NCBI GenBank assembly: GCA_964353785.1
Contig: CAYGWK010000004.1
Coordinates: forward strand, 22,730 to 86,729
Source of the DNA: an uncultured Gammaproteobacteria bacterium
GTDB lineage: Bacteria > Patescibacteriota > Microgenomatia > CAYGWK01
DNA length: 64,000 nt
Reading direction: 5' to 3'
Shown: piece by piece, positions 1-64,000 of the stretch
Numbering within the stretch: the first letter of the stretch is position 1
How the letters are laid out: every line of letters begins with the position of its first letter
The notes under the pieces: generated by a model
Database searches by the model: none
Told to the model about the DNA's origin: nothing
Seen by the model: only the letters and a program-made list of their open reading frames with translations
Program-made: the position numbers and the translations under genes

Positions 1-11
1 TTTTTTAAAAA

Positions 12-929
12 ATGTTTGATATTATCTCTGTTGGTTCAGCGGTTTTGGATGTTTTTCTCCGATCCTCTAAATTTCCTTTGGATAAAACCATGGTGGGCCA
101 AAAAATTGAGCCAGAGGAGATGCTTGTTTCTTCTGGTGGAGGAGGAACAAATACGGCGGCTGGATTCTCTCGCCTAGGACTTCAATCTGCCTGTATTGCC
201 CGTTTTGGTGATGATTTGTTTGGTAAGTTTTTACTTTCTGATTTGGAAAAAGAGGTTTTCTCGAAAAAATATTTAATTGAGAAAAAGGGAGATAATACTG
301 ATTATTCAACTATTTTAGTAAATCCCGATGGCGGACGAATTATTTTAGTTTATCGGGGGAAAACAAGAATTGAAGAAGATATTTTTCCCTGGCAGGCGCT
401 TGAAGAGACAAAAAATATTTATCTTGCCTCAATTGAAGGAAACATTGACTTGCTAATAAAAGTGGTTGAGAAAGCCAAAGAAAAAGGAATCAATATTTTC
501 TTAAATCCAGGCTCTCGAGAATTAAAAGAAAAAGAAAAATTACTTTCGGTTTTTCCAAAGTTAAAAGCCCTGATTTTAAATAAAGAAGAAGCGGATAATT
601 TTGGTCTTTCGGAAAGACCAAAAGACGGACCAGGAGTTGTCATTATTACCAATGGTCGTCAGGGTGCTAAACTTTTTTCCGAAGAAAAAAAGTTTTTTGC
701 TGAAGCGTTTAGCGGAGAAGTAATTGACGAAACTGGAGCCGGGGATGCTTTTTCCGCCGGTTTTGTTTCCGGGATAATTAAAGGATTTTCTTTGGAAAAA
801 TCATTAAAACTTGGGATGGCAAACGGAAGGTCAGTCGTCACCAAACTTGGAGCAAAACCTGGACTTTTATACGAGAAGGAAATTGAAGACTGGTTGGGAC
901 GATCATCAAAAATTGAACAAATAAATTAA
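12..929 (+). CDS. PfkB-family carbohydrate/ribokinase-like kinase
   Basis: N-terminal VGSAVLD..GGGGTN (GG motif) and C-terminal DETGAGDAF anion-hole/ATP motif typical of the ribokinase/PfkB superfamily. Confidence 0.8.
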   Translation: MFDIISVGSAVLDVFLRSSKFPLDKTMVGQKIEPEEMLVSSGGGGTNTAAGFSRLGLQSACIARFGDDLFGKFLLSDLEKEVFSKKYLIEKKGDNTDYSTILVNPDGGRIILVYRGKTRIEEDIFPWQALEETKNIYLASIEGNIDLLIKVVEKAKEKGINIFLNPGSRELKEKEKLLSVFPKLKALILNKEEADNFGLSERPKDGPGVVIITNGRQGAKLFSEEKKFFAEAFSGEVIDETGAGDAFSAGFVSGIIKGFSLEKSLKLGMANGRSVVTKLGAKPGLLYEKEIEDWLGRSSKIEQIN

Positions 930-950
930 TCAGCAATAAGTCTTCTAAAT

Positions 951-1331
951 ATGCCCGAAGAAAAACCGAAAATTCACATCGATTCTTGCGGTTGGGGAAA
1001 TGTCGTTATAGATGGTCAAAAATTTGACCAAGTGATAATTTCTGGGGAGAAAATAATTCATCGAGAAATAGAAAAATTAGAAAAACTTTTTGGGACGACT
1101 CACCAAATTGGTGATTGGGAGATTGAGAAATTGCTTTCAGGAAACCCGGAAATTATTATTTTAAGTTCTGGCCAGGGAGGAGTAATGAAAATTGCTGATG
1201 AAGTTAAGGAAAAATTATTAAAATCTGGTGCCGAATTAAAAATTCTTTTAACGCCCCAAGCAGTTTCGGAATTTAATAAACTTTCATCAGAAGGAAAACG
1301 AGTTAATGCTTTAATTCACACTACTTGTTGA
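951..1331 (+). CDS. Mth938-like (DUF498) small conserved protein
   Basis: ~126 aa, central IIILSSGQGG motif and overall length and pattern recalled for the Mth938 domain family. Confidence 0.45.
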   Translation: MPEEKPKIHIDSCGWGNVVIDGQKFDQVIISGEKIIHREIEKLEKLFGTTHQIGDWEIEKLLSGNPEIIILSSGQGGVMKIADEVKEKLLKSGAELKILLTPQAVSEFNKLSSEGKRVNALIHTTC

Positions 1332-1385
1332 GGCGCCCTTGGCGCCAAAATCCTGCCGAAGCGGCAGCGAAGGAGGACTAAAAAA

Positions 1386-2357
1386 ATGGCAATTTTTAAG
1401 CAATCAGACCAATTTGTTCCTCGCAAGCTACCAGGAAAAATTTTAAAGCCAATACCAAAACCAAAAGGAGGAGGAAAATGGATTTTGACTCTTTTTGCCG
1501 GAAGCATAGTTCTAAGTTTAGGTTTATGGGCTTATGGCTCCTTAAAAACAGGAACAGGTATTCAAAAAATAATTAGCCCGCAGGTCGTTCCTACTCCGAC
1601 CCCGACCCCAACCCCCAAAAAAACTGCCGAGATAACCGATAAAGTTTCTGATTTAACCAAAAATTTAAAAGGAGAATATGGGATTTACGTTTTTAATTTA
1701 ACGACTAAGCAAGGATATGGAGTAAATGAAGATGAAATCTTTCCAGCTGCTTCTTTAATTAAACTGCCAGTATTTTTAACTTTATATCAAGAAGCAGAAG
1801 CTGGCAGAATTGATTTGGAGACAAAATATACTTTGAAAAATTCTGATAAACAGGCTGGGGCAGGAGGGATGCAATATAAGCCTGCGGGAACAGTTTTTAC
1901 TTATAGGCAGATGGCAGAATTGATGGGAAAACAATCAGATAATACCGCCGTTTTTGTTTTGCGAAAAATCCTAGGGGATCAAAAAATTCAATCTACTATT
2001 GATAATTTGGGGATGACAAAAACCTCTCTTTCAAAAAATGAAACTAGTCCTCAAGATTTAGGTTTATTTTTTAGAAAATTATATGCGGGTTCAATAGTCA
2101 GCCGAGAGCATCGGGATGAGATTTTGGGATATTTAACCGAAACTTTTGATGAATCAAGAATCCCGGCTGGCGTACCAGAAGGAACGAGAGTTTGCCATAA
2201 AGTCGGGACTGAAATAGGCATTATCTCCGATGCGGGAATCGTTTTTAGCCAAAAACCCTTTATTTTGGTAATAATGTCTGAGAATGTTAAAGAATTAGAA
2301 GCCAAAGAAGTTTTACCAAAAATCGCCAAGGAAGTTTGGGAATTTGAGAATAAATAA
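1386..2357 (+). CDS. class A beta-lactamase-like serine hydrolase, membrane-anchored with a PT-rich linker
   Basis: N-terminal TM helix, PTPTPTPTP linker, SxxK (ASLIK), SDN (QSDNTA) and KxG (HKVGTE) motifs in class A order. Confidence 0.7.
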   Translation: MAIFKQSDQFVPRKLPGKILKPIPKPKGGGKWILTLFAGSIVLSLGLWAYGSLKTGTGIQKIISPQVVPTPTPTPTPKKTAEITDKVSDLTKNLKGEYGIYVFNLTTKQGYGVNEDEIFPAASLIKLPVFLTLYQEAEAGRIDLETKYTLKNSDKQAGAGGMQYKPAGTVFTYRQMAELMGKQSDNTAVFVLRKILGDQKIQSTIDNLGMTKTSLSKNETSPQDLGLFFRKLYAGSIVSREHRDEILGYLTETFDESRIPAGVPEGTRVCHKVGTEIGIISDAGIVFSQKPFILVIMSENVKELEAKEVLPKIAKEVWEFENK

Positions 2358-2394
2358 ACTATTGACATTATGATAAATTTGTCATAAAATAATC

Positions 2395-2691
2395 ATGAAA
2401 GTTTTCTATCTGCCTGAAGTTGCCGATTTTGTAGAGAAATTAAGATATCAGGAACATACTCGATTAACCAGAGTACGAAAGCTCTTTGAAGAATATTCAT
2501 TTCAAATAGGTGCTAAATATATAAAGAAAATTACAGCCTCCGGAATATGGGAATTGAAGGCGGGCAGGATTAGATTGTTTTTATATGTCAAGGGAGATAA
2601 GGCGATAGGGGTTCATATAATTTGGAAAAAATCACAAAAATTGACTATTAGAGATATAAAATTAGCAGAAAGACGAAGCAAACAACTATGA
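2395..2691 (+). CDS. higB: type II toxin, HigB/Gp49-like (RelE/ParE superfamily)
   Basis: 98 aa; GIWELKAGRIRLFLY...WKKSQK motif characteristic of the Gp49/HigB family; 4-bp ATGA overlap with the downstream HTH gene. Confidence 0.7.
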   Translation: MKVFYLPEVADFVEKLRYQEHTRLTRVRKLFEEYSFQIGAKYIKKITASGIWELKAGRIRLFLYVKGDKAIGVHIIWKKSQKLTIRDIKLAERRSKQL

Positions 2692-2981
2692 AAAATAAAA
2701 GAACAAAACTTATTAGCGCTGAAGCATTGCATCGAAAATGGATGAAAGATCCAAAATATCGCCGTGAGTATGAAAAACTTGAGTCAGAATTTCAAATTGC
2801 TCGGCAAATTATTGGAGCAAGGATTAAAAGGAAAATGTCTCAGGAAGAGTTGGCGAAAAAAGCAGGAACTGGACAAGCAGTTATCTCCCGACTTGAGGGA
2901 ATGAACGGCAAACCTTCAATTTCTCTTCTTGAAAGAATCGCCCGCGCCTTGAATACAAAAATAAGGGTTACTATTCAATAA
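2688..2981 (+). CDS. higA: HigA-like antitoxin, XRE-family HTH
   Basis: 97 aa; HTH segment MSQEELAKKAGTGQAVISRLE; translationally coupled to the upstream toxin gene. Confidence 0.7.
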   Translation: MKNKRTKLISAEALHRKWMKDPKYRREYEKLESEFQIARQIIGARIKRKMSQEELAKKAGTGQAVISRLEGMNGKPSISLLERIARALNTKIRVTIQ

Positions 2982-3019
2982 ATTATCAGAGTAGTTTGGG
3001 AGTTTGAGACAAAGTAAAT

Positions 3020-3616
3020 ATGGTAATTATTAATTGGGATACGTTGTTAAAAATAGGCTCTTTAGCAGGATTAGCATCGTTTGTGTGGCTATTGATAAAG
3101 GATCTTGTTGGGTTTTACCGAAAACCAAAATTAGAAATTACATTTACAAAAAACAGAGATTTAAGGAATTTCTTCTTTGAGGATACGAAATGGGAAAGAA
3201 GGTTTGCCAATTTACATATTAAAAACAAGGGGAAAGATACCGCCAAAAGATGCGTTGCTATCTTGAGAGTTTTAACAAAACCACGAGAGGCTACAAATAT
3301 TGAAGAAGAATATGCTCTTCATTGGGCTGGAGTTGATTATTCTGCTCAAACAACCGGCGCAGAACCCGTTGATATAGGTCCCGAACCAAGAAGATTAGAT
3401 GTGGCGTTCACTCAGAATGGTCAGAATATAAATGGGAGTTGGATAGCGATGCCTCTTGCCTTATTGGGATCTTTAAGAAGAAATCAGGCGTATCTTCCAC
3501 CGGGTGAATACGAACTTAAAATTGAGGTTCAATGCGAGAACGGAAGTGGAGATAAAGCAAAATTTAAAATTATTTCTCCTCAGAATTGGGAGAATTTAGA
3601 TTTTGATAAGTTATAA
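3020..3616 (+). CDS. hypothetical protein with N-terminal TM anchor (cassette ORF)
   Basis: ORF with N-terminal hydrophobic helix; flanked on both sides by copies of the 3' end of the upstream hydrolase gene. Confidence 0.5.
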   Translation: MVIINWDTLLKIGSLAGLASFVWLLIKDLVGFYRKPKLEITFTKNRDLRNFFFEDTKWERRFANLHIKNKGKDTAKRCVAILRVLTKPREATNIEEEYALHWAGVDYSAQTTGAEPVDIGPEPRRLDVAFTQNGQNINGSWIAMPLALLGSLRRNQAYLPPGEYELKIEVQCENGSGDKAKFKIISPQNWENLDFDKL

Positions 3617-3807
3617 TATTTCTGGGACTTCTGCGGAAGAAGCTTTCCCGCCATTATCAAAATGGTTTGGGAGTTTGAGATAAAATAAATTTTCTTCTTA
3701 AAACACAAAAAGGCACCGCGAAAAGTAGTTTTGTTGCTCAACGCAACTCGTTACTTCTCTTTGGTGCCTCCTTGCACTATTCAGTTTCTGGAAGGATGTG
3801 TTGGGGG

Positions 3808-4302
3808 CTATTCCAGCGGTGATTCGAGAGACTCCTCGGCCTCTTTGATCTTTGGTTCCAAGACATCAGCAACATCACTTAGTCCCAGTGTGATGACGGC
3901 GGTGCCATCCTCTTCGGAAATCGTTGTTTCTTCTGAAAGAAGGCTAGATGTTTTGCTGGCTGACTTCCGAGTTTCATCAACGTGATGGGCCCTGATCAGG
4001 ATGTTGTCGGAATCTTGGGTTGTCCGGAGCGAGTTTATAACCTGTTCAGCTGCTCCTTCTCCGTTATCCCGATCGTAAAGCCAAGGATCGAGTGATTCAC
4101 CGCTTAGGTCCACCTTCATAACCCGACCCTTGAGATAGTCGAAGTCAGAGCAGCCGCGAGACAAAATCTCTTTGGCTTCTTCGACATCCATCGGTTTAGG
4201 GTCATAATGGAGGAACCCCATTCCTTGTGGTTTGGCCGCGTTGTATAGCGCTGCTAGAACAGCGGCTTTGTCCAATCCCTTCAGATCGATTAAATTAGAC
4301 AT
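3808..4302 (-). CDS. hypothetical acidic protein in a GC-rich foreign-looking segment
   Basis: ORF starting MSNLIDLKG with an AAGGAGA RBS 7 nt upstream; local GC clearly above the window average. Confidence 0.5.
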   Translation of the reverse strand: MSNLIDLKGLDKAAVLAALYNAAKPQGMGFLHYDPKPMDVEEAKEILSRGCSDFDYLKGRVMKVDLSGESLDPWLYDRDNGEGAAEQVINSLRTTQDSDNILIRAHHVDETRKSASKTSSLLSEETTISEEDGTAVITLGLSDVADVLEPKIKEAEESLESPLE

Positions 4303-4519
4303 AAATCTCTCCTTATTTAGTCTCACCTTAATAGGTGGCTTTCTGCCTACCTGGCAACAGATAAGCAAAGAGCCACCTACTCTGATGAGTAATCCTTCCG
4401 CAAACTGTAAAAGTGCAAGAATAAAAATTCAAACAAACAAAAAACAGGCAAGCAAATTAGCCTGAATTTGTTTGGCTTGATATGAGAATAATACCACAAA
4501 TAAACTCAAAAGTCAAATA

Positions 4520-6835
4520 TTATAGGTTCTTGTTCTTTCTCTCTTCCTCAATCTTTTTAATTTCTTCTTCTGTGCAGGAATTTTTTGGTTCGGTGCCAGG
4601 AAGGAAAATTTCTGTTTTTTTGCTTGGGCAGGCATCGCAGGACAAGGTTCCGGTAAGGGTGCAAATTTCAACCCTGACTAAGTTTTCTGGAAGAGAAAAT
4701 TTCTCATCAGGTTTGTCTTTTAAAAGTTCGGCCATGATATTGTGCCAAATTGGCGAGGCGCCGGTCACGCCCGAGGCAACGTAAGACATAGGTGTAGCAT
4801 CGTTGTTGCCGACCCAGGTAACGACCAAGAGATTTGGAGTATAACCGATGGTCCAGTTATCTTTTAAATTGTTGCTGGTGCCGGTTTTAACCGCCACCGA
4901 GGGATGTTCGGGGATATTTAAAAGTGAATTTGGACCAAAGGCTGGAGTTCGAGCTAAGTTGTCAGAAAGAATATCATCTAAAATATAGGCGATCTGCGGC
5001 GAAAGAGCCCTTTCGCCTTCAATTTCCAGCTTTTCCAGAACTTTTCCTTTATAATTTGAGCGTAGCGAAAATTTCAAGCTTTGCTTATAATCTTTAACCT
5101 CCAAAATTGGCTGTAAACCAACTTTCATTCCCAAATTTGCCAGGGTTCCATAAACTACGGCCATGTCAGTCATTTTGACTTCGCCTCCGCCTAAAGTTAG
5201 GGAAAGTCCGTATTGGGAGGGGTCGTTCCAGGTAGTGATGCCCATTTTTTGACCTTGTTCAATCATTCGAGAAACTCCTAAAGCAGAGAGAACTTTAACT
5301 GCCGGAACATTATAAGAAGAACCCAGGGCTATCCTTAGAGGGACATTGCCATGAAATCGGCCATCATAGTTTTTTGGCGAATAAGGAGGTTGTCCAGGAA
5401 CCTGATAAGTTATGGGCGTGTCGGGAATAATGGTGGCTGGCGTAAAACCCATTGAAAGAGCCACCGAATAATTAACTGGTTTAATTGAGGAGCCGGGCTG
5501 GCGGTTGGCGGTGGTGACGTTATAGTTTCCCTGGTTTTTTAAATCAAAATAATCTTTTGAACCTATCATCGCTAAAATTTCTCCGGTTTTAGGATTAGTT
5601 ACCAGGGCAGCTCCATTTGAAATTCGCAAAGATTTTAATTTTTCAACCTCACTTGAGACTTGCTTTTGGGCCAGGTTTTGAATATCCAAATCCAAGGAGG
5701 TTTTAACCTCAAGTCCACCTTCCTCAACCATTTTTTCTCCATATTTTTTAACCAGGAGTTCTTTAACATACATCACAAAATGGGGAGCGAAAATGTCAGT
5801 TTTTTTCAAAACCAGATGGATGTCCTGGGCCGATGCTTCGTCTGCCTGTTTTTGGGTGATAAATTTTTCCTCAACCATTCGGCGCAAAACAAGTTTCTGG
5901 CGCTCTTTGGCAATCTCTGGGTGGGCGCCGAAAGGAGAATAGGTAGTTGGTGAGGCTGGCAAGCCAGCTAAAAGAGCGGCTTCGGCCAAATTTATCTCTT
6001 TGACTGATTTGCCAAAATATAACTGTGAAGCCTCTTCAACCCCATAAGCCGCGCCCCCAAAACCAACCTCATTTAAATACATCTGAAGAATCTCGTCTTT
6101 TGAGAATTTTCTCTCAACCCATAAAGAGAGAATTATTTCTTTTATTTTTCTGCGAATGGTTCGTTCGGGGGAAAGGAGGGCATTTTTAACTAGTTGTTGG
6201 GTAATGGTTGAACCACCCTCGATTTTTCCAGTTTGGACAATTTTTCTGGCAGCCCGAAGAATTCCTTTTGCCGATAGTCCATGATGAGAATAAAATTCAG
6301 CATCTTCAATGGCGACCACCGCCTGGCGCAAAAAAAGGGGAGTTTCTGAAAGAGGAACTAGGGTTCGATTTTCGCTGCGATAAATTTTATAGAGAAGTTT
6401 GCCGTTTCGGTCGTAAATTTTGGTTGAGACAATCTGTTCTCTGGTGGTAAGTTTTTGGGGATTGGGGAGTTCGGAAAAAATAGTAAATAGAAAATAGGAA
6501 ATAGCAGATAGGAAAGAAACAGTTAAAAAGACAAGGAGAACAACCTTTCGAGAAATTTTGGGAAAGCGGATTTTTGGAATTCTGGGAAAACGAATTTTGG
6601 GAAATCTTAAACGAGAAACGTAAGACGCAAAACACGACAAGAGATTTATCAAGAAATGTCCAAGACGAGGAAAAAGGCTGGCAATCGCCAATAGGCAGTA
6701 GGCAATAAGAAGTATTGCCCAAAGGAACGGCTTTCCTAAAACCTCCAGAACTTTGCCAAAAAATTTCCAGGCAGAGAACCCTTTTTTGGGTTGAAGTTTT
6801 TTGGCGGAGTAGATGATTCCTGTCCTGACCGCCAT
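4520..6835 (-). CDS. class A penicillin-binding protein (PBP1a-type transglycosylase/transpeptidase)
   Basis: N-terminal TM; GT51 motif GGSTITQQLVKN; transpeptidase SSIKP (SxxK), SYN (SxN) and KTGTS (KTG) motifs. Confidence 0.9.
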   Translation of the reverse strand: MAVRTGIIYSAKKLQPKKGFSAWKFFGKVLEVLGKPFLWAILLIAYCLLAIASLFPRLGHFLINLLSCFASYVSRLRFPKIRFPRIPKIRFPKISRKVVLLVFLTVSFLSAISYFLFTIFSELPNPQKLTTREQIVSTKIYDRNGKLLYKIYRSENRTLVPLSETPLFLRQAVVAIEDAEFYSHHGLSAKGILRAARKIVQTGKIEGGSTITQQLVKNALLSPERTIRRKIKEIILSLWVERKFSKDEILQMYLNEVGFGGAAYGVEEASQLYFGKSVKEINLAEAALLAGLPASPTTYSPFGAHPEIAKERQKLVLRRMVEEKFITQKQADEASAQDIHLVLKKTDIFAPHFVMYVKELLVKKYGEKMVEEGGLEVKTSLDLDIQNLAQKQVSSEVEKLKSLRISNGAALVTNPKTGEILAMIGSKDYFDLKNQGNYNVTTANRQPGSSIKPVNYSVALSMGFTPATIIPDTPITYQVPGQPPYSPKNYDGRFHGNVPLRIALGSSYNVPAVKVLSALGVSRMIEQGQKMGITTWNDPSQYGLSLTLGGGEVKMTDMAVVYGTLANLGMKVGLQPILEVKDYKQSLKFSLRSNYKGKVLEKLEIEGERALSPQIAYILDDILSDNLARTPAFGPNSLLNIPEHPSVAVKTGTSNNLKDNWTIGYTPNLLVVTWVGNNDATPMSYVASGVTGASPIWHNIMAELLKDKPDEKFSLPENLVRVEICTLTGTLSCDACPSKKTEIFLPGTEPKNSCTEEEIKKIEEERKNKNL

Positions 6836-6866
6836 ACCAGGCTAATTATACCTCAAAACTCTTTTT

Positions 6867-9101
6867 TTAGGGAGTAGGAGATGGAGAGAGTAAATTTAGG
6901 GGGTTTATTTTGGCTGGGGCGGGTTTTTGCTCTGGAGGCAAGGGTGGACAATCAAGGCAAAAAATTGTTCCCAGGGGGTCCAAAATTACATTATGGTCTT
7001 GAGGTTCAACCCAATCAGGAAAAGGTTGGTCAGAGGAAATTTCTCCTGGCTGGACCGGAAGACCTGAAGTTTTATTTATCAAAACCGTTTTTCTTAAAGA
7101 TTCAGTCTCCTGAGGAACTGTTCCTTCCAAGAAATACTCAAACCGAGTTTGGCAGCCTGACTCTCCGAGAGCCATTCCGGAGACAGTACAAATACTTGCC
7201 CCAATTATACCTTCGGGCTTGATGGGCCAGTTTTGTTTCTGGCTTTTTAAAACAAAACTTATGATTTTATTCCAAATTGGTGAGGCGCCGGTCACCCCCG
7301 AAGCCACGGCGGACATTGGTTTGTTATCATTGTTGCCAACCCAAGTGGCAACTAAAAAGTCAGGGGTATAGCCGATTGTCCAGTTATCCTTTTTATCATT
7401 AGTGGTTCCGGTTTTGACGGAAACTTCAGGATGACCAGAAACCACCAAATATGAAGATGGTCCAAAGGCAAGGGAACGGGCATTATTATCAAGTAAGGTA
7501 TGAGAAATTAAATAGGCAACTTCCATGGGAATAATTCTTTCACCCTCTTGGATTTGGGTTTTTTCAAGTGTCTTTCCGGTATAATCAGAAACCTCTAAAA
7601 TTGAAACTAGCGGTTGTTTTATTCCTAAGTTGGCAAAAACCCCAAAAGCAGTGGCCATATCTGTCATCCGGACTTCGCCCCCACCCAAGGTTAGAGATAA
7701 ACCATATTGTTTTGGATCTTGGAGTGTCTCAAGCCCCATTTTTTGAGCAAAAGGAACAAAATTTTCTAAAGTATTTAAGGCTAAAACTTTAACCGCGACC
7801 ACATTAATTGAACTTCCTAGGGCAAATCTTGCTTGAAGCGGTCCATGGAAAGTATTGTCATAATTTGAGGGACAATAAAGTGGCTGACCAGTGACCTGGA
7901 AACAGGTTGGAGCATCGTTGAAGACTGTGGCTAAAGTTATTTTTTTATCCAAAAGTCCCAAAGCATAATTTAAGGGTTTGATGGCTGAACCAGGCTGGCG
8001 CAGGGCGGTTGAAACATTATAGTTTCCTTGAATATCTTTGGCAAAATAGTCTTTTGAACCAACCATGGCTAGAATCTCACCAGTTTTAGGGGCAGTTACC
8101 AAAGCGGCGCCATTTGAAACACGATAATTTTTAAGTTTGCCAACTTCAGTGGCCACTGCTCTTTCGGCAAACTCTTGAGTATCCAAATCTAAGGTAGTCT
8201 TAACCCGAAGCCCCCCTTGTTCAACTTGTCTTTGGCCATATTTTTCCACCAACTGTTCCTTAACGTACATGACAAAGTGGGGGGCTTTAATTCCAGTTTC
8301 ATGAGGGGCAAAACTAAGTTCCTGTTCTTTTGCTTTTTTGCTTTCTTCCTCGGTAATATGTTTGTCCTCAACCATTCTTCCCAAAACCCAAATTTGGCGC
8401 TGGAAAGCCAGTTCTGGATGGGCCCCAAAAGGAGAATATCTAGTAGGCGAGGCCGGCAGACCGGCCAAAAGAGTCGTTTCGGCTAAAGTCAAGTCGCGGG
8501 CGGACTTTCCAAAATAAAGTCTTGCCGCTGATTCTATTCCCCAGGCAGTTCCTCCGTAAGGAACTTGGTTTAAATACATCTCTAAAATTTTGTCTTTTGG
8601 GTAAATTACCTCAACTGCCAAGGTCAGAAAGAACTCGCGGATTTTTCTTCGGACTGTTCGCTCTGGTGTTAGGAGGGCATTTTTAACCAATTGTTGAGTA
8701 ATGGTTGAACCACCTTGAAGTTTTTGGTGAAAGATAATATTAAAGATGGCCCGGGCCATGCCTCGATAGGAAAAACCATGGTGGCGATAAAAATCTTTGT
8801 CTTCAGAGGAAATGGTTGCCCATTTGATATATTCTGGAACTTCCGAAAGTTTTATTGGAGTTCGGTTTTGGTCAGTATAAATTTCATATAATAATTTTCC
8901 ATTTCGATCAAAAATCTGGCTTGAAACAGGATAGGGCCAAGAGGTAAGTTTCCAGGGGGGAGGCATGTCCCAGAATAAATAAAGCAAACAGCAGACAGCA
9001 AACAGCAGACAGCAAACAGCAAGAAATTTTTGTTTAGTGGTTAATTTCTTAAATTTTTTACTGAACACTGGACGCTGAACGCTGGACACTGCTTTCTTCA
9101 T
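6867..9101 (-). CDS. class A penicillin-binding protein, second paralog (PBP1a-type)
   Basis: GGSTITQQLVKN GT51 motif, SAIKP, SIN, KTGTT motifs; start moved to internal Met (MKKAVSS) before the TM; Pro-rich C-terminal tail. Confidence 0.85.
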   Translation of the reverse strand: MKKAVSSVQRPVFSKKFKKLTTKQKFLAVCCLLFAVCCLLYLFWDMPPPWKLTSWPYPVSSQIFDRNGKLLYEIYTDQNRTPIKLSEVPEYIKWATISSEDKDFYRHHGFSYRGMARAIFNIIFHQKLQGGSTITQQLVKNALLTPERTVRRKIREFFLTLAVEVIYPKDKILEMYLNQVPYGGTAWGIESAARLYFGKSARDLTLAETTLLAGLPASPTRYSPFGAHPELAFQRQIWVLGRMVEDKHITEEESKKAKEQELSFAPHETGIKAPHFVMYVKEQLVEKYGQRQVEQGGLRVKTTLDLDTQEFAERAVATEVGKLKNYRVSNGAALVTAPKTGEILAMVGSKDYFAKDIQGNYNVSTALRQPGSAIKPLNYALGLLDKKITLATVFNDAPTCFQVTGQPLYCPSNYDNTFHGPLQARFALGSSINVVAVKVLALNTLENFVPFAQKMGLETLQDPKQYGLSLTLGGGEVRMTDMATAFGVFANLGIKQPLVSILEVSDYTGKTLEKTQIQEGERIIPMEVAYLISHTLLDNNARSLAFGPSSYLVVSGHPEVSVKTGTTNDKKDNWTIGYTPDFLVATWVGNNDNKPMSAVASGVTGASPIWNKIISFVLKSQKQNWPIKPEGIIGASICTVSGMALGESGCQTRFEYFLEGTVPQETESLRKTVLINKTSGLPVQPGEISSDQPFPDWVEPQDHNVILDPLGTIFCLDCPPLPPEQKPAPAKINPLNLLSPSPTP

Positions 9102-9209
9102 GCTTGTATTATAGCAGGCAAAGCCTTTATGGTATAAGCGAAGCTTGAAAACTTGTTTGAAAGCTGATGCTTTCAAAAGCCTTTGCCTTTTAGGCAAAGG
9201 AAGTTTATA

Positions 9210-9872
9210 ATGGTTTTTGTGAAAGAAAAAACCTTAAAATTAAAAAACGTAATTCAGCTTTATACTTTCATTTTTCTCATCTGGGGATTTTATCGATATT
9301 TATTTAGGCTTCCTGAAGAAATTGAAGAATTAGTTTTAAAACCTATCATTTGGCTTGGTCCAGTATTTTTTCTTCTTTTTAAAGAAAAAGCAAGTCTTTC
9401 CTCGCTCGGTTGGACAGGAAAAAATCTTTTTAAGAGTTTATATTTAGGAATAGGTTTGGGAATAATTTTTGCTATTGAAGGGTTATTTACTCATACCCTT
9501 AAATATGGCGGAATTTCTTTTGTTAAACTTGCCTATACCTCGCTTCCTGTTTTTTTAGTTGCCCTAGGCGTTTCTTTAGGAACAGCCATTTCTGAAGAAA
9601 CAGCCTTTCGCGGATATATTTTCTCAAGACTTTGGCAGATTTTAAAGAACGAATGGTTAGCAAATCTGGTCTCAAGCCTAGGTTGGGCCTTGGTTCACTT
9701 ACCCATTACCATTTTTGTTTTTCATTACAATCCGGTTCAGATTTTAGTTTTTCTCATTTTAACTTTTATTTTTGGGGCAGGCTCGGCTTTTGTTTTTGCC
9801 AGAACCGGAAATTTGGCTTCTTCAATTTTGCTTCACGTTTTCTGGGGCTGGCCAATAATATTATTTAGATAG
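9210..9872 (+). CDS. CPBP-family (CAAX/Abi) intramembrane glutamic protease
   Basis: Multi-TM; EETAFRGYIFSRL (EExxxR), later H and HxxxF-type motifs typical of the CPBP family; start chosen at MVFVKEK. Confidence 0.7.
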   Translation: MVFVKEKTLKLKNVIQLYTFIFLIWGFYRYLFRLPEEIEELVLKPIIWLGPVFFLLFKEKASLSSLGWTGKNLFKSLYLGIGLGIIFAIEGLFTHTLKYGGISFVKLAYTSLPVFLVALGVSLGTAISEETAFRGYIFSRLWQILKNEWLANLVSSLGWALVHLPITIFVFHYNPVQILVFLILTFIFGAGSAFVFARTGNLASSILLHVFWGWPIILFR

Positions 9873-9892
9873 ATTCTGCCTAAGGACAGGCT

Positions 9893-10336
9893 ATGAAAAA
9901 CATTGAAATTGATAAAGGCAGAGTTGTAGACACAAGGAAAAGTGGAGAACTTATCTGGCGTCGCCGCCAAATGCCTGATGGCACACGGTTTACCACTATA
10001 GAGAGGGTTGCATTATTTGTTTCTGACGAGAAAGGTGTAACAGAGGATTGGGACTTTGACAAATTGTATCATTCGATAGAAGAGGCATCATTTGGTAGAA
10101 TGACAGATGAACAGATTACAAAGATCATAAGTGAGTCTTTGCACCATTTTATATCGAAGAGAGATGGGTTGCAAAAAAGAGTGATATTTGCAAGAGATGT
10201 TGCAGAAACCGTATTTAGCGTATTAGAGAAAGTAGATATGGCCGCCGCTGTTTGTTATGGAGCAACTCATGGGGTTGGAATATTTAGTAGTGATAGCCTA
10301 GACCCGATTTCGGATTGGTTAGAAAAGAGAAAGTAA
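9893..10336 (+). CDS. hypothetical protein (cassette ORF)
   Basis: 147-aa ORF lying between two copies of the CPBP gene 3' end. Confidence 0.45.
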   Translation: MKNIEIDKGRVVDTRKSGELIWRRRQMPDGTRFTTIERVALFVSDEKGVTEDWDFDKLYHSIEEASFGRMTDEQITKIISESLHHFISKRDGLQKRVIFARDVAETVFSVLEKVDMAAAVCYGATHGVGIFSSDSLDPISDWLEKRK

Positions 10337-10442
10337 ATCAGATAAGCGTGATAGTCCGTAACACTTTAAGATGTCTTTTGGGGCTGGCCAATAATTCTGT
10401 TTAGGTAATTAGCTGATTAGTTGAACGGGGAATGGGGATAGT

Positions 10443-10769
10443 TTAGATCTTACCTATATCAAAATCAGATATCTTGTGCCGTTCAAGTTCCGCTTTAAGT
10501 CTGCGCTGCTCCCCTGGGGTTAATTGATTAAAAGTGACATTCAAAAGTCCTTCCACGACAGCCCTTATTGTTAAATTTATTAAATTTATATCCTTTTCAG
10601 ACAATTCGTCGCTTGGTTCAAAATCTTCAAAGATTTTCTTGAGTTGATCTTTTTGGAGTTGTAATAAAGAAGATTTATCAATTATTTCTAAGACATCAGA
10701 AAGAGGAATGAAGGCCTCTGGTTCTATTTCCGTTTCTGGAAGTTGAGGTTGATCTCTGCGTTCTGCCAT
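10443..10769 (-). CDS. hypothetical acidic protein
   Basis: 108-aa ORF, no recognisable motif. Confidence 0.4.
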   Translation of the reverse strand: MAERRDQPQLPETEIEPEAFIPLSDVLEIIDKSSLLQLQKDQLKKIFEDFEPSDELSEKDINLINLTIRAVVEGLLNVTFNQLTPGEQRRLKAELERHKISDFDIGKI

Positions 10770-10877
10770 TTATTTTAAAATAAATACTGCTCATTGAGCA
10801 GCTTTGAGAGATTTAAACATAAAAACACCCCCTTTGTCAAGATTTACTTTGGGAACTTATGTGTTATACTAAGGCTG

Positions 10878-11195
10878 ATGAGGAAGTGTCGTTATTGTGG
10901 GTTCCAAAATCCAGACACTGCCTCTGATTGTCTTCAATGCGGCAAAGATTTGCCTAAAACAACTCGAGAAGTCAAAGATGCCTTTGAAACTTTAGGGGCG
11001 GCCATGAAGGGGGATTGGGGAAAGGTTGGCCGAAAAACTGTTGAAGAGACAAAGCTTCACTTAAACCCTCTCTGGTGGCTTAAGGTAAAATTATTTCGTT
11101 TAAAACAAGCAGTCATCGGTTGTTTAATTATCTGGCTTATTATCATTGGTTTGGCTATTCTCGGCGGAATATTCTCTAAATTTCAAGGAAAATGA
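10878..11195 (+). CDS. zinc-ribbon protein with C-terminal TM helix
   Basis: CRYCGFQNPDTASDCLQCG zinc ribbon; C-terminal hydrophobic helix; 4-bp overlap with downstream HD gene. Confidence 0.55.
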   Translation: MRKCRYCGFQNPDTASDCLQCGKDLPKTTREVKDAFETLGAAMKGDWGKVGRKTVEETKLHLNPLWWLKVKLFRLKQAVIGCLIIWLIIIGLAILGGIFSKFQGK

Positions 11196-12130
11196 AAAAA
11201 AGAAAACCTGCTCTTCAAAAAATCTTAGTCGACGCCGGCGTTGAAATCGACCTTCCTCGGGCTTATGACGTTTTGGAGAAAAAATCAATTGAGACAGTTG
11301 AGGGAATTTTAAAAGATTATCCAAAAGCCCGGCAAATGTGGGAACTTTTGGTTTTTGATCCTGAAGTTCGAGCCGATTGGGACATGGCCGATTATATTGC
11401 CGTTACCAAATTAAATTTTAATGACCACGGAGAAATTCATGCCAAAATTGCCGCTGCTTCTTCTTTATCAATGCTTGACCTTTTAAGAAAAGCCGAAAAA
11501 AAATCTGATGTAATCTCTTCTGGGGCTGGAGATTGGGACGACGCCTTTTTAGTGGTGACCTGCGCCGCTCTTCTTCATGATATTGGCAACCAAGTCCACC
11601 GAGTTTCTCACGGAGACATTAGTCCCTATTTGGCTGTTCCTATTTTGGACAGACTCTTGCCTTTAATTTACTCGGAAATTGAGAAAAAAACCGAAATTCG
11701 GGGATTTATTCTTCATGCCATAAATACCCATGATGCCGAACCACCACCTCTAACGGTTGAGGCAGCTTTAGTTTGTATTTCTGATGCTTGTGATTTGACT
11801 AAAGGAAGAGGGAGATTAGCTTTTGATTTGGGAAATATTAATATTCATACGGTTTCCGCTCTTTCCATTGATAGTGTGGCGATTTTACCTGGAGAGCAAA
11901 AACCAATAAAAATTATCGTTACGATGAACAATTCAGCAGGAATTTTTCAGGTTGAGGAGGCTTTGGCTTCAAAAATTAACGCCGGACCGTTATCTGATTC
12001 AGTTGAAATGGTGGCGACCACCTATCCCAGAAAAGCAAAAACTGATAAAAGAATTATTTTTGAAATTGAAATGAAAGGAAGAAAATTTGAACCAAGAGGA
12101 GTTAAGAAAGGAGGTGAGAAGGAAAGTTGA
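11192..12130 (+). CDS. HD-domain phosphohydrolase
   Basis: H...LLHDIGN (HD motif) plus downstream His/Asp residues. Confidence 0.7.
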   Translation: MKKRKPALQKILVDAGVEIDLPRAYDVLEKKSIETVEGILKDYPKARQMWELLVFDPEVRADWDMADYIAVTKLNFNDHGEIHAKIAAASSLSMLDLLRKAEKKSDVISSGAGDWDDAFLVVTCAALLHDIGNQVHRVSHGDISPYLAVPILDRLLPLIYSEIEKKTEIRGFILHAINTHDAEPPPLTVEAALVCISDACDLTKGRGRLAFDLGNINIHTVSALSIDSVAILPGEQKPIKIIVTMNNSAGIFQVEEALASKINAGPLSDSVEMVATTYPRKAKTDKRIIFEIEMKGRKFEPRGVKKGGEKES

Positions 12131-12744
12131 AAAAAATTAAATATCTGGTTTTAGCATTAGCGGGATTAGTTTTTGCCATTGGAATTTTGAGCGCTTCGGT
12201 TTGGAGGATCCAGGCCCAAGTCTCAAGTCAAAATTTCAAGGTTCAAACAGTTCCTGAAACCTTAGGAGCAGAAATTACTCCGACTCCCTCGCCGATACCC
12301 ACAGTTGATTATTATCTTCCATACCCTGGGATTTTGCCTGATAACATTTTGTATCCTTTAAAGATGGTCCGAGATAAAATTTTACTAATCTTAACTTTTG
12401 ATTCGGTCAAAAAGGCAGAAAGACTTCTTCTTTTTGCTGACAAAAGGGCCAATGCCGCCAAAGCCTTAATTGAGGGAGGGAAGGTGGAATTGGGAATTTC
12501 CACCATAACTAAGGGAGAAAAATATTTAGAGCAGGCAATTGCCCAGGCTGAAAAAGCCAAACAGGCAGGTAAAGACACCACTGCTCTATATGAAAAACTC
12601 GCCCAAGCAACCCTGAAACACCAAGAGGTCTTAACTGGGGTTTTAGTTAAAGTTCCAGATACGGCAAAAGGGGCAATTCAGGACGCCCTTCGCTATTCTC
12701 GCCAGGGTTATGAGACCGTAAGTAGAGTGATTGAACAGAAGTGA
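12127..12744 (+). CDS. secreted/membrane-anchored hypothetical protein
   Basis: N-terminal signal/TM segment, helical alanine/lysine-rich C-terminal region. Confidence 0.5.
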   Translation: MKKIKYLVLALAGLVFAIGILSASVWRIQAQVSSQNFKVQTVPETLGAEITPTPSPIPTVDYYLPYPGILPDNILYPLKMVRDKILLILTFDSVKKAERLLLFADKRANAAKALIEGGKVELGISTITKGEKYLEQAIAQAEKAKQAGKDTTALYEKLAQATLKHQEVLTGVLVKVPDTAKGAIQDALRYSRQGYETVSRVIEQK

Positions 12745-12905
12745 GTGGTGTATTGGGCTCGGAAATGAATTTGTTGCTTGGATTTGAGATGGCTGCCCGC
12801 TTAGCGGGCACCAGCTCGCGACTGGGAAATTCGTAACTCAAGTTGTGTTCCGCTTGGGTCGCGGCTTGCCACATAAATCCTGCGCAAAAATTATTTCCTC
12901 GTCCT
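12745..12905. repeat. GC-rich noncoding repeat element, copy 1 (candidate structured RNA)
   Basis: Shares GAAYTTGTTGCTTGG, CRAGTTGTGTTYCG, GGCTTGCCA and AAYCCTGCGCAAAARTTAT blocks with copy 2 at 45340-45510. Confidence 0.5.
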
Positions 12906-13020
12906 GTTTGAAATCCTCACAAAAACCGATACAAAAATTACTCAAAATCTTCTCTTGGTTTTTCTTTAAAAATAGCCAAAATCTTCTTATTTTGATATAC
13001 TTTGATGGCTTTATTGCTAG

Positions 13021-13050
13021 TTGACATACTGGATGTAGGGCTTCTATATT
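13021..13050 (+). promoter_or_regulatory. sigma70-like promoter for nrdR-nrdJ
   Basis: TTGACA at 13021-13026, 18-bp spacer, TATATT at 13045-13050, ~40 nt upstream of the nrdR ATG. Confidence 0.45.
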
Positions 13051-13057
13051 GATAATT

Positions 13058-13072
13058 GCGCTATAAATAGCG
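13058..13072. promoter_or_regulatory. candidate NrdR box (near-perfect palindrome)
   Basis: GCGCTATAAATAGCG palindrome plus adjacent TTCTATATTGATAA half-site, between the promoter and nrdR. Confidence 0.4.
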
Positions 13073-13086
13073 TTTTTTCTTTCACT

Positions 13087-13530
13087 ATGCGGTGTCCATT
13101 TTGTGGTCATGACCAGACAGAGGTTTTAGAATCAAGGATTTCTGAAGACGGAAATTCTTTCCGAAGAAGAAGAGAATGCGCCAAATGCAAAAAGCGTTTT
13201 ACTACTTACGAGCGGGCTGAAAGAACCCTTTTGGTGACTAAAAAGGATGGCCGGAGGGAATCGTTTGACCGGGAGAAAATTAAAAAAGGAATTCTTTTGG
13301 CTTGTCATAAAAGGCCAGTTTCCCTGGATTTAATTGACGACATGGTTGGTGAGGTTGAGCAAGAGCTTTTGCGAAAGGATTCAGCCGAGATTTCTTCAAA
13401 GACAATTGGTAATGCAGTTTTGAAGAGATTAAAAAAAGTCGATAAAGTCGCTTGGCTTAGATTTGCCAGTGTTTATTTGGAATTCTCTGACCTTTCGGAT
13501 TTTGAGAAAGCAATTGAAAAGGTTTCTTAA
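13087..13530 (+). CDS. nrdR: transcriptional repressor NrdR (zinc ribbon + ATP-cone)
   Basis: MRCPFCGHDQTEVLESR...CAKCKKRFTTYER zinc ribbon followed by an ATP-cone domain; canonical size. Confidence 0.95.
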   Translation: MRCPFCGHDQTEVLESRISEDGNSFRRRRECAKCKKRFTTYERAERTLLVTKKDGRRESFDREKIKKGILLACHKRPVSLDLIDDMVGEVEQELLRKDSAEISSKTIGNAVLKRLKKVDKVAWLRFASVYLEFSDLSDFEKAIEKVS

Positions 13531-13532
13531 AA

Positions 13533-15950
13533 ATGTCTAGTAGGGCAGAGGTAAGACCTCAATATTATCAACACCGCTTTTCTCCAGACAACGGCGAATT
13601 TAGGCAAATGCCTGAGCCTCTTCCTGTCAATCCAGATGGTTCATTTATGGATAGAAGAGAATGGATAAAAGAACAAGCTCAAAAAATTCCCACAATTTCC
13701 GAAGACCTTCCTGATCCAGTCTTATCCGAAAATGGACTTGTAGTTTTAGAAAAAAGATACTTATCTCGAGATGAGAAAGAGAATTTAATAGAAACTCCGA
13801 AAGAAATGTTTTGGCGAGTTGCCTACAATGTTGCGATGGCGGATAAACTCTATAACGGACAAGAAGTTGAAAGGACAGCCAGAGAATTTTACGAAGTTAT
13901 GGCGAATTTAGAGTTCTTGCCAAATTCGCCAACCTTAATGAATGCGGGGAGGCGACTTCAACAACTTTCTGCCTGTTTTGTTTTGCCGGTTGAGGATTCG
14001 CTGGATTCGATAATGGATGCAGCTAAAGCAACTGCCTTGATTCATCAATCTGGAGGGGGTACTGGATTTTCGTTTTCTAGGTTACGACCAGAGGGGAGTC
14101 CAGTGAAATCAAGCGGAGGACAAGCTTCAGGACCTCTTTCTTTTATGAAAATTTTTGATCAGACGACAGAGCAGATTAAACAAGGAGGAAGAAGGCGGGG
14201 AGCAAATATGGGGATTTTGCGAGTTGACCACCCCGATATTGAAAAATTCGTTAATGCCAAGACCAAACCTGGGGTTTTTGAGAATTTTAATCTCTCGGTA
14301 GCGGTAACTGATGAATTCATGGAAGCGGTTAAAGGGGATGGAGAATATGATCTTGTTAATCCCCACACGGGAGAAAAGACCAAAACTAAAGCAGGAGAAA
14401 TTTTTAATCTGATTGTTGAATGTGCTTGGAGGAGTGGAGAACCGGGAGTAGTTTTTATTGATGAAATTAATCGGAAAAATCCTACTTCCCATCTTGGACC
14501 GATTGAATCCACTAATCCTTGTGGCGAGCAACCTCTTCATCCATATGAATCCTGTAATCTGGGTTCAATTAATCTTTCTAAAATGATAAAAGAAGGAAGG
14601 GTTGATTGGGAAAAATTAGAAAAAACAATTAAGGTTGCGGTTCATTTCCTTGACAACGTGATTGATGTGAATCGTTATCCGTTACCCGAAATTGAGAAAA
14701 TGACCTTAGGAAATCGGAAAATTGGCCTTGGGATAATGGGTTTTGCCGATATGCTGGTTCAATTGGGAATTAGTTACGACAGCCAACCAGGGCTAGAAAC
14801 TTCCGAGGCAGTAATGAAATTTATTCAAGAAAAGGGGTATGAAGCATCAGAAGTATTAGCTAAAATCCGAGGTGTTTTTCCCAATTGGGAAGAAAGCCTT
14901 CATCAAAAAGAGGGAAGAAAATTAAGAAATGCGACAATCACGACGATTGCTCCAACTGGGACTATTGGTATCATTGCTGGTTGTTCTCAAGGATGCGAAC
15001 CGTATTACGCTCTTTCGTTTGAAAGAAAGGGAATTCTTGATGGGAAGACAACAATTTTTGAATTAAATCCTTATGTCGAAGAAATTACCAAAGAGGAATG
15101 TTTAGAAGAGGCGGTGATAGAAAGAATTAAAAAGGAGGGAAGTTTAAGGCAAATCCCAGAGGTGCCAGATAGAATGAAGAAAATTTTTCCTACCGCTCTT
15201 GAGATTTCTCCAGAGTGGCACGTAAGGATACAGGCAGCATTTCAAAGACATATTGATAATGCAGTTTCAAAAACAATCAATTTCCCCCAAGAGGCTACCG
15301 CTGATGATATTCGTCAGGCTTATCTTTTAGCTTACAATGTTGGTTGCAAAGGTTTAACAATTTACCGAGATAAATCAAGAGAAAGACAAGTTCTTTATGC
15401 AGGCGAAAAGAGAGAAGAAGTTGGAGAGCGCAGACCACGGTCTCGCCCAGAAGTAACCAGAGGGGAAACAGAGAAAATTAGTCTCGGTTGTGGTCAAACT
15501 CTATATGTAACTATAAATGAAGATAAAGAAGGGCTTTGTGAGGTATTTTGTCAAATGGGTAAGTCGGGTGGTTGTATAACTTCTCATTCAGAAGTAGTGG
15601 GGCGGTTAATTTCGCTTAACCTACGTTCTGGAGTAATCCCTGAAGCAATCATCAAGCAACTACGGGGAATTCGCTGTCCTTCCCCAACGTGGAATAGCGG
15701 GCGTTCGATCCTTTCTTGCGCCGACGCAATCGGTCAGGTAATAGAGAGATATAAAAAAGGAAGAGAGGGTGCCTCTCAAGAATCGTTTTTATCAATAAAA
15801 ATGTCACCGGAGATTAAAAACGAAGGACAGCATGATTCTTCTGAAAATGCCTTAGGTTATTGTCCAGAGTGTCCAGAGTGTGGAGCGATGTTTCAATTTA
15901 GTGAGGGATGCGTCAGATGTCCTGCTTGTGGATATTCTCAATGTGGCTAA
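13533..15950 (+). CDS. nrdJ: class II (adenosylcobalamin-dependent) ribonucleotide reductase
   Basis: LSACFVL, TNPCGEQPL active-site region, C-terminal CPECPECG...CVRCPACG zinc finger typical of monomeric class II RNR. Confidence 0.9.
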   Translation: MSSRAEVRPQYYQHRFSPDNGEFRQMPEPLPVNPDGSFMDRREWIKEQAQKIPTISEDLPDPVLSENGLVVLEKRYLSRDEKENLIETPKEMFWRVAYNVAMADKLYNGQEVERTAREFYEVMANLEFLPNSPTLMNAGRRLQQLSACFVLPVEDSLDSIMDAAKATALIHQSGGGTGFSFSRLRPEGSPVKSSGGQASGPLSFMKIFDQTTEQIKQGGRRRGANMGILRVDHPDIEKFVNAKTKPGVFENFNLSVAVTDEFMEAVKGDGEYDLVNPHTGEKTKTKAGEIFNLIVECAWRSGEPGVVFIDEINRKNPTSHLGPIESTNPCGEQPLHPYESCNLGSINLSKMIKEGRVDWEKLEKTIKVAVHFLDNVIDVNRYPLPEIEKMTLGNRKIGLGIMGFADMLVQLGISYDSQPGLETSEAVMKFIQEKGYEASEVLAKIRGVFPNWEESLHQKEGRKLRNATITTIAPTGTIGIIAGCSQGCEPYYALSFERKGILDGKTTIFELNPYVEEITKEECLEEAVIERIKKEGSLRQIPEVPDRMKKIFPTALEISPEWHVRIQAAFQRHIDNAVSKTINFPQEATADDIRQAYLLAYNVGCKGLTIYRDKSRERQVLYAGEKREEVGERRPRSRPEVTRGETEKISLGCGQTLYVTINEDKEGLCEVFCQMGKSGGCITSHSEVVGRLISLNLRSGVIPEAIIKQLRGIRCPSPTWNSGRSILSCADAIGQVIERYKKGREGASQESFLSIKMSPEIKNEGQHDSSENALGYCPECPECGAMFQFSEGCVRCPACGYSQCG

Positions 15951-15994
15951 GATTTATTGTTCTTCCTGGTCATTTATAATATAATTACTTCAAT

Positions 15995-16324
15995 ATGCCG
16001 GAACTGCCCGAAAGAAAACCTCCTGAAGCCGAAAGAGGTTATGTAGTAGAAGTAAAAGAGCCGTACCCAGAAAAAGAAGGACTGGTGGAGAGAGTTTGGA
16101 AAGAGGATCTTGAACTGGAGAAACCAGTTACCTACAAACGCCAAGTTTTAGTGACTTCGGCCCGTGCTCAAAAACCAAGAATTGTTTTGCCCTTAACTCG
16201 CCAGGCCTACCTTAATCCTACCAACTGGCACAAGCCAATTGTCTATGCCATTCGTTGGCTTTTAACTTGGGCTCAAAGAATTATTAAAATGCAACCAAAA
16301 GAAGTTATTTTTGAAAAAACATGA
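15995..16324 (+). CDS. hypothetical protein
   Basis: 109-aa ORF, 4-bp overlap with downstream ATPase gene. Confidence 0.4.
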   Translation: MPELPERKPPEAERGYVVEVKEPYPEKEGLVERVWKEDLELEKPVTYKRQVLVTSARAQKPRIVLPLTRQAYLNPTNWHKPIVYAIRWLLTWAQRIIKMQPKEVIFEKT

Positions 16325-18654
16325 ATCCAACATTTGATATTTTTTCTATCCTTTCCTCCCTTTTTATTTTTTCGCTAGCGACTCTTTTTTTATCCGGGGC
16401 TCTAATTTTTTTGGGTTATGTATTTTTGACCTGGTGGCGCTATAAAGACCGGGAAAAACGCTCTCTTGAGTATGTTTTACTTCAAGTCGCCGTTCCCCAT
16501 GATAACGAGATAAAAATTGACGCGGCCGAGCAAATGTTTTCTTCCTTATATTCAGTCAAAATTGGCGGTTTTCTTTCTTTTCTCCGACCCCAGCCACATA
16601 TAACTTTGGAGATTGTTGCCTTACCTGAGGACATTCGTTTCTATGTTTCTGTTCCAAAAAAACTTCAAGATTTGGTGGAAAAACAAATAAATGGCGCCTA
16701 TCCTGACGCGGAAATAAAAGAGGTTCCCGAGTATAATATTTTTTCCGAAGAAGGAAGGGTGTCTTTTGCTTCTTTAGGATTTCGTAGTACGCCATTTTAT
16801 CCGGTAAAAATTTATAAAGACCTGCCAACTGACCCTCTATCTTTGCTGACTTCGGCTTTGGCAAAAATGCAAAAAGGGGAGGGAGCCGCCATTCAAATTT
16901 TAATTTCTCCAGCCTCAGGCAAATGGCGCTCTTCTGGAAAAAAATTTGTCGCTAAAACTAAAAGCCAGGAGGCAGATCCAGAGAAAGCCAAATTTGCAGT
17001 TGACGCCAAAACCTTAGAGGCAATTGAAAACAAATGCTCAAAGCCTGGATTTGAAACCCAAATCCGAATTGTTGTTTGTTCAACCTCTGAAGAGCAGGCA
17101 AAAGCCCATCTTTCAAATATAAAGAGCGCTTTTGAACAATTTTCTTCGGATTTAAACAGTTTTAAGGGAAAAAGAATTTTTGTAAAGGGCGCTTTTATGA
17201 ATGATTTTATTTATCGCTATCAACCAATGGTCCGTTTCGGCTTGACTACGATTTTAAATTCTGAAGAATTAGCCACGATTTTCCATTTTCCCAATAAGCA
17301 GGTTGAGACCCCTCATATTTTTTGGCTTTATGCTAAAAGAGCTCCGGCTCCAGAAAAAGTGCCAACCGAAGGCTTGTATCTCGGTAAATCAGTTTATCGG
17401 GGGCTTGAACGACCGGTTTATATTACTGAAAAAGACCGCAGACAACATATTTATATTATTGGTAAAACCGGAACCGGAAAGTCCCATCTTTTAAAGGATT
17501 TAATTTTACAAGATATTCGGGCTGGTAAGGGAGTTTGTTTTATTGACCCTCATGACACCATTGATTTAATTTTGCCCCTGATTCCTCCAGAGCGGGCCGA
17601 AGATGTCATTTATTTTGACCCTTGCGATTATGACCGACCGATGGGTTTAAATATGATTGAGGCCTACACCGAAGAACAGCAACATTTTATCGCTACCTCA
17701 ATTATTGGTTTGATGTATAAACTTTATGACCCCTATAAAACCGGAATCATCGGTCCGCGTTTTGAGCATGCCATCAGAAACGCGATGCTGACGGTCATGT
17801 CCGAGCCTGGCAATACTTTTGTTGAGGTTGTCAGATGTTTGACTGATTCTTCTTTTGTTCAAGAAATTTTACCAAAAGTTAAAGACCCGATAGTCCGGAG
17901 ATATTGGACTGACCAGATTGCCCAAACCGCTGATTTTCACAAATCCGAAGTTTTAGACTACATTGTTTCTAAATTTGGTCGGTTTGTTACCAACAAAATG
18001 ATGAGAAATATTATTGGTCAGTCAAAGTCTGCTTTTAATTTCCGGGAAGTGATGGACCAAGGAAAAATTTTATTTATTAATTTAGCCAAAGGGAAAATAG
18101 GGGAGGAGAATTCAAATTTCTTAGGACTAGTCTTGGTGCCAAAACTTTTGGTGGCGGCCATGAGTCGTCAAGATACACCTTTGGAGCAGAGAAAAGATTT
18201 TTATCTTTATGTTGATGAGTTTCAAAACTTTGCCACTCCTGATTTCGCCACCATGCTTTCTGAAGCCCGAAAATTTAGACTTAATATCGCCGTGGCCAAT
18301 CAATTTATTGGTCAAGTTGAAGAGGAGGTTAAAAACGCCATTTTTGGCAATATTGGAACTTTAGTTGCCTTTCGAGTCGGAGTTCAAGACGCCTCCTATC
18401 TTCAGCATGAATTCCAGCCAACTTTTTCCGAATCTGATTTAATTAATATTGACAGATTCCATGTTTATATGAAGACGATTGTTGATAATGAGCCAGTACC
18501 GCCATTCTCGGCTGATTTAACTAAAGATTTATCAGAAGAGGAAAAACTCAAAAATCCCAAAGTGGCTGAGATTATTAAAGAAATGTCCAGGCTTAAATAC
18601 GGACGGGATAAAGAGGAAGTGGAAGAAGAGACTGAAAGAAGGGCGAGATTGTAA
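16321..18654 (+). CDS. membrane-anchored P-loop ATPase of the FtsK/HerA/VirB4-VirD4 (DUF87-like) superfamily
   Basis: N-terminal TM helix, Walker A IIGKTGTGKSHLL, Walker B LYVDEFQNF, C-terminal acidic tail. Confidence 0.55.
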   Translation: MNPTFDIFSILSSLFIFSLATLFLSGALIFLGYVFLTWWRYKDREKRSLEYVLLQVAVPHDNEIKIDAAEQMFSSLYSVKIGGFLSFLRPQPHITLEIVALPEDIRFYVSVPKKLQDLVEKQINGAYPDAEIKEVPEYNIFSEEGRVSFASLGFRSTPFYPVKIYKDLPTDPLSLLTSALAKMQKGEGAAIQILISPASGKWRSSGKKFVAKTKSQEADPEKAKFAVDAKTLEAIENKCSKPGFETQIRIVVCSTSEEQAKAHLSNIKSAFEQFSSDLNSFKGKRIFVKGAFMNDFIYRYQPMVRFGLTTILNSEELATIFHFPNKQVETPHIFWLYAKRAPAPEKVPTEGLYLGKSVYRGLERPVYITEKDRRQHIYIIGKTGTGKSHLLKDLILQDIRAGKGVCFIDPHDTIDLILPLIPPERAEDVIYFDPCDYDRPMGLNMIEAYTEEQQHFIATSIIGLMYKLYDPYKTGIIGPRFEHAIRNAMLTVMSEPGNTFVEVVRCLTDSSFVQEILPKVKDPIVRRYWTDQIAQTADFHKSEVLDYIVSKFGRFVTNKMMRNIIGQSKSAFNFREVMDQGKILFINLAKGKIGEENSNFLGLVLVPKLLVAAMSRQDTPLEQRKDFYLYVDEFQNFATPDFATMLSEARKFRLNIAVANQFIGQVEEEVKNAIFGNIGTLVAFRVGVQDASYLQHEFQPTFSESDLINIDRFHVYMKTIVDNEPVPPFSADLTKDLSEEEKLKNPKVAEIIKEMSRLKYGRDKEEVEEETERRARL

Positions 18655-18684
18655 TTTTCTTCTAAATCTGCTAAAATCAGCCTC

Positions 18685-18758
18685 GGGCACGTAGCTCAGC
18701 TGGTTAGAGCGCGATTCTTATAAAATCGAGGTCCCTGGTTCGAGACCAGGCGTGCCCA
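18685..18758 (+). tRNA. tRNA-Ile with anticodon UAU (TAT)
   Basis: Manual cloverleaf: acceptor GGGCACG/CGTGCCC, D-arm TAGCTCAGCTGGTTAGAGC, anticodon stem CGATT/AATCG with loop CTTATAA, T-arm CCTGG-TTCGAGA-CCAGG; CCA not encoded. Confidence 0.8.
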
Positions 18759-18759
18759 C

Positions 18760-19632
18760 TTAAAGTTCCTCGAGTTTTACCTTTTCTGCCCCGGTTTTTT
18801 CTTTAACGAATTGAAGATATTTTTCGGTGGTTGAAAGTCTTTTGTGACCAGCCAGCTTTTGGAGTAAAACTACTGAGGCTCCGGAGGCTAAATGGTAAAC
18901 TAGCCAGGTATTTCTGAGATCATTAACCTTGGCATTCTCAATGCCGGCAATTCGAAAATAGCGGTCAATTGAGGTTCTAATGTTTCGGACCAATAAAGGT
19001 CTGCCGGTTTTGGTCACAAAAACGCTCTTGTTTTTGGTTTTTGGTCGCTCGGCTAAATACTGGTCTAAAGCAGCCTTGGCGACCTTGTTTAAAGGGATAG
19101 TTCTTTCGGATTGGGACTCGTAAGGTTTGATATAGATTTCACCCTCTTTGATATTAGAAAGTTCAAGTCTTGAAAGTTCCCCAATTCTTACTCCTGTTTG
19201 AAGCATCAGTTCTACCGCGGCGGCCATTCTCGCGTCTTGCCGGCAAGCATCCCGGAGAGCTCGATATTCCATTTTGGAAAGAATTCTTGGCGGTTTAACC
19301 TCGTATTTTGGATGAGAAACAGATGCGGCTGGGTCTTCGTCAACCAATCCTTGAGATTTCAAAAACCTAAAAAAGGTTTTAATTGAGTTGATTTTTCGGG
19401 AAATTGACTTTAAGGTATAGCCCTTTTTGGAAAAGTCTTCTTTGAACTGGTCAAGATGCTCACTTGTAATTGAGGTTACCTGGGTTATTTTTTTACCATC
19501 CAAAAAAGAAACCAGCTGCTCGATGTCTTTACCGTATGCTAAAATGGTAGAGATTGAACGCTTTTGGCTTTTTAAATATTCTACAAACTTTTCGTGAGCC
19601 AAAGTTAGAGAGGTTTGTTCGCCTGCCATAGT
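18760..19632 (-). CDS. tyrosine site-specific recombinase (XerC/XerD / phage integrase family)
   Basis: N-terminal SAM-like domain; C-terminal catalytic region with LAGH..R...Y (HxxR...Y) motif; stop codon 1 bp from the tRNA-Ile 3' end, convergent. Confidence 0.8.
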   Translation of the reverse strand, partial: TMAGEQTSLTLAHEKFVEYLKSQKRSISTILAYGKDIEQLVSFLDGKKITQVTSITSEHLDQFKEDFSKKGYTLKSISRKINSIKTFFRFLKSQGLVDEDPAASVSHPKYEVKPPRILSKMEYRALRDACRQDARMAAAVELMLQTGVRIGELSRLELSNIKEGEIYIKPYESQSERTIPLNKVAKAALDQYLAERPKTKNKSVFVTKTGRPLLVRNIRTSIDRYFRIAGIENAKVNDLRNTWLVYHLASGASVVLLQKLAGHKRLSTTEKYLQFVKEKTGAEKVKLEEL

Positions 19633-19672
19633 AAACGGCGCTATAATATCACTTGAGAGGATATCTGTCAAG

Positions 19673-20026
19673 ATGAGAAACAAACTAATTACTGGGATAC
19701 TCTTTCTTTTTGGTCTCTACCTCATAGTTTCTTTCTCTCGGGATATTTTGGATCTATATCAAAAAAGTAAAGAAATTGAAAAAGAACAGTTTAAACTTGA
19801 AGAACTTCAGGTTAAAAATGAAGAATTAAAAAAGCAACTTGAATATGTCAAAAGTCAGGAATTTTTGGAGAAAGAGGCGCGAGAAAAATTAGGGTTGGCT
19901 AAGGAAGGAGAGGCAGTCGTCATTCTGCCGGAAAATGTTGAGGAGTTAATCAGTGGTAATCAGCCTCAAATCAGCGCTAATCAGGAAGTTCCTAACTGGA
20001 AAAAGTGGCTCAAGCTTTTCTTTTGA
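19673..20026 (+). CDS. FtsB/DivIC-like septum formation initiator
   Basis: N-terminal TM, coiled-coil, AREKLGL motif typical of FtsB/DivIC. Confidence 0.65.
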   Translation: MRNKLITGILFLFGLYLIVSFSRDILDLYQKSKEIEKEQFKLEELQVKNEELKKQLEYVKSQEFLEKEAREKLGLAKEGEAVVILPENVEELISGNQPQISANQEVPNWKKWLKLFF

Positions 20027-20054
20027 AGCAGAATTTGGTATAATTCTTCTGTCA

Positions 20055-20127
20055 CGCGGGGTAGTGTAAAGTTGCACGGAAGGCTCATAATCTTCCAGCC
20101 TGGGCGCGATTCCCAGCCCCGCAACCA
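20055..20127 (+). tRNA. tRNA-like sequence with CAT anticodon and noncanonical T-loop (possible degenerate/unusual tRNA)
   Basis: Cloverleaf foldable by hand: acceptor CGCGGGG/CCCCGCA with C1:A72 mismatch, anticodon loop CTCATAA, T-loop CGCGATT lacks T54-T55-C56; encoded CCA; abuts the next tRNA with zero spacer. Confidence 0.35.
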
Positions 20128-20199
20128 GGCAGCGTAGCTCAGTGGTAGAGCGGTATCTTCATAAGATAATGGTCACAGGTTCAAATCCTGTCGCTGCCA
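20128..20199 (+). tRNA. tRNA with CAT anticodon (elongator Met or lysidine-type Ile2)
   Basis: Acceptor GGCAGCG/CGCTGCC, D-arm TAGCTCAGTGGTAGAGC, anticodon loop TTCATAA, T-arm ACAGG-TTCAAAT-CCTGT. Confidence 0.8.
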
Positions 20200-20202
20200 C
20201 TA

Positions 20203-20231
20203 ACTGCCTTTCATTTAGGGCAGTTTTTTTG
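20203..20231 (+). terminator. rho-independent terminator after tRNA
   Basis: Hairpin ACTGCC-N-GGCAGT followed by a T7 run. Confidence 0.6.
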
Positions 20232-20243
20232 TATCATAAACAT

Positions 20244-21230
20244 ATGGAAAAAAAGCGAGTTTTTTCAGGAACAAGACCAACTGGCAAACTTCACCTGGGT
20301 AATTATCTTGGTGGGGTAAAGGGTTATATTGCTTTACAAGAGAAGGGAGACCTTGATTGTATTTATGGAATTGTCGACCTCCACGCGATTACTTCTCCTT
20401 ATGAACCAAAAAAACTTCAACAAAATATCCGAGAGGTTGCCTTAGATTATCTTGGGGCTGGACTTGATCCTAAAAAATGCCACCTTGTGGTTCAATCCCA
20501 AGTTCCAGAACACCTGGAGCTTGCCTATCTTTTTGGAACAATTTATCCAGTTTCCCGAGTTGAGCAACTACCGACTTATAAAGAAAAAAAATTAGAACAA
20601 CCAAATTATATAAATGTTGGACTTTTTTACTATCCGATTTTAATGGCGGCTGATATTTTAATTTACAAAGCCGAGCTTGTACCGGTTGGGATTGACCAGG
20701 AGCCTCATTTGGAAATAACTCGAGAGATAGCCCGAAAGTTTAACCAGATGTTTGGAAAATTATTCCCCGAACCACAAAGATTTGCTACGCCCGGTGAGTC
20801 TGTTCCTTCTTTAAGTGGCCAGGGAAAAATGAGCAAAAGCATTCCCGGAAGTTATATTTTGTTGACTGATGATTTGGAAACGATTAAGAGCAGGCTGGCT
20901 GGAGCTCCAACTGATATTGGCAAAGGAGAAAAGGTTCCTAAAGAAGGAGGAGTGGTGAATTTACTGACTTTAGTTGAACTATTTCAAGGAAAAGAGGCAG
21001 GAGAAAAATACGAGAAACAATATTTGGGAACTGGGATAAAATATTCAGAACTTAAGGAAAAACTGGCCGAAGCGATTTATAAAGAATTAAAACCGATTCA
21101 AGAAAGACGAAAATATTTTGAGGAGCATCCGGAGGAAGTTGATAAAATTTTAGAGGAGGGCCGAGTTTATTGCTCAAAAATCGCCAAAGCCACCCTTCTT
21201 GAAGCCAAAAAGGCGACGGGATTGATTTAA
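20244..21230 (+). CDS. trpS: tryptophan--tRNA ligase
   Basis: TGKLHLGNY (HIGH-type) and KMSKS motifs; start moved to MEKKRVFSG because the ORF-track start lies inside the tRNA. Confidence 0.9.
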   Translation: MEKKRVFSGTRPTGKLHLGNYLGGVKGYIALQEKGDLDCIYGIVDLHAITSPYEPKKLQQNIREVALDYLGAGLDPKKCHLVVQSQVPEHLELAYLFGTIYPVSRVEQLPTYKEKKLEQPNYINVGLFYYPILMAADILIYKAELVPVGIDQEPHLEITREIARKFNQMFGKLFPEPQRFATPGESVPSLSGQGKMSKSIPGSYILLTDDLETIKSRLAGAPTDIGKGEKVPKEGGVVNLLTLVELFQGKEAGEKYEKQYLGTGIKYSELKEKLAEAIYKELKPIQERRKYFEEHPEEVDKILEEGRVYCSKIAKATLLEAKKATGLI

Positions 21231-21557
21231 ATGAATACACTTTCTTTTTCTGATTTTCAAAAAATAGACCTTCGGATTGGTAAAGTTTTGCAGGCGGAAA
21301 AAGTTTTAGAAAGTCGGCATTTAATAAGAATGAAGATTGATTTGGGAGAAGAAAAACCAAGAAATATTTTGGCAGGAATTGGCGAGTGGTATGAGCCTAA
21401 AGATTTAATTGGCAAAAATTTTATTTTTGTTACAAACCTCCAGTCTAAAAAAATGCTAGGCGAGGAATCAAACGGGATGATTTTATGTGCTGACTTGGAA
21501 GGAAAGGCTATTTTAGTTCCTGCTCCTGATGTTCCTCCAGGAACAATCGTCAGATAA
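21231..21557 (+). CDS. tRNA-binding domain protein (Trbp111/CsaA/MetG-C-like OB fold)
   Basis: DLRIGKV...A...KL.IDLGEE...I..GI motif pattern of the tRNA-binding OB domain. Confidence 0.7.
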   Translation: MNTLSFSDFQKIDLRIGKVLQAEKVLESRHLIRMKIDLGEEKPRNILAGIGEWYEPKDLIGKNFIFVTNLQSKKMLGEESNGMILCADLEGKAILVPAPDVPPGTIVR

Positions 21558-21602
21558 AACTCTTCCAAAAACTGGGTTTTTCTGGTATAATTTTAGTTTG
21601 AG

Positions 21603-23462
21603 ATGGCGAACAACAAAAAAATTACTCGGCGGTTTGAATTCCGGCTTAACCTTAACCCCAAAAATATAATTATCTGGACCTTGGTTTTTATTCTTGGTCT
21701 TTCTCTTTTTCTTTCATTTTTAACCAGCGGCCCTCAAACAGGGGAGGAGATTTCTTTATCGACGGCTTTAACTGATATTAAAGAGGGAAAGGTAAAAGAA
21801 ATTTTGGTTGAGGGAGACAAACTCGTTTTGACTTATAAAGAAAAAGATAAAATCTCTTTTACCCAGAAAGAGACCGGCGATAAAATTAGCGAGGTTTTAT
21901 CCTCGGCTGGAATTGACCCAACTTCTGTTGGGCTTAAAATTAAAGATCAATCTCTTTCCCGGATTTGGGTTGATATCCTGGGAACAATTTTACCTTTGGC
22001 CTTGATGGCAATTTTCTTCTTTTTTATTATCCGCCAAGCCAGAGGAGCTCAAGATTCAATTTTCTCTTTTGGTCAAAGTAAGGCTCGTCTTTTTGCCAAA
22101 GGCAGACAAAATATTACTTTTAAAGACGTCGCCGGTGTTGACGAGGCAAAAAAAGAACTTGAGGAAGTGGTTGATTTTCTAAAGCATCCGGTGAAATACC
22201 ACTCTTTGGGAGCAAGAACCCCAAAAGGTGTTCTTTTAGTTGGTCCCTCTGGGTGTGGGAAAACTCTTTTGGCCAAGGCCGTCGCTGGGGAAGCCGGCGT
22301 TTCCTTCTTCTCTATGGCCGGTTCAGAGTTTATGGAAATGCTTGTTGGCGTTGGCGCCGCTCGGGTAAGAGATTTGTTCAATAATGCTAAAAGAGCAGCC
22401 CCATCAATTATTTTTATAGATGAGATTGACGCTATTGGCCGAATGCGAGGTTTGGGGATTGCTGGTGGACATGATGAAAGAGAACAAACCCTAAATCAGA
22501 TTTTGGTTGAGATGGATGGCTTTACTCCAAACGATAATGTTATTGTTGTTGCCGCCACCAACAGAGGTGATTTGCTTGATCCGGCTTTGCTTCGACCGGG
22601 AAGATTTGACCGAACAGTTGTTTTAGATATGCCGGATATGGAGGCCCGACGAGCAATTTTAAAGATTCATGCGCGGGGAAAGCCTTTTACTCCTGGCGTT
22701 GACTGGGATAAAGTTGCCAAAAGAACGGTTGGATTTTCTGGGGCGGATATTGAAAATATGTTAAATGAAGCCGCCATTCTGGCGGCTAGGGAGGGCAAAA
22801 GAGCAATTGAAATGGCAGAAATCGATGAAGCCGCTATTAAGGTTAAATTGGGACCGGCGAAAAAAAGACTCCAAACCGAAGAAGATAAAAAAATGACTGC
22901 TTACCACGAGGCCGGACACGCTATCGTTACCTCAAATCTTCCTCATATGGATCCGGTTTCTCGAATCTCAATTGTGGCTCGAGGTGTTTCTTTAGGTCAT
23001 ACTTTAATTCCCCCAACCCAGGACCGAACCCATGAGACAAAATCGCACTTGATGGAACAAATAACTGCCCTTTTGGGAGGTCGGGCAGCCGAAGATATTG
23101 TTTTTGAGGAGATGACCACCGGAGCGGCCAATGATATTGAGCAAGCAACCAGGATTGCTCGAGGCATGGTTATAGATTTTGGCATGAGCGATTTGGGACC
23201 AGTGAATTTAGGACCTCAAGTTGAATATTCAGATATGGGTAGGGCCCTTTGGATGGAGCCTTCGCAACTTTCTCCGGAAATGGCGTCCAAAGTGGACCGA
23301 GAAGTTAAAAAGATTGTTGATTTCTCATACGGGCAGGCTTTGGCGATTTTAAAGAAATCTCGGAAAAAACTTGACCTGGTCGCCGGAAGTTTAATTAAAA
23401 AAGAAACCTTAGAGCAAGAGGAATTTGAGAAATTGATGGGCAAGAAGACGGTTAAGGCTTGA
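21603..23462 (+). CDS. ftsH: ATP-dependent zinc metalloprotease FtsH
   Basis: N-terminal TMs, Walker [12 protein letters not shown] region, HEAGHA zinc-binding motif. Confidence 0.95.
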
Positions 23463-23494
23463 CAAGAGATTAAAGAAAATGTTATAAGGTTTTC

Positions 23495-23518
23495 ACTGCC
23501 TGAAAAAGGCAGTTTTTT
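23495..23518 (+). terminator. rho-independent terminator after ftsH
   Basis: ACTGCC-TGAAAAA-GGCAGT hairpin followed by a T6 run; same stem family as the terminator at 20203. Confidence 0.6.
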
Positions 23519-23529
23519 GAAAGGAAAAG

Positions 23530-24075
23530 ATGGGACCAGAAATATTAAGTTTAGATTCACAACCAAGAGAAATTCCAAGAGCTCCGACTGAAAGTGTTCG
23601 AGCGCTTCTTGAGTCGGAAATAAATAAGGTTATTAATGGAGACCAAGAGGAGTACACAGTTTTAGTTGGTAGACGCGAATATCCTTCGGGTAGAGAGGTG
23701 ATCTTTCATCAGCTTCCTCGAAAAATAGAAATAGGTGGCGTAGAGAGAGTGGTTGACACCAAAGGAGTTGACGCTGCTTTTTGGCAAATTATTGGGGAGC
23801 GATTGGGAGTTGATTTCCCTCTGGTGATGGAATGTCTAGAAGACGAGTGGGATGAAAAGATAGATGAAGGTTATAATCACACCGTTTTTGAATGGCAATT
23901 TCCTACAACTATAGATAACATTTTAGTTGTCTTTAGGAAACACGTAGCTAGCATTGGAGAGATGGGTTGGGAATGGGCAGTAAGAAATACTCATCCTAAA
24001 GGACTTGGGACAAGAATTAAAGAAGGAGTTCGAAAAAGATTTGCTCGATTTCCAGTTATAATTTTTCCTTATTGA
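23530..24075 (+). CDS. hypothetical protein
   Basis: 181-aa ORF, no recognisable motifs. Confidence 0.45.
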   Translation: MGPEILSLDSQPREIPRAPTESVRALLESEINKVINGDQEEYTVLVGRREYPSGREVIFHQLPRKIEIGGVERVVDTKGVDAAFWQIIGERLGVDFPLVMECLEDEWDEKIDEGYNHTVFEWQFPTTIDNILVVFRKHVASIGEMGWEWAVRNTHPKGLGTRIKEGVRKRFARFPVIIFPY

Positions 24076-24088
24076 CCCGGAGACGAAT

Positions 24089-24553
24089 ATGGTAGAACAA
24101 GTAGCAGATAAAGAAAAAAGCCTAGAAGAAATTTTGGCTCTAACTTTGGAGACAATTCGGCCTGTATTGAGAGGAGATAAAAGAAAGACTAAGATTTTCA
24201 AAGATGGAGAAGATCCAGAATTTTATCCAGTTTCAGGTGTTGGACCAAAAACAGCCAGAGAGGTGGTTGAGAGATTGGCAAAAAAGTTAGGAGCTGATTT
24301 AACAACAGGAAAAGAGATCAGTTATGAACCGACCGACATCAGTGGTTCGATGGCAAGGGCTATTTATCATTATCCAACCAAGAGATTTACAAATATTTTC
24401 ATTACTGCGGAACTTATTAAACCCTGGGATGCTGGTTATTACCAGGTTGCAACCTGGGGAATTGAAAATCTTCATCCAAAAACGGAATTTCAGAAAATTA
24501 AAGAGAGAGTTCAAGAAATCTTTGGGGTAAGGGAACAGTATATTCAAGCCTAA
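24089..24553 (+). CDS. hypothetical protein
   Basis: 154-aa ORF, co-directional with the upstream ORF. Confidence 0.45.
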   Translation: MVEQVADKEKSLEEILALTLETIRPVLRGDKRKTKIFKDGEDPEFYPVSGVGPKTAREVVERLAKKLGADLTTGKEISYEPTDISGSMARAIYHYPTKRFTNIFITAELIKPWDAGYYQVATWGIENLHPKTEFQKIKERVQEIFGVREQYIQA

Positions 24554-24590
24554 AGTGATTCTTTTCTCCTAGTTGTGGTAAAATAGCCTC

Positions 24591-25532
24591 ATGAAGCGGT
24601 TTGTTTTAATTGACGGGCATGCAATCTTGCACCGCGCCTATCACGCTCTTCCTCCTTTAACTATTCGTTCTGGAGAATTGGTTAATGCCGTTTACGGATT
24701 TACAACCATGCTTCTTAAAGTGATTTCTGACTTGAAGCCTAAATATCTAGCCGTTGCTTTTGATAACCCAAAACCAACCTTTAGACAGATGGAATACGTG
24801 GGTTATCAGGCCCAAAGACCGGAGATGGAGGAGGAATTGAAAGGGCAAATTGAAAGAGTTTATGAAATGTTGACGGCGATGGGAATTCCTATATTTGAGA
24901 AAGAGGGCTTTGAGGCAGACGATGTTATTGGGACGCTGGCGGAAAAGGCGATAGGAGATAAGAGATATGCGATAAAAGAGGTAATCATTGTTACCGGCGA
25001 TCGGGACATGATGCAGCTGGTTGGACCAAAAATAAGAGTTTATGCGCCAATTAAAGGGCTTTCCGAAGCGCAATTTTTTGACGAAGAAAAGGTCGAGAGA
25101 GAAATTGGGGTTCGACCAGGACAGATTGTTGATTTTAAGGGTTTAACTGGCGATCCCTCGGATAATTATCCTGGGGTGCCGGGAATTGGACCAAAGACAG
25201 CCAGAGAACTTTTAGAAAAATTTAAGACTTTGGAAAAAATCTACAAAAGCTTGGATGAAGCCGGCAGATTTTTTAACCCAAGCGTGGTGGCAAAACTTGC
25301 CCAAGGAAAAGAATCAGCCCAGCTTTCTAAAAGGTTGGCGACGATTGTCACTGATGTTCCTTTAAAACTTGATTTGAAAAAATGTGAGTTTGAGTTTAGT
25401 GATAAAGAAAGAGAAAAGACTATTAAAAAACTTGAAGAATTAAGATTTAAAAGCCTGGTTGAAAGACTAAAAAAACCTGCAACTCAGAAAATACAGAGGA
25501 AGACAAGAGAGGGGCAATTAAAGCTGGTTTAG
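24591..25532 (+). CDS. stand-alone 5'-3' exonuclease (Pol I N-terminal / FEN-like PIN + H3TH)
   Basis: MKRFVLIDGHAILHRAYHALPPL start typical of the Pol I 5'-nuclease domain; acidic Asp clusters; H3TH segment GIGPKTA. Confidence 0.8.
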   Translation: MKRFVLIDGHAILHRAYHALPPLTIRSGELVNAVYGFTTMLLKVISDLKPKYLAVAFDNPKPTFRQMEYVGYQAQRPEMEEELKGQIERVYEMLTAMGIPIFEKEGFEADDVIGTLAEKAIGDKRYAIKEVIIVTGDRDMMQLVGPKIRVYAPIKGLSEAQFFDEEKVEREIGVRPGQIVDFKGLTGDPSDNYPGVPGIGPKTARELLEKFKTLEKIYKSLDEAGRFFNPSVVAKLAQGKESAQLSKRLATIVTDVPLKLDLKKCEFEFSDKEREKTIKKLEELRFKSLVERLKKPATQKIQRKTREGQLKLV

Positions 25533-25621
25533 CCATAAAAATGCTCCGCCTTGCGGCAGAGCATGATGGGGAAACCTTGCGGTCTCCCCGTGAGTGGTCT
25601 TGCCTTGCGGCAAGACCATAA
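25533..25621. repeat. cluster of four GC-rich hairpins sharing a CTTGCGG loop
   Basis: GCTCCGCC-TTGC-GGCAGAGC, GGGGAAACC-TTGC-GGTCTCCCC, GGTCTTGCC-TTGC-GGCAAGACC, CTTGAGTC-TTTC-GACTCAAG. Confidence 0.5.
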
Positions 25622-25696
25622 ATGCTTGAGTCTTTCGACTCAAGCAGGAGAAGTATAGCACAAAAAAAGAGGTTTGTCAAGTTTTTGAACGAAGAA

Positions 25697-26815
25697 ATGA
25701 AAAATTTAAAAGTGGTCCTGGTGCACGATTATCTTAAGGAATATGGGGGGGCGGAAAGAGTTCTCAAGGCCCTTCGCGAAATTTGGCCCGAGGCCCCAAT
25801 TTATACTGCTTTTTGTCTTAAGAATTCCGCCGCCGGAAGGGCTTTTGCTGATGCTAAAATAGTTGAATCCCGCTTTGCCCCTTTAATTAAATACAAAAAT
25901 CTTTATAGTCCTTTGCGTTTTTTAACTCCTTTAATTTGGAGAAGTTTTAATCTTTCGCAATATGATTTGGTTATTACTTCTGCGTCTTGGTATATCACCC
26001 GTGGATTTCGAGTTGGACCAAAAACTAAAGTGATTTGTTATTGTCATACACCACCAAGATATTTATATGGTTATCCAACCTCAATTGAGTGGCAAAGATA
26101 TTTACCGGTTAGGATTTATGGTAGCCTTATTGCTCATTTTTTAAGGCTTTATGATTATTCTTCAGCCCAAAAAGTAGATGAGTTTATCGTCAATTCTGAA
26201 AATGTTGCCGCCCGGGTAAAAAAATTCTATCGCCGTTCCTCAACGGTGATTTATCCCCCGGTTGAAGTTGAAAAAATTAAAAAAGCCACCGCTGGACTTA
26301 AACCCAAAGATTATTTCTTGGTTGCTTCTCGACTTGTTGGAGCAAAGGGAATTGAATTGGCGGCGGAGGTGGCTAAAAAAGCCAAAGCGAGAATAAAGAT
26401 CGTTGGCGAACCGGCCGGATTGCGCTGGTTTGGGGGAAAACTTAAAAAGTTGGAAAATCCCTATGTAGAATTTTTGGGTCGGATTCCCGATGGAGAACTT
26501 TATCGTTATTATGGCCAATGCAGAGCCTTTCTAGCTTTAGAAACAGATGCAGATTTTGGGATTACGCCAGTTGAAGCCATGGCCGCTGGTCGGCCAGTGA
26601 TTGCTTTTCGGGGTGGAGGATATTTAGAATCAGTAGTTGAAGGAAAAACCGGAGAGTTCTTCAATGAACCCACAGTAGAATCTTTAGTAGCTGTTTTGAA
26701 AGATTTTGACCCGCGAAAATACAAGAAAGACGACTGTATAGCCCAAGCCAAAAAGTTTTCTAAAGAGAGGTTTAAAAAAGAAATAAAGGAATTTGTGGAG
26801 AAAAATCATGCCTGA
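25697..26815 (+). CDS. glycosyltransferase family 4 (GT-B, group 1)
   Basis: N-terminal VLVHDYLKEYGGAERV and C-terminal E-x7-E region (FGITPVEAMAAGRPVIAF...E) typical of GT4. Confidence 0.75.
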   Translation: MKNLKVVLVHDYLKEYGGAERVLKALREIWPEAPIYTAFCLKNSAAGRAFADAKIVESRFAPLIKYKNLYSPLRFLTPLIWRSFNLSQYDLVITSASWYITRGFRVGPKTKVICYCHTPPRYLYGYPTSIEWQRYLPVRIYGSLIAHFLRLYDYSSAQKVDEFIVNSENVAARVKKFYRRSSTVIYPPVEVEKIKKATAGLKPKDYFLVASRLVGAKGIELAAEVAKKAKARIKIVGEPAGLRWFGGKLKKLENPYVEFLGRIPDGELYRYYGQCRAFLALETDADFGITPVEAMAAGRPVIAFRGGGYLESVVEGKTGEFFNEPTVESLVAVLKDFDPRKYKKDDCIAQAKKFSKERFKKEIKEFVEKNHA

Positions 26816-27656
26816 ATTGCCTGAAGTCGAAACTATCAGACGGAGTCTATCTGCCAGCATTGTTGGTAAGAAAATTACTGATATTCAGGTTTTGTTGGCA
26901 AAGCAATTCCAGGGTAAGAAAGAGGATGTTTTAGGGGCAAAAATAATTAGAATAGAAAGAAGAGGAAAGATTTTAAAGATTTCTCTTTCTAACGAAAAAA
27001 ATTTACTTATTCATTTTAAGTTGACTGGTCAATTAGTCTGGGTGCCAAAAGCCGGAGAAATCGTGACTTTGGGCCATCTAATTCCTTTTGCGGGCTCAGA
27101 GTTACCAGCCAAAACTACTCATGTAATTTTTGAAATTGATGGAGGACGGCTATTTTTTAATGATTTAAGGCAGTTCGGCTGGATTAAGGTGGTTGGAGAA
27201 TCAGATGAGCAGATAACTGAAAATCTGGGGGTAGAGCCTTTAACTAAGGAATTTACTGTTGAGAAACTGTCTTCTGTCCTCCAGTCATCTAGTCGTCCAG
27301 TTAAACTAGTGTTAATGGACCAAGAAAAGATTGCTGGAATAGGAAATATTTATGCTAATGAGGCTTTGTTTGAGGCAGGGATTTTGCCGACAAGGGAGGC
27401 AAAATCACTAAGAGACGAAGAAACTGAAAAACTGAGAAACTCGATCATTAAAGTTCTGGAAGACGGGTTAAAATACGGTGGGTCTTCAGCCGCGGACGAG
27501 GCTTATATAAAACCAACTGGTGAGGCTGGCGAATATCAAAAACACTTTCGGGTTTATCAGCGGCAAGGTCAGAAATGCCCTAAATGTGGAGGTGTAATCA
27601 AAAGAATTGAACTAGGCGGGAGGGGTACATTTTTCTGCCCAAGGTGCCAGAAATGA
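26808..27656 (+). CDS. mutM: formamidopyrimidine-DNA glycosylase (Fpg/Nei family)
   Basis: MPELPEVE N-terminus (catalytic Pro2, Glu3), H2TH region, C-terminal CPKCGG...CPRC zinc finger. Confidence 0.9.
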   Translation: MPELPEVETIRRSLSASIVGKKITDIQVLLAKQFQGKKEDVLGAKIIRIERRGKILKISLSNEKNLLIHFKLTGQLVWVPKAGEIVTLGHLIPFAGSELPAKTTHVIFEIDGGRLFFNDLRQFGWIKVVGESDEQITENLGVEPLTKEFTVEKLSSVLQSSSRPVKLVLMDQEKIAGIGNIYANEALFEAGILPTREAKSLRDEETEKLRNSIIKVLEDGLKYGGSSAADEAYIKPTGEAGEYQKHFRVYQRQGQKCPKCGGVIKRIELGGRGTFFCPRCQK

Positions 27657-28696
27657 TTTTAACAAAACTTCGGTTACAAAACTTCCGGAATTATAAGAAG
27701 CAAGAATTTGAGTTTTCAGACAAAACCACTCTCGTTGTTGGTCCAAACACTTCTGGCAAAACCAATTTGTTGGAGGGAATTTATCTTCTAGCCACTGGCA
27801 AATCTTTTCGAGCTGGTCTTGAACAGGAGATGATTGCCTATGACCAAGATTTATCAAGGGTTAAAGGCAGGATTTTAAACAAAGAAAGAACTGATTTGGA
27901 AATAATTTTAACCAGAGGCGAAGTTTTAGGTGAGAAAGTGGCTAAGAAAAAATATCAGGTCAACGGGGTCTCCAAGCGGGCAATAGATTTTGTCGGCAAG
28001 CTTTTGGCAGTTTATTTTGGACCAGAAGATTTAGATTTGGTGACAAACTCTCCTTCTTTGCGGAGAAAATATCTGGATTCGGTTTTATCCCAAGTTGACA
28101 GAGAATATAGCCGCTCGGCTCTTTCTTATGAGAAGGGTTTGCGTCAAAGAAATAAACTACTTGAGAGGATTCGGGAGGAAGGCGCCTCAAGAAGTCAACT
28201 TTTATTTTGGAATCAACTTCTGATTAAAAATGGAGAATATATCACCAGGAAAAGAGAAGAATTTATTGAATTTGTCAACAGCCAACGGTTTTCAGCATTC
28301 AGTTTTCAACTGGAATATGATAAAAGCATTATTTCGCCAGCAAGACTTGAGGATTATGCTGAGGAAGAGGTGGCGGCTGGAGCCACGCTGGTCGGTCCCC
28401 ATCGAGACGACTTTTCTTTTAAACTTCAGAAACGAAACTTAAGCGCTTTTGGTTCGCGGGGAGAACAAAGGCTGGCGATTTTATGGCTTAAACTTTGTGA
28501 GCTGGAATTCATTACTCAGGCAGTGGGCGAGCGACCAGTTTTACTTTTAGATGATATTTTTTCCGAACTTGACAAAAAACACCGAAAACTGGTTTTAGAG
28601 ATTATTCCCCAGCAGCAAACAATCATCACCACCGCCGAGCAAGAGATGGTTGAAAAAGAATATCTAAAAAAGATAGAAATGGTAAAATTGGGCTAA
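27644..28696 (+). CDS. recF: DNA replication and repair protein RecF
   Basis: LRLQNFRNY...GPNTSGKTNLLEGI Walker A N-terminus, SMC-like signature and Walker B LLLDDIFSELD. Confidence 0.85.
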   Translation: MPEMILTKLRLQNFRNYKKQEFEFSDKTTLVVGPNTSGKTNLLEGIYLLATGKSFRAGLEQEMIAYDQDLSRVKGRILNKERTDLEIILTRGEVLGEKVAKKKYQVNGVSKRAIDFVGKLLAVYFGPEDLDLVTNSPSLRRKYLDSVLSQVDREYSRSALSYEKGLRQRNKLLERIREEGASRSQLLFWNQLLIKNGEYITRKREEFIEFVNSQRFSAFSFQLEYDKSIISPARLEDYAEEEVAAGATLVGPHRDDFSFKLQKRNLSAFGSRGEQRLAILWLKLCELEFITQAVGERPVLLLDDIFSELDKKHRKLVLEIIPQQQTIITTAEQEMVEKEYLKKIEMVKLG

Positions 28697-29472
28697 TGAG
28701 AGAATTTAAAGAAGAAGAACTTAAAAAATTAAAAACAGAAGGACAGGTAACAATAATTGGGGGTTCCAGTCTTTTTCATGGAGCGCCGATTTTAGCCTTA
28801 AAAACAGCCTCTCGAATGGTTGAGATGGTCTTTTTTGCCTCACCTGAACCTTCGGTTGGTAAGGTGGCAGAAGAGTTAAAAAGCAAACTTTCCTCTTTTA
28901 TTTGGGTGCCCTGGGAAGAGGTAGGAAAATATATTAAAAAATCAAATGCAGTTCTCATCGGTCCTGGTTTTATGCGTCATCGTAGCGAGAGTAAGGAAAT
29001 AACCGAGAAATTTTTATCAAAATTTCCAGAAAAACAATGGGTGATTGATGCCGGTTCGCTCCAGGTGATGGAAACAAAATTTATTCCTAGAAATGCCATT
29101 TTGACACCAAACATAAAAGAATTTGGAATACTTTTTGGAGTTGAAGCCAGTGCAAAAATTATATCCTCGCTCGCTCAAAAACACTCTTGTGTTATTGTTT
29201 TTAAAGGTCCAGAGACAATTGTTTGTTCATCCAAAGAATGCGTTTCGGTTAAAGGCGGAAATAGGGGACTTGAGAAAGGTGGAACTGGAGATGTTTTAGC
29301 AGGATTAATCGTGGCTTTAGCCGCCAAAAATCCGCCATTTCTGGCCGCCTGCGTTGCTTCCTGGATTGTAAAGCGCACAGCTGACCAGTTATATAAAAAG
29401 GTAGGTTTTGCCTACAACGCCGACGATTTAGCCGAAAAAATTCCCGAAGTTTTGGGAGAATATCTTCGTTAA
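28696..29472 (+). CDS. nnrD: ADP-dependent NAD(P)H-hydrate dehydratase (YjeF C-terminal domain)
   Basis: GGS...G..I GPG, and GTGDVLAG signature of the YjeF-C carbohydrate-kinase-like family. Confidence 0.75.
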   Translation: MREFKEEELKKLKTEGQVTIIGGSSLFHGAPILALKTASRMVEMVFFASPEPSVGKVAEELKSKLSSFIWVPWEEVGKYIKKSNAVLIGPGFMRHRSESKEITEKFLSKFPEKQWVIDAGSLQVMETKFIPRNAILTPNIKEFGILFGVEASAKIISSLAQKHSCVIVFKGPETIVCSSKECVSVKGGNRGLEKGGTGDVLAGLIVALAAKNPPFLAACVASWIVKRTADQLYKKVGFAYNADDLAEKIPEVLGEYLR

Positions 29473-29517
29473 TCTTTCTTCATTGTTTTTTTCCGCAGAA
29501 TTTGCGATAATTAATTT

Positions 29518-30570
29518 GTGTACCAGCCAAAATATACTATTACCAACGAAATTTTGAAAAATATTGGCACTGTCGAAGCCTGTCGAGAAGTAATTGACAA
29601 TGCCCCCCTTGTTCCTGCTTGGGAGAAAAAGTTTCGGGAAGAGGCGATGGTGCGGACTGTTCACTATGGCACCCATCTTGAGGGAAATGAACTTTCTTTT
29701 TCTGAAGCAGAAAAAGTTTTGGAAGGACAAAAAATTGTTGCCAAAGACCGGGATATTCAAGAAGTAATAAATTATCGTAATGTTTTAAGATATATTGATA
29801 GTCTGGAGCAAAGGCAGTATACAGAAGAACAGATTAAGACAATTCATAAACTAACAGTTCATAAACTTATTCCTAAAAACCAGTCTGGAAAATTTCGCCA
29901 AACCCAGGTAGTTTTAAGAAACAGTCAGACCGGAGAAATTGCTTTCAGACCGCCACCTTTTGCCGAGATTCAGGTGCTTATTTCTGATTTTCTGGATTGG
30001 TTAAATAGCGAGGAACAAAAAGCAGTTCATCCGGTTATTCGGGCTGGGATTACCCATTACACCTTGGCGGCTATTCATCCTTTTGTTGAGGGAAATGGGA
30101 GAACTGCCCGAGCTTTTGCTACTTTAGTTTTGTTTTCCGAAGGCTATAATATTAAAAAATTTTTCTCTTTAGAGGAGTATTTTGACAAAGACGCTGCTTC
30201 TTATTATTCATCCTTAATGCAAGTTTCAAACCAAAATGAAAATCTAACTCAGCGAGATTTGACTTGCTGGATTGAATATTTCTCAAAAGCCTTAAGCGTT
30301 GAGTTGACCAGGATAAAAGAGAGAGTGAGAAAACTTTCGGTTGATTTAAAACTTAAAAAAAGAATCGGTCAGCAAATTGCTTTATCAGAACGGCAAATGA
30401 AGCTGGTTGAATACCTGGAGGAGTATAAAGAAATCACCGTGCCCCAGGCTCGCCAGATTCTTCAAATGGTTTCAGATGACACGATTTTGCGGGATTTGAA
30501 AGACCTTTTAAAAAAGGGTATAGTTAAAAAAGAGGGGCGGACAAAGGCCGCTCGGTATGTGATGAAATAA
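29518..30570 (+). CDS. Fic-family protein (AMPylation/Doc-like) with C-terminal winged-helix
   Basis: Canonical Fic motif HPFVEGNGRTARA. Confidence 0.85.
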   Translation: MYQPKYTITNEILKNIGTVEACREVIDNAPLVPAWEKKFREEAMVRTVHYGTHLEGNELSFSEAEKVLEGQKIVAKDRDIQEVINYRNVLRYIDSLEQRQYTEEQIKTIHKLTVHKLIPKNQSGKFRQTQVVLRNSQTGEIAFRPPPFAEIQVLISDFLDWLNSEEQKAVHPVIRAGITHYTLAAIHPFVEGNGRTARAFATLVLFSEGYNIKKFFSLEEYFDKDAASYYSSLMQVSNQNENLTQRDLTCWIEYFSKALSVELTRIKERVRKLSVDLKLKKRIGQQIALSERQMKLVEYLEEYKEITVPQARQILQMVSDDTILRDLKDLLKKGIVKKEGRTKAARYVMK

Positions 30571-30578
30571 GAAGCAAA

Positions 30579-30773
30579 ATGAGTCCAACTGACCCTCAGT
30601 TTTTATATATGATTTTGGTTCTGCCCACCCTTTTTGGGTTGACCTTGGTGGGTGAGGGATTAAATAAAATTTTGAAAAATGAAATGGCTGGTTGGCTTTC
30701 AATCGTTTTTGGAATTTTGTTTATTGGTGTGGTTATTTTTGCTTTCTTTTTCTTTTCTTCTGCCCTAAGGTAA
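30579..30773 (+). CDS. small hydrophobic membrane protein
   Basis: 64 aa, two predicted TM helices. Confidence 0.4.
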   Translation: MSPTDPQFLYMILVLPTLFGLTLVGEGLNKILKNEMAGWLSIVFGILFIGVVIFAFFFFSSALR

Positions 30774-30776
30774 TAT

Positions 30777-32546
30777 ATGGAATTTGCAAAACTCTCAGAG
30801 TTTCTTCAAAACCTTGAAGAGACTCCCTCAAGAAATAAAATGATTGAGATTCTAGCCGAACTCTTCAAGGTCTCGAGTAAAGATGAAGTTGACAAAATTT
30901 GCTATCTTTCTTTAGGTCAACTGGCGCCTTTATATGAGGGTATTGAGTTTAATCTAGCCGAGAAAATGATGATAAGAGCCTTGGCGCAGTCCTTTAATTT
31001 GAGTGAGAGCAAGATAAAGAAACATTCTAAAAAACTTGGTGATTTAGGCGATGTTGTCACCGAGCTAAAGCCCAAAACTCGCGCCTTAAAACTTTCGGTA
31101 CTCCAGGTTTATAAAAGGCTTTATGAGATTGCGATGGAACAAGGCGAGGGTTCAGTTGGGAGAAAAATCTCCAAAATGGCAACCCTTTTAGGCGAGCTGG
31201 ATTCTCTAAGCGCCAAATATGCAGTCAGAATTCCTCTTGGTAAGCTTCGTCTTGGTTTTTCGGAATTAACAATTATGGATGCTTTATCTTGGATGACTGC
31301 CGGGGATAAATCAAAAAGGAAGGAGATTGAAGAGGCTTACAACGTTAGGGCGGATATTGGCCAGATTGTAAGGCTTGTAAAAGAAAAAGATTTAAAGGGT
31401 TTGGCGCAAGTTAAAGTTTCTTTAGGAACGCCAATCATGCCTGCTTTATGTCAAAGACTGCCGACAGTTGAGGAGATGATTGAAAAAATGGCCTCTGGCC
31501 CGGAGGGGCGAGTGGCGGTTGAGCCAAAATATGATGGTACTCGGCTTCAGATTCATTTTGGTAAAAAAGATTTTATCCGGATTTTTACCCGAAATCTGGA
31601 AAATGTCACCCAGATGTTTCCTGACATAGTTAAATCTTTACCAGAAGAAATCAATGCTCGGGAGGTGATTTTGGATGGAGAGGCGATTGGTTTTGACCCC
31701 AAAACCGGCAGATTTTTACCCTTTCAAGAAACAATCAAAAGAAAAAGAAAATATGAAATTACCCAAAAAGCCAAAGAAATTCCTTTGAAGTTCTTTTGCT
31801 TTGATATTTTATTTTACGCCAGTAAAAGAACGACCGCAGGGAGTTCATATAAAGATGGTCAGGATCTTTTAAAAGTCCCTTTTAATAAAAGAAGGGAAGT
31901 TTTGGAGAAAACTCTTTCTTTAAAAAACAAAACCATTATCTTATCCCTGCAAATTGTAACCAGCGATCCAGAGGAACTTCGGAGATATCATGATGAGCAG
32001 ATTAAGAAAGGTTTGGAGGGCGTGGTAGTTAAGAAATGGGAGGCAGCTTATGATCCGGGTCGGCGGGGTTATACCTGGGTTAAATTTAAGCAGGAGAAAG
32101 GCAAAAAGGGCGGAGGACTGGCCGACACTTTGGATTGTGTAGTTATGGGTTATTATAAAGGTAGAGGCAAAAGAGCCGGATTTGGGATTGGCGGATTTTT
32201 GGTAGGCATAAGAGAAAAAGAGGGAAGCGACAGATTTTTAACCATCTCCAAAATTGGCACCGGACTAACTGACCAGCAGTGGCGAGAAATGAAAAAGCGT
32301 GGAGACAAAGTTGCCGTTAAAGAGCCTCCCAAACAATATCAAGTTGATAAAAATCTCATTCCTGATGTTTGGTGCAGTCCTTGGATTGTGGTTGAGGTTG
32401 AAGCAGATAATATTACCAAATCGCCAATCCATGCCGCCAAATACGCCCTTCGTTTTCCCCGCCTTGTTCGCTTCCGGGATGATAAGTCTCCCCAAGAAGC
32501 AACCACTTTAGCTGAAGCCGAGAAACTCTACAGGCTTCAAAAATAA
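30777..32546 (+). CDS. ATP-dependent DNA ligase
   Basis: Adenylation motif I EPKYDGTR (KxDG), subsequent nucleotidyltransferase motifs and OB-fold region; size 589 aa. Confidence 0.9.
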   Translation: MEFAKLSEFLQNLEETPSRNKMIEILAELFKVSSKDEVDKICYLSLGQLAPLYEGIEFNLAEKMMIRALAQSFNLSESKIKKHSKKLGDLGDVVTELKPKTRALKLSVLQVYKRLYEIAMEQGEGSVGRKISKMATLLGELDSLSAKYAVRIPLGKLRLGFSELTIMDALSWMTAGDKSKRKEIEEAYNVRADIGQIVRLVKEKDLKGLAQVKVSLGTPIMPALCQRLPTVEEMIEKMASGPEGRVAVEPKYDGTRLQIHFGKKDFIRIFTRNLENVTQMFPDIVKSLPEEINAREVILDGEAIGFDPKTGRFLPFQETIKRKRKYEITQKAKEIPLKFFCFDILFYASKRTTAGSSYKDGQDLLKVPFNKRREVLEKTLSLKNKTIILSLQIVTSDPEELRRYHDEQIKKGLEGVVVKKWEAAYDPGRRGYTWVKFKQEKGKKGGGLADTLDCVVMGYYKGRGKRAGFGIGGFLVGIREKEGSDRFLTISKIGTGLTDQQWREMKKRGDKVAVKEPPKQYQVDKNLIPDVWCSPWIVVEVEADNITKSPIHAAKYALRFPRLVRFRDDKSPQEATTLAEAEKLYRLQK

Positions 32547-32570
32547 TTTGTACTGGTGTAAAATAAAGAC

Positions 32571-33107
32571 ATGCGGAAGCATAAAAATTTGCTTCTCTTT
32601 ATTCTGGGTTTGGTAGTGGCTTATTTTCTTTCGCAAAATCAAGGGTTTGGCGATTTTTTGGTTAGGCTTGGAAATTACGGATATTTAAGCGCCATTTTAG
32701 CCGGTGCTTTATTTGTTTCAACTTTTACGATTGCCACCGGCGCTTTAATTTTAATGACCCTGGCTAGGACTCTTTCTCCAATTGAGCTGATTTTACTGGC
32801 AGGAATTGGAGCAGTTTTGGGTGATTTGCTTATATTTCTTTTTGTCAAAGACGATGTGGTGAAGGAGATTGAGCCGATTTACAACGAAATAACCGGCAGT
32901 CATTTAAAAAAAATCTTACATACAAGATATTTTGCTTGGACTCTACCTGTGGTGGGTGCTTTTATTATTATTTCACCTTTACCTGATGAGCTTGGAGTAA
33001 GCTTAATGAGCGTCTCGGAGATAAAAACTGGAAAATTCTTGATAATTTCCTGGGTTTCCCATACGGTGGGAATGTTTTTGCTAGTTTCTGCCTCTTTGAT
33101 AGTTTAG
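32571..33107 (+). CDS. multi-pass membrane protein, hypothetical
   Basis: Hydrophobic helices throughout. Confidence 0.45.
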   Translation: MRKHKNLLLFILGLVVAYFLSQNQGFGDFLVRLGNYGYLSAILAGALFVSTFTIATGALILMTLARTLSPIELILLAGIGAVLGDLLIFLFVKDDVVKEIEPIYNEITGSHLKKILHTRYFAWTLPVVGAFIIISPLPDELGVSLMSVSEIKTGKFLIISWVSHTVGMFLLVSASLIV

Positions 33108-33111
33108 TCTG

Positions 33112-34446
33112 ATGAAAATAATCGCCGACCTTCATTTTCATAGTAAATACTCCCGAGCCGTTTCTCAACAAATGGTTCTACCTGAGATTGGCCGCTGGGC
33201 TAGACTTAAGGGAATTGATTTGGTGACGACTTCTGATTTTACTCATCCTTTATGGCTTAGGGAGATTAAAGCGAATCTTGAGGAGACAGGAGAGGGGATT
33301 TATAGACTTAAAGGACAAGAAAAACCCCTGTTTTTGCTGACAACCGAAATCTCAAGCATTTATACCCAAAATGGAAAACTTCGGCGGATTCACAATCTTG
33401 TCTTTGCTCCAAGCCTTTTGGAAGCGGAAAAAATTGAAACTGAGTTGGCTCGGCGGGGAAATGTAATGAGTGACGGAAGACCCATTTTTGGTTTATCGGC
33501 CCGAGATTTAGCGGCTTTGATTTTGGATACTTCTCCCCAGGCTTTAATTGTTCCCGCCCATGCTTGGACTCCTCATTTTTCTTTATACGGTTCAGAATCA
33601 GGTTTTGACTCACTTTCCGAATGTTTTGGTGATATGGCGAAAAACATTTACGCTATCGAGACCGGACTGTCAAGCGACCCAGCCATGAATTGGAGAATAG
33701 AGGAGTTGGACAACCGGTCAATTATTTCCTGTTCCGATGCTCACTCGGGGGCAAAGTTAGGTAGGGAAGCCACGGTTTTTGAGATAGACGATATTAAGAA
33801 ATTAAGATACGAGGATATTAAAAAAGCAATTATCCAATCATCTAATCATCTAATCAACCAGTCACCTAATATAGCTTACACTATTGAATTCTATCCTGAG
33901 GAAGGGAAATATCATTATACTGGCCATCGAAATTGTGGGGTCAGGCAATCGCCGGAGGAAACGAGCCGACTAGGGGAGACTTGCCCTGTTTGCGGTAAAC
34001 ATCTGACTGTCGGAGTGATGCACAGGGTCGAACAACTTGCTAGTCGAAATGTAGAAGGGAAAATGGATAATTCGGAGTTGGGAATACGTTGGGTTAAACA
34101 TCCAGAAGACAGAAGACCACCATACGTCATGTCAGTCCCGCTTTTAGAGATTTTAGCCGAATCATTAGAAACGACAGTAGGTAGCCAAAAGGCAATTTCT
34201 GAGTATAAAAATTTAACATCGAATTTTGGGGGAGAATTTGGGGTTTTGCTAAATACTGAAATCCAAGAAATTGCTAAAATTTCCGGTCCAAGAGTGGCCG
34301 AAGGGATTAAAAAAGTTCGCTCTGGAGAAATTGTGGTTGAGCCAGGATATGATGGAGTTTTTGGGACAGTCAAAATTTGGCCAGAGGAATCCTCCTTCGC
34401 TAAAGCTACGGAGGACAAGGAAAAAGAACAACTAGCGCTTTTTTAA
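33112..34446 (+). CDS. PHP-domain metal-dependent nuclease, endonuclease Q-like (TIGR00375-like)
   Basis: N-terminal ADLHFHSKYSRA PHP His motif, internal H/D metal ligands, CPVCGKH zinc-finger insert. Confidence 0.5.
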   Translation: MKIIADLHFHSKYSRAVSQQMVLPEIGRWARLKGIDLVTTSDFTHPLWLREIKANLEETGEGIYRLKGQEKPLFLLTTEISSIYTQNGKLRRIHNLVFAPSLLEAEKIETELARRGNVMSDGRPIFGLSARDLAALILDTSPQALIVPAHAWTPHFSLYGSESGFDSLSECFGDMAKNIYAIETGLSSDPAMNWRIEELDNRSIISCSDAHSGAKLGREATVFEIDDIKKLRYEDIKKAIIQSSNHLINQSPNIAYTIEFYPEEGKYHYTGHRNCGVRQSPEETSRLGETCPVCGKHLTVGVMHRVEQLASRNVEGKMDNSELGIRWVKHPEDRRPPYVMSVPLLEILAESLETTVGSQKAISEYKNLTSNFGGEFGVLLNTEIQEIAKISGPRVAEGIKKVRSGEIVVEPGYDGVFGTVKIWPEESSFAKATEDKEKEQLALF

Positions 34447-36147
34447 ATGAAATTATCAAAACTTCAGTTAATTCTTCTGATTTTGGCTGCTGGCGCTCTA
34501 GTTTACTTCAACTCTCTTTTTAATGGCTTTGTTTGGGATGACGAGGAACAGATTGTTAAAAATACCTTGGTTCAAAATTTTTCTAACCTGCCTTTGATTT
34601 TTAGATACAGCACTTATTACGGTGGAGGAGGGGCGCCAACTGGTTGGTTCTATCGGCCGATGATGACTCTTTCTTATTTAATCAATTATTCTCTCTGGGG
34701 ACCAAATGCTTTTGGTTTCCACTTTTTTCAAGTAATTATCCATCTTTTGAATGCTGCCTTAATATTTTTGGTTTTTTCAGAGATTTTTTCTAGAGAGAAG
34801 TTGTCAAATTCGAAGATTGTCGGCTTCCTGACGGCTTTAGTTTTTGTGGTCCATCCAGCCAACGTTGAAGCCGTGGCTTACATCGCCGCCCTTCAGGAAA
34901 GTCTTTATACCCTTTTTGCCCTATCCATTTTTTTAGTTCTTCTTTGGTTTAAAAAAACCCAAGACTTTCGGTACTGGTTTTTACTGACTTTTTTGCTTTT
35001 ATTATCTTTACTTTCTAAAGAGTCAGCTCTCTTTATTATTCCTCTGATGTTTGTTTTTTTGTTTTTCTTTCAGAAAGAAAAAATTGTTGGTTGGGTTTTT
35101 TCTTCAATCTTTGCTTTTTTAGGTTATCTTTTTTTAAGATTGGTTGTAGCTCAAATTCCCCTTCTCTCTCCTGATATTGGTCCGGTGGCAGAGTCTTCCT
35201 TAAGCCAGAGATTAACGAGTCTACCTTACGAGACAGTTTCTTATTTGCGAATTATCTTTTTCCCAAAAGATTTATTTATTTCCCAACACACTCTAATTAC
35301 AGACCTCTCTGATTTTCGTTTTTGGGGTTTCCTGCTTTTGCTTTTACCCTGCGTTGCCTTTTTTACTTGGTTTGGAGCCAGGAAAAAATCAAAATTATTT
35401 TTCTTTTTTGCTTTTTGGTTTATCGGCTCGCTTAGCCTTGTTTTAAACATTATTCCTTTGGACATGATCGTAGCTGAGCGCTGGCTTTATTTTCCTTTAA
35501 TTGGTTTTTTAGGGATGATGGCAATGATTTTAGCCTGGTTTGATAGGTTTTCTCGAGTCTCTCGTTTGGTGGTTCCTTTGTTTTTGGCGGCGGTGGTTTT
35601 GCTGGGGGCGAGAACAGTGATAAGAAATACCAATTGGCACAATGGGTTGACTTTATATGGTCATGATATTCATCTTAATCCTGATGCTTTTGACCTTCAA
35701 AACAATTATGGAGTTGAGTTATTTAGAGCCGGGAAAATTGACGAAGCCAAAATCCATTTTGAGCGCTCAATTGAACTTTATCCTCGCTGGTGGTTTGCCT
35801 ACAACAATTTGGGAGCAGTTTATGGAAGAAAAGGAGATTTGGTCCAGGCAAGAAGACTCTACGAGCAGACACTTAAAATTTCTGATTATTATTCGGCTTA
35901 TGAGAATTTGGGTTTTAATCTTCTTAAAACAGCCAGTCCAGAGGAAGCGATTTCTTTTTTAGTAAGAGCAATTTTAAAGTTTCCCCAAAACTCAAGATTA
36001 AGAGTGGCTTTAGCCTTGGTTTATTATAAAGAAGGGAGACAAAAGGAGGCAGAAAAATTTGCCCAAGAAGCCTATTTTCTTGAACCATCAGCCCAAAACA
36101 GAGCCTTGCTTGAAACAATCATCTCTAAGGAAAAAATTGATTTTTAG
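34447..36147 (+). CDS. GT-C-type polytopic membrane protein (PMT/ArnT-like) with C-terminal TPR repeats
   Basis: ~10 TM helices with DDEEQIV-type acidic first loop; C-terminal TPR-like repeats (NLGAVYGRKGDLVQARRLYEQTLKI). Confidence 0.55.
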   Translation: MKLSKLQLILLILAAGALVYFNSLFNGFVWDDEEQIVKNTLVQNFSNLPLIFRYSTYYGGGGAPTGWFYRPMMTLSYLINYSLWGPNAFGFHFFQVIIHLLNAALIFLVFSEIFSREKLSNSKIVGFLTALVFVVHPANVEAVAYIAALQESLYTLFALSIFLVLLWFKKTQDFRYWFLLTFLLLLSLLSKESALFIIPLMFVFLFFFQKEKIVGWVFSSIFAFLGYLFLRLVVAQIPLLSPDIGPVAESSLSQRLTSLPYETVSYLRIIFFPKDLFISQHTLITDLSDFRFWGFLLLLLPCVAFFTWFGARKKSKLFFFFAFWFIGSLSLVLNIIPLDMIVAERWLYFPLIGFLGMMAMILAWFDRFSRVSRLVVPLFLAAVVLLGARTVIRNTNWHNGLTLYGHDIHLNPDAFDLQNNYGVELFRAGKIDEAKIHFERSIELYPRWWFAYNNLGAVYGRKGDLVQARRLYEQTLKISDYYSAYENLGFNLLKTASPEEAISFLVRAILKFPQNSRLRVALALVYYKEGRQKEAEKFAQEAYFLEPSAQNRALLETIISKEKIDF

Positions 36148-36211
36148 GCTATTGACAACGGTTGAGAATTTATGAGACGATTAAGACGGAGAAGGGAGGT
36201 GACATAAATAA

Positions 36212-36535
36212 ATGGCTGAAGGAAAAAGCGGGCTTGGATTGCCGACGAACACGGCGGCGGCCCTCTCCTATGTCTTGGGTTGGCTAACCGGAATAGTTTT
36301 TCTCTTAATTGAAAAAGACCCATTTGTTCGCTTCCACGCGATGCAGTCAATCATTACTTTTGGACTTTTGACTATTATTTCCTTTGTTCCCATAATTGGT
36401 TGGTTGCTTTCTCCATTGGCGATGATAGTCGGTTTTGTTCTTTGGTTAGTTTTAATCTTCAAGGCTTATCAGGGAGAGGAATTCAAACTGCCGGTGATTG
36501 GGGATTTTGCCAAGAAACAAGTAGGTAAAATTTAA
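36212..36535 (+). CDS. DUF4870-like small membrane protein
   Basis: AALSYVLGWLTGIVFLLIEKD...FHAMQS pattern recalled for DUF4870/TM2-like proteins. Confidence 0.55.
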   Translation: MAEGKSGLGLPTNTAAALSYVLGWLTGIVFLLIEKDPFVRFHAMQSIITFGLLTIISFVPIIGWLLSPLAMIVGFVLWLVLIFKAYQGEEFKLPVIGDFAKKQVGKI

Positions 36536-36611
36536 CCCATCCCAACCGTCTTCAGACCTTCATTTTTAAGGTTTGTTTGGGGTGGGTTTTTAGTGGTAAA
36601 ATCAAAAGGAA

Positions 36612-37250
36612 ATGTTTAAAAATCGAGAAGAGGCAGGAAAAAAATTGGCGGAGAAGATACTTAGAGACATAAAAACTGAAAAACTGAAAAACAAGATTGT
36701 GATTTTAGCCATTCCTCGGGGTGGGGTGGTGATTGGGAAAGAACTGGCAAAAGTACTTGGCGCTCCTTTGGATGTTTTAATCACCAGAAAAATTGGCGCT
36801 CCAGGAAATCCAGAGTTGGCTGTTGGGGCGGTTGGCCCTGAAGGAATAAGGATTATAGACTGGGAACTGGCGAAAAGACTTGGAGCGGACCAAGATTATT
36901 TAAAATTGCAAATTGAAAATTTAAAATTGGAGATTGCCGAGAGAGAGGAAAAGTTTAGGGGAGACAAAAAAGAATTGGAAGTTACTGGGAAAATTGTAAT
37001 TTTAACTGATGATGGAATTGCTACTGGCGCCACAACTGAAGCAGCCATTGCTTGGCTTAAGAGCAAAAAGGTAAAAAAAATAGTTTTGGCAGTGCCGGTC
37101 GCTCCGCCAGAGGTGGTGGAGAAATTAAAGCCTTTGGTTGATGAACTAATCTGCCTTGACCAGCCAGAATTTTTCGCCGCCGTGGGACAGTTTTATCAGG
37201 AATTTTCCCAAATATCAGATGAAGAAGTGGTAAAATTATTAGAAAAATGA
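36612..37250 (+). CDS. phosphoribosyltransferase-family protein
   Basis: PRPP-binding motif IVILTDDGIATGAT. Confidence 0.75.
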   Translation: MFKNREEAGKKLAEKILRDIKTEKLKNKIVILAIPRGGVVIGKELAKVLGAPLDVLITRKIGAPGNPELAVGAVGPEGIRIIDWELAKRLGADQDYLKLQIENLKLEIAEREEKFRGDKKELEVTGKIVILTDDGIATGATTEAAIAWLKSKKVKKIVLAVPVAPPEVVEKLKPLVDELICLDQPEFFAAVGQFYQEFSQISDEEVVKLLEK

Positions 37251-37876
37251 AACTAATTGTTGGTCTTGGAAATCCAGGGAAAAAGTACGAAAACAGTCGG
37301 CATAATGTTGGGTTTATGGTGGTGGATGAATTGGCCAGAAAATTTCAAATTTCAAATTTCAAATTTCAAATTGACAAAAAAGCAAACGCGGAGATTATCA
37401 AAACTAGTCATGGAGGAGAAGAGATTGTTTTGGCAAAACCCCAAGTCTTTATGAATGCTTCTGGCTTTGCGGTTGCCAAGTTATGTAGCCATTTAGCCAT
37501 TGAGCAATTTAGCAATCTCTGGGTAATTCATGATGATTTGGACCTGCCTTTGGGAAAAATAAAAATTGTCCAAGGTCGAGGTTCAGCCGGGCATCATGGA
37601 ATAGAGTCAATTATCAGGGAACTTGGCACGGCTGATTTTGTCAGATTTCGGCTCGGAGTAGGCCATCCTCTGAAAGGGGATGAGTGGTATGTTTCTCAAG
37701 GCGGACCAGTTGATAAAAATGTCAAACATAAAGAAGTAGAGGAGTATGTTTTAGAAGAATTTTCTGGAAAAGATAGGGTTGAAGCAGGAAAAATGATTAA
37801 AAAGGCAGCCGAGGCAATTGAAATTTCTCTTGAAAAAGGAATAGAACAGGCAGAAAATCAGTTGAATCTAAAATGA
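37247..37876 (+). CDS. pth: peptidyl-tRNA hydrolase
   Basis: MKLIVGLGNPGKKYENSRHNVGF N-terminus, catalytic His; contains an in-frame FQISNFKFQI insertion from an octamer tandem repeat. Confidence 0.85.
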   Translation: MKLIVGLGNPGKKYENSRHNVGFMVVDELARKFQISNFKFQIDKKANAEIIKTSHGGEEIVLAKPQVFMNASGFAVAKLCSHLAIEQFSNLWVIHDDLDLPLGKIKIVQGRGSAGHHGIESIIRELGTADFVRFRLGVGHPLKGDEWYVSQGGPVDKNVKHKEVEEYVLEEFSGKDRVEAGKMIKKAAEAIEISLEKGIEQAENQLNLK

Positions 37877-38175
37877 TTAACAAACCCCAGTTAGTTGGTG
37901 ATATTCTTAAAACTTTTGACCCCTTAAAAGATAAATATATTTCTCAAGAGTTTCAAAAATATGGTTATGATTTGGCAGTTGAATTAGGCGATTTAGAGCA
38001 TAAAGCTTTATACATAAAACTTGCCAAAGAAACTCCAAGGCAGATTTTGGAGCAAGCGAGAAATTTTGTTAAGGACGCGGGAAGAGTTAAAAGTAAGGCA
38101 AGGTTATTTATGTGGAAACTGGGAGAACTAAAAAATGAAAGAAAGCCTGTCTCAAAAAATCTACGCCGTTGTTAA
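37873..38175 (+). CDS. hypothetical protein
   Basis: 100-aa ORF overlapping neighbours by 4 and 41 bp. Confidence 0.4.
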   Translation: MINKPQLVGDILKTFDPLKDKYISQEFQKYGYDLAVELGDLEHKALYIKLAKETPRQILEQARNFVKDAGRVKSKARLFMWKLGELKNERKPVSKNLRRC

Positions 38176-38419
38176 ACAAATTCCTCCTGGAAAAGTAGCG
38201 ACTTATGGGAAGATTGCGGCTAAAATAGGAAATCCCCGAGCAGCCCGAGCCGTTGGCAATGCTCTTCACCGAAATCCTGACCCCAAAAACATTCCTTGCT
38301 ATCGAGTAGTAGATAGAAATGGTAGGCTGGCGCCGGGTTTTAGAGAACAGAAAAGAAAACTTTTGGCTGAAGGAGTAAAATTTAAAGATGGAAATCATGT
38401 ATGTCTAAAGTCTTTATAG
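38135..38419 (+). CDS. MGMT-family DNA-binding domain protein (Ogt/alkyltransferase-like)
   Basis: Active-site-like IPCYRVV (Ogt consensus PCHRV) within a ~90-aa winged-helix domain. Confidence 0.7.
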   Translation: MKESLSQKIYAVVKQIPPGKVATYGKIAAKIGNPRAARAVGNALHRNPDPKNIPCYRVVDRNGRLAPGFREQKRKLLAEGVKFKDGNHVCLKSL

Positions 38420-39153
38420 GAACTTCGGGTTTTATGTATTCTCACTGGAAGGGAGAATTTTACCCCAAAGATTTACCCCAAAGAGAGTGGTTTGAATATT
38501 ATTGTCAGCATTTTGACTCGGTTGAACTTAATGTTTCTTTTTATCGCCTGCCCAAAAAAGAAGTATTTGCTGGTTGGCGAAGAAAAGCAGGTAAAAACTT
38601 TGTTTTTTCCATTAAAGGTAGCCGATTTATTACCCACATTAAGAAATTAAAAGATTGCCAGGAAGCGGTGGAGAGATTTTTTGAAGCCGCAGATTCCTTA
38701 AGAGGTCGGACCTCTCAGGAGGTCCGACCTCACCAGGGAAGGAATATCATTCTTTGGCAGCTTCCGCCAGGCTTAAAAGTAAATTCAGAAAGACTGGAGT
38801 TGTTCTTAAAAATCCTGCCCAAAGATTTTCGTCATGCCTTTGAGTTTCGCAGTTCGACATGGCTCACTGTAAAGGTTTGTGAATTGCTTCGGAAATATAA
38901 TTCCGCAGTTGTTTTTCAAGATTATCCTGATTGGCCGATTACTCGGGAGGAAACCGCTGATTTCGTCTATATCAGATTCCACGGAAACCGCGACCTTTAT
39001 TCTTCTGAATACACTGATGAGGAATTAAGAGAATGGGCAAAAAGAATTAAAAAATATTTAAAAGAGGGAAGTGATATCTATGTATATTTCAACAACGATG
39101 CATTGGGCTATGCAATTTCTAACGCTTTGACTTTGAAAAAGTTACTAGGTTGA
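38401..39153 (+). CDS. DUF72-family protein
   Basis: GTSGF...W...FYP...L.YY...F..VE.N.SFYR pattern typical of DUF72 (UPF0759). Confidence 0.7.
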   Translation: MSKVFIGTSGFMYSHWKGEFYPKDLPQREWFEYYCQHFDSVELNVSFYRLPKKEVFAGWRRKAGKNFVFSIKGSRFITHIKKLKDCQEAVERFFEAADSLRGRTSQEVRPHQGRNIILWQLPPGLKVNSERLELFLKILPKDFRHAFEFRSSTWLTVKVCELLRKYNSAVVFQDYPDWPITREETADFVYIRFHGNRDLYSSEYTDEELREWAKRIKKYLKEGSDIYVYFNNDALGYAISNALTLKKLLG

Positions 39154-39210
39154 AGATGTTTATGCCTATTTCGAGAGAAGCGAGAAACAAGGTTCTGCGT
39201 AGCAGGTTCT

Positions 39211-39280
39211 TATTTTAATAACGATGCTTTAGGGTATGCGATTTCCAATGCCCAAAGATTGAAAAAACTGGTAGAATAAA
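39211..39280. repeat. diverged direct repeat of the last ~70 bp of the DUF72 gene
   Basis: TATTTTAATAACGATGCTTTAGGGTATGCGATTTCCAATGCC...GAAAAAACTGGTAGAATAA matches 39085-39153 (pseudo C-terminus YFNNDALGYAISNA...*). Confidence 0.75.
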
Positions 39281-39283
39281 GAC

Positions 39284-39820
39284 ATGAGAAAAGAGATTTT
39301 AAGCCACCTGGTGCCGACTTTAGTCTTTCTGGTTTTGGTAACTCTGGCCCATTGGCAACTTAATTTTTCTTTAATCTTTTTCTGGTTGGGAGGGCTTTTT
39401 GGCAGTCTTTTCTTGGATATAGACCATCTTTTTTATGCCTATCTTCAGGCTCCTCACGAATTTACCTCCCAGCGGGTTAAAAGACTTTTTGAACAAAAGC
39501 AGTTTAAGGTAGGGATGATTCTTTTGTTTGAGACCCAGGAAGAGCGGGGAAGGATGATATTTCATTCGGTTCTATTTCAGATTATTCTTCTGATAGTTTG
39601 CTTTTTTGTTCTAACCTCTTCCGCCAGTTTATTCGGCAAAGGCTTGGTTTTGGGGATGCTACTTCACAGTCTGACTGATCAGGGTTTTGAATTTATCAAA
39701 AATGGGGAGATTGAGAACTGGTTTTGGCAGTTTAAGGAAAAACCTGGGATTAATCTTCAGGCAATTTACCTGGCAGTGATTTTTATCGTCTTCGTTGTTT
39801 TCTCCCTTCTCTGGATTTAA
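39284..39820 (+). CDS. membrane protein, hypothetical
   Basis: 4-5 predicted TM helices. Confidence 0.45.
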   Translation: MRKEILSHLVPTLVFLVLVTLAHWQLNFSLIFFWLGGLFGSLFLDIDHLFYAYLQAPHEFTSQRVKRLFEQKQFKVGMILLFETQEERGRMIFHSVLFQIILLIVCFFVLTSSASLFGKGLVLGMLLHSLTDQGFEFIKNGEIENWFWQFKEKPGINLQAIYLAVIFIVFVVFSLLWI

Positions 39821-39865
39821 TTTCCCTCTTGACAAACCCTCCCCTAGAGGGTATGATTTTCCAAT

Positions 39866-40138
39866 ATGACAGATAAAAAGATTAGCAATCGGATGAATTA
39901 CCTAATTGGCCATCTTAAGGCTAATTTGAGGATGGTAAAGGAAGGCAGGTACTGTATTGATATTATCCGCCAAAATCAAGCGGTGATATCCGCCTTAAAA
40001 AAAGTTAATGAACTTATCTTGGAAAATCACCTAAATACTTGTGTAACTTCGGCGATTAAAGGCAAAAGCGAAAAAGCAAGAAAAAAAGTTTTAGAAGAAA
40101 TTGTTGAGATTTTTAAGGAAGAGGAAAATGGAAGATAA
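39866..40138 (+). CDS. CsoR/RcnR-family metal-sensing transcriptional repressor
   Basis: 90 aa; RYCIDII Cys, downstream H and C ligands (W-X-Y-Z pattern) typical of CsoR/FrmR. Confidence 0.75.
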   Translation: MTDKKISNRMNYLIGHLKANLRMVKEGRYCIDIIRQNQAVISALKKVNELILENHLNTCVTSAIKGKSEKARKKVLEEIVEIFKEEENGR

Positions 40139-40739
40139 GCCCGCTTGCTGCCAAGAAGAGAAAAAAACTTCCGGTTTTTGGCCAGGAGTTCTTTATGGAA
40201 TCCTGCCTCATAGCTTCTGCTTGGCTTTTATTGTTTTTTCTGTTTTGGGAGCCACTCTTTTAACTGGACTGATGCGTCAGGCTCTTCTTATTCCTTATTT
40301 TTTCCAAATTTTGCTTTTGATTTCTTTATTTTCAGCAACCATTTCGGCAGTGATTTATCTTAAAAGAAGCAATTTGTCACTAAGGAAGGGGATTAAGGAA
40401 AAGTGGGGATATCTTTTAACCCTCTACGGGACAACAATCGCGGTTAATTTACTTCTTTTTATGGTTATTTTTCCCTTGGTGGCAAATATGAAATCTTCCC
40501 AAAGCAGGGGAACCGTTCTTTCTCAAAGCACCCAATCAAAAATTTCTTTGGAGGTGGCAATTCCCTGTCCTGGGCATGCGCCCTTAATTATTGATGAATT
40601 AGGAAAGACTGAAGGCATAAGTTGGGTAGAATTTAAATTTCCCAATCTTTTTGAAGTTAACTTTGACTCAAGAAGGATTTCTCCTGAAGAAATCCTGAAT
40701 TTGGAGATTTTTAAGACCTTTAAGGCAAGAAGTCTGTGA
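40128..40739 (+). CDS. Cys-containing membrane protein, hypothetical (possible metal-handling)
   Basis: N-terminal ACCQEE Cys pair, 4 TM helices, C-terminal CPGH motif; immediately downstream of the CsoR-like gene. Confidence 0.4.
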   Translation: MEDKPACCQEEKKTSGFWPGVLYGILPHSFCLAFIVFSVLGATLLTGLMRQALLIPYFFQILLLISLFSATISAVIYLKRSNLSLRKGIKEKWGYLLTLYGTTIAVNLLLFMVIFPLVANMKSSQSRGTVLSQSTQSKISLEVAIPCPGHAPLIIDELGKTEGISWVEFKFPNLFEVNFDSRRISPEEILNLEIFKTFKARSL

Positions 40740-41746
40740 AAGAAGAAAATTCTTGTTGTCTTCACAAAAAGGTTTGGTATAAAGAGCCGCTTTTTATCAT
40801 TGTTGCCATAATTTTGGCAACATATCTTGTTCATCTGTTTCTTTCTTTTAAAGGAGTTTATATTCTGGCTCCGCTTTTTCAAAAGTTTTTTTCCTACCTC
40901 GGACTTTCCTGGTGGGCCATTGGCTTAGGGCTTTTAATTGGTTCCTTGATTGAAATCTTGGTGCCAGAAGAATTCATGGCCAGTGTGCTGGCCAGAGGAA
41001 GAAAAAGTATTTTTATAGCCGTGCTTCTTGGATTTCTCGCTTCGGCTTGTTCCCATGGAATTTTGGCAATTGCTGTTTCTTTGTATAAAAAGGGCGCCTC
41101 AACCGCCTCAACTTTGGCATTTCTTTTGGCTGCACCTTGGGCAAATCTGGCAATTACCATTCTTTTATTTTCTTTATTTGGGATAAAGGCTCTTTTTATT
41201 GTCGGCGGAGCAATTTTGGTGGCCACAGTTTCCGGTTTTATTTTTCAGATCTTAGAGGGGAAGGGAATAATAGAGGGAGGTATCAGAAGTATCAAAGGTA
41301 GCAAGAGTATCAAGGGTTGGTATTGGCCAGGCTGGGAAAAATTAGCTCGGGGAATAAAAGGAAGTGTTTGGTCTTTAACCAAGATGGTGGTTTGGTGGAT
41401 TTTACTTGGATTCTTCTTAGCTTCAATCTTGGGAACTTTTATTCCTGAAAGCTTCTTTCATCGCTTTTTTGGCCCAAGCATCCTTGGGGTATTGGCAACA
41501 TTGGCTTTGGCTTCGGTGATTGAGATTTGCTCCGAAGGTTCGGCCCCTTTGGCTTTTGAACTTTTTAAAAAAACCGGTGCCTTTGGCAATACTTTTGTTT
41601 TTCTTATGGCTGGAGTGGTGACTGATTTTACCGAGATCGGTATTATTTCAACTAACATTGGCAAAAGAACAGCCCTGGCTTTGATTTTAGTGACAGTTCC
41701 CCAGGTTTTGCTTCTTGGCTTCCTCTTTAACAATCTGGTAATATAG
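40736..41746 (+). CDS. COG0701/DUF318-type permease
   Basis: N-terminal SCCLHK Cys pair, two repeated multi-TM halves as in the YraQ/DUF318 permease family. Confidence 0.55.
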   Translation: MKEENSCCLHKKVWYKEPLFIIVAIILATYLVHLFLSFKGVYILAPLFQKFFSYLGLSWWAIGLGLLIGSLIEILVPEEFMASVLARGRKSIFIAVLLGFLASACSHGILAIAVSLYKKGASTASTLAFLLAAPWANLAITILLFSLFGIKALFIVGGAILVATVSGFIFQILEGKGIIEGGIRSIKGSKSIKGWYWPGWEKLARGIKGSVWSLTKMVVWWILLGFFLASILGTFIPESFFHRFFGPSILGVLATLALASVIEICSEGSAPLAFELFKKTGAFGNTFVFLMAGVVTDFTEIGIISTNIGKRTALALILVTVPQVLLLGFLFNNLVI

Positions 41747-41768
41747 AAAAAGAAAGGACGGTGAAAAA

Positions 41769-42527
41769 ATGTTTTCTTTAACGGGTAAAAAAGCCTTGGT
41801 GACTGGTGCCTCAAGGGGAATTGGTCGGGGAATTGCCCTGGCTTTGGCAAAACAGGGAGCGGATGTGGCCATAAATTATCGTTCAAATAGCGAGGAAGCG
41901 GAAAAAGTGGTTTCCGAAATCAAGGCCCAAGACAGAGACTCTTTTTCAGTCCAGGCAGATGTCTCCAATAAAGAATCAGTAGGAAAAATGTTTGCCGAAG
42001 TAAAAACAAAATGGGGAAAGTTGGATATCTTGGTTAATAATGCCGGGATTGTCCAATTTGCTCCTTTTGAGGAGCTAACAGAAGAGCAATGGGATGCAGT
42101 TTTGGACACGAATTTAAAAGGACAGTTTTTATGTAGTCAAGAGGCGGTTAAATTAATGGGATCAGGTTCAAAAATTATTAATATTGCCTCAATTGCCTCA
42201 GGCGGAGTTGGGGTTGGTTTCTCAAGAACTTCTCACTATACTGCTTCAAAAGGAGGGGTGGTCGCCTTAACCGAGAATATGGCTTTGGATTTGGCAAAAA
42301 AAGGAATTAATGTTTGCGCCATTGCTCCGGGGGTGATTGAAACGGATATGACTAAAGATATGCTTTCGGACGAGAAAGCCAAAGCAGGGATAATGGCGAG
42401 AATTCCCAAAGGGAGGTTGGGCAAACCAGAGGATATCGGAGCGGCGGCCGCCTTTTTGGCTTCAGATGAGGCAGATTATATTACTGGGTCAGTGATTTAT
42501 GTTGATGGAGGATGGCTGGCGGGGTGA
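41769..42527 (+). CDS. short-chain dehydrogenase/reductase, FabG-like
   Basis: TGASRGIGRGIA Rossmann motif, NNAG, catalytic S...Y...K (YTASKGG). Confidence 0.85.
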   Translation: MFSLTGKKALVTGASRGIGRGIALALAKQGADVAINYRSNSEEAEKVVSEIKAQDRDSFSVQADVSNKESVGKMFAEVKTKWGKLDILVNNAGIVQFAPFEELTEEQWDAVLDTNLKGQFLCSQEAVKLMGSGSKIINIASIASGGVGVGFSRTSHYTASKGGVVALTENMALDLAKKGINVCAIAPGVIETDMTKDMLSDEKAKAGIMARIPKGRLGKPEDIGAAAAFLASDEADYITGSVIYVDGGWLAG

Positions 42528-42838
42528 TAATTTTTAACGAACAAAACTTTGAGAAAGAGGTTTTAAAATCGGACTTGCCGGTTTTAGTTGATTTTTGGGC
42601 CAAGTGGTGCGGGCCGTGCCTTATGGCTGGACCGGTGATTGAGGAATTAGCCAAGGAATACGAAGGAAAGATTAAATTTGGCAAACTTAATGTTGACGAA
42701 AGCCCAAAAATAGCGGAAAAATATGGAATTTTAAGTATTCCGACAGTAATAATTTTTAAAGAAGGGAAAGAGATTAAAAGACAAGTCGGATTTCCTGGTA
42801 AGGAAATTTATAAAAAACTAATGGAGGGGATATTTTAA
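42512..42838 (+). CDS. trxA: thioredoxin
   Basis: WAKWCGPC active site. Confidence 0.9.
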   Translation: MAGGVIIFNEQNFEKEVLKSDLPVLVDFWAKWCGPCLMAGPVIEELAKEYEGKIKFGKLNVDESPKIAEKYGILSIPTVIIFKEGKEIKRQVGFPGKEIYKKLMEGIF

Positions 42839-42839
42839 A

Positions 42840-43805
42840 ATGTACGACTTAATAATCGTAGGCTCCGGACCTGCCGGAATGACGGCTTCAATTTATGCTT
42901 CTCGTTATCGCCTTAAGCATCTCGTGATTGGCAAAACCCATGGTGGTGAGATGGCGTTGGCGGGTAGAGTGGAAAATTTCCCAGGATTCAAAAGAATTTC
43001 AGGGGCGGAATTAGCCAAAAAAATGGTTGAGCACGCCCAAGATCAAGGAGGAGAGATTATTTCGGCAACGGTTATTGGGGTGAAGCAGTCAGGGGGAGAA
43101 TTTGAGGTTAGAGACGATAGTGGCAAGACTTACCAAACTAAAACCTTAATTATTGCCTCGGGCACCGAGAGGAAAAAATTAAATATTCCTGGTGAAGCGG
43201 ATTATGTTGGCAGGGGAGTTTCTTACTGCGCTATCTGCGACGGACCCTTATTTAAAGATAAAACCGTGGCCGTCATTGGCGGTGGTAATGCCGCTGTTGG
43301 TGGGGCAATTCAAATAGCAGATTATACTAAAAAAATTTATCTAATTTATCGCCGAGAAAAAGAAAAAATGCCAGCCGATCCGGCCTGGAAGGAAGAATTT
43401 GAGAAAAAATTAAAAGAGGGGAAAATTGTTGACATTTACCAGACTAATTTAACAGAAATTAAGGGCGATGGTCAAAAAGTAATAAGCATTATTTTGGATA
43501 AGCCTTATCAAGGAAGTAATGAGATTGAGGTTGACGGAGTTTTTATTGAGGTTGGTTCTGTTCCCGCGACCAATTTAGTCAAAAATCTTGGAGTAGAAAC
43601 GAGCGAGGCTGGCTATATTAAAGTTAATCCGGACCAATCAACTGGTTGTCCAGGAATTTTTGCCGCCGGGGACATTACCACCGGCTCTGGCGGGATGCAG
43701 CAAATTGTCACCGCCGCGGCTGAAGGAGCAATTGCCGCTGCCTCGGTTTATCAATTTCTTCACCAAGGAGAAACTCCCGCCCCATCCTGGGGCAGAAAGC
43801 CTTGA
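42840..43805 (+). CDS. trxB: thioredoxin-disulfide reductase
   Basis: GSGPAG FAD motif, redox-active CAICDG, GGGNAA NADPH motif. Confidence 0.9.
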   Translation: MYDLIIVGSGPAGMTASIYASRYRLKHLVIGKTHGGEMALAGRVENFPGFKRISGAELAKKMVEHAQDQGGEIISATVIGVKQSGGEFEVRDDSGKTYQTKTLIIASGTERKKLNIPGEADYVGRGVSYCAICDGPLFKDKTVAVIGGGNAAVGGAIQIADYTKKIYLIYRREKEKMPADPAWKEEFEKKLKEGKIVDIYQTNLTEIKGDGQKVISIILDKPYQGSNEIEVDGVFIEVGSVPATNLVKNLGVETSEAGYIKVNPDQSTGCPGIFAAGDITTGSGGMQQIVTAAAEGAIAAASVYQFLHQGETPAPSWGRKP

Positions 43806-43982
43806 CAGGGTCGTGACAGGGTTCGTCCCTGTCAGACCCGTTTGACAAAAGCCTATAAAATGGGTAAAATTCTGGCAAATCCTAAAAAATCTGTCCAAGA
43901 TACAGCATCTTGGGCTTTGCAGGTTTTTGTAGGAGATTGTTCTTTGAGAATTGAGGGTGGAGAATAAAAAGGAGGGAAGAGG

Positions 43983-44207
43983 ATGGCTGAAGCCATACGG
44001 GCATTTGGGACGCTCGGTGGAGGTGCTCAGATCTTGGTGGTAGTGATGGTGATAGCAGTGGCAGCGGTTGTGGAATCTGTTATGGGAAACTTCTTCAGAT
44101 TTCTCACAGAATGCTGCCGTACTTATCGCCATTATCGTCCGCCAGACAAACCACCAAAAGAAAAAAAGCCAGGCCGCTCTCGGGTGGCTGAAAAAGGCGC
44201 TCCTTGA
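43983..44207 (+). CDS. small TM protein in GC-rich islet
   Basis: 74 aa, strong RBS AAAGGAGGG, single hydrophobic helix, basic Pro/Lys tail. Confidence 0.4.
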   Translation: MAEAIRAFGTLGGGAQILVVVMVIAVAAVVESVMGNFFRFLTECCRTYRHYRPPDKPPKEKKPGRSRVAEKGAP

Positions 44208-44235
44208 GAGCTAGAAATCTAGAAGGAGGTAAGAA

Positions 44236-44400
44236 ATGTTGGATTTAGATGAGCGGGGTCAGGGCTCGATCAGACTGCTGGTTGGGGATTTGCTAACCCT
44301 CTTTCTCATTCTCTGTCTCGCCGCTGTCGTTATCGCCATGATATGGGTAGTCCTCGGACCTGACATCCAGAATGTCTGGGGTCGCCTGACAGCTCCTTAA
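44236..44400 (+). CDS. small TM protein in GC-rich islet
   Basis: 54 aa, strong RBS AGAAGGAGG 7 nt upstream, one long hydrophobic helix; not in the ORF track (below size cutoff). Confidence 0.35.
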   Translation: MLDLDERGQGSIRLLVGDLLTLFLILCLAAVVIAMIWVVLGPDIQNVWGRLTAP

Positions 44401-44414
44401 CGGAGACGCAAGAC

Positions 44415-44462
44415 GGGGCGGTAATATAGTCTTAAATAGTGGGTTTGAATCCCACCCGCCCC
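44415..44462 (+). other. tRNA-like minihelix (acceptor stem + T-arm only)
   Basis: GGGGCGG...GTGGG-TTTGAAT-CCCAC-CCGCCCC: a perfect 7-bp acceptor stem and canonical T-arm with only 17 nt between. Confidence 0.4.
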
Positions 44463-44533
44463 CTTCTTTTCTCCACCCTCTCTTTTTCTTAGGCTTGACA
44501 TTAGGAGAGTTTGGTGGTAGGATACCGAAAGTT

Positions 44534-44719
44534 ATGGCAAAGCTGCCTCAAGTTGATAAAGGAACTTGTATTGGGTGCGGAACCTGCACGGTTTTAGCCC
44601 CAAAGACATTTAAACTTGGAAAAGACGGAAAAGCAGAGGTAATCAACCCGCCAGGGGATGAAGAGGAAAAGATTAAAGAAGCGATTGATTCTTGCCCGGT
44701 AAACGCTATTAAATTATGA
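44534..44719 (+). CDS. small ferredoxin-like Fe-S protein
   Basis: CIGCGTC...CP cysteine pattern in a ~60-aa protein. Confidence 0.65.
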   Translation: MAKLPQVDKGTCIGCGTCTVLAPKTFKLGKDGKAEVINPPGDEEEKIKEAIDSCPVNAIKL

Positions 44720-45300
44720 ACGAAGAACGCAAAATTACTAATTTTACTGTCCCAATACTAGTTGTTTTGCTGGCCGTAGCCGCCTTTTTGGCTGGCAGTT
44801 TCTTTACCCGGATTCAATATCTTGAGAAAGGCAAAGCGGGAACTGCCCAAGTGACGCCAACGCCTCAGGTAGTTGGAGAACAAGAGTCCACAGAAGAATT
44901 GCCAACGACGATTGGGCAATTTTTAGTGACAAAAAACGAGGTTTGTAAAGAGGATGACAAACCCTTGGTTTATTTCTTCGGTTCCAGCACTTGCCCCCAT
45001 TGTACCTGGGAAAAACCGGTGATGCAAAGGGTGGTAAAAAAATTTACGGGCCTTATTTCTTATCACGAAAATTTTGATAGCAAAGCAGATCAAGATGTAC
45101 TTGAGAGATTTCAAGATATTAATCCAGGCTACGTGCCCTTTTTGGTTTTCGGATGCAAATATGCCAGACTAGGAAGCGGGGAGACAGACGGAGAAGCGGC
45201 AGAGGAGAAAAATTTAACCGCCTTGATTTGTAAATTAACAGAGGGTGAGCCAACCGAGGTGTGTAAGGAAGTTTCTGACTTGATTGAGCAAATAGAATAA
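44716..45300 (+). CDS. membrane-anchored thioredoxin-fold thiol:disulfide oxidoreductase (DsbA-like)
   Basis: N-terminal TM, FGSSTCPHCTWEKP CxxC active site. Confidence 0.65.
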   Translation: MNEERKITNFTVPILVVLLAVAAFLAGSFFTRIQYLEKGKAGTAQVTPTPQVVGEQESTEELPTTIGQFLVTKNEVCKEDDKPLVYFFGSSTCPHCTWEKPVMQRVVKKFTGLISYHENFDSKADQDVLERFQDINPGYVPFLVFGCKYARLGSGETDGEAAEEKNLTALICKLTEGEPTEVCKEVSDLIEQIE

Positions 45301-45339
45301 TTTTGCAGGAAAGTGGTTTTAAATTCCCGCCAAAGGCGG

Positions 45340-45510
45340 GATTTTTTTGTGTTTTGCGACTTAAAGAGTTCGGGTATGAACTTGTTGCTTGGTTTCGTCA
45401 TGGCATCCCCGCACCAATTCTGGTGCGGGGTCGCCCTCGGATTCTGAAATCCGAAAGTCGAGTTGTGTTTCGGAGTCCTCGGGCTTGCCAGGTGAAACCT
45501 GCGCAAAAGT
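45340..45510. repeat. GC-rich noncoding repeat element, copy 2 (candidate structured RNA)
   Basis: Conserved blocks shared with 12745-12905; internal hairpins GCACCAATTCTGGTGC and CGGATTCTGAAATCCG. Confidence 0.5.
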
Positions 45511-45588
45511 TATACCCTCACTCTTCGATCTGATAGTCTGATTCTCTGATCCTCTGAGTTTTCCGAGTTTTCTGATAGAATATTCTAG

Positions 45589-45861
45589 ATGGCTCATACC
45601 ATCGTCCATCACCTTTTTATTGCTTTTAGGGCGATTGTGCGGGGTTTGGTGCTTTTAGCAGTCTGGATTGCGGTTTCCTTAACTGGACTCTTTTTCTGGA
45701 GCCAATTTTCCTCACCAATAAATCTTATAATCGGCGGACCTTTGTTTTTAATTGGGGTGATGATGGGTTTGTCTACCTTATACGAGACAACTGTCGGGAT
45801 TATCTCCTGGCGGTGGGGGAAAACCCATTGTCCTTTTTGCCAGAATAAGGCTTCTTCTTGA
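45589..45861 (+). CDS. small membrane protein, hypothetical
   Basis: 90 aa, two TM helices, C-terminal CPFC. Confidence 0.4.
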   Translation: MAHTIVHHLFIAFRAIVRGLVLLAVWIAVSLTGLFFWSQFSSPINLIIGGPLFLIGVMMGLSTLYETTVGIISWRWGKTHCPFCQNKASS

Positions 45862-46415
45862 CATTTGCTCGGTTCTAGTGTAAATTGCCTCTAACTTCTG
45901 CCTTTTTTACCCGCCAAGAATTGCTCTTCGAGCCGCGCTACGAACAGTAGGTAAGGCGAGAAGCAAGATTCGGCGGGCCTGCTCCAAAATTCTCCTGTCC
46001 AGAAAGGCTTTTTTATGCTTTACTGGGGTCTTTTTACCTTTGGCTACTGCCTTGGAGCGATTTTTGCCACCGCTATATTTTCAAGAAACACGGAATAACA
46101 CGGAAATCGAACGTGTTTGGATAAATAAGTTATTCACTAAAATCGCTAGTTTTGTTTTTAACTGCCGGTTATTCCTCAGAGACATAGAATTACATGGAAA
46201 ATATCGAGGCTATAGTTTTAGTGGTAAGGCTAGTTTCCCTGATTGACTATCTGATAATAGAATACTATATTAAACAAATTTTCAGCGATAATATAAACCT
46301 ATAAAAAAATTTCTTCCTCATTTTAGTCTCAAAAATAGCATTTTTTGACGGTTTTTAATTTTTGGCTTTACGCTTGATAGTCAAAATTCTCCAAAATTGT
46401 CCTAACTCATAGCCA

Positions 46416-46449
46416 CTTGACAAGAGTACCCATGAAAGGTAACAATATT
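46416..46449 (+). promoter_or_regulatory. conserved promoter/operator-like motif upstream of HTH-GT2 gene A
   Basis: CTTGACAAG-N-TACCCA-N-GTAACAAT shared with 56459-56492 and 50990-51015. Confidence 0.45.
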
Positions 46450-46457
46450 AGTAGGTA

Positions 46458-49400
46458 ATGACTGCCCAAGAAAAATTAAAAATTCTTCATAAAGTTTTAA
46501 AAGAAGGTTCTTCGGTTTCTTCTGTGTGTCGCCAAAACAAAATTTCCCGAAAAACTTTTTATTTTTGGAAGAAAAAATATTTATCCGCTGGGCCGAGGAA
46601 TAAGACATCTTGTTTGGAGAAACGCCATTTAAGAGGCCTACAGCATCCCAGAGGCTTAAAGCTTCGCTTTAAAAAAGACATTTTGAGGCTAGCAACACTT
46701 CACCCAGAACTTGGGAGCCACTCTCTTAGCAAAATCTTAAAAGAAAAAGACAAATTTTTGTCAAATCACGGGGTCTATACCTTATTAAAAGAGTTAGGTC
46801 TTGAAACTAGAGAGAAAAGAAAAGAATTTGCAGGTTATTATCGTAGTCCGTTAAGGCTTTTACCAGAGACGAGGAAGCGATTGGTGGAGGAGGTTGTCCT
46901 GGTTGGCAGAGGAATAAGTGAGGCAGCCAGAGAATATAAAGTTAGCCGGAAAACGCTTTGGAAATGGGCAAAAAGGTATAAAAAAGCCCAGGAAGCGCAG
47001 ATTGAGCTTGTATTGGCTCTCAAGGACCAAAATCCAACTGGCTCGGCTCATCCTCGAGGAACACCGGAATGGCTGGAAAGGAAGATTTTGGAGCATGTGG
47101 TTCGAAATCCAGAATATTCAACTCATAAATTAGCCCAAATTATTCCTCAAATCGGCAATCATGGGATACAGAATGTTTTATTTCGAAATAGTTTGAACAC
47201 TTTTGATAGGAGACTGGAATATGCTCGAATTCATGCTCCTGTTTCCCTAGTGCAACCAATCACTGGCTGGTTGGATCGCTTGCGAAGCGTCTGGCAGACT
47301 TTTGTTCCGACTATCGCTCCCGCTCCTCCCCCCAAGCTAATCAAACCTTTTTTGCTCTCCCTAGGGTCTTCTTCAGCTTTAGCTCTTCTTTTTCTTCTCT
47401 GGCTTCAGATGTTTTCTGGACAATCACTTTCTAGTAAATTAGGTCTATTTTCTGCTTCAATTTCTTTATTTGTTGGCTCTCTCTTTTTCTTATATTCAAT
47501 GAAATATTACTTTACTTTGGCAATAGTGCTCTCCTTTTCAAGTCAAACAGGACCCTTCGACTCCGCTCAGGGTAAAGAATCAGGAGAACAGGGAATGAAA
47601 GGCTGGTTAGCCAGAATATTTGGGAGAAATGGAGAGTGGAGAATGGAGAATGGAGAAAAACTTATTGCTGGAGGACTTCAACCAAACCTGGAACATATAA
47701 AGCTCAAGCGTTATCCTTTTATCTCTGTCCACCTACCTTTTTATAATGAGAAGAAAGTGGCCGAGCGGATTTTATCTGCCTGTACTTCTTTTGATTACGA
47801 GAACTATGAAGTAGTGGTCATTGATGATTCAACTGATGAGACGACGACCATTGTTCAGCGGTTTGCTGATCAATGGAATAAACAAATAAATACCAATAAA
47901 CCAATGATTAGAGTCATTCACCGTCCAACTCGGCAAGGATTTAAGGGTGGAGCCCTTCGGGAAGCCTTAAAACACACTAATCCCAAAGCCGAATTTATCG
48001 TTGTCTTTGATGCTGATTTTATACCGTACCCGGATACGCTGGAATTATTTATTAAGTATTTCAAAGTAAATAACAATGGTTCAGAAGACTACATTAAAAA
48101 CAATGTTGCCGCTGTTGCCGGATACCAGTGGCATGTTTTGAATAAATCAGAGAATTGGATAACCAGGGGAGTGAGAACAGAATATTCAGGCAGTTATGTC
48201 ATTGAAAGACCTGGACAGGAGATTTTAGGGGCAATGAAACTTATTCATGGTTCAGTTTACGCCATAAGAAGCGATCTTTTAAAAAAGATTGGTTGGGGAA
48301 CTTCAATTACCGAAGATTTTGAATTAACCCTTCGACTATACGCTCAGGGCTACAAAGTCATTTACACTCCTTATATTCAAGGACCGGCAGAGTGCGTCTC
48401 AACTATCAAGCGTTTAATCCGCCAAAGAATGCGTTGGAGCGAAGGACACTCACATTGTGTAAAGAAGATGTTTTTAAGGCTCCTTAGCACTCCTCGCATG
48501 AATTTGCCAGAAAAACTGGAATTCTTATACATCTCTCCCTACTATCTTCAGGCTTTTTTCTTTTTAGTGGGAACTTTTTCCTGGCTTTTAGCGGAAACTG
48601 TTTTTCGCGCCCGACTGCCTTTCTGGACCTCTTTATGGGGCTGGAGTTTGGTTTTAACCAATTTCTTTGCCCTACCTTTAATGAATGCCGTTGGTTTATT
48701 TTTGGAGGAAGCCGAGGAGAAAGACTATTTAGGTCTTTTGTCTTTTGTTGCCCTTTCCTATATTTTAGTTCCTTTTCAAGCCTATGCTTCAGTTAAAGGC
48801 TTTTTGGAAAAACAAGAAGGACCTTGGTTTCGGACTCCAAAAACAGGCTTAATTACTGATATCTTCACCCGAGGAAAGTTTTATCGCTGGATTTCGGGGA
48901 TTATTCCCGGGCGCATAGCGCCCGCGATGAGCACAGATATCAGTGCTAATCCCTATCTCGCTTTGGCGACGGCCAATAATCAGTTTAATCAATTTAAAAT
49001 CAGGCGCCGGCATTTAAAATGGGTGGGAAATTTAAGCGTGGTTGGAGTTAGCTTGATGAGTATTATTTTACTGATGATGGCCCCTCTTATTCCCCTTGCT
49101 TCTGCTCCAGCCTCGGCTCAAACAGGCGGTTTTAGAAGTCTTAAAAATGCTGTTCCTTCTTCCCAGGTAAAATTGGCGAAGGAGGTAATCGAAAGCCCGG
49201 TCAATGTCAGTTATGAACTGGGTGAGGGCAGTTTGGAATATATTTTTCATCCTGAACCAAGGGTGAGAGTCAAACTAGGCAATAAAGAAATAGAAACCAG
49301 GGTGGCTAAATCTGACGGCGGGGGCAATCCGCTTCCAGAAAAGGCTTACAAGGAGGGAATCATTTATACTTATCGGGAAATTTTTGAAGGTGTTGATCTC

Positions 49401-50954
49401 CGTTATATAGCTGATATCGAAAAGCTAAAAGAGGAATTTATTCTTAATGAAGATAGAGAATTTGAATCAGTTGAGATGGAAGTTAGATTAACCGGTTTGG
49501 TTTTAGCCCAGGTTGGAGAAGAGATTCAAGTTGCTCCAGCAGAAGGAGGCGAGTCTTTGTTTTATTTCCAAAAACCCTATCTTTATGAAGAGAAAAATCC
49601 GGAAAATAAAAGCCAGGGAATTAAATACGAGATGGAAAAAAGTCAATTTGGCTGGAGGATAAAGAAGGTTTTAACTGATGAGGGAAAAAACTGGCTATCA
49701 GATCCTGCCCGAGATTTTCCGGTGGTTCTTGACCCGACTTTGGTTAAATCAAATGTAGAAGCTTCAGGGATGACAGATGTTGAAACAAGATATCCGGGCA
49801 TTAACCGAAAGATTGCCTATGTTTCCGGTACCGTCGATGGAGCCGCTTGGTACGTAGTGCACGCCAACGGTAACCAAATAATTTATAGGCGTTGTTTGGT
49901 AAGCTCCGGCTGTAATGAAGACGGTGACTGGTCGGCCGCTCAGGATATTGACGATGATGCTTCTGCCAACCATGTTGCCCCCACTCTTTATTATAAATCA
50001 GCAGATAGGCTTTGGGTCGGGTGGACAGATAATTCCGGTGCTGATCCTGATGACACTCTCCATCTTCGTTACATTGATACCACGAGCTCCTTTCCGCACA
50101 GTTTGGGAACGCATTGCGAAACGCTTGATTTAGGGACTATTGGCGGAAACTTCAATACGATTTTTGCTGTTGGCGATAACAGCCATGCGGTTATCGGGAC
50201 CCAGTGTCTTGAAGGAACAGGGACGACATCTTATCTTGTTGATATGAATACTTCGGATTGTACTTATGTATCTATTTTGGCCGGCAGCGGAATGGAAAGC
50301 GGAGTGACAGATTTAGCTGCTTCTGCCGTTGCCCTGGGAAACAATATTAGTATTATCTATGAAGACAACGGACCTACGCCCGATGATTTACGCCATAGTG
50401 TTTATGATGTTTCTACGGGCGTGTGGGACAGTATTGATAACGATGTTGACGGCGCGGACAATATCGACGAAGCGGAGGATTTTTCTGTGACAACCGATGG
50501 AACCAGCATTTGGGTTTTGGCGGTTGATGGGACAACGGATACTGATTTTTTCCGCTGCAGCAGCTGTTTGGACACCGCTCCTTCCTGGACGCAGTCTGAT
50601 GAGATTCCTTGGAGCGGGCAATCAAACGTGACTGAAGCTTCCTTGACTTATATTTCAGGAACAAGCAGTCTGGCTGCTTTTGTGATGAAGGATACCACCA
50701 ACGAGCAAGTTTATACAAAGAGTACTCTTATCGGTACAATTTCCTGGGGGACGGAGTATTCGCTCAGTTATACTGCTGGTACCAATGGCAATCTTTCTTC
50801 GGTGATGAGTGTTGCCAGCGAAGATGATATTGGTGTGGTGATTCTTGAAGGAGTAGCCTTGCGTTTTTCTACCATTCCGGAAAATAGTTTGATTTTTCTA
50901 ATTCTTGCCCCATTTTTGCCTGGAGTAATTAGGAAATTGAGAAGGTATAATTAA
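46458..50954 (+). CDS. giant fusion protein: duplicated transposase-like HTH N-terminus + processive GT2 (cellulose-synthase-like) + large extracellular C-terminal domain
   Basis: Two N-terminal HTH modules (ISRKTFYFWKKKY; VSRKTLWKWAKRY) each followed by a GNHGIQNVL-type segment; GT2 motifs HLPFYNE..., DADF (DxD), TED (TEDFELTLR), QRMRW (QxxRW); ~600-aa S/T/D/G-rich ectodomain; C-terminal IPEN-TM-RKLRR tail. Confidence 0.75.
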   Translation: MTAQEKLKILHKVLKEGSSVSSVCRQNKISRKTFYFWKKKYLSAGPRNKTSCLEKRHLRGLQHPRGLKLRFKKDILRLATLHPELGSHSLSKILKEKDKFLSNHGVYTLLKELGLETREKRKEFAGYYRSPLRLLPETRKRLVEEVVLVGRGISEAAREYKVSRKTLWKWAKRYKKAQEAQIELVLALKDQNPTGSAHPRGTPEWLERKILEHVVRNPEYSTHKLAQIIPQIGNHGIQNVLFRNSLNTFDRRLEYARIHAPVSLVQPITGWLDRLRSVWQTFVPTIAPAPPPKLIKPFLLSLGSSSALALLFLLWLQMFSGQSLSSKLGLFSASISLFVGSLFFLYSMKYYFTLAIVLSFSSQTGPFDSAQGKESGEQGMKGWLARIFGRNGEWRMENGEKLIAGGLQPNLEHIKLKRYPFISVHLPFYNEKKVAERILSACTSFDYENYEVVVIDDSTDETTTIVQRFADQWNKQINTNKPMIRVIHRPTRQGFKGGALREALKHTNPKAEFIVVFDADFIPYPDTLELFIKYFKVNNNGSEDYIKNNVAAVAGYQWHVLNKSENWITRGVRTEYSGSYVIERPGQEILGAMKLIHGSVYAIRSDLLKKIGWGTSITEDFELTLRLYAQGYKVIYTPYIQGPAECVSTIKRLIRQRMRWSEGHSHCVKKMFLRLLSTPRMNLPEKLEFLYISPYYLQAFFFLVGTFSWLLAETVFRARLPFWTSLWGWSLVLTNFFALPLMNAVGLFLEEAEEKDYLGLLSFVALSYILVPFQAYASVKGFLEKQEGPWFRTPKTGLITDIFTRGKFYRWISGIIPGRIAPAMSTDISANPYLALATANNQFNQFKIRRRHLKWVGNLSVVGVSLMSIILLMMAPLIPLASAPASAQTGGFRSLKNAVPSSQVKLAKEVIESPVNVSYELGEGSLEYIFHPEPRVRVKLGNKEIETRVAKSDGGGNPLPEKAYKEGIIYTYREIFEGVDLRYIADIEKLKEEFILNEDREFESVEMEVRLTGLVLAQVGEEIQVAPAEGGESLFYFQKPYLYEEKNPENKSQGIKYEMEKSQFGWRIKKVLTDEGKNWLSDPARDFPVVLDPTLVKSNVEASGMTDVETRYPGINRKIAYVSGTVDGAAWYVVHANGNQIIYRRCLVSSGCNEDGDWSAAQDIDDDASANHVAPTLYYKSADRLWVGWTDNSGADPDDTLHLRYIDTTSSFPHSLGTHCETLDLGTIGGNFNTIFAVGDNSHAVIGTQCLEGTGTTSYLVDMNTSDCTYVSILAGSGMESGVTDLAASAVALGNNISIIYEDNGPTPDDLRHSVYDVSTGVWDSIDNDVDGADNIDEAEDFSVTTDGTSIWVLAVDGTTDTDFFRCSSCLDTAPSWTQSDEIPWSGQSNVTEASLTYISGTSSLAAFVMKDTTNEQVYTKSTLIGTISWGTEYSLSYTAGTNGNLSSVMSVASEDDIGVVILEGVALRFSTIPENSLIFLILAPFLPGVIRKLRRYN

Positions 50955-50989
50955 GATATGTTTCCACGCGGCAAGATTTTTTGCCCCCC

Positions 50990-51053
50990 CTTGTTACCCA
51001 ATAGGTGTTTACATTAAATTTTGAGGCAGATAGTATCCATTAAGTCTTAACAA
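50990..51053 (+). promoter_or_regulatory. conserved upstream motifs (CTTG-TACCCA-GTTTACATT plus AGTATCCATTAAGTCTTAACAA) before the 51079 gene
   Basis: Second motif is near-identical (21/22) to 56518-56539. Confidence 0.45.
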
Positions 51054-51078
51054 ATGAAGAAATGGTATAATAAGTTGT

Positions 51079-52701
51079 ATGTTTGGCTACCCAACCCAAA
51101 TTTCTCTTATTCCTACCACTGTCGCTCTGGTTAGATTTATCGAGGAACACGGTTTTGTCTCCTGGTATCCTTATTGGTATCTAGGAAACCCATTACATTA
51201 TCTTACTGGTCCAATTTTGCCAGTAATTTGCCTAGTGTTGCATAGGATATTTCCAGCCCTTAATTTCTTTGATATTGTCTACATTTTAATTTTTTTCTCT
51301 TTCATTTTAGGTCCTTTAGGTCTTTTTTTCTTCGTCCGCAAACTTTCCGGCAACTTTTTCTTGTCTCTTGTCTCTTTTCTCTTCTTTCTTTTTCTGCCTT
51401 GGCACTATTTTTCTGGCCTGGTTTTAGATAATGGCAGTCATATTTTAGCCCTAATGGTTCTCCCTTGGGTCCTTTGGTTAAGTCTTTTTGCTTTGGAAAA
51501 GTGGCATAAAGCCTGGGTTATCCTCGCCACGCTCGCGATGGCTTTTGTTATATTAATAGATAGTTTGATAGGGGTTCCTCTGGTGGTGGGACTAGTTCTT
51601 TTTGTATCACTTAAGATACTGAAATCAACTGAAGGCATTGAGATAAAGATTGCTAAAGCACTTTTTTTATTAGTCTTAGGTTGGCTTTTGACCTTCTGGT
51701 GGTTTAGTCCGGGGTACTGGCTGACAATTCTTCAGGCTCCATCCTTAGCCGGGAAGGGGCTTTTAAGTGTTGTAGTTTGGTTAGGAAGACTGCTTTTAAA
51801 CCTAGTTCCCCTGGTTCTGGCGGTTTTTTCCGTTTCTCGATTCAAAAAAATTAAAGATAGAACCTTAATTTTTACTTTAGGTTGGCTTGGGTTTTTTGGT
51901 TTTCTGACTTTGATGAGATTTCTGTCTGACCCGGATTTCTGGCAGGACTGGTCAAGTTACGGAGTAGAGTTGGAGTTAGGGATAGCGATGGCGCTGGGGT
52001 TAATTTTGAACAGATGGAAGTTTTCAGTGTTTCAGAAAATATTCAGCGTTTCTGTGATTCTGGGCTTGGCGGCAGTTTGGGGCTATGCCTTTAGGTGGAC
52101 GCCACTTCTGATTCCCAGGAAAAATATAGAAAACACCGTTGAGTACCGGATTGGCAAACAGCTATCCGAGATTGCTAAGCCCCTTTCGGCAAGCTCAGGG
52201 CAAGCTGGCGAACGAGTTTTTCTTTCAGGCTCAACTGCTTTTTGGTTAAATGCCTTTTTTGACATTCCCCAGGTTCGGGGTGGGAAAGATGAGACTTCGG
52301 TTGAGCCTTTATGGAGACAAGCGGCTTGGGAAATACGAGAGGGCCCTTCGACAAGCTCAGGGCAGGAAAACACGGAAAAATGGCTGAAAACACTGAATGT
52401 TTCTTATTTAGTGGTTCACACCCAAGATTCTGAAGAATATTACCATGATTTTTCCCACCCGGAAAAATTTGAGTCTGCCAAATCGCTTAAAAAGGTTTTT
52501 TCGGATAAAGGGGATGTTGTTTATCGGGTTGAAGGAGTGGTTCCGTCGCTAAAAGAAGAAGAATATAAAGACTGGACAAAACCAATTGGTTGGGGGATAA
52601 GTCTTTTAGCGGTTCTAGTTCTTTTTCTTTTTCCAAAATCTTGGGAATTATTGTCCGCCAAAATGCCTAAATTGGATTTGGGTGGAGAAGAGAATTATTA
52701 A
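51079..52701 (+). CDS. polytopic membrane protein, possible GT-C-type glycosyltransferase
   Basis: ~12 TM helices in the N-terminal 350 aa, soluble C-terminal domain, final TM. Confidence 0.45.
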   Translation: MFGYPTQISLIPTTVALVRFIEEHGFVSWYPYWYLGNPLHYLTGPILPVICLVLHRIFPALNFFDIVYILIFFSFILGPLGLFFFVRKLSGNFFLSLVSFLFFLFLPWHYFSGLVLDNGSHILALMVLPWVLWLSLFALEKWHKAWVILATLAMAFVILIDSLIGVPLVVGLVLFVSLKILKSTEGIEIKIAKALFLLVLGWLLTFWWFSPGYWLTILQAPSLAGKGLLSVVVWLGRLLLNLVPLVLAVFSVSRFKKIKDRTLIFTLGWLGFFGFLTLMRFLSDPDFWQDWSSYGVELELGIAMALGLILNRWKFSVFQKIFSVSVILGLAAVWGYAFRWTPLLIPRKNIENTVEYRIGKQLSEIAKPLSASSGQAGERVFLSGSTAFWLNAFFDIPQVRGGKDETSVEPLWRQAAWEIREGPSTSSGQENTEKWLKTLNVSYLVVHTQDSEEYYHDFSHPEKFESAKSLKKVFSDKGDVVYRVEGVVPSLKEEEYKDWTKPIGWGISLLAVLVLFLFPKSWELLSAKMPKLDLGGEENY

Positions 52702-52831
52702 AAAACCACCAAGGGAGAAATTTTTCGCCCTCTTAAATCCAGGACTATCCTGGAACGGGCACCATAATTGTGGTATAATCCAATTCCGAATTTTGGCTCT
52801 TTGAAATTTTAACCCTTAAAGGAGGCTTAAG

Positions 52832-53677
52832 GTGTTTAAGAAACAAGAGTTAGTTCCACTCAAATACGGAGGCTCGCGGATAAAACTGGCAGTTGAGGTT
52901 GCTCTCTTTGCCGTTTCGGCAATTATTTACACAGCGCTCATGGGAATCCTGGGAGCGATGGCACTCTTAGCGTTCATCTTGATCCATGAAGGCGGTCATG
53001 TTTGGGCCATGGAAAAAGTAGGAGTTCGACTTAAAGGGATTTATTTCCTTCCCCTTCTAGGAGCAGCCGTAATTCCAGAAGGAAACTTTCGTTCCTATAA
53101 AGCCGAATTCTATACCGCCATCATGGGTCCAACAATGGATTTGACATTCGCCTTGATTGCCCTAGTCAGCTACTGGTATACCAGGAGCGTTGTCTTCCCA
53201 ACAATTGCCGCTATGTTTGCCTTCATGGACCTTCTTAACCTTTTGCCAGTTTTACCTCTAGATGGAGGGTTGATGTTCAAGTCAATTACTTTTTCCCTTT
53301 CGCCTAAAATCAAACTCCTCCTCATCGCCCTTGGATTTCTGGCTGTCTTGCTGGTGGTCACCGCGATATTTGTTCTACCCAGCGCTTTCATTCTTCTTCT
53401 CGCCACTGTTACGGGTAGAATCCCTGACTCATGCTTCTCAATTGGTCTAGCCCTATTTGCTGCTTTCCTAATTGGTTGGGCTCTTTTGCAAAGTAAAGCG
53501 CTGGCTCAAGAAGAGAAGATGGTCAAAGAAAGAATGACAAAAGTGGAAACCGCGGTTCATTCGCTTTTGTATACGATGTTAGCGGGAACTCTGCTTTTAG
53601 TCATCACCGCCAGTTTAGTGCTAATCATAGCCAATCCAGAAGGGCTACTAGATTTTGCGAGCCTCCGAATTCCCTAA
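52832..53677 (+). CDS. site-2 protease family (peptidase M50) membrane metalloprotease
   Basis: HExxH (ILIHEGGHVWAM) in a TM helix and LPVLPLDGG (LDG) motif. Confidence 0.75.
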   Translation: MFKKQELVPLKYGGSRIKLAVEVALFAVSAIIYTALMGILGAMALLAFILIHEGGHVWAMEKVGVRLKGIYFLPLLGAAVIPEGNFRSYKAEFYTAIMGPTMDLTFALIALVSYWYTRSVVFPTIAAMFAFMDLLNLLPVLPLDGGLMFKSITFSLSPKIKLLLIALGFLAVLLVVTAIFVLPSAFILLLATVTGRIPDSCFSIGLALFAAFLIGWALLQSKALAQEEKMVKERMTKVETAVHSLLYTMLAGTLLLVITASLVLIIANPEGLLDFASLRIP

Positions 53678-53824
53678 GTGGCCACCTGAGTGGTTTCTAA
53701 ATTTCCAAACCACAAAATGGTGGCCTCTTTCTTTTTTTACCAAATTCAGGAAGTTTATTTGGGAGCAAATAAGTGTTGTGCGGGGGAGCGGAGATTCAAC
53801 ACCCGGTGTTGGTTTCTTGATTTC

Positions 53825-53971
53825 TCATTCCATTTCTTCAATTTTGCTTTCTAACTCATCTACCCTATCTTTTAAGTCTTGAATTGTTCTGTTATTTTCC
53901 AACGGACAGAGATTACTTCCTGCATTAGCGCAGGTTGTACACATTGACCAATCAAAATTGCAATTTGCCAT
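53825..53971 (-). CDS. small Cys-rich peptide (48 aa), hypothetical
   Basis: MANCNFDWSMCTTCANAGSNLCPLENN... with GGTGAG RBS 5 nt upstream; four Cys in the N-terminal half, coiled-coil-like acidic C-terminus; below the ORF-track size cutoff. Confidence 0.3.
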   Translation of the reverse strand: MANCNFDWSMCTTCANAGSNLCPLENNRTIQDLKDRVDELESKIEEME

Positions 53972-54009
53972 TTTTACTCACCGCTTTTTCAAGAGCACAA
54001 AAAAACTCT

Positions 54010-54789
54010 CTATATTTTTTCCACCAAAACATCTTTTATTAAGGCCCTTTCGGTTCCCGAATTTCTGAAACCAACAGTGCCATACTCAAGATTGATAGGG
54101 AAAGGGATCTTGACCACGCGTCCTTCCGGTTCTTCCTTAAATTCAAACATGACTGCTCCATGGGGAATTAACCATTCTCGATTAAAGACACAGTTTTTAT
54201 CTTCATAAAGCTTTATTCCTATAGAATTTTTTTCGCAAGATAGAATAACCCTATACCATTTATCTAAGGCTAATTTTTTAGCAAATTTCAAATTTGTCTC
54301 TTCCGCCTCCCAAGCTCTCCAACCTCCGTTAATTCTTATATGGGGACGGATTCCATTTTCTCCAACTTGTAGCATCACATAGTTAGAAAGATTTATCGCT
54401 CTTGCTACTACACCCAAGCAAGAATTTACGATTTTAAATTCTAAGCTCAGATTATAGTCACTCCAGCTTAGACACTTTGAATAAATGAATCCTGGTTCGG
54501 AATCTGTAATGACAAAACACTTTTGGGGCCTAAGGTACTCAAATTTGCCCTTCCCAAGCCAATCATCCCTATCCTCTCTTTTGGTCAATGGAATAAAATA
54601 GAAGTCCTTGTCTCTAACTCGGAGAAGAATAACCACAAAGAGAGAGGTGGCAGTAATCATTACAGATAAAAAGAGAAGGGTTCTTGGGTCCGCAGCATAC
54701 CTGAAAGCCAAAAAGTATGAAATAAGTGCGGAGATAGCAGTCAAAAGGTCGAATTTATAATTTTTTGTAAAATAAAGTATTCTTTTCAT
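54010..54789 (-). CDS. membrane-anchored protein with C-terminal beta-sandwich (DUF1080/LamG-like) domain
   Basis: Two N-terminal TM helices; C-terminal SLEFKIVNS...NGG...W.RV.L.C..N.I.I.L...NCVF pattern recalled for DUF1080/concanavalin-like folds. Confidence 0.4.
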   Translation of the reverse strand: MKRILYFTKNYKFDLLTAISALISYFLAFRYAADPRTLLFLSVMITATSLFVVILLRVRDKDFYFIPLTKREDRDDWLGKGKFEYLRPQKCFVITDSEPGFIYSKCLSWSDYNLSLEFKIVNSCLGVVARAINLSNYVMLQVGENGIRPHIRINGGWRAWEAEETNLKFAKKLALDKWYRVILSCEKNSIGIKLYEDKNCVFNREWLIPHGAVMFEFKEEPEGRVVKIPFPINLEYGTVGFRNSGTERALIKDVLVEKI

Positions 54790-55346
54790 TTTTTCTCAAT
54801 TTTATGCCTTGATTTCAAGAACTCAGCGGTAAGCGTGGCCACAATCTCATGGGGTTTTTCATCTGCTTTATCTGAACGTAACTGTTCATTGTCTAAATCA
54901 ATAAAATTCTGCGACTTAACATTTCTACTTTTATCACCTATGTAAACGACTGCTATTTTACGCCCATCATTTGTATAACCAAGTTTTGCTTCTACCCAAT
55001 GCTGTTCATCTTCACTTCTATCTTTAATTGGTTGTATTGGGCTATCGAGAGAAATGGTTTTTAATTTATTATCTAATTTCGCTTGGTATGCGATGTGAGC
55101 AAGTCGCCTCAATTCAATTACGTTTCTCTCTAGCTCATGCCTTCTCTTACATATGGGACAAATCCCAAGTTTATAGTTCTCTTCTCTGAACTCTAGAACG
55201 GCTCCACATTCCAAACACATCGGCCCAGTGATTTCGTAAATTTCTTTAACATTTATATCATTCTCACTCACTCTAAAAACAGGTTTCCAAAAAGCGTTGC
55301 GAAACCTAAACCTCTCCTCTTCTAATGGATAGAACCCTTTCTTCAT
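54786..55346 (-). CDS. zinc-ribbon protein, hypothetical
   Basis: CLECG...CPICKRRH zinc ribbon; 4-bp overlap with the downstream gene. Confidence 0.45.
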   Translation of the reverse strand: MKKGFYPLEEERFRFRNAFWKPVFRVSENDINVKEIYEITGPMCLECGAVLEFREENYKLGICPICKRRHELERNVIELRRLAHIAYQAKLDNKLKTISLDSPIQPIKDRSEDEQHWVEAKLGYTNDGRKIAVVYIGDKSRNVKSQNFIDLDNEQLRSDKADEKPHEIVATLTAEFLKSRHKIEKK

Positions 55347-55464
55347 AATACAAAGTAATTTAACTCAATTTTTCTCAACTTCCAGCCAAAGTTTTGCAAC
55401 CCTGGTTAATTGTCAGACTAGCACACGGAGTGCTAAAAATCAATAGCTGGCTTTTTTTGGTTTT

Positions 55465-55473
55465 AGTGATATA
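55465..55473 (+). promoter_or_regulatory. extended -10 promoter element (TGATATAAT)
   Basis: TGnTATAAT 10 nt upstream of the 55483 ATG. Confidence 0.4.
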
Positions 55474-55482
55474 ATTTTTGGC

Positions 55483-56001
55483 ATGAATGAAAGATTATCA
55501 TCTACCGAGTTTTACGATGCGGTTATCGCTATCGTTGGAAAAACTGACGATAGGAAGGGATACATCCAAGAAACACTCATTCCAAAAATGGATGAGCACA
55601 GAGGAAGAGTTCGACCGCAGACTAGAGAGGAGATTGTTAAAAAGTTATTTTCTGCTGACATGACTAAACCAGGGGAGGCAGTAGAGATTATTGAAGAGGC
55701 AGTTAGGGCTAAAAGAAAGTTAACTCCAGAACTTGCTTTAGAGGTGGCGGATGTAATCTATTATACGCTCCAGCCAAACTGTCCAGATTTTGCAAATAAC
55801 CCGGAGCCATTTATAACAGGTTTAGGGATCGATATGGAGACTGCCTACACCCTCTGTATAGTAAAATATGAAGCCAGACTTCTTTGTGATAGTCTTTCAA
55901 ATTTTAAAGAAATAGAAAAGGAAATAATGACTAGATTTTTAGAAAAAGGAAGAGGATTATTGACCGGCTCGCAAGAGAAGAAAGGCAAGAAAGATCATTA
56001 A
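55483..56001 (+). CDS. hypothetical protein
   Basis: 172-aa ORF. Confidence 0.45.
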   Translation: MNERLSSTEFYDAVIAIVGKTDDRKGYIQETLIPKMDEHRGRVRPQTREEIVKKLFSADMTKPGEAVEIIEEAVRAKRKLTPELALEVADVIYYTLQPNCPDFANNPEPFITGLGIDMETAYTLCIVKYEARLLCDSLSNFKEIEKEIMTRFLEKGRGLLTGSQEKKGKKDH

Positions 56002-56295
56002 GATGATATAGACAGTGAGAAGAGCAGTAGTAAACAGGGGAAGCTGACTTTGTTTTTGGGTAGGTGGCGGTGCGCCTGATTCCGGTTTTGCCTCAGAGAT
56101 CTTTTCCTCTATCTCGGGCTTTTTAGCGAAGATATAGTTTAATTCTTCCTTTTTATAATATCTTCGGTTGGTTGGTGAGCGGTGGGCTTTGATGATACCC
56201 CTTTTTTCCCAGCGCCTTAAGGTATCTTTTGAGATTCTTAAAAGTTTGGCAGCTTCACCGATTGAAAGCCAGTCTTGTTGAGTAAGTTCATTCAT
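55957..56295 (-). CDS. excisionase/MerR-type HTH protein with C-terminal TM helix
   Basis: LSIGEAAKLLRISKDTLRRWEKRGII HTH of the excisionase/MerR family, Pro-rich linker, C-terminal hydrophobic helix. Confidence 0.6.
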   Translation of the reverse strand: MNELTQQDWLSIGEAAKLLRISKDTLRRWEKRGIIKAHRSPTNRRYYKKEELNYIFAKKPEIEEKISEAKPESGAPPPTQKQSQLPLFTTALLTVYIILMIFLAFLLLRAGQ

Positions 56296-56458
56296 TTTTG
56301 ATATAGTTCCTCAGGTAATTCTTATTATTACTAAGTATTGCCTAGTATGGTGAGTTTAGACCAATTTGCCAGGTGATACGATATTATACTGTTATTTTTC
56401 CCTTGTCAACTGGAAAAATTTTGTCTCCAAAACCTTAAATTAATCATTATAAATGGCT

Positions 56459-56539
56459 CTTGACAAGCGATACCCACTTGATGTTAACATTTACTCGGGA
56501 GGCTGTTTTTACCCCTTAGTATCCATTAAATCTTAACAA
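56459..56539 (+). promoter_or_regulatory. conserved promoter/operator-like motifs upstream of HTH-GT2 gene B
   Basis: CTTGACAAGCGATACCCACTTGATGTTAACATT and AGTATCCATTAAATCTTAACAA, ending 6 nt before the ATG. Confidence 0.45.
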
Positions 56540-56545
56540 CTGCCA

Positions 56546-59500
56546 ATGTCGCCTAAATACACTGCTCAAGAAAGATTAAAGCTAATTGAAAGAGTAATCC
56601 TTGGTGGCGAGAAGGCAGCAGAAGTCTGTCGCAAAGCAGGAATCTCTCGAGTTTTGTTCTATAGTTGGCTTAAGAAATACCGTGAGGCTGGTCAACAAAT
56701 AGAGGCTTTAGTTCCTGGAAAGAAGAAAATCTCAATTTCTCCAAGAAAAGTCACTCCCCAGAAAGAAAAACAAATCCTCGCCATAGTTAAAGAGCATCCC
56801 CAGTGGTCAACTAAAAAAATAAGCGCCGCTTTGCCCAAAGAACCCTCGGGAAAGCCAATTGTCGGCAATCATGGGGTCCAGAATGTCCTTCAAAGACTTA
56901 ATCTTTCAACCCGAGAGGAAAGAACTGCTTATATAAAGGCAGTTAGCAGACCAAAAGAGGAAGTGCTAACTGGAGTTCAGCTTACGCCTGAACAGAAACT
57001 AGAGATGCTTGAAAAGGTAGTCATTGGTAAAGAAAAGGTAAGCAAAGTTTGTCAGGAATATGGGATTTCCAGAACCCTTTTCTACAGACTTAAAAGACGT
57101 TATGAAGAGGCGGCTTTGGAAGAAAAACTGCGGGCGGTTGCCCCAGCGGTTCGCCATATAGAAAGGTATTGGCGGCAAACTCCGGAGAGGTATGAAAGAG
57201 CAGTTTTGGATCTGGTGGGAAAGCACCCAGAATATTCAGTTCGTAAACTGGTTGCCCATTTGCCAGAAGTGGCTGGCGTTCCCATTGTTGGTCATCATGG
57301 AGTCCAAAATATCCTGCACCGATATAATCTTTCTTTATATGAGCAAAGACAAGCTTTCGCTTCGGCCCAAGTGACGCCAATTACCCGGTTTGTTGGCGCT
57401 TTCGAACAAGCCTTTGCTAGACTTTTTGTCTTTCCAGTTGAGACAAGAGCGGCCGTGGTCAGATTTTTGGGGATTGCTGCCGCAAGCACTTTTGCTACTG
57501 TTGTGGTTTTAGGTAGTTTGGGATATTTTGCTACAGTTTTCAAGGGAGTTGCTCCAATTTACCGACCCGGATTAGCCTTTGCCTCAATCGCTCTTTCAGT
57601 TGGTTCTATTTTTTTCCTCTATTCAATGAAGTACTACTTTACTTTGGCCATAGTTTTGTCTTTCTCCCGCCAGCCAGGAGAACCAGCAGTTTTGGGACTA
57701 AATGGAGAATTTAAGAAAAATGGCAACGGGGGATGGCTTTCAAGGATTTTTGGCCTCCGGCCCAACGGGCCGATAGGCCCGGAGGGTTTGGGCAAAGGCA
57801 AAGAACGGCGAGTGGTTGGGCTTGAGCCAAATCTTGAATCAGTTAAACTTGAAAAACATCCTTTTGTCTCTGTTCACCTACCTTTTTATAATGAGAAAAA
57901 AGTGGCGGAGCGAATTTTATCTGCCTGTACCTCTTTTGACTATCCAAACTATGAGGTAATTGTGGTTGATGATTCCACTGATGAAACAGTTGAGATTTTA
58001 AAAGGTTGGCAGAATCATCCAAAAGTCAAAATTGTCCACCGCCAAACTCGAGAGGGATTTAAAGGAGGAGCCCTTCGGGAAGCCCTAAAACACACGGATC
58101 CCAAAGCCGAGTTTGTCGTTGTCTTTGATGCTGACTTTATTCCTTATCCTGATACTTTGGAATTATTTTTGAAATACTTTAAAACCTACAATCAGGATTC
58201 AGAGGATTTCTCTAAATCAAATATTGCCTGCGTTCAAGGATATCAATGGCATGTTTTAAACAAGTCTGAAAATTGGATTACTCGGGGAATAAGAAGCGAA
58301 TATGCTGGCTCGTATGTTATTGAGCGTTCTGGCACTGAAGTCTTAGGAGCGCTAAAACAAATTGCCGGTTCAGTCTACATGGTTCGGGCAGACCTCCTTA
58401 AGAAATTTGGTTGGGGGACTTCAATTACCGAAGATTTTGAGCTAACCTTGAGGCTTTATGAACAAGGCTACAAAGTGGTTTACACTCCCTATGTTCAAGG
58501 TCCGGCAGAGTGCGTCTCTACCATCAAGCGTTTAATTCGCCAAAGAATGAGATGGGCAGAAGGACATAGCCATAATGTTCGGAAAATGTTTTTAAGGCTT
58601 CTTGGGTCGCCTAGGATGACTTTAACCGAGAAAATGGAGTTCCTCTACCTTTCTCCCTATTATCTTCAGGCTTTCTTTTTCTTGGTGGGCACTTTTTCCT
58701 GGCTTATGGCGGAGACTGTCTTTAGGGCTCGCCTTCCTTTCTGGACTTCTCTTTGGGGCTGGTCGCTTGTTTTAACTAACTTTTTCTCTTTGCCTTTAAT
58801 GAATGCGGTTGGTTTGTTTTTGGAAGAAGGGGAAAATAAAGATTATTTAGGAATCTTATCTTTTATTGCTTTATCTTACCTTCTGGTTCCCTTCCAAGCC
58901 TATGCTTCAGTAAAAGGGTTTTTAGAGAGAGAAGAAGGACCTTGGTTTAGGACGCCTAAAACTGGTCTTATTACCGACATCTTTACCCGAGGAAAATTCT
59001 ATCGCTGGATTTCGGGGATTATTCCTGGAAGACGGCCAGCGGTTGTCCCTGCCCCTGGAGGAGTTTTGGGGAACAAACCAGCCTGGGCAACCAATCCTTA
59101 TCTCGCTTTGGCGACGGCGAATAATCGGTTTGAGGATTTTCAGATTAAAAGAAAAAGACTGCCTTGGGTGGCTAGGGCGGCCTTGGCGATCCTCTTAATT
59201 TTTACCACCACCTTTTTTCAACTGTCCCAGAATATAAAAGTGGTCCAGGCCACCGGGATGGTAAGTCCTTTAAAACTTTCTCAAGGGCAAGTCGGTGATG
59301 GGACATGGCCTGCCTGGGGGAATTATATGACGAATAACAGTAATGGCTATGGCACGGGAACCTTATTTAGGTTTAATAGAAGGAACGCTAATTCCAGTGG
59401 TAATAATTATACCTGGTATACCAATCTTTTACCAGTATCCGATGGGGGGGATGCGGCGAGTGTTCCCGCTGGCCAGTATTTTGTCCAGCTAGCCAAATCC

Positions 59501-59998
59501 GGCTATAGCGCCGCCGGCAACTACATTAATTTTGGTTTACAGCTTCTTTTAACCAATAATAATGGGACTACCAGGACACAGATTTTATGGGGCATCCAAC
59601 AAATAAACACCAGTGATCTCAATAATACTATCTTTCAATATTATGTTGGTAATAAATCAGCGGCCAATACGATCACCTACGCGGCTAGGAACCGGTTTGC
59701 TTTGAGGGTTCTCTATATCAATGCCAACACCACCTCAGCCACGGTTAATTGGTTAATTAACAATAGTACTGTTCCCGCCAGGCTCTTTTTGCCCGGAAAC
59801 TTAATCATCCCGGAGATTCCTCTACCAATGGTCATGGCAATGATGCTGGCGATCATGCCGGTGCTGCCGACACTCGTTTCCGGTCGGTTGCGGAAACCAG
59901 GGCAAAACATTTTTGAGGAATTCTTCTTAGCTTGGAAAGATTTGATGAGGCAATTAACAGGGAAAGGGGAGGAGGCGTTGGACGAATTGCCGGTATAG
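56546..59998 (+). CDS. giant fusion protein paralog: duplicated transposase-like HTH N-terminus + processive GT2 + Asn-rich extracellular C-terminal domain
   Basis: HTH modules (AGISRVLFYSWLKKY; YGISRTLFYRLKRRY) plus GNHGVQNVL/GHHGVQNIL segments; GT2 motifs HLPFYNE, DADF, TEDFELTLR, QRMRW nearly identical to 46458 gene; C-terminal IPEIP-TM-RLRK tail. Confidence 0.75.
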   Translation: MSPKYTAQERLKLIERVILGGEKAAEVCRKAGISRVLFYSWLKKYREAGQQIEALVPGKKKISISPRKVTPQKEKQILAIVKEHPQWSTKKISAALPKEPSGKPIVGNHGVQNVLQRLNLSTREERTAYIKAVSRPKEEVLTGVQLTPEQKLEMLEKVVIGKEKVSKVCQEYGISRTLFYRLKRRYEEAALEEKLRAVAPAVRHIERYWRQTPERYERAVLDLVGKHPEYSVRKLVAHLPEVAGVPIVGHHGVQNILHRYNLSLYEQRQAFASAQVTPITRFVGAFEQAFARLFVFPVETRAAVVRFLGIAAASTFATVVVLGSLGYFATVFKGVAPIYRPGLAFASIALSVGSIFFLYSMKYYFTLAIVLSFSRQPGEPAVLGLNGEFKKNGNGGWLSRIFGLRPNGPIGPEGLGKGKERRVVGLEPNLESVKLEKHPFVSVHLPFYNEKKVAERILSACTSFDYPNYEVIVVDDSTDETVEILKGWQNHPKVKIVHRQTREGFKGGALREALKHTDPKAEFVVVFDADFIPYPDTLELFLKYFKTYNQDSEDFSKSNIACVQGYQWHVLNKSENWITRGIRSEYAGSYVIERSGTEVLGALKQIAGSVYMVRADLLKKFGWGTSITEDFELTLRLYEQGYKVVYTPYVQGPAECVSTIKRLIRQRMRWAEGHSHNVRKMFLRLLGSPRMTLTEKMEFLYLSPYYLQAFFFLVGTFSWLMAETVFRARLPFWTSLWGWSLVLTNFFSLPLMNAVGLFLEEGENKDYLGILSFIALSYLLVPFQAYASVKGFLEREEGPWFRTPKTGLITDIFTRGKFYRWISGIIPGRRPAVVPAPGGVLGNKPAWATNPYLALATANNRFEDFQIKRKRLPWVARAALAILLIFTTTFFQLSQNIKVVQATGMVSPLKLSQGQVGDGTWPAWGNYMTNNSNGYGTGTLFRFNRRNANSSGNNYTWYTNLLPVSDGGDAASVPAGQYFVQLAKSGYSAAGNYINFGLQLLLTNNNGTTRTQILWGIQQINTSDLNNTIFQYYVGNKSAANTITYAARNRFALRVLYINANTTSATVNWLINNSTVPARLFLPGNLIIPEIPLPMVMAMMLAIMPVLPTLVSGRLRKPGQNIFEEFFLAWKDLMRQLTGKGEEALDELPV

Positions 59999-60030
59999 AA
60001 AAGCGTCTAGCGTCTAGCGTTTAGCGTCTA
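59999..60030. repeat. heptamer tandem repeat (CGTCTAG x4, one variant)
   Basis: AGCGTCTAGCGTCTAGCGTTTAGCGTCTAGG immediately upstream of the 60038 ATG. Confidence 0.7.
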
Positions 60031-60037
60031 GGGGATA

Positions 60038-61891
60038 GTGATGGAAGAGAAGATTTTAAAACAAAGAATTATTTTTCGAAGATTAATTCAAGCTTTTATT
60101 ATCTTGTCAGTCTTGGTGATGGCGGTGGCCGAAATTAATCAGGAAAACGACCTTTTCTGGCAGATAAAGATGGGAGAGCAAATCTGGGAAACCCATACTT
60201 TTCCCACCACTGACCCTTATAACTTCAGCAATCCTGGAGCGGTCTGGACATTAGAGGAATGGTTGCCCGCGGTGTCGTTTTATTTGATTTACAGCCGTTT
60301 TGGTCCAGCAGGACTGATTCTTTACAAAGCCGTGGTCATTGCTTTGATCTTCTGGCTGTTTATGATTCTTTTTAATCGCTTAAAAGTAAACCTCTATTTA
60401 TCTTCAGGAGTCTTGCTTTTGGCAGCGATGGTCAATAGTCGAGGAATTTGGACGGTTTTTCCCTCGATTTTTGAATATCTTTTTATCGTCTTAACCATTC
60501 TCATGCTCGAATTTTATCGAGACAAGAAATTCCGCCTGATACCGTTTTTTTTAATTTTCCTTTCCTTGCTTTGGGTTCAGTCTCATGCTTCTTTTTTTCT
60601 GCTTTCGGGGATAATCGCGGCTTATCTTTTTGGGGATTGGCTGGTGTCTTTTTTAAAGAGAAGATGGGCTGGTTATCAGCCTCAAGGTTCTGCGTTTGAG
60701 AAAAGACAACAAAAATCACTTCTAGTGGTTTTCCTGTTGTCTCTGGTGATGCCGCTCATAAGCCCGAATGGCTATTGGCTGCCTCTTTATCCTTTCAGAA
60801 TTACTTTTGGTCGATTCACTCCCTATGTTTCTGAATACCAAAGATTTTGGCATGTTTGGAATTGGAATTGGGTTGATTTTATTCATGGCTTCACCTTGAT
60901 TTTAATTATCTTAATGGTTTTCTTTTTTATCATCTCGATGAAGAAATTGCACCCGACTGATTTATTTCTGGGAATTTTCTTCACCATCTTGGCTTTAACC
61001 GCGGTGCGGCACGTGGCTATTTTTGCTTTAGTAGCGCTTTTTTTAATTAGCCGTTACCTAACGGTTTGGTTCGGAGAGTACCGGGGCTTTTTTAAAAGGT
61101 CGCTCCTCAAAGACACGATTCTGGTGCTGCTGATTTTCGTTTTTGTTATCTTTTACAAAACTCAGCTGGTTCCCTTTGGGTTTGGGTGGTCCGAGAAAGG
61201 TTATCCTAGGGAAGCAGCAGAGCTTATAAATAAAAGTGATCTTTCGGGAAATATGTTTAATCATTATAACTATGGCGGCTACCTTATCTGGAAGATGCCA
61301 AAATATAAGGTTTTTATTGACGGCAGACTGGAAATGTATCAAGGACAGGCAGGCCGGGATTATCTCAAGATAATCTCCGCCGAAAAAGGCTATCTCGACC
61401 TGCTAAAAAAATACCAGATTAATTTTTTTATCAGTTATCTAAGAGACCCAATCATTAGTGCTCTGATTGATGATCCCAACTGGGTCTGTGTTTATTATGA
61501 TGACAATTACATCGTTTTGGTTAAGAATAATGCGGCTAATCAAGCCTTTCTGGCTTCCTATTCGGCCAAAGGGTTTGAAGAAGAGTTTAAAAAAAAGTAT
61601 AAGTCATCGGTGGCTCAAGCAAGGGCGGAAGAATTCCACAACCGGGGCTTAGAGGAAATCAAAAAGAAAAATTATGAGGCAGCCTTGTATTTTTTCCAAC
61701 AGGCTGTCCTAGAAAACCCTAAATTTATTGTCGCTCATCTTAATTTAGCCCAAGCCTATCTTGATGTGGGTTTGTACAGTCAAGCGGCCTACGAATATCA
61801 GGCAGTCCTGGAAAATGAGCCGGGCAATGAAGTGGCGCGCAAAAATCTGGAAAGACTGGAAAAATTAAATGAAGAGTTTAAGATTTTCTGA
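60038..61891 (+). CDS. polytopic membrane protein (GT-C-like) with C-terminal TPR repeats
   Basis: ~12 TM helices then TPR-like repeats (EAALYFFQQAVLENPKF..., AHLNLAQAYLDVGLY...). Confidence 0.5.
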   Translation: MMEEKILKQRIIFRRLIQAFIILSVLVMAVAEINQENDLFWQIKMGEQIWETHTFPTTDPYNFSNPGAVWTLEEWLPAVSFYLIYSRFGPAGLILYKAVVIALIFWLFMILFNRLKVNLYLSSGVLLLAAMVNSRGIWTVFPSIFEYLFIVLTILMLEFYRDKKFRLIPFFLIFLSLLWVQSHASFFLLSGIIAAYLFGDWLVSFLKRRWAGYQPQGSAFEKRQQKSLLVVFLLSLVMPLISPNGYWLPLYPFRITFGRFTPYVSEYQRFWHVWNWNWVDFIHGFTLILIILMVFFFIISMKKLHPTDLFLGIFFTILALTAVRHVAIFALVALFLISRYLTVWFGEYRGFFKRSLLKDTILVLLIFVFVIFYKTQLVPFGFGWSEKGYPREAAELINKSDLSGNMFNHYNYGGYLIWKMPKYKVFIDGRLEMYQGQAGRDYLKIISAEKGYLDLLKKYQINFFISYLRDPIISALIDDPNWVCVYYDDNYIVLVKNNAANQAFLASYSAKGFEEEFKKKYKSSVAQARAEEFHNRGLEEIKKKNYEAALYFFQQAVLENPKFIVAHLNLAQAYLDVGLYSQAAYEYQAVLENEPGNEVARKNLERLEKLNEEFKIF

Positions 61892-63344
61892 GATGCTAAA
61901 AAATAGCCGACCAATCTTTAAGTTAACCTTTCTCTTTTTTATTGCCAGTCTTCCTTTATTCTTGAGTTCAAGCATTTTCTTTTTAAAAGACCCGCCGGTT
62001 TGGCCAGATGAGGCCTTTATTTTGGATACGGCAGAAACCTTTAACCAAACAGGAGAGTTAGCGACGGATATTTTTGGGGCGGCCGGCATGGGTCTGGAAA
62101 AACAAGCCCTTTGGTATCCACCGCTTTATTTTTATACTTTAGCGGCCTGGATTAAAGTTTTTGGGTCAACCATCGAATCAACCAGGTTTTTATCACTTTT
62201 ATTGGCCTTCTTTGCCCTCGCCCTCGTTTTCTTCCTGATAAGAAAAATGTTTAAAGAAAACTTTTTGGCGGTTTTGGGGACGGCTTTGGTGGCTTTTGAT
62301 ATCAGTTTTGCCAGCTCGGCCCGGATGGCCCGGATGGAAATGCTGTGCTTTTTTTTCCAAATGGTTTCTCTGGTCATCTTTTATCTTATTGAACAAAGGA
62401 AAGAGAAACGATATTTTGCCTATCTTTTCGTGGGCGTGTTTTCGAGTTTGGGGATACTGACTCATCCTTTGGGATTAATCTTGCCGGCAGTCATTTTCGT
62501 TTACCTTCTGTTCGTTGGCGGTACGCTTAAAGAAAGAGTCTTAAAAGGTTTTTTGATTGCCTTGCCCATGGTTTTATTCATCGGGAGTTGGCTTTTGAGC
62601 ATCAGAGACTGGTGGGATTTATTTCTTCTCCAAAACAAACTTCAGTTAGCGAGAAAAACCTTATTCCAACCTTATATCTGGGTTCTTTTCTCAAATATTC
62701 TTTCTTGGCGATTGTTGTTTGTGCTTAATGGAGCGGTTTTTTATGGTTTGGTGAGGTTAGTCGTTAAGTATAGAAAAAAACCTGATATTTTGTTGTTTTT
62801 AGGACTAATTATTTCCACCGCTGTTCTTATTTGGGGAAAAGAAAGTTGGTATACGTTATATTTTCAACCCTTTATTGCTTTAGCTATCCTGACCATATTG
62901 AAGAGAGCAAAAGAGGATAAAGAATGGTTAATTTTTAAAAGCACGGTCTTCATTATCATTTTATTATTTTTAATTAATGGGTGGTTATATTGGGAGACAT
63001 GGCAAAAAAGAGGGAGAGGTAATTATGATTACCATGATTTAACACAAAGAGTGGCCAGGGTTTTACCCAAACAGGGCAAAGTCTTTTTAGCGGCCATCCC
63101 TGATCCTTATTATGACCTTAAAAGAGAGAGCCAATTAGAGTTTTTTGAATTTTCAACAGTTCCCGTATCTGATGAAGTCTTCCAAAGAGTCTTAGACTCT
63201 TCTGACTACATTGTTTTCTGGATTTTAGATAAGAGGATTATTGAATATGTTGATCGTAATGCGGAGACGGAAACAGCGATTCAACAGCCAAAAGGGTATA
63301 AGGTGCTCGTGATTAAGCTTGTCCCACAAGATAAAAGGCGATAA
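61869..63344 (+). CDS. GT-C-family glycosyltransferase, PMT/ArnT (GT39/GT83)-like
   Basis: First periplasmic loop with WPDEAF (DE motif), ~11 TM helices, soluble C-terminal domain. Confidence 0.55.
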   Translation: MKSLRFSEMLKNSRPIFKLTFLFFIASLPLFLSSSIFFLKDPPVWPDEAFILDTAETFNQTGELATDIFGAAGMGLEKQALWYPPLYFYTLAAWIKVFGSTIESTRFLSLLLAFFALALVFFLIRKMFKENFLAVLGTALVAFDISFASSARMARMEMLCFFFQMVSLVIFYLIEQRKEKRYFAYLFVGVFSSLGILTHPLGLILPAVIFVYLLFVGGTLKERVLKGFLIALPMVLFIGSWLLSIRDWWDLFLLQNKLQLARKTLFQPYIWVLFSNILSWRLLFVLNGAVFYGLVRLVVKYRKKPDILLFLGLIISTAVLIWGKESWYTLYFQPFIALAILTILKRAKEDKEWLIFKSTVFIIILLFLINGWLYWETWQKRGRGNYDYHDLTQRVARVLPKQGKVFLAAIPDPYYDLKRESQLEFFEFSTVPVSDEVFQRVLDSSDYIVFWILDKRIIEYVDRNAETETAIQQPKGYKVLVIKLVPQDKRR

Positions 63345-63352
63345 AGGAGAGA

Positions 63353-64000
63353 ATGAACAAAAAACAAATTGTTTTTTTTGATGTTGATCATACTCTGATT
63401 CCGAGAACATCGGCTGAGGCGCTTTTTGGCCGCTGGTTACTGCTTCGTGGGTTAATTCCCCTTGGCAATTTTTTTGAGGGAGCGAAATTCTTTTTCTTAA
63501 ATTTTAGGAAGCTGGGGATAGCGGCAATAAAAGCTGACAAGATGTATCTTCGGGGGTTTGAAAGAGGGGAACTGGAACTCTTGGCAAAGCAAGCAACAGT
63601 AGAGTTGATTGGTCGGCATATCTCAAAGAAAGGGGTGAGGACGATTAAAAATCTGCAAGAAGAGGGAAAGGAAGTCGTCCTTCTTTCCGGCTCACCGGAC
63701 GTGATTATCAAAGAAATAAAAGATTTAGTCGGAGCCGAAGAGATGATTGCGGCTGAATTGGAGTGGAGGAATGGTAGGGCGACGGGCTTGGTTAAAGGCA
63801 TCTGGCCTTATGGCCAGGGAAAGCTTCTGGCCGCTTCTCGATACGCTCAAAAAGAGGAGATTAAGTTAGCTGATTGTACTGCCTATGCCAACGCTTTGGC
63901 TGATTTGCCCTTACTAAGAGCGGTTGGCAGGCCGGTAGTGATTAATGCGGATTGGCGTTTGCTTTGGTGGGCCAAAAAGCAGGGATGGCCTCTTGATTAT
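63353..64000 (+). CDS. HAD-superfamily hydrolase (subfamily IB-like), 3'-truncated by window end
   Basis: Motif I FFDVDHTL (DxDxT), motif II LSGSP, later K and D motifs; RBS AAAGGAGA; no stop before the window edge. Confidence 0.65.
   Translation, partial: MNKKQIVFFDVDHTLIPRTSAEALFGRWLLLRGLIPLGNFFEGAKFFFLNFRKLGIAAIKADKMYLRGFERGELELLAKQATVELIGRHISKKGVRTIKNLQEEGKEVVLLSGSPDVIIKEIKDLVGAEEMIAAELEWRNGRATGLVKGIWPYGQGKLLAASRYAQKEEIKLADCTAYANALADLPLLRAVGRPVVINADWRLLWWAKKQGWPLDY

Follow-up and report, generated by a model that had tools for sequence, protein, structure and literature searches.

The closest known system to the proteins described here is XrtG/Firmicu-CTERM of Firmicutes, which comprises cargo, exosortase G and XrtG-associated glycosyltransferases (PMC12854382). 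In the PEP-CTERM/exosortase system (EpsH, XrtA) the cargo proteins, which are Thr/Ser/Asn-rich and have little detectable homology, carry a tripartite C-terminal signal, namely Pro-Glu at the outer face of the membrane, then a TM helix, then a basic cluster; the enzyme is polytopic with invariant Cys, Arg and His, and there is a genetic link between the system and exopolysaccharide synthesis (PMC1569441). The family to which the two genes of our locus belong resembles XrtG/Firmicu-CTERM in that it occurs in single-membrane bacteria and forms a small cassette in which a membrane GT2 and a second glycosyltransferase accompany an exosortase-family enzyme and a C-terminally tailed cargo. It differs in that cargo and GT2 are one polypeptide, the GT2 also bearing putative DNA-binding modules. 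Furthermore, the tail matches neither Firmicu-CTERM nor any other curated model, the exosortase of the relatives matches the generic signature only and not XrtG, and the XrtG- and XrtP-associated GT2 models were matched weakly (26-29 bits vs a cutoff of 364, and 52-56 vs 520; NCBIfam).

Gene A (46458..50954, + strand; P0041 in the protein database) and gene B (56546..59998, + strand; P0001) were analysed with Pfam and NCBIfam in the window, i.e. the whole 64-kb stretch of DNA. Both are uninterrupted ORFs, of 1498 and 1150 aa. The product of A is composed of two HTH modules, two TM helices, a GT2 synthase, a signal-peptide-like TM segment, an S/T/D/G-rich ectodomain and a Pro-Glu (PE) tail; B has the same layout, but its ectodomain is an Asn-rich, predicted beta-sandwich and its cytoplasmic C-terminal extension is longer. 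They are 54% identical across ~930 aa, which correspond to the HTH region and the GT2 core, and their ectodomains gave no alignment to each other. The initial annotation had claimed two giant proteins with HTH and GT2 parts in one chain, and this was borne out: the reading frames are unbroken, the same fusion is present in independent assemblies from hundreds of genomes, and the combined HTH/GT2/ectodomain architecture is genuine, free of frameshift or assembly join.

Independent assemblies contributed over 100 protein clusters (40-75% identity) with this architecture, and it was found in 269 places in GTDB species-representative genomes, mostly of Microgenomates-type Patescibacteria. Nearly all of the best 120 database matches carried both the HTH and the GT2 Pfam sets. 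Among 85 family ORFs in related loci 49 had two HTH modules, 27 had one and 9 had none, and some members carry a different HTH type in place of the transposase-type modules. By these matches A and B are members of a large, lineage-specific, automatically annotated family of Microgenomates-type CPR bacteria. The host lineage belongs to the ultra-small (CPR/Patescibacteria) bacteria. We found no paper describing the combination of HTH, GT2 and sorting tail, so that the family of HTH-GT2-cargo proteins is apparently undescribed; the suggestion of a novel architecture stands in this respect, but with its 269 places it is not peculiar to this genome.

The homology of the N-terminus to IS481/IS3/IS630 transposase N-termini might raise the suspicion that mis-assembly, or a recent insertion in this genome, placed an IS/transposase fragment in-frame ahead of the GT2 gene. 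The spread of the fusion over the clusters and places given above refutes this explanation, to which we assign practically no probability; in addition, the paralogs differ throughout while keeping their layout, the HTH start codon is directly preceded by a conserved promoter, and the DDE domain is absent.

Motifs and predicted fold identify the membrane core as a processive BcsA/HAS-like GT2. PF00535, PF13641 and PF13632 were matched in A and B at about aa 420-745 with E-values of 1e-18 to 1e-24 (Pfam), and every motif of the processive set quoted in the initial annotation was located. In A (GT2 domain, interface helices, TM cluster and gating-loop-like WFRTPKTG; aa 410-797; 47685..48848, +) these are DDSTDE at 456-461, FDADF at 517-521 (DAD 518), ITEDFE at 617-622 (TED 618) and QRMRW at 656-660; in B (catalytic domain, TM cluster and WFRTPKTG; aa 428-807; 57827..58966, +) the counterparts lie at 475-480, 527-531, 627-632 and 666-670. 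The D, DxD, TED, QRMRW and WFRTPK columns were invariant in a 42-member alignment. BcsA was matched by Foldseek at 8.6e-16, as were the Chlorella virus and Xenopus hyaluronan synthases, BcsA and HAS being the closest folds. The core shares with BcsA, PgaC, class I hyaluronan synthases and chitin synthase/NodC the GT-A fold, the D, DxD, TED and Q(R/Q)xRW (on the interface helix) motifs, a catalytic domain with two TM helices ahead of it and several behind it, and the gating-loop-like WFRTPK. Unlike these enzymes, A and B have neither PilZ nor another known regulatory domain, their N-terminus bears four HTH subdomains, and at the C-terminus there is a putatively exported domain, which measures 180 to >2000 aa across the family; the core also scored far under the equivalog cutoffs (NCBIfam; PgaC 100 bits vs 422). 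In our proposal this BcsA/HAS/PgaC-like GT2 would polymerise sugar at the cytoplasmic face and extrude the chain through its own TM channel.

The N-terminus is, judged from profile matches, a transposase-derived HTH region without catalytic domain, in agreement with the duplicated transposase-like HTH of the initial annotation. The modules are tandem and bipartite, of the IS481/IS630/IS3 N-terminal type, at aa 1-125 and 133-268 of A (46458..47261, +) and at aa 4-135 and 144-278 of B (56555..57379, +; Pfam, NCBIfam, AF2, Foldseek). The scan of aa 1-270 of each protein returned two stretches of HTH_Tnp_1/HTH_28/HTH_23 plus HTH_32 (Pfam; in A HTH_Tnp_1 at 1e-14 and HTH_28 at 8e-12, two stretches each). 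The IS481 transposase model was matched twice per protein (NCBIfam; E 6e-27 and 1e-28, with 5.8e-27 for A), the matches being confined in both proteins to its N-terminal part (profile positions 2-114 of 284), and no rve/DDE domain was detected in A or B by Pfam. The HTH subdomains of B were modelled with AF2 pLDDT of 85-94, and the top Foldseek matches of its modules were the DNA-binding domains of Pax6, Pax5, Prd, SETMAR, Tc3 and TnsB, at weak E-values (at least 0.085); a sequence search of the modules against solved structures gave no match. The net charge is ~+23 in B and has a median of +29 across the family, where the recognition-helix positions are conserved. The succession of an HTH and a second HTH or winged HTH is common to IS481/IS630/Tc1-mariner N-termini and their domesticated relatives (Pax paired domain, SETMAR, CENP-B), the relationship being sequence homology with IS481/IS630/IS3 N-termini and fold resemblance with the Pax6, SETMAR and Tc3 DNA complexes. 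In contrast to these transposases, A and B have no DDE/rve domain, the module is tandemly duplicated and it is tethered to a membrane enzyme through a TM hairpin; its presumed target is a promoter element instead of a transposon end.

Conserved motifs upstream of the genes, as claimed earlier, were recovered, and by their sequence and position they are a family-wide promoter/operator. Gene A is preceded by a predicted type II element (46417..46448, +; TTGACAAGAGTACCCATGAAAGGTAACAAT), and gene B by a type I element (56460..56490, +) in which TTGACA is followed by a 19-nt spacer containing TACCCA and then by TGTTAACAT; a second operator-like core lies in the leader of B (56520..56538, +; TATCCATTAAATCTTAACA). 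Two further cores (50995-51013 and 51034-51052; 50995..51052, +) precede c1 (51079..52701, +), a gene for a polytopic, 540-aa, GT-C-like membrane partner, thus c1 would share the operator of the synthase genes. Within the 64-kb window TAYCCA-N5-8-TWACA occurs 5 times, in each case upstream of A, B or c1 (shuffled mean 0.7). A strict regular expression gave 41 matches in 1.13 Mb (shuffles 0-1); 61 matches were obtained with a profile at E<=1, of which 51 precede fusion/HTH ORFs and 3 precede c1 genes. The profile found the motif at 47 of 69 HTH-bearing genes (not at the other 22) and at 0 of 6 HTH-less genes; this correlation (p ~0.002) is inflated by shared ancestry, since some 3-4 genomes supply all six HTH-less genes.

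The autoregulation suggested in the initial annotation receives genuine if indirect support from these operator results, the DNA binding itself being inferred. In our proposal the two bipartite HTH modules at the cytoplasmic N-terminus, which are strongly basic, resemble a paired domain and derive from an IS481/IS630-type transposase, most likely bind a family-specific operator (TTGACA, TACCCA, (T)GTTAACAT) inside the promoter of their own gene, so that the membrane enzyme would be its own membrane-tethered transcription factor. This would be analogous to ToxR, CadC and TcpP, where a cytoplasmic DNA-binding domain held by TM helices regulates transcription unreleased; those proteins use an OmpR-type winged HTH and a periplasmic sensor, whereas in A and B, whose DNA binding is putative, the 'sensor' would be a complete polysaccharide synthase, and no homology connects the two groups.

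The operator may have another reader. Divergent from B lies a gene (55957..56295, - strand) for a 112-aa protein with a MerR/HTH_17-type HTH (Pfam MerR, 1.3e-14) and a C-terminal TM anchor; its homologues occur in 28 loci upstream on the opposite strand, and in 26 family loci divergently upstream. A 19-nt spacer with an element between -35 and -10 is the geometry typical of MerR-type regulation, and the type I promoters have such a spacer with a conserved element at this place. In two loci (L067/L068) a MerR-type HTH is fused to the GT2, which links it functionally to the synthase. It is conceivable, though we consider it rather improbable, that this protein or another factor recognises the operator, and that the fused HTH modules serve protein-protein contacts, oligomerisation or non-specific nucleoid tethering. 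However, the motif is about as common without the MerR-type neighbour (19/49) as with it (13/26), it was missing from the MerR-fused L067/L068 and the other HTH-less members (0/6), the neighbour is an HTH part only, lacking the MerR dimerisation or effector region, and the fused modules keep their recognition-helix positions and a net charge of ~+29.

Between A and B there is an M50 (site-2) peptidase gene (52832-53677; Pfam 1.5e-11), and the HTH region is held by the TM hairpin, an arrangement that would suit an SREBP/RseA-like release of the HTH by regulated intramembrane proteolysis as a soluble transcription factor. This is very improbable: M50 is not among the recurrent neighbours of 75 related loci, and TM1 shows no conserved cleavage motif. 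Recurrent partners are c1, with homologues in 40 of the 75 loci (PF10131 was matched by 11 of 30 c1 members, which gives the PTPS_related assignment in relatives; the window copy had no domain match of its own), and a 90-aa small membrane protein with a C-terminal CxxC (45589..45861, +), homologues of which stand upstream on the same strand in 13 loci. The MerR-HTH+TM and GT-C-like partners, the members with one, no or a different HTH, and an internal signal-peptide-like helix go beyond the initial annotation.

This helix precedes the ectodomain and looks like an internal Sec signal peptide (V-x-A), which suggests a polyprotein. In A it spans aa 845-887 (48990..49118, +; KIRRRHLKW, h-region, ASAPASA|QT) and in B aa 866-902 (59141..59251, +; IKRKRLPW, h-region, VVQA|TG), and at least 75 of 88 members have [AVLISTG]-x-A after their h-region. 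The variable ectodomain of A (aa 888-1472; 49119..50873, +), unalignable with that of B, contains 9.4% S, 7.9% T, 8.0% D and 8.7% G, with DUF7948 at aa 971-1070 (Pfam); the Asn-rich one of B (aa 903-1087; 59252..59806, +), a predicted beta-sandwich, has 14.7% N and 10 NxS/T sequons in 184 aa. These compositions agree with the description in the initial annotation and are cargo-like, as in PEP-CTERM cargo (PMC1569441).

The C-terminus is sorting-signal-like: in A (IPENSLIFLILAPFLPGVIRKLRRYN; 50874..50951, +) IPEN is followed by a hydrophobic helix (APFLP) and RKLRR, and in B (beginning with IPEIPLPMVMAMMLAIMPVLPTLVSGRLRK; 59807..59995, +) IPEI is followed by a helix, GRLRK and a conserved ~40-aa cytoplasmic extension ending in LDELPV. 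The P-E is invariant in the 42-member alignment while the ectodomains ahead of it stay unalignable; position -1 is I/V in 61 of 65 tails, and P-F-I-P occupies +11..+14 in about 40-47 of the 65. Such conservation, as read from the alignments, is far beyond chance, and the tail is virtually restricted to the synthase family within the related loci. The resemblance to PEP-CTERM/PGF-CTERM noted at first holds for the tripartite form and the invariant PE, but not for membership: none of the curated models, including PEP-CTERM (TIGR02595), PGF-CTERM and Firmicu-CTERM, was matched.

A distinct mini-exosortase accompanies the relatives. A gene for a ~190-aa exosortase/archaeosortase-family protein was present in 35 of 43 related loci, directly downstream in 20, where it passes TIGR04178 (28-32 bits, cutoff 23); C90, R134 and H154 are invariant. 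The exosortase search recommended in the initial annotation was thus positive for relatives. Since the gene occurs in 35/43 loci, the A/B-type tail is most likely a new sorting signal. No exosortase gene was detectable within the 64-kb window, so for this genome the partner is assumed. The family is similar to PEP-CTERM/exosortase in the tripartite tail, the Cys/Arg/His enzyme, the exopolysaccharide link and the Thr/Ser/Asn-rich cargo. It differs in its motif ([IV]PE[NK], not PEP), in the ~190-aa size of its enzyme and in the putative cargo signal peptide, which is internal, after the synthase; PEP-CTERM species all have an outer membrane whereas these hosts have none, and the PEP-CTERM tail is found on dozens of unrelated proteins whereas this tail belongs to essentially one protein family.

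In BcsA and the processive GT2 synthases two further TM helices follow IF3 and the gating-loop region. Exactly two helices follow WFRTPK in A and B, the core has the BcsA fold match, the conserved helix interior (APFIP) could reflect helix packing, the ~40-aa cytoplasmic extension of B-type tails is unusual in a sorting signal, and no exosortase is near A and B. The protein might consequently stay in one piece, the two helices being the last ones of a BcsA/HAS-type synthase and the ectodomain a large insertion in the extracellular loop that joins them, e.g. a polymer-handling or host-adhesion cap over the channel, with another substrate or a non-proteolytic role for the neighbouring exosortase-family protein. 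We regard this alternative as rather improbable. Both helices were modelled at pLDDT ~50-66, as opposed to 80-90 in the core TM helices, and a disordered ~70-aa linker parts them from the core; at its outer end the first helix carries a conserved -3/-1 V-x-A, a hallmark of cleavage signals, and the second an invariant PE with the basic cluster thereafter, a hallmark of sorting signals. Moreover, the Cys/Arg/His exosortase-family gene lies directly downstream in 20/43 loci, and the tail is the sole sorting-like signal found in the neighbourhood.

We therefore lean, with modest confidence, to the view that A and B are self-regulating synthases and exosortase-cargo polyproteins at the same time. 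Behind the synthase a flexible linker and the signal-peptide-like helix would export a fast-evolving Ser/Thr/Asn-rich ectodomain that ends in [IV]PE[NK], a helix (APFIP) and a KKRR tail. A dedicated cysteine transpeptidase of the exosortase/archaeosortase family (~190 aa), whose gene usually comes immediately after that of the synthase, would recognise this tail, cut it off and join the ectodomain to an acceptor at the surface, which may be the very polymer that the synthase makes.

The two giant reading frames, gene A (46458..50954, + strand, 1498 aa) and its paralogue gene B (56546..59998, + strand, 1150 aa), were both found to be intact and uninterrupted at the positions assigned to them in the initial annotation, and the catalytic motifs quoted there, both C-terminal tails and the described compositions of the ectodomains were all recovered in the translated products. 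A and B share 54% identity over ~930 residues (BLASTP), a stretch that takes in the N-terminal region together with the entire core of the enzyme; their C-terminal ectodomains gave no alignment in the same program. Using B as query against a collection of 5.8 billion proteins, 268 matches were obtained, and nearly all of the best 120 of these 268 combine the HTH with the GT2 Pfam set, in proteins of 850-2000 aa with 40-75% identity to B. The named sources of the matches were Patescibacteria, Microgenomates, Woesebacteria, Chisholmbacteria and Nomurabacteria, and the JGI pipeline labels them as 'cellulose synthase/PNAG synthase-like glycosyltransferase/transposase'. The fusion that had been described from this single locus recurs in related CPR genomes: taking one genome per GTDB species, a family relative is encoded at 269 places. 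We fetched 75 of these loci, which belong chiefly to Woese-, Davies-, Gottesman-, Chisholm- and Curtissbacteria; a single genome often has several copies. Among the 85 family ORFs of these loci two HTH modules were present in 49, one in 27 and none in 9. Since the same architecture is found across many independent relatives, neither an assembly join nor the recent insertion of an IS can be the source of the fusion, and we regard it as practically certain that the fusion is real.

Some of the fetched records (L001, L004, L008, L011, L013 and others) bear the titles 'uncultured Gammaproteobacteria' or 'Candidatus Bathyarchaeia' and are probably mislabelled or mis-binned. The family contains giant members, namely 3654 aa at 9839-20803 of locus L037, 2957 aa at 4385-13258 of L074 and 2866 aa at 904-9504 of L028, which are very large relative to genomes of roughly 1 Mb, and 3-5 family paralogues occur in several genomes.

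The enzymatic part of both proteins matched the Pfam GT2 families PF00535, PF13641 and PF13632 at residues ~420-745 (E 1e-18 to 1e-24). The DDSTDE, DAD, TED and QRMRW motifs were located in A and B and are invariant across 42 members, and the membrane layout consists of two helices before the GT domain and a helix cluster after it, followed by an invariant WFRTPK. Foldseek matched the core with BcsA (8.6e-16) and also with the hyaluronan synthases of Chlorella virus (CvHAS) and Xenopus (XlHAS1). The best-scoring enzyme model in NCBIfam was PgaC/IcaA (PgaC_IcaA, ~1e-28), but with 100-101 bits against a cutoff of 422; the CelA model gave 61-63 bits against a cutoff of 699, and the scores stayed far below the cutoffs of the named equivalogs (PgaC, CelA, NodC) that would define the polymer. 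The GT-A motifs, the flanking TM channel and the gating-loop features expected of the processive GT2 membrane core of the initial annotation are all present, and the core is very probably a processive GT2 synthase of the BcsA/PgaC/HAS type.

The order of the parts was read from hydropathy and from an AlphaFold2 model of B that was built on 42 family members (mean pLDDT 71.8). The N-terminus is modelled as two modules (pLDDT 85-92), in each of which a linker connects a three-helix HTH to a second HTH that bears a small hairpin. Next come two long TM helices, from which a disordered linker leads to the GT-A domain (pLDDT ~90); an interface helix with QRMRW, the helix cluster and the invariant WFRTPKTG loop follow. 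Behind this loop stands a disordered linker of ~70 aa with a conserved ALATANNRFNxFxI motif. In the C-terminal part a single TM helix leads into the ectodomain, modelled as a beta-sandwich, and a last TM helix precedes the basic cytoplasmic end. In two relatives, L067 (6951-9602) and L068 (9338-14236), long linkers of low complexity, (Gly-Asn)n, were seen ahead of the GT2 domain.

The domain scan of residues 1-270 of A and B agreed with a transposase-like HTH N-terminus devoid of a DDE domain. Pfam recognised HTH_Tnp_1, HTH_28 and HTH_23 in two stretches each, plus HTH_32, and the NCBIfam model transpos_IS481 was matched twice per protein, only at profile positions 2-114 of 284 (E 6e-27 and 1e-28), with 95-100 bits against a cutoff of 224; no rve/DDE catalytic domain appeared in the Pfam or NCBIfam output for either protein. 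The N-terminal DNA-binding region of a transposase is present, and the catalytic domain is absent. The N-terminal 292 residues, modelled separately with AlphaFold2 (pLDDT 85), had as best PDB matches in Foldseek the paired domains of Pax6, Pax5 and Prd, the SETMAR DNA-binding domain on a transposon end, TnsB and the Tc3 bipartite domain, all of them two-HTH domains solved on DNA. The probabilities were 0.8-1.0 with E-values of only 0.085-0.8, and by sequence the HTH region had no significant match in the PDB, so these matches of a predicted structure support, and do not prove, the HTH assignment made from sequence. The median net charge of the HTH region is +29, as opposed to +6 for the GT2 domain, and the ISR..Y.W..Y and HGVQN.L.R positions are kept in both HTH modules.

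A regulatory role of this region was considered together with the promoters of the family. TTGACA stands upstream of 51 of the 75 family genes, compared with 8% of random 250-bp windows from the same loci, and behind it stands either of two conserved patterns. In type I there is a 19-nt spacer containing TACCCA and then TGTTAACAT, an extended -10, as upstream of B (56460-56490, + strand); the type II pattern, AGTACCCATGAAAGGTAACAAT, was found upstream of A (46417-46448, + strand). The copies upstream of A and B differ in offset and by one indel, and the motif was recovered by comparison across genomes. A strict regular expression matched 41 times in 1.13 Mb and 0-1 times in shuffled loci; it was too narrow, missing obvious degenerate copies, and was superseded by an nhmmer profile, which gave 61 matches at E<=1, of which 51 precede fusion/HTH ORFs and 3 precede genes of the c1 type (c1 is the polytopic membrane partner gene downstream of A). 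In the window the core TAYCCA-N5-8-TWACA has five copies, every one of them on the + strand: one precedes A, and two each precede c1 and B. The mean in shuffled sequence is 0.7, and tandem sites recur at B-like and c1-like genes elsewhere. The conserved upstream motifs noticed in the first reading are therefore real, a family-wide element whose five window copies all lie at A, c1 and B.

By the profile, the motif accompanies 47 of the 69 family genes with a transposase-type HTH and none of the six without one (Fisher p about 0.002, which is optimistic because few genomes contributed the six HTH-less genes). A conserved cis element at the promoters of the cassette co-occurs with the HTH, as would be looked for in an autoregulator, and binding of this operator by the fused HTH itself has about an even chance. 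The main rival candidate for the operator-binding protein is the product of a divergent gene upstream of B (55957-56295, - strand), a protein of 112 aa, here called MerR-TM, that combines a MerR/HTH_17-type HTH with a TM anchor at its C-terminus. Its homologues were present in 28 loci, in 26 of them upstream on the opposite strand, and in L067 and L068 a homologous HTH (BLASTP 3e-9 and 5e-7) with a TM helix replaces the transposase-type modules at the N-terminus of the synthase, which indicates a functional link and speaks for the MerR-type protein; however, these MerR-fused members are without the motif, and the presence of MerR-TM does not predict that of the motif.

The intergenic region between B and MerR-TM also contains a promoter-like TTGACA-17-TAATAT on the - strand (56381-56409), ~85 nt upstream of the start of MerR-TM, which suggests divergent promoters placed back to back. 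Upstream of A there is a gene-free stretch of ~600 bp (45862-46457), long for a CPR genome, of which the last 40 bp are explained by the promoter/operator; Rfam gave no match on this stretch, and the Rfam and tRNA scans found nothing in or near the fusion locus.

At the other end of the protein, the helix preceding the ectodomain has the appearance of a signal peptide: its n-region (KPKRLRW) is basic, its h-region spans ~18 residues, and Pro stands at -5/-6, V/A at -3 and Ala at -1. This V-x-A pattern is seen in at least 75 of 88 members, and the putative sites are ASAPASA|QT in A, after residue 887, and VVQA|TG in B, after residue 902. Exosortase cargo begins with a signal peptide and ends in a sorting tail, with a body rich in Thr, Ser and Asn between them (PMC1569441). 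By analogy, helix, ectodomain and tail of the fusion proteins would represent such a cargo layout appended to a synthase, and we infer cleavage behind the helix. Alternatively, the pre-ectodomain helix and the tail helix could be the equivalents of the last two TM helices of BcsA, the ectodomain being an insertion into the loop between them; the low pLDDT of both helices (50-66) and the long disordered linker before the first one, both features of the model, argue against such a tight integration into the core. The chances that signal peptidase releases the ectodomain appear evenly balanced to us.

The ectodomains cannot be aligned across the family, whereas the last 30-70 residues can. P-E in the tail is invariant in the 42-member alignment, and 61 of the 65 tails have I/V before it; next come a hydrophobic helix, in which P-F-I-P occupies +11..+14, and a K/R cluster, so that the family tails contain the motif, the TM helix and the basic cluster of a tripartite signal. 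None of the curated sorting-domain models (PEP-CTERM, PGF-CTERM, Firmicu-CTERM and others) was matched by ten tails in NCBIfam at E<=10, and an assignment to a curated sorting signal was rejected on these zero matches. A profile of the tail gave signal almost only on the fusion family, the apparent exceptions being fragments of family members. The B-type tails (window 59870-59995, residues ~1109-1150 of B, and the database homologues P0005-P0028) have a conserved cytoplasmic extension of ~40 aa past the basic cluster, with the consensus GRxRKxGQNIFxE..AWK.L..KL.G...LDxLPV, which is unusual in a sorting signal.

The neighbourhood was analysed by calling ORFs in all 75 loci and clustering them by all-against-all BLASTP. 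The commonest neighbour, in 44 loci, is a polytopic protein of ~190 aa, encoded on the same strand and most often directly downstream of the fusion gene. It passes the exosortase/archaeosortase signature TIGR04178 (28.3 and 31.8 bits, cutoff 23), and its Cys90, Arg134 and His154 are invariant; a Cys/Arg/His triad defines the exosortase/archaeosortase enzymes (PMC1569441). At least 214 clusters belong to this mini-exosortase family, and their labels go no further than 'exosortase/archaeosortase family protein' or 'hypothetical'. Counting the 43 family genes with a complete 3' end and at least 1.5 kb of downstream sequence, the enzyme was in the locus at 35 and within 300 bp at 20; the automated tail filter in this comparison missed several obvious tails, and its tail counts are underestimates. 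The exosortase homologue that the tails had called to mind is present, then, in related loci. In the 64-kb window it was not found: a profile from 46 relatives searched against the six-frame translation had its best E of 0.029 in a spurious frame, and four small polytopic window ORFs had no NCBIfam match. As the window has no copy, the partner is assumed to lie elsewhere in this genome. Altogether the tail is likely to be an exosortase signal.

Some members of the CPBP/myxosortase class act as sorting enzymes. The window ORF 9183-9872, with 6 TM helices, resembles weakly a CPBP/myxosortase-core intramembrane protease (26 bits, cutoff 100); it was rejected as the sorting enzyme of the window, the similarity being well below the cutoff and without evidence of a link.

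Besides the exosortase and the MerR-type gene, c1 (51079-52701, + strand, 540 aa), downstream of A, proved to be a conserved partner with homologues in 40 loci. The window copy had no Pfam or NCBIfam match and the c1 profile none in the PDB or NCBIfam; 11 of 30 c1 relatives matched weakly PF10131 (PTPS_related), which belongs to the GT-C glycosyltransferase clan (PMC7801869). A further recurrent neighbour, seen in 13 loci, is a small membrane protein with a CxxC (45589-45861, + strand). The M50 (site-2 protease family) peptidase gene between A and B (52832-53677) was discarded as a dedicated partner, for it is not a recurrent neighbour across the 75 loci. Envelope-glycosylation genes are abundant in the window, and several large polytopic membrane proteins, of the GT-C/PMT type or with C-terminal TPR repeats, are encoded at 60038-63344 and 34447-36147 (PMT_2 match of 1.6e-12 for ORF 61869-63344; TPR repeats in ORFs 60038-61891 and 34447-36147). 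At 18685-20200 an ORF of 307 aa (18760-19683, - strand) lies between tRNA genes, one tRNA-Ile(TAT) and two tandem tRNA-Met(CAT), and this region is a possible hotspot of integration.

Among known systems the XrtG/Firmicu-CTERM cassette of Firmicutes comes closest, in which cargo, exosortase G and associated glycosyltransferases occur together in single-membrane bacteria (PMC12854382), and there is a broader likeness to PEP-CTERM/EpsH (PMC1569441). Membership in either was not established, since the tail has no curated match, the neighbouring enzyme matches only the generic exosortase/archaeosortase signature and the GT2 falls far short of the cutoffs set for the XrtG- and XrtP-associated models. 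In comparison with both systems, the new features are the fusion of the cargo in cis to the synthase, the tandem transposase-derived DNA-binding region of this synthase and the matching operator in its own promoter. No paper linking exosortases/archaeosortases to CPR bacteria or describing an HTH-GT2 fusion, or any other of these new features, was found in the literature searched, which covers subscription journals sparsely. We class the family as known ingredients, a processive GT2 synthase and exosortase sorting, in an undescribed architecture. The initial interpretation, a synthase acting as its own transcription factor or a domesticated transposase fragment, held in part and was extended by the family-wide motif and the exosortase of the relatives; its DNA binding is what we infer.

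Taken together, these features could be read as a regulator-synthase-cargo polyprotein. The domesticated transposase DNA-binding domain would tether its own promoter to the membrane enzyme and tune its own transcription, the synthase would extrude a polysaccharide, and signal peptidase would free the C-terminal ectodomain, which the dedicated mini-exosortase might then transfer to the nascent polymer. That all of these steps hold jointly we consider rather improbable. If they did, this would be the first direct cis-encoded link of an exosortase cargo to an exopolysaccharide synthase and a pointer to the acceptor onto which exosortases attach their cargo. This acceptor, and the constant tie of exosortases to exopolysaccharide loci, have been a question since 2006. 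A cargo fused to a polysaccharide synthase beside a minimal exosortase of ~190 aa makes a compact three-part system that is reconstitutable.

To our knowledge, there is no described case of a processive glycan synthase with sequence-specific DNA-binding modules and a matching operator in its own promoter; should the present one be borne out, it would represent a new coupling of envelope biosynthesis to transcription and a bacterial domestication of a transposase DNA-binding domain. CPR/Patescibacteria are host-attached organisms with tiny genomes and few characterised surface proteins. Because some of them nevertheless carry several paralogues of these genes encoding 1000-3600 aa, with fast-evolving ectodomains, the proteins of this family are strong candidates for surface or host-interaction determinants.

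Follow-up and report, generated by a model that had tools for sequence, protein, structure and literature searches.

Between two paralogous HTH-GT2 units, at positions 53825–56295 of the window (the whole 64,000-nucleotide stretch of DNA that was analysed), lies a group of genes that a sequence-only reading took for one inserted block with an excisionase-type protein at one end. Is this block a mobile element, a single working system, or a place where gene content merely differs between strains? Each ORF and feature described in that reading is present at its coordinates. The block itself is made up of two distinct parts, a variable segment and a conserved backbone. We consider the region to be, on balance, a slot of the flexible genome, or strain-variable islet, in an ultra-small bacterial genome (CPR, Shapirobacteria-like), with an envelope-glycosylation cluster on one side and a conserved module of two genes on the other. 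The slot is neither a mobile element nor a single working system and is fairly ordinary. The apparent insertion of an operon and its excisionase resolves into a variable slot beside a conserved backbone, with parts that are independent of each other, and recognizing this averts over-interpretation.

A variable segment beside a conserved backbone

The strain-variable segment is about 2.6 kb long (52730 to ~55360) and was delimited by BLASTN of relatives, junction alignments, and gene calls with Pfam. Its cargo here is four genes, encoding an M50-like peptidase and proteins of 48, 259, and 186 aa. In four related loci (L003, L004, L006, and L007), window positions 52730–55357 are missing by BLASTN, and the same flanks hold instead a 1.2-kb pair of genes for an XRE-type HTH protein (HTH_3, 128 aa) and a Peptidase_M78 protein (206 aa). 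The left flank and HTH-GT2 gene match these loci at 82–94%, the stretch with the 172-aa and 112-aa genes is present at 95% identity, and both slot junctions are sharp. Close relatives thus differ in the genes that they carry between conserved flanks, which is the mark of an islet. GC content is 0.35–0.39 in the variable segment versus 0.41–0.46 in the flanks. In four independent assemblies (L005, L009, L011, and L012), the contig ends no more than about 50 bp from the right junction, and we have counted these breaks as evidence for population heterogeneity.

These comparisons redraw the block. The insertion that had been proposed stands insofar as part of the block is absent from close relatives, a cassette-like polymorphism, but its boundaries were wrong. 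The true variable unit takes in the M50-like gene on the plus strand, which had been assigned to the first paralogous unit and which BLASTN, junctions, and gene calls place in the segment. It leaves out the 172-aa and 112-aa genes, which are conserved syntenic backbone in the relatives rather than inserted DNA. The opposite-strand orientation given for the block holds for the 48-, 259-, 186-, and 112-aa genes, all on the minus strand, but not for the 172-aa ORF, which is on the plus strand.

The backbone (55367–56410, with genes on both strands) is syntenic in the relatives. It begins with a conserved intergenic stretch (55367–55482, plus strand), read here in alignment with L003 and L004, in which TGATATAAT at 55467–55475 has the form of an extended −10 element and lies 7 nt ahead of the ATG of the 172-aa gene, with no Shine-Dalgarno sequence. 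This arrangement suggests a promoter at that site and a leaderless start. The 172-aa protein (55483–56001, plus strand) falls in a cluster that comprises, at 90% identity, 8 members found on at least 13 contigs; it is syntenic in relatives, with a dS of 0.038 against L003. Pfam gave no match and PADLOC gave none; the NCBIfam model TIGR03188 matched at E 0.012 (15.8 bits versus a cut-off of 42.7), and hhalign against three MazG-like proteins gave a weak match (E 5e-4, probability 32%). The translation contains the motif-like EIIEEA...ELALEVADVIYY, reminiscent of the pair EExxE...ExxD of all-alpha NTP pyrophosphatases. The protein may thus be called, weakly, MazG/HisE-like.

Flexible islets, hotspots, and defence islands are strain-variable slots between conserved core genes in bacterial pangenomes. 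The present region is like them in its conserved flanks, alternative content in close relatives, lower GC, and orphan-gene cargo, and in that homologues of the cargo occur elsewhere among R-M, nuclease, NUDIX, MazG, and toxin-antitoxin genes. It differs in having no integrase, tRNA, or att repeat and only two alleles seen, and in that no cargo protein matched a known defence family in PADLOC and many neighbours of the 259-aa homologues are housekeeping genes. With two slot alleles recovered, and with locus L013 adding one further context for the 48-aa gene, the evidence for calling the slot a hotspot is thin. Homologous recombination within the conserved flanks, rather than a dedicated recombinase, is presumably what exchanges the content of the slot. 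An 8–9-bp sequence, AAATTTTTC, occurs near both junctions and could be there by chance in AT-rich spacers. The locus provides a concrete CPR case of cassette replacement with mapped junctions and no recognizable recombinase.

The tail-anchored HTH protein and two rival readings

The 112-aa protein (55957–56295, minus strand) has an HTH at residues 9–57, a Pro/Lys/Glu-rich linker at 58–89, and a TM segment at 90–108 (Kyte-Doolittle 2.77). Pfam, NCBIfam, and hydrophobicity all agree with its description as an HTH of the excisionase/MerR type that is followed by a TM helix at the C-terminus. The HTH scores above the cut-offs for both MerR (Pfam E 1.3e-14, HTH_17 8e-12; PF00376, 54.1 bits against 28.2; PF13411, 42.4 bits against 21.6) and the NCBIfam 'excise' family (TIGR01764, 33.3 bits against 28.8), and it matches PHROG 66 at E 7.8e-12; the PADLOC match, to the mad1 HTH (E 4.5e-14), is to a generic HTH. 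The N-terminal MerR/HTH_17 domain is what the protein has in common with the minimal winged HTH proteins of the MerR superfamily (Xis TIGR01764, HTH_17, BldC), from which it differs in having no dimerisation helix, effector domain, or recombinase partner. Its alignment to MerR_1 is confined to positions 2–44 of the 69 in the profile, with no MerR dimerisation helix or effector region after the HTH; no recombinase domain was found in the ORFs scanned between 39 and 64 kb, and no att-like repeats flank the block. Among membrane-bound one-component regulators (ToxR, CadC, TfoS), ToxR and CadC likewise have a cytoplasmic DNA-binding domain and one TM anchor. Unlike them, the 112-aa protein has ~4 residues after the TM segment, so no external sensor domain.

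Membrane tethering had been thought unusual for an excisionase-like HTH protein, a view that an architecture survey does not bear out: among the 150 best-matching representative clusters, a TM segment is present in 99, and 52 are tail-anchored like the 112-aa protein. A literature search on membrane-anchored MerR/excisionase HTH proteins in CPR returned nothing relevant. Tail-anchored MerR/excisionase-type HTH proteins form a large uncharacterised class for which the annotation 'excisionase' is misleading.

The 112-aa and 172-aa genes are convergent and have 45 bp in common; the same overlap is found in relatives, where the 112-aa protein is 91% identical with a dN/dS of 0.21. No paralogue was found elsewhere in the window. 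The gene is divergent from the second HTH-GT2 gene, and the two have a 250-bp divergent promoter region in common. A promoter scan placed a sigma-70-like promoter of the 112-aa gene at 56381–56409 on the minus strand (TTGACA, 17–18 nt, TATAAT/TAATAT), and the 95%-identity backbone match ends at 56410, exactly at this promoter. Taken together, domain layout and gene arrangement suggest that the protein could act as a local membrane-tethered DNA-binding regulator, with the common divergent promoter region as its likely target.

If the excisionase label were taken at face value, the block would be what is left of an integrated prophage, ICE, or IME, or cargo that such a mobile element brought in, with the 112-aa protein as its excisionase or recombination directionality factor. 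The score above the 'excise' cut-off and the description of PHROG 66 as 'excisionase and transcriptional regulator' fit such an element, as do the lower GC of the block and the gene pair in the alternative allele, XRE with M78 (ImmR/ImmA-like), a pair often met in the switches of ICEs and prophages and present in the same slot in relatives but not in this window. However, Pfam scans of the ORFs between 39 and 64 kb, some 10 kb either side, detected no integrase or transposase; no att-like direct repeats were found flanking the block; and no tRNA adjoins it, the nearest being 18–20 kb away and the three tRNAs being the only known RNAs that Rfam gave in the window. The HTH gene, moreover, sits in the conserved syntenic part, outside the variable part, and its nearest relatives are the large class of membrane-anchored HTH proteins and not Xis. 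IMG/VR scans with the 259-, 172-, and 186-aa proteins returned no viral relatives, the scan with the 48-aa protein gave matches to its coiled-coil tail only, and the 259-aa protein had no tblastn match among the phages of INPHARED or the plasmids of PLSDB. A phage or plasmid origin of the block was considered and rejected on these searches. A mobile origin, at which the excisionase family had seemed to hint, thus lacks support and is very improbable.

The M50-like gene raises another alternative. Its 281-aa product (52832–53677, plus strand) matches PF02163 at E 1.5e-11 (44.5 bits versus a cut-off of 27.2), and HEGGH and NLLPVLPLDG in its translation correspond to the M50 motifs HExxH and NxxPxxxxDG, features that point to a membrane metallopeptidase of the site-2-protease type. 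Conceivably, the peptidase could free the tail-anchored 112-aa HTH protein by regulated intramembrane proteolysis, the freed protein would control the divergent HTH-GT2 glycan operon, and the M78/XRE pair of the relatives would be an alternative protease switch. Several observations are compatible with such a switch: the retention of both peptidase motifs, a substrate geometry suited to S2P (cytoplasmic HTH, flexible linker, single C-terminal TM segment), a metalloprotease encoded in both slot alleles, and the divergent promoter region that the HTH-GT2 and 112-aa genes have in common. But the switch is pure inference, and the M50-like gene is absent at the slot position in relatives that retain the 112-aa protein almost unchanged, so the peptidase is not an obligate partner. 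XRE/M78 (ImmR/ImmA) pairs are, besides, self-contained. We regard a proteolysis switch as very improbable, and the flexible slot remains the reading that we prefer.

Three minus-strand genes from separate families

Within the slot, the 186-, 259-, and 48-aa genes follow one another on the minus strand. The 186-aa gene (54786–55346) and the 259-aa gene have 4 nt (ATGA) in common, and the 48-aa gene begins 38 nt after the 259-aa gene. The overlap between the first two is found in this genome only.

The 186-aa protein had been read as a zinc ribbon. Both CxxC pairs are present in the sequence here, but in the family (17 matches including the query, 53–68% identity) Cys44, Cys63, and Cys66 are the only invariant cysteines, with Cys47 in 4 of the 17 members. 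A zinc ribbon with both pairs conserved across those 17 members is thus not what the alignment contains; it is better described as a Cys3(4) knuckle region with a better-conserved C-terminal half. An AF2 model built from the 17-sequence alignment is of low confidence (pLDDT 62) and has no Foldseek match at E<=1e-3, and neither profile nor single-sequence searches of the PDB gave a match. In PADLOC, the protein matched Cas10a at E 8.5e-4 over the Cys region only.

For the 259-aa protein (54010–54789), the AF2 model is of high quality (mean pLDDT 90), with two N-terminal helices (residues 2–31 and 35–58) followed by an all-beta domain of 14 strands. In Foldseek searches, the model matched the ConA-like/galectin-like/DUF1080 fold (1oq1, 3s5q, 3imm, CBM66; E 1e-7 to 1e-5); all 298 PDB matches at E<=1e-3 are ConA-like, and the BFVD matches are named ConA-like or LamG. 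Model and matches together uphold the assignment of the C-terminus to a DUF1080/LamG-type (ConA-like) beta-sandwich. The sandwich is like those of the DUF1080/3-keto-disaccharide hydrolase family (PF06439) and of ConA-like folds such as Bacillus subtilis YesU (1oq1), BDI_2473 (3s5q), 3imm, and CBM66 (4b1m), with Foldseek E 2e-7 to 6e-6 and probability 1.0. TM-scores normalised to the target are 0.52–0.73, at a sequence identity of 7–15%. By sequence, the protein falls short of the Pfam gathering score for PF06439 (13.2 bits versus 26.8, E 0.094), and 5 of the 120 homologues listed have a precomputed match to it. Secretion is typical of DUF1080 and CBM proteins, whereas this protein has an N-terminal two-TM hairpin, and its K/R distribution (+3.7, +0.3, and +2.5 before, between, and after the TM segments) predicts, by the positive-inside rule only, that the beta-sandwich faces the cytoplasm. 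A search of the literature for TM-anchored DUF1080 proteins found nothing relevant. The model suggests a membrane-tethered ligand-binding or hydrolase-like beta-sandwich. The family has 135 matches including the query (42–81% identity), its alignment has 26 invariant columns, and the 16 loci located in genomes come from more than 8 phyla; identity is 40–55% even across very distant phyla. It is a widespread family of solo genes.

Do these genes form one functional system? The three could be co-transcribed and translationally coupled parts of an anti-phage or RiPP-like system with the 48-aa protein as precursor. They lie on the same strand, with the 4-nt overlap and with the 48-aa gene 38 nt on behind its own RBS, and homologues of all three occur in regions with R-M, nuclease, NUDIX, MazG, or toxin-antitoxin genes. 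Against this, no two of them co-occur at any of the other loci examined (20 with 259-aa, 6 with 186-aa, and 8 with 48-aa homologues), and they are therefore not an operon-level system. Even the 259-aa copies that are 69–81% identical are without the 186-aa and 48-aa genes, and the 186-aa homologues elsewhere have different neighbours. All-vs-all BLAST of the ORFs in 20 loci with 259-aa homologues gave no recurrent neighbour, and a Pfam survey of 134 neighbours found 97 families, none in more than three proteins. Type IIG R-M genes are among the neighbours at only 2–3 of 18 loci, and other neighbours are housekeeping genes (purA, aconitase, AcrB, LpxK). In addition, PADLOC gave no match at a meaningful E-value, and the 48-aa family, in which the N-terminal head hardly varies and no enzyme is a conserved neighbour, does not have the pattern of a RiPP precursor. 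A functional set of zinc-ribbon protein, beta-sandwich protein, and Cys-rich peptide is quite unlikely on this evidence. The three are separate families, each solo with different neighbours elsewhere. The 4-nt overlap and 38-nt gap do fit a real operon in this genome, and a functional link may have evolved locally. On the reading that we prefer, however, the three would be transcribed together here for no other reason than that they arrived in the same place.

Pfam, NCBIfam, PHROG, and PADLOC gave no significant matches for the 48-, 186-, 259-, or 172-aa proteins, and PADLOC gave no match at all for the 259-aa protein. A known defence system for the block proteins was considered and set aside, PADLOC-DB 2.0 having given nothing meaningful. 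What functions we assign to the block products, we infer.

The four-cysteine mini-protein

The most novel piece of the region is the family of mini-proteins to which the 48-aa product (53825–53971, minus strand) belongs and whose genes often lie next to restriction genes. As first read, its ORF has a good RBS (GGTGAG, 5 nt upstream of the ATG), four Cys in the first 22 residues (positions 4, 11, 14, and 22; C-x6-C-x2-C-x7-C), and an acidic coiled-coil tail, which is heptad-like and varies in length across the family. Twelve other protein clusters, of 43–74 aa, have an almost invariant 30-residue four-Cys head (MANCNFDWSMCxTCANAGSNLCPLENNRTI). In the family alignment, Cys4, Phe6, Trp8, Ser9, Cys11, Cys14, Cys22, and the PLENNRT sequence are invariant. 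The reading frame is intact in 7 of 7 DNA copies. Over the first 30 codons, dN is 0.03–0.13 with dS of at least 0.56 and up to saturated, giving a dN/dS (omega) of 0.008–0.16. The frame conservation on which the sequence-only reading had hinged is thus found, and the ORF can be called a real gene for a conserved small Cys-rich protein. So far, the family has been seen only in Patescibacteria-type sequences.

The head has no Pfam or PDB match, and a PDB search returned coiled-coil entries alone, matching the tail. The best that other collections offered was SspF in PADLOC (E 0.005, coiled coil only) and, in NCBIfam, the C-terminal region of TFE-alpha, matched weakly at E 0.003 with a score well short of the cut-off. 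In having four conserved Cys in ~20 residues and a coiled coil, the protein is like small zinc-finger micro-proteins of the C4 zinc-knuckle/coiled-coil kind (DksA/TraR-type, archaeal TFE zinc ribbon), but its Cys spacing is unlike that of proteins with two CxxC knuckles, and metal binding is putative. It is probably a metal-binding (four-Cys) coiled-coil oligomer that serves as a small regulator or binding partner.

The homologues occur in 8 different contexts with no common neighbour family. A precursor-peptide role, which had been suggested, is at odds with these contexts, as no modifying enzyme or transporter is consistently co-located with the family across the 8. A restriction endonuclease gene is no more than two genes away in 4 of the 8, with the 48-aa gene directly after it in two. 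It might be that the protein represents an undescribed Patescibacterial micro-protein family with a putative metal-binding head, acting as a new kind of restriction/defence-associated regulator or as a DNA-mimic-like modulator in R-M-reliant organisms, and that RBS, ORF, and hairpin together make up a self-contained unit in which the gene travels; we think this unlikely. The hairpin in question, a GC-rich CAACAC-CGG-GTGTTG just past the 48-aa stop codon (53796–53812), was found by a scan for terminator-like structures and by the alignment of the window with L013, where it is conserved along with the 48-aa gene and where homology to the window is limited to RBS, ORF, and hairpin. On the plus strand, a T-rich run follows the hairpin, which could serve as terminator of the M50-like gene. 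A 48-codon ORF, of a size that gene callers often miss, thus turns out to represent a strongly constrained family that is worth testing.

Gene layout and comparison with relatives

The five ORFs that a sequence-only reading had placed between the two HTH-GT2 paralog units are all present, exactly where that reading put them. The 48-aa (53825-53971), 259-aa (54010-54789), and 186-aa (54786-55346) ORFs lie on the minus strand, followed by the 172-aa ORF on the plus strand (55483-56001) and the 112-aa ORF on the minus strand (55957-56295). The 186-aa and 259-aa genes overlap by 4 nt (ATGA), and the stop codon of the latter is separated by 38 nt from the 48-aa gene, which is preceded by a GGTGAG Shine-Dalgarno sequence. 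The 172-aa and 112-aa genes converge with an overlap of 45 bp. GC content is 0.35-0.39 across 53.75-56.25 kb versus 0.41-0.46 on both sides. A long imperfect inverted repeat (53680-53735; GGCCACC...TGGTTT / AAACCA...GGTGGCC) sits between the 48-aa gene and a convergent M50-like gene, which encodes a 281-aa site-2-protease-type metallopeptidase, and is probably a bidirectional terminator.

The relatives compared were contigs encoding a 94%-identical 172-aa protein, from Shapirobacteria MAG GCA_002793695.1 (L003) and several metagenomes (L004-L012). In the 90% cluster of this protein a single member is named, from a Candidatus Shapirobacteria MAG, which places the genome in the CPR/Patescibacteria. 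By BLASTN against the window, the relatives retain 55358-56410 (the 172-aa and 112-aa genes with their promoters) at 95% identity, the second HTH-GT2 gene at 82-88%, and the last part of the gene for the 540-aa membrane protein, up to 52729, at 84-94%, but have no counterpart of 52730-55357. Two plus-strand genes occupy this position in them, one for a 128-aa HTH_3 protein and one for a 206-aa Peptidase_M78 protein. Both junctions are sharp in the alignment: identity ends on the left after ...GAAATTTTTCGCC (52729) and restarts on the right at AATTTTTCTCAACTTCC (about 55367). The junctions and the content of the relatives thus delimit a replaceable unit made up of the M50-like peptidase gene (52832-53677, plus strand) and the 48-, 259-, and 186-aa genes, and the 172/112 pair is, as judged by these alignments, conserved backbone. 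The observation of a block between the paralogs is confirmed, and its interpretation as an insert is borne out in part: 52730-55357 is absent from relatives, whereas the 172/112 part is retained.

In four independent assemblies the contig breaks off no more than about 50 bp from the right junction, matching the effect that co-existing alleles in a population would have. Next to this junction, 55367-55875 (the 172-aa promoter and the first two-thirds of the gene) is 98.8% identical to L003 at the DNA level (6 differences in 508 nt; gene-wide dS 0.038), compared with about 92.5% for the 112-aa gene region (55875-56410) and 82-94% for the outer flanks. This step in identity within the 172-aa gene may reflect a recent recombination tract at the edge of the slot or constraint at the nucleotide level.

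The three minus-strand genes of the slot

The tight spacing of the 186-, 259-, and 48-aa genes could indicate a three-gene system, an idea that finds little support as the three families are not together in the other loci examined. The 259-aa family is large (135 matches, query included, at 42-81% identity) and ranges over Patescibacteria, Omnitrophota, Nitrospirota, Acidobacteria, Deltaproteobacteria, Spirochaetia, and WOR-1. Across 20 loci its members have no recurrent neighbor; a Pfam survey of the 134 proteins encoded nearby counted 97 families, among them R-M, PIN, and resolvase as well as purA, aconitase, and AcrB, and even around the copies at 81%, 77%, and 69% identity the genes are different ones (HARE-HTH, GIY-YIG, and Clp protease, for example). 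The 186-aa family is small (17 matches, query included, at 53-68% identity), and its members occur after rpoD/dnaG beside other hypotheticals, among NUDIX, MazG-like, SLFN-helicase, RadC, and PDDEXK genes, or before an HD_4 gene, never beside a 259-aa homologue in the loci examined elsewhere. Likewise, no 48-aa homologue accompanies either family in the loci examined. This lack of co-occurrence indicates that the arrangement is specific to this genome, and from gene context the three genes appear to be independent of each other.

The AF2 model of the 259-aa protein (22-sequence alignment; pLDDT 90, pTM 0.80) consists of two N-terminal helices (residues 2-31 and 35-58) and a 14-strand β-sandwich. 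Foldseek matched it to ConA-like folds, namely Bacillus subtilis YesU (1oq1) at an E value of 2e-7, DUF1080-type structures (3s5q, 3imm), CBM66, GH43 C-terminal domains, and VIP36; among viral models, LamG/ConA-like tail proteins were matched. The DUF1080/LamG-type sandwich proposed from sequence for the C terminus was thus correct at the level of fold, and the protein misses the Pfam DUF1080 cut-off (13.2 versus 26.8 bits). Across the family, the sequence ahead of TM1 has a net charge of +3.7, the loop +0.3, and the stretch following TM2 +2.5, a pattern that by the positive-inside rule would turn the β-sandwich toward the cytoplasm, which would be unusual for a ConA-like fold. AF2 gave a poor model of the 186-aa protein (pLDDT 62), and neither fold nor sequence searches returned a significant match. 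With only three cysteines invariant across the family, the zinc-ribbon assignment holds in part at best.

The most novel component of the region is a family of four-Cys coiled-coil micro-proteins represented by the 48-aa ORF. A 94%-identical copy is found on a 593-bp contig (L013), where homology runs from the ribosome-binding site through the stop codon to just past a short hairpin that comes after it, and neither flank is related to the window. Homologues come from five metagenome loci and twelve other protein clusters of 43-74 aa. Residues 1-30 are nearly invariant (MANCNFDWSMCxTCANAGSNLCPLENNRTI), with C4, C11, C14, and C22 fully so, and this head is followed by an acidic heptad repeat of variable length. 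Over codons 1-30, dN is 0.03-0.13 and dS runs from 0.56 to saturated (Nei-Gojobori), and the resulting omega of 0.008-0.16 answers the question of reading-frame conservation raised earlier: the frame is conserved, and the ORF is, by its pattern of substitution, a real gene. A PDB profile search returned GCN4-like coiled coils matching the tail only, and no model in Pfam, NCBIfam, or PHROG covers the Cys head.

Several homologues lie near restriction genes. The gene directly follows a type III REase-like gene in L042 (65-1966) and, after a 4-nt gap, a type II IceA-like REase gene in L043 (42-909); it adjoins RE_R_Pab1 in L047 (91-2338) and, in the context shared by L041 and L046 (1992-5156), stands two genes after a type II R-M pair with a DUF6996/6997-type REase, LexA and GIY-YIG intervening. 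It is 3 kb from a methyltransferase in L040 and within an operon of hypotheticals in L048. A restriction endonuclease gene is therefore at most two genes away in four of eight contexts, and immediately precedes the homologue in two, a raw count without a statistical baseline that is suggestive of an association. LexA is close to the homologues in two further-characterized loci. L040 also encodes, on its minus strand (362-1879), a 505-aa ORF in which, on inspection of the translation, a LexA-like N terminus and S24 peptidase region appear to be fused to a DNA methyltransferase-like C terminus. No conserved enzyme neighbor was found among the contexts examined, so the earlier suggestion of a precursor peptide, in the sense of a RiPP, is unsupported. 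The product is best read as a small, putatively metal-binding coiled-coil protein.

The tail-anchored HTH protein and the adjacent 172-aa gene

The 112-aa protein combines a MerR/HTH_17/'excise' winged HTH with a C-terminal TM helix, as the sequence-only reading had described; the two are joined by a low-complexity linker, and four residues follow the helix. That reading considered such membrane tethering unusual. Searching 1.84 billion representatives exhaustively with HMMER gave 1822 relatives at E<=1e-3, and a TM helix is predicted after the HTH in 99 of the best 150 of these, which makes the architecture common. Among the same best 150, tail-anchored proteins of about 100-260 aa with a single TM account for 52; others extend into large extracytoplasmic regions. 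Some relatives have one or two HTH domains ahead of a TM helix and very large extracytoplasmic regions, up to 3356 aa. Two relatives, P0164 (623 aa) and P0166 (1015 aa), carry 8-12 tandem MerR/HTH_17-like domains per polypeptide. Unlike MerR, the 112-aa protein has no dimerization and effector region, and unlike excisionases it has no recombinase partner. Its gene (dN/dS 0.21 versus L003) has a near-consensus promoter and is divergent from the second HTH-GT2 gene, an arrangement that favors a role as local regulator of the second HTH-GT2 operon; we regard this as the most economical guess.

The excisionase-type HTH had been taken to hint at a mobile or regulatory-switch origin of the block. 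A mobile element with its own excisionase has little support, as no integrase, transposase, flanking repeat, or nearby tRNA was found around the slot. There is similarly little to recommend S2P-driven release of the 112-aa HTH; the M50-like gene belongs to the replaceable unit and the HTH gene to the backbone. We lean toward reading the region as a strain-variable slot of independent orphan genes beside a conserved regulator module.

The 172-aa protein gives weak MazG/HisE-like signals. Within 55467-55485, a perfect extended -10 element (TGATATAAT) ends 7 nt before the ATG of its gene, which has no Shine-Dalgarno sequence, which suggests a leaderless mRNA.

Repeated elements in the window

A 157-nt GC-rich intergenic element at 45368-45524 (plus strand) is predicted to form a very stable fold, with an MFE of -78.2 kcal/mol (z = -8.6 versus shuffles), and matched no Rfam family. 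Related copies are present in L003 (3206-3361), L004 (2995-3150), and L005 (1322-1477); in relatives a 92%-identical copy occupies another site, between the 112-aa HTH gene and the HTH-GT2 gene. Given this different position, it looks like a transposed structured element, either MITE/REP-like or an sRNA. A partial copy at 12829-12914 has the core GGCTTGCCA...CCTGCGCAAAA in common with it.

A near-identical 23-26-nt element (TAGTATCCATTAARTCTTAACAA) occurs at 51031-51056 and 56517-56542, in each case immediately ahead of a start codon, first that of the gene for the 540-aa membrane protein and then that of the second HTH-GT2 gene. The chance expectation is zero matches, and the element may serve both genes in regulation or in translation initiation. 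Within the 540-aa gene, short repeats of the type CCTTTCGRCAAGCTCAGGGCA (52182-52202 and 52344-52364) are read in-frame as ...SSGQA.... They look like small REP-like insertions, which are common in CPR genomes, and similar sequence is present at 400-450 of L013, in a flank unrelated to the window.
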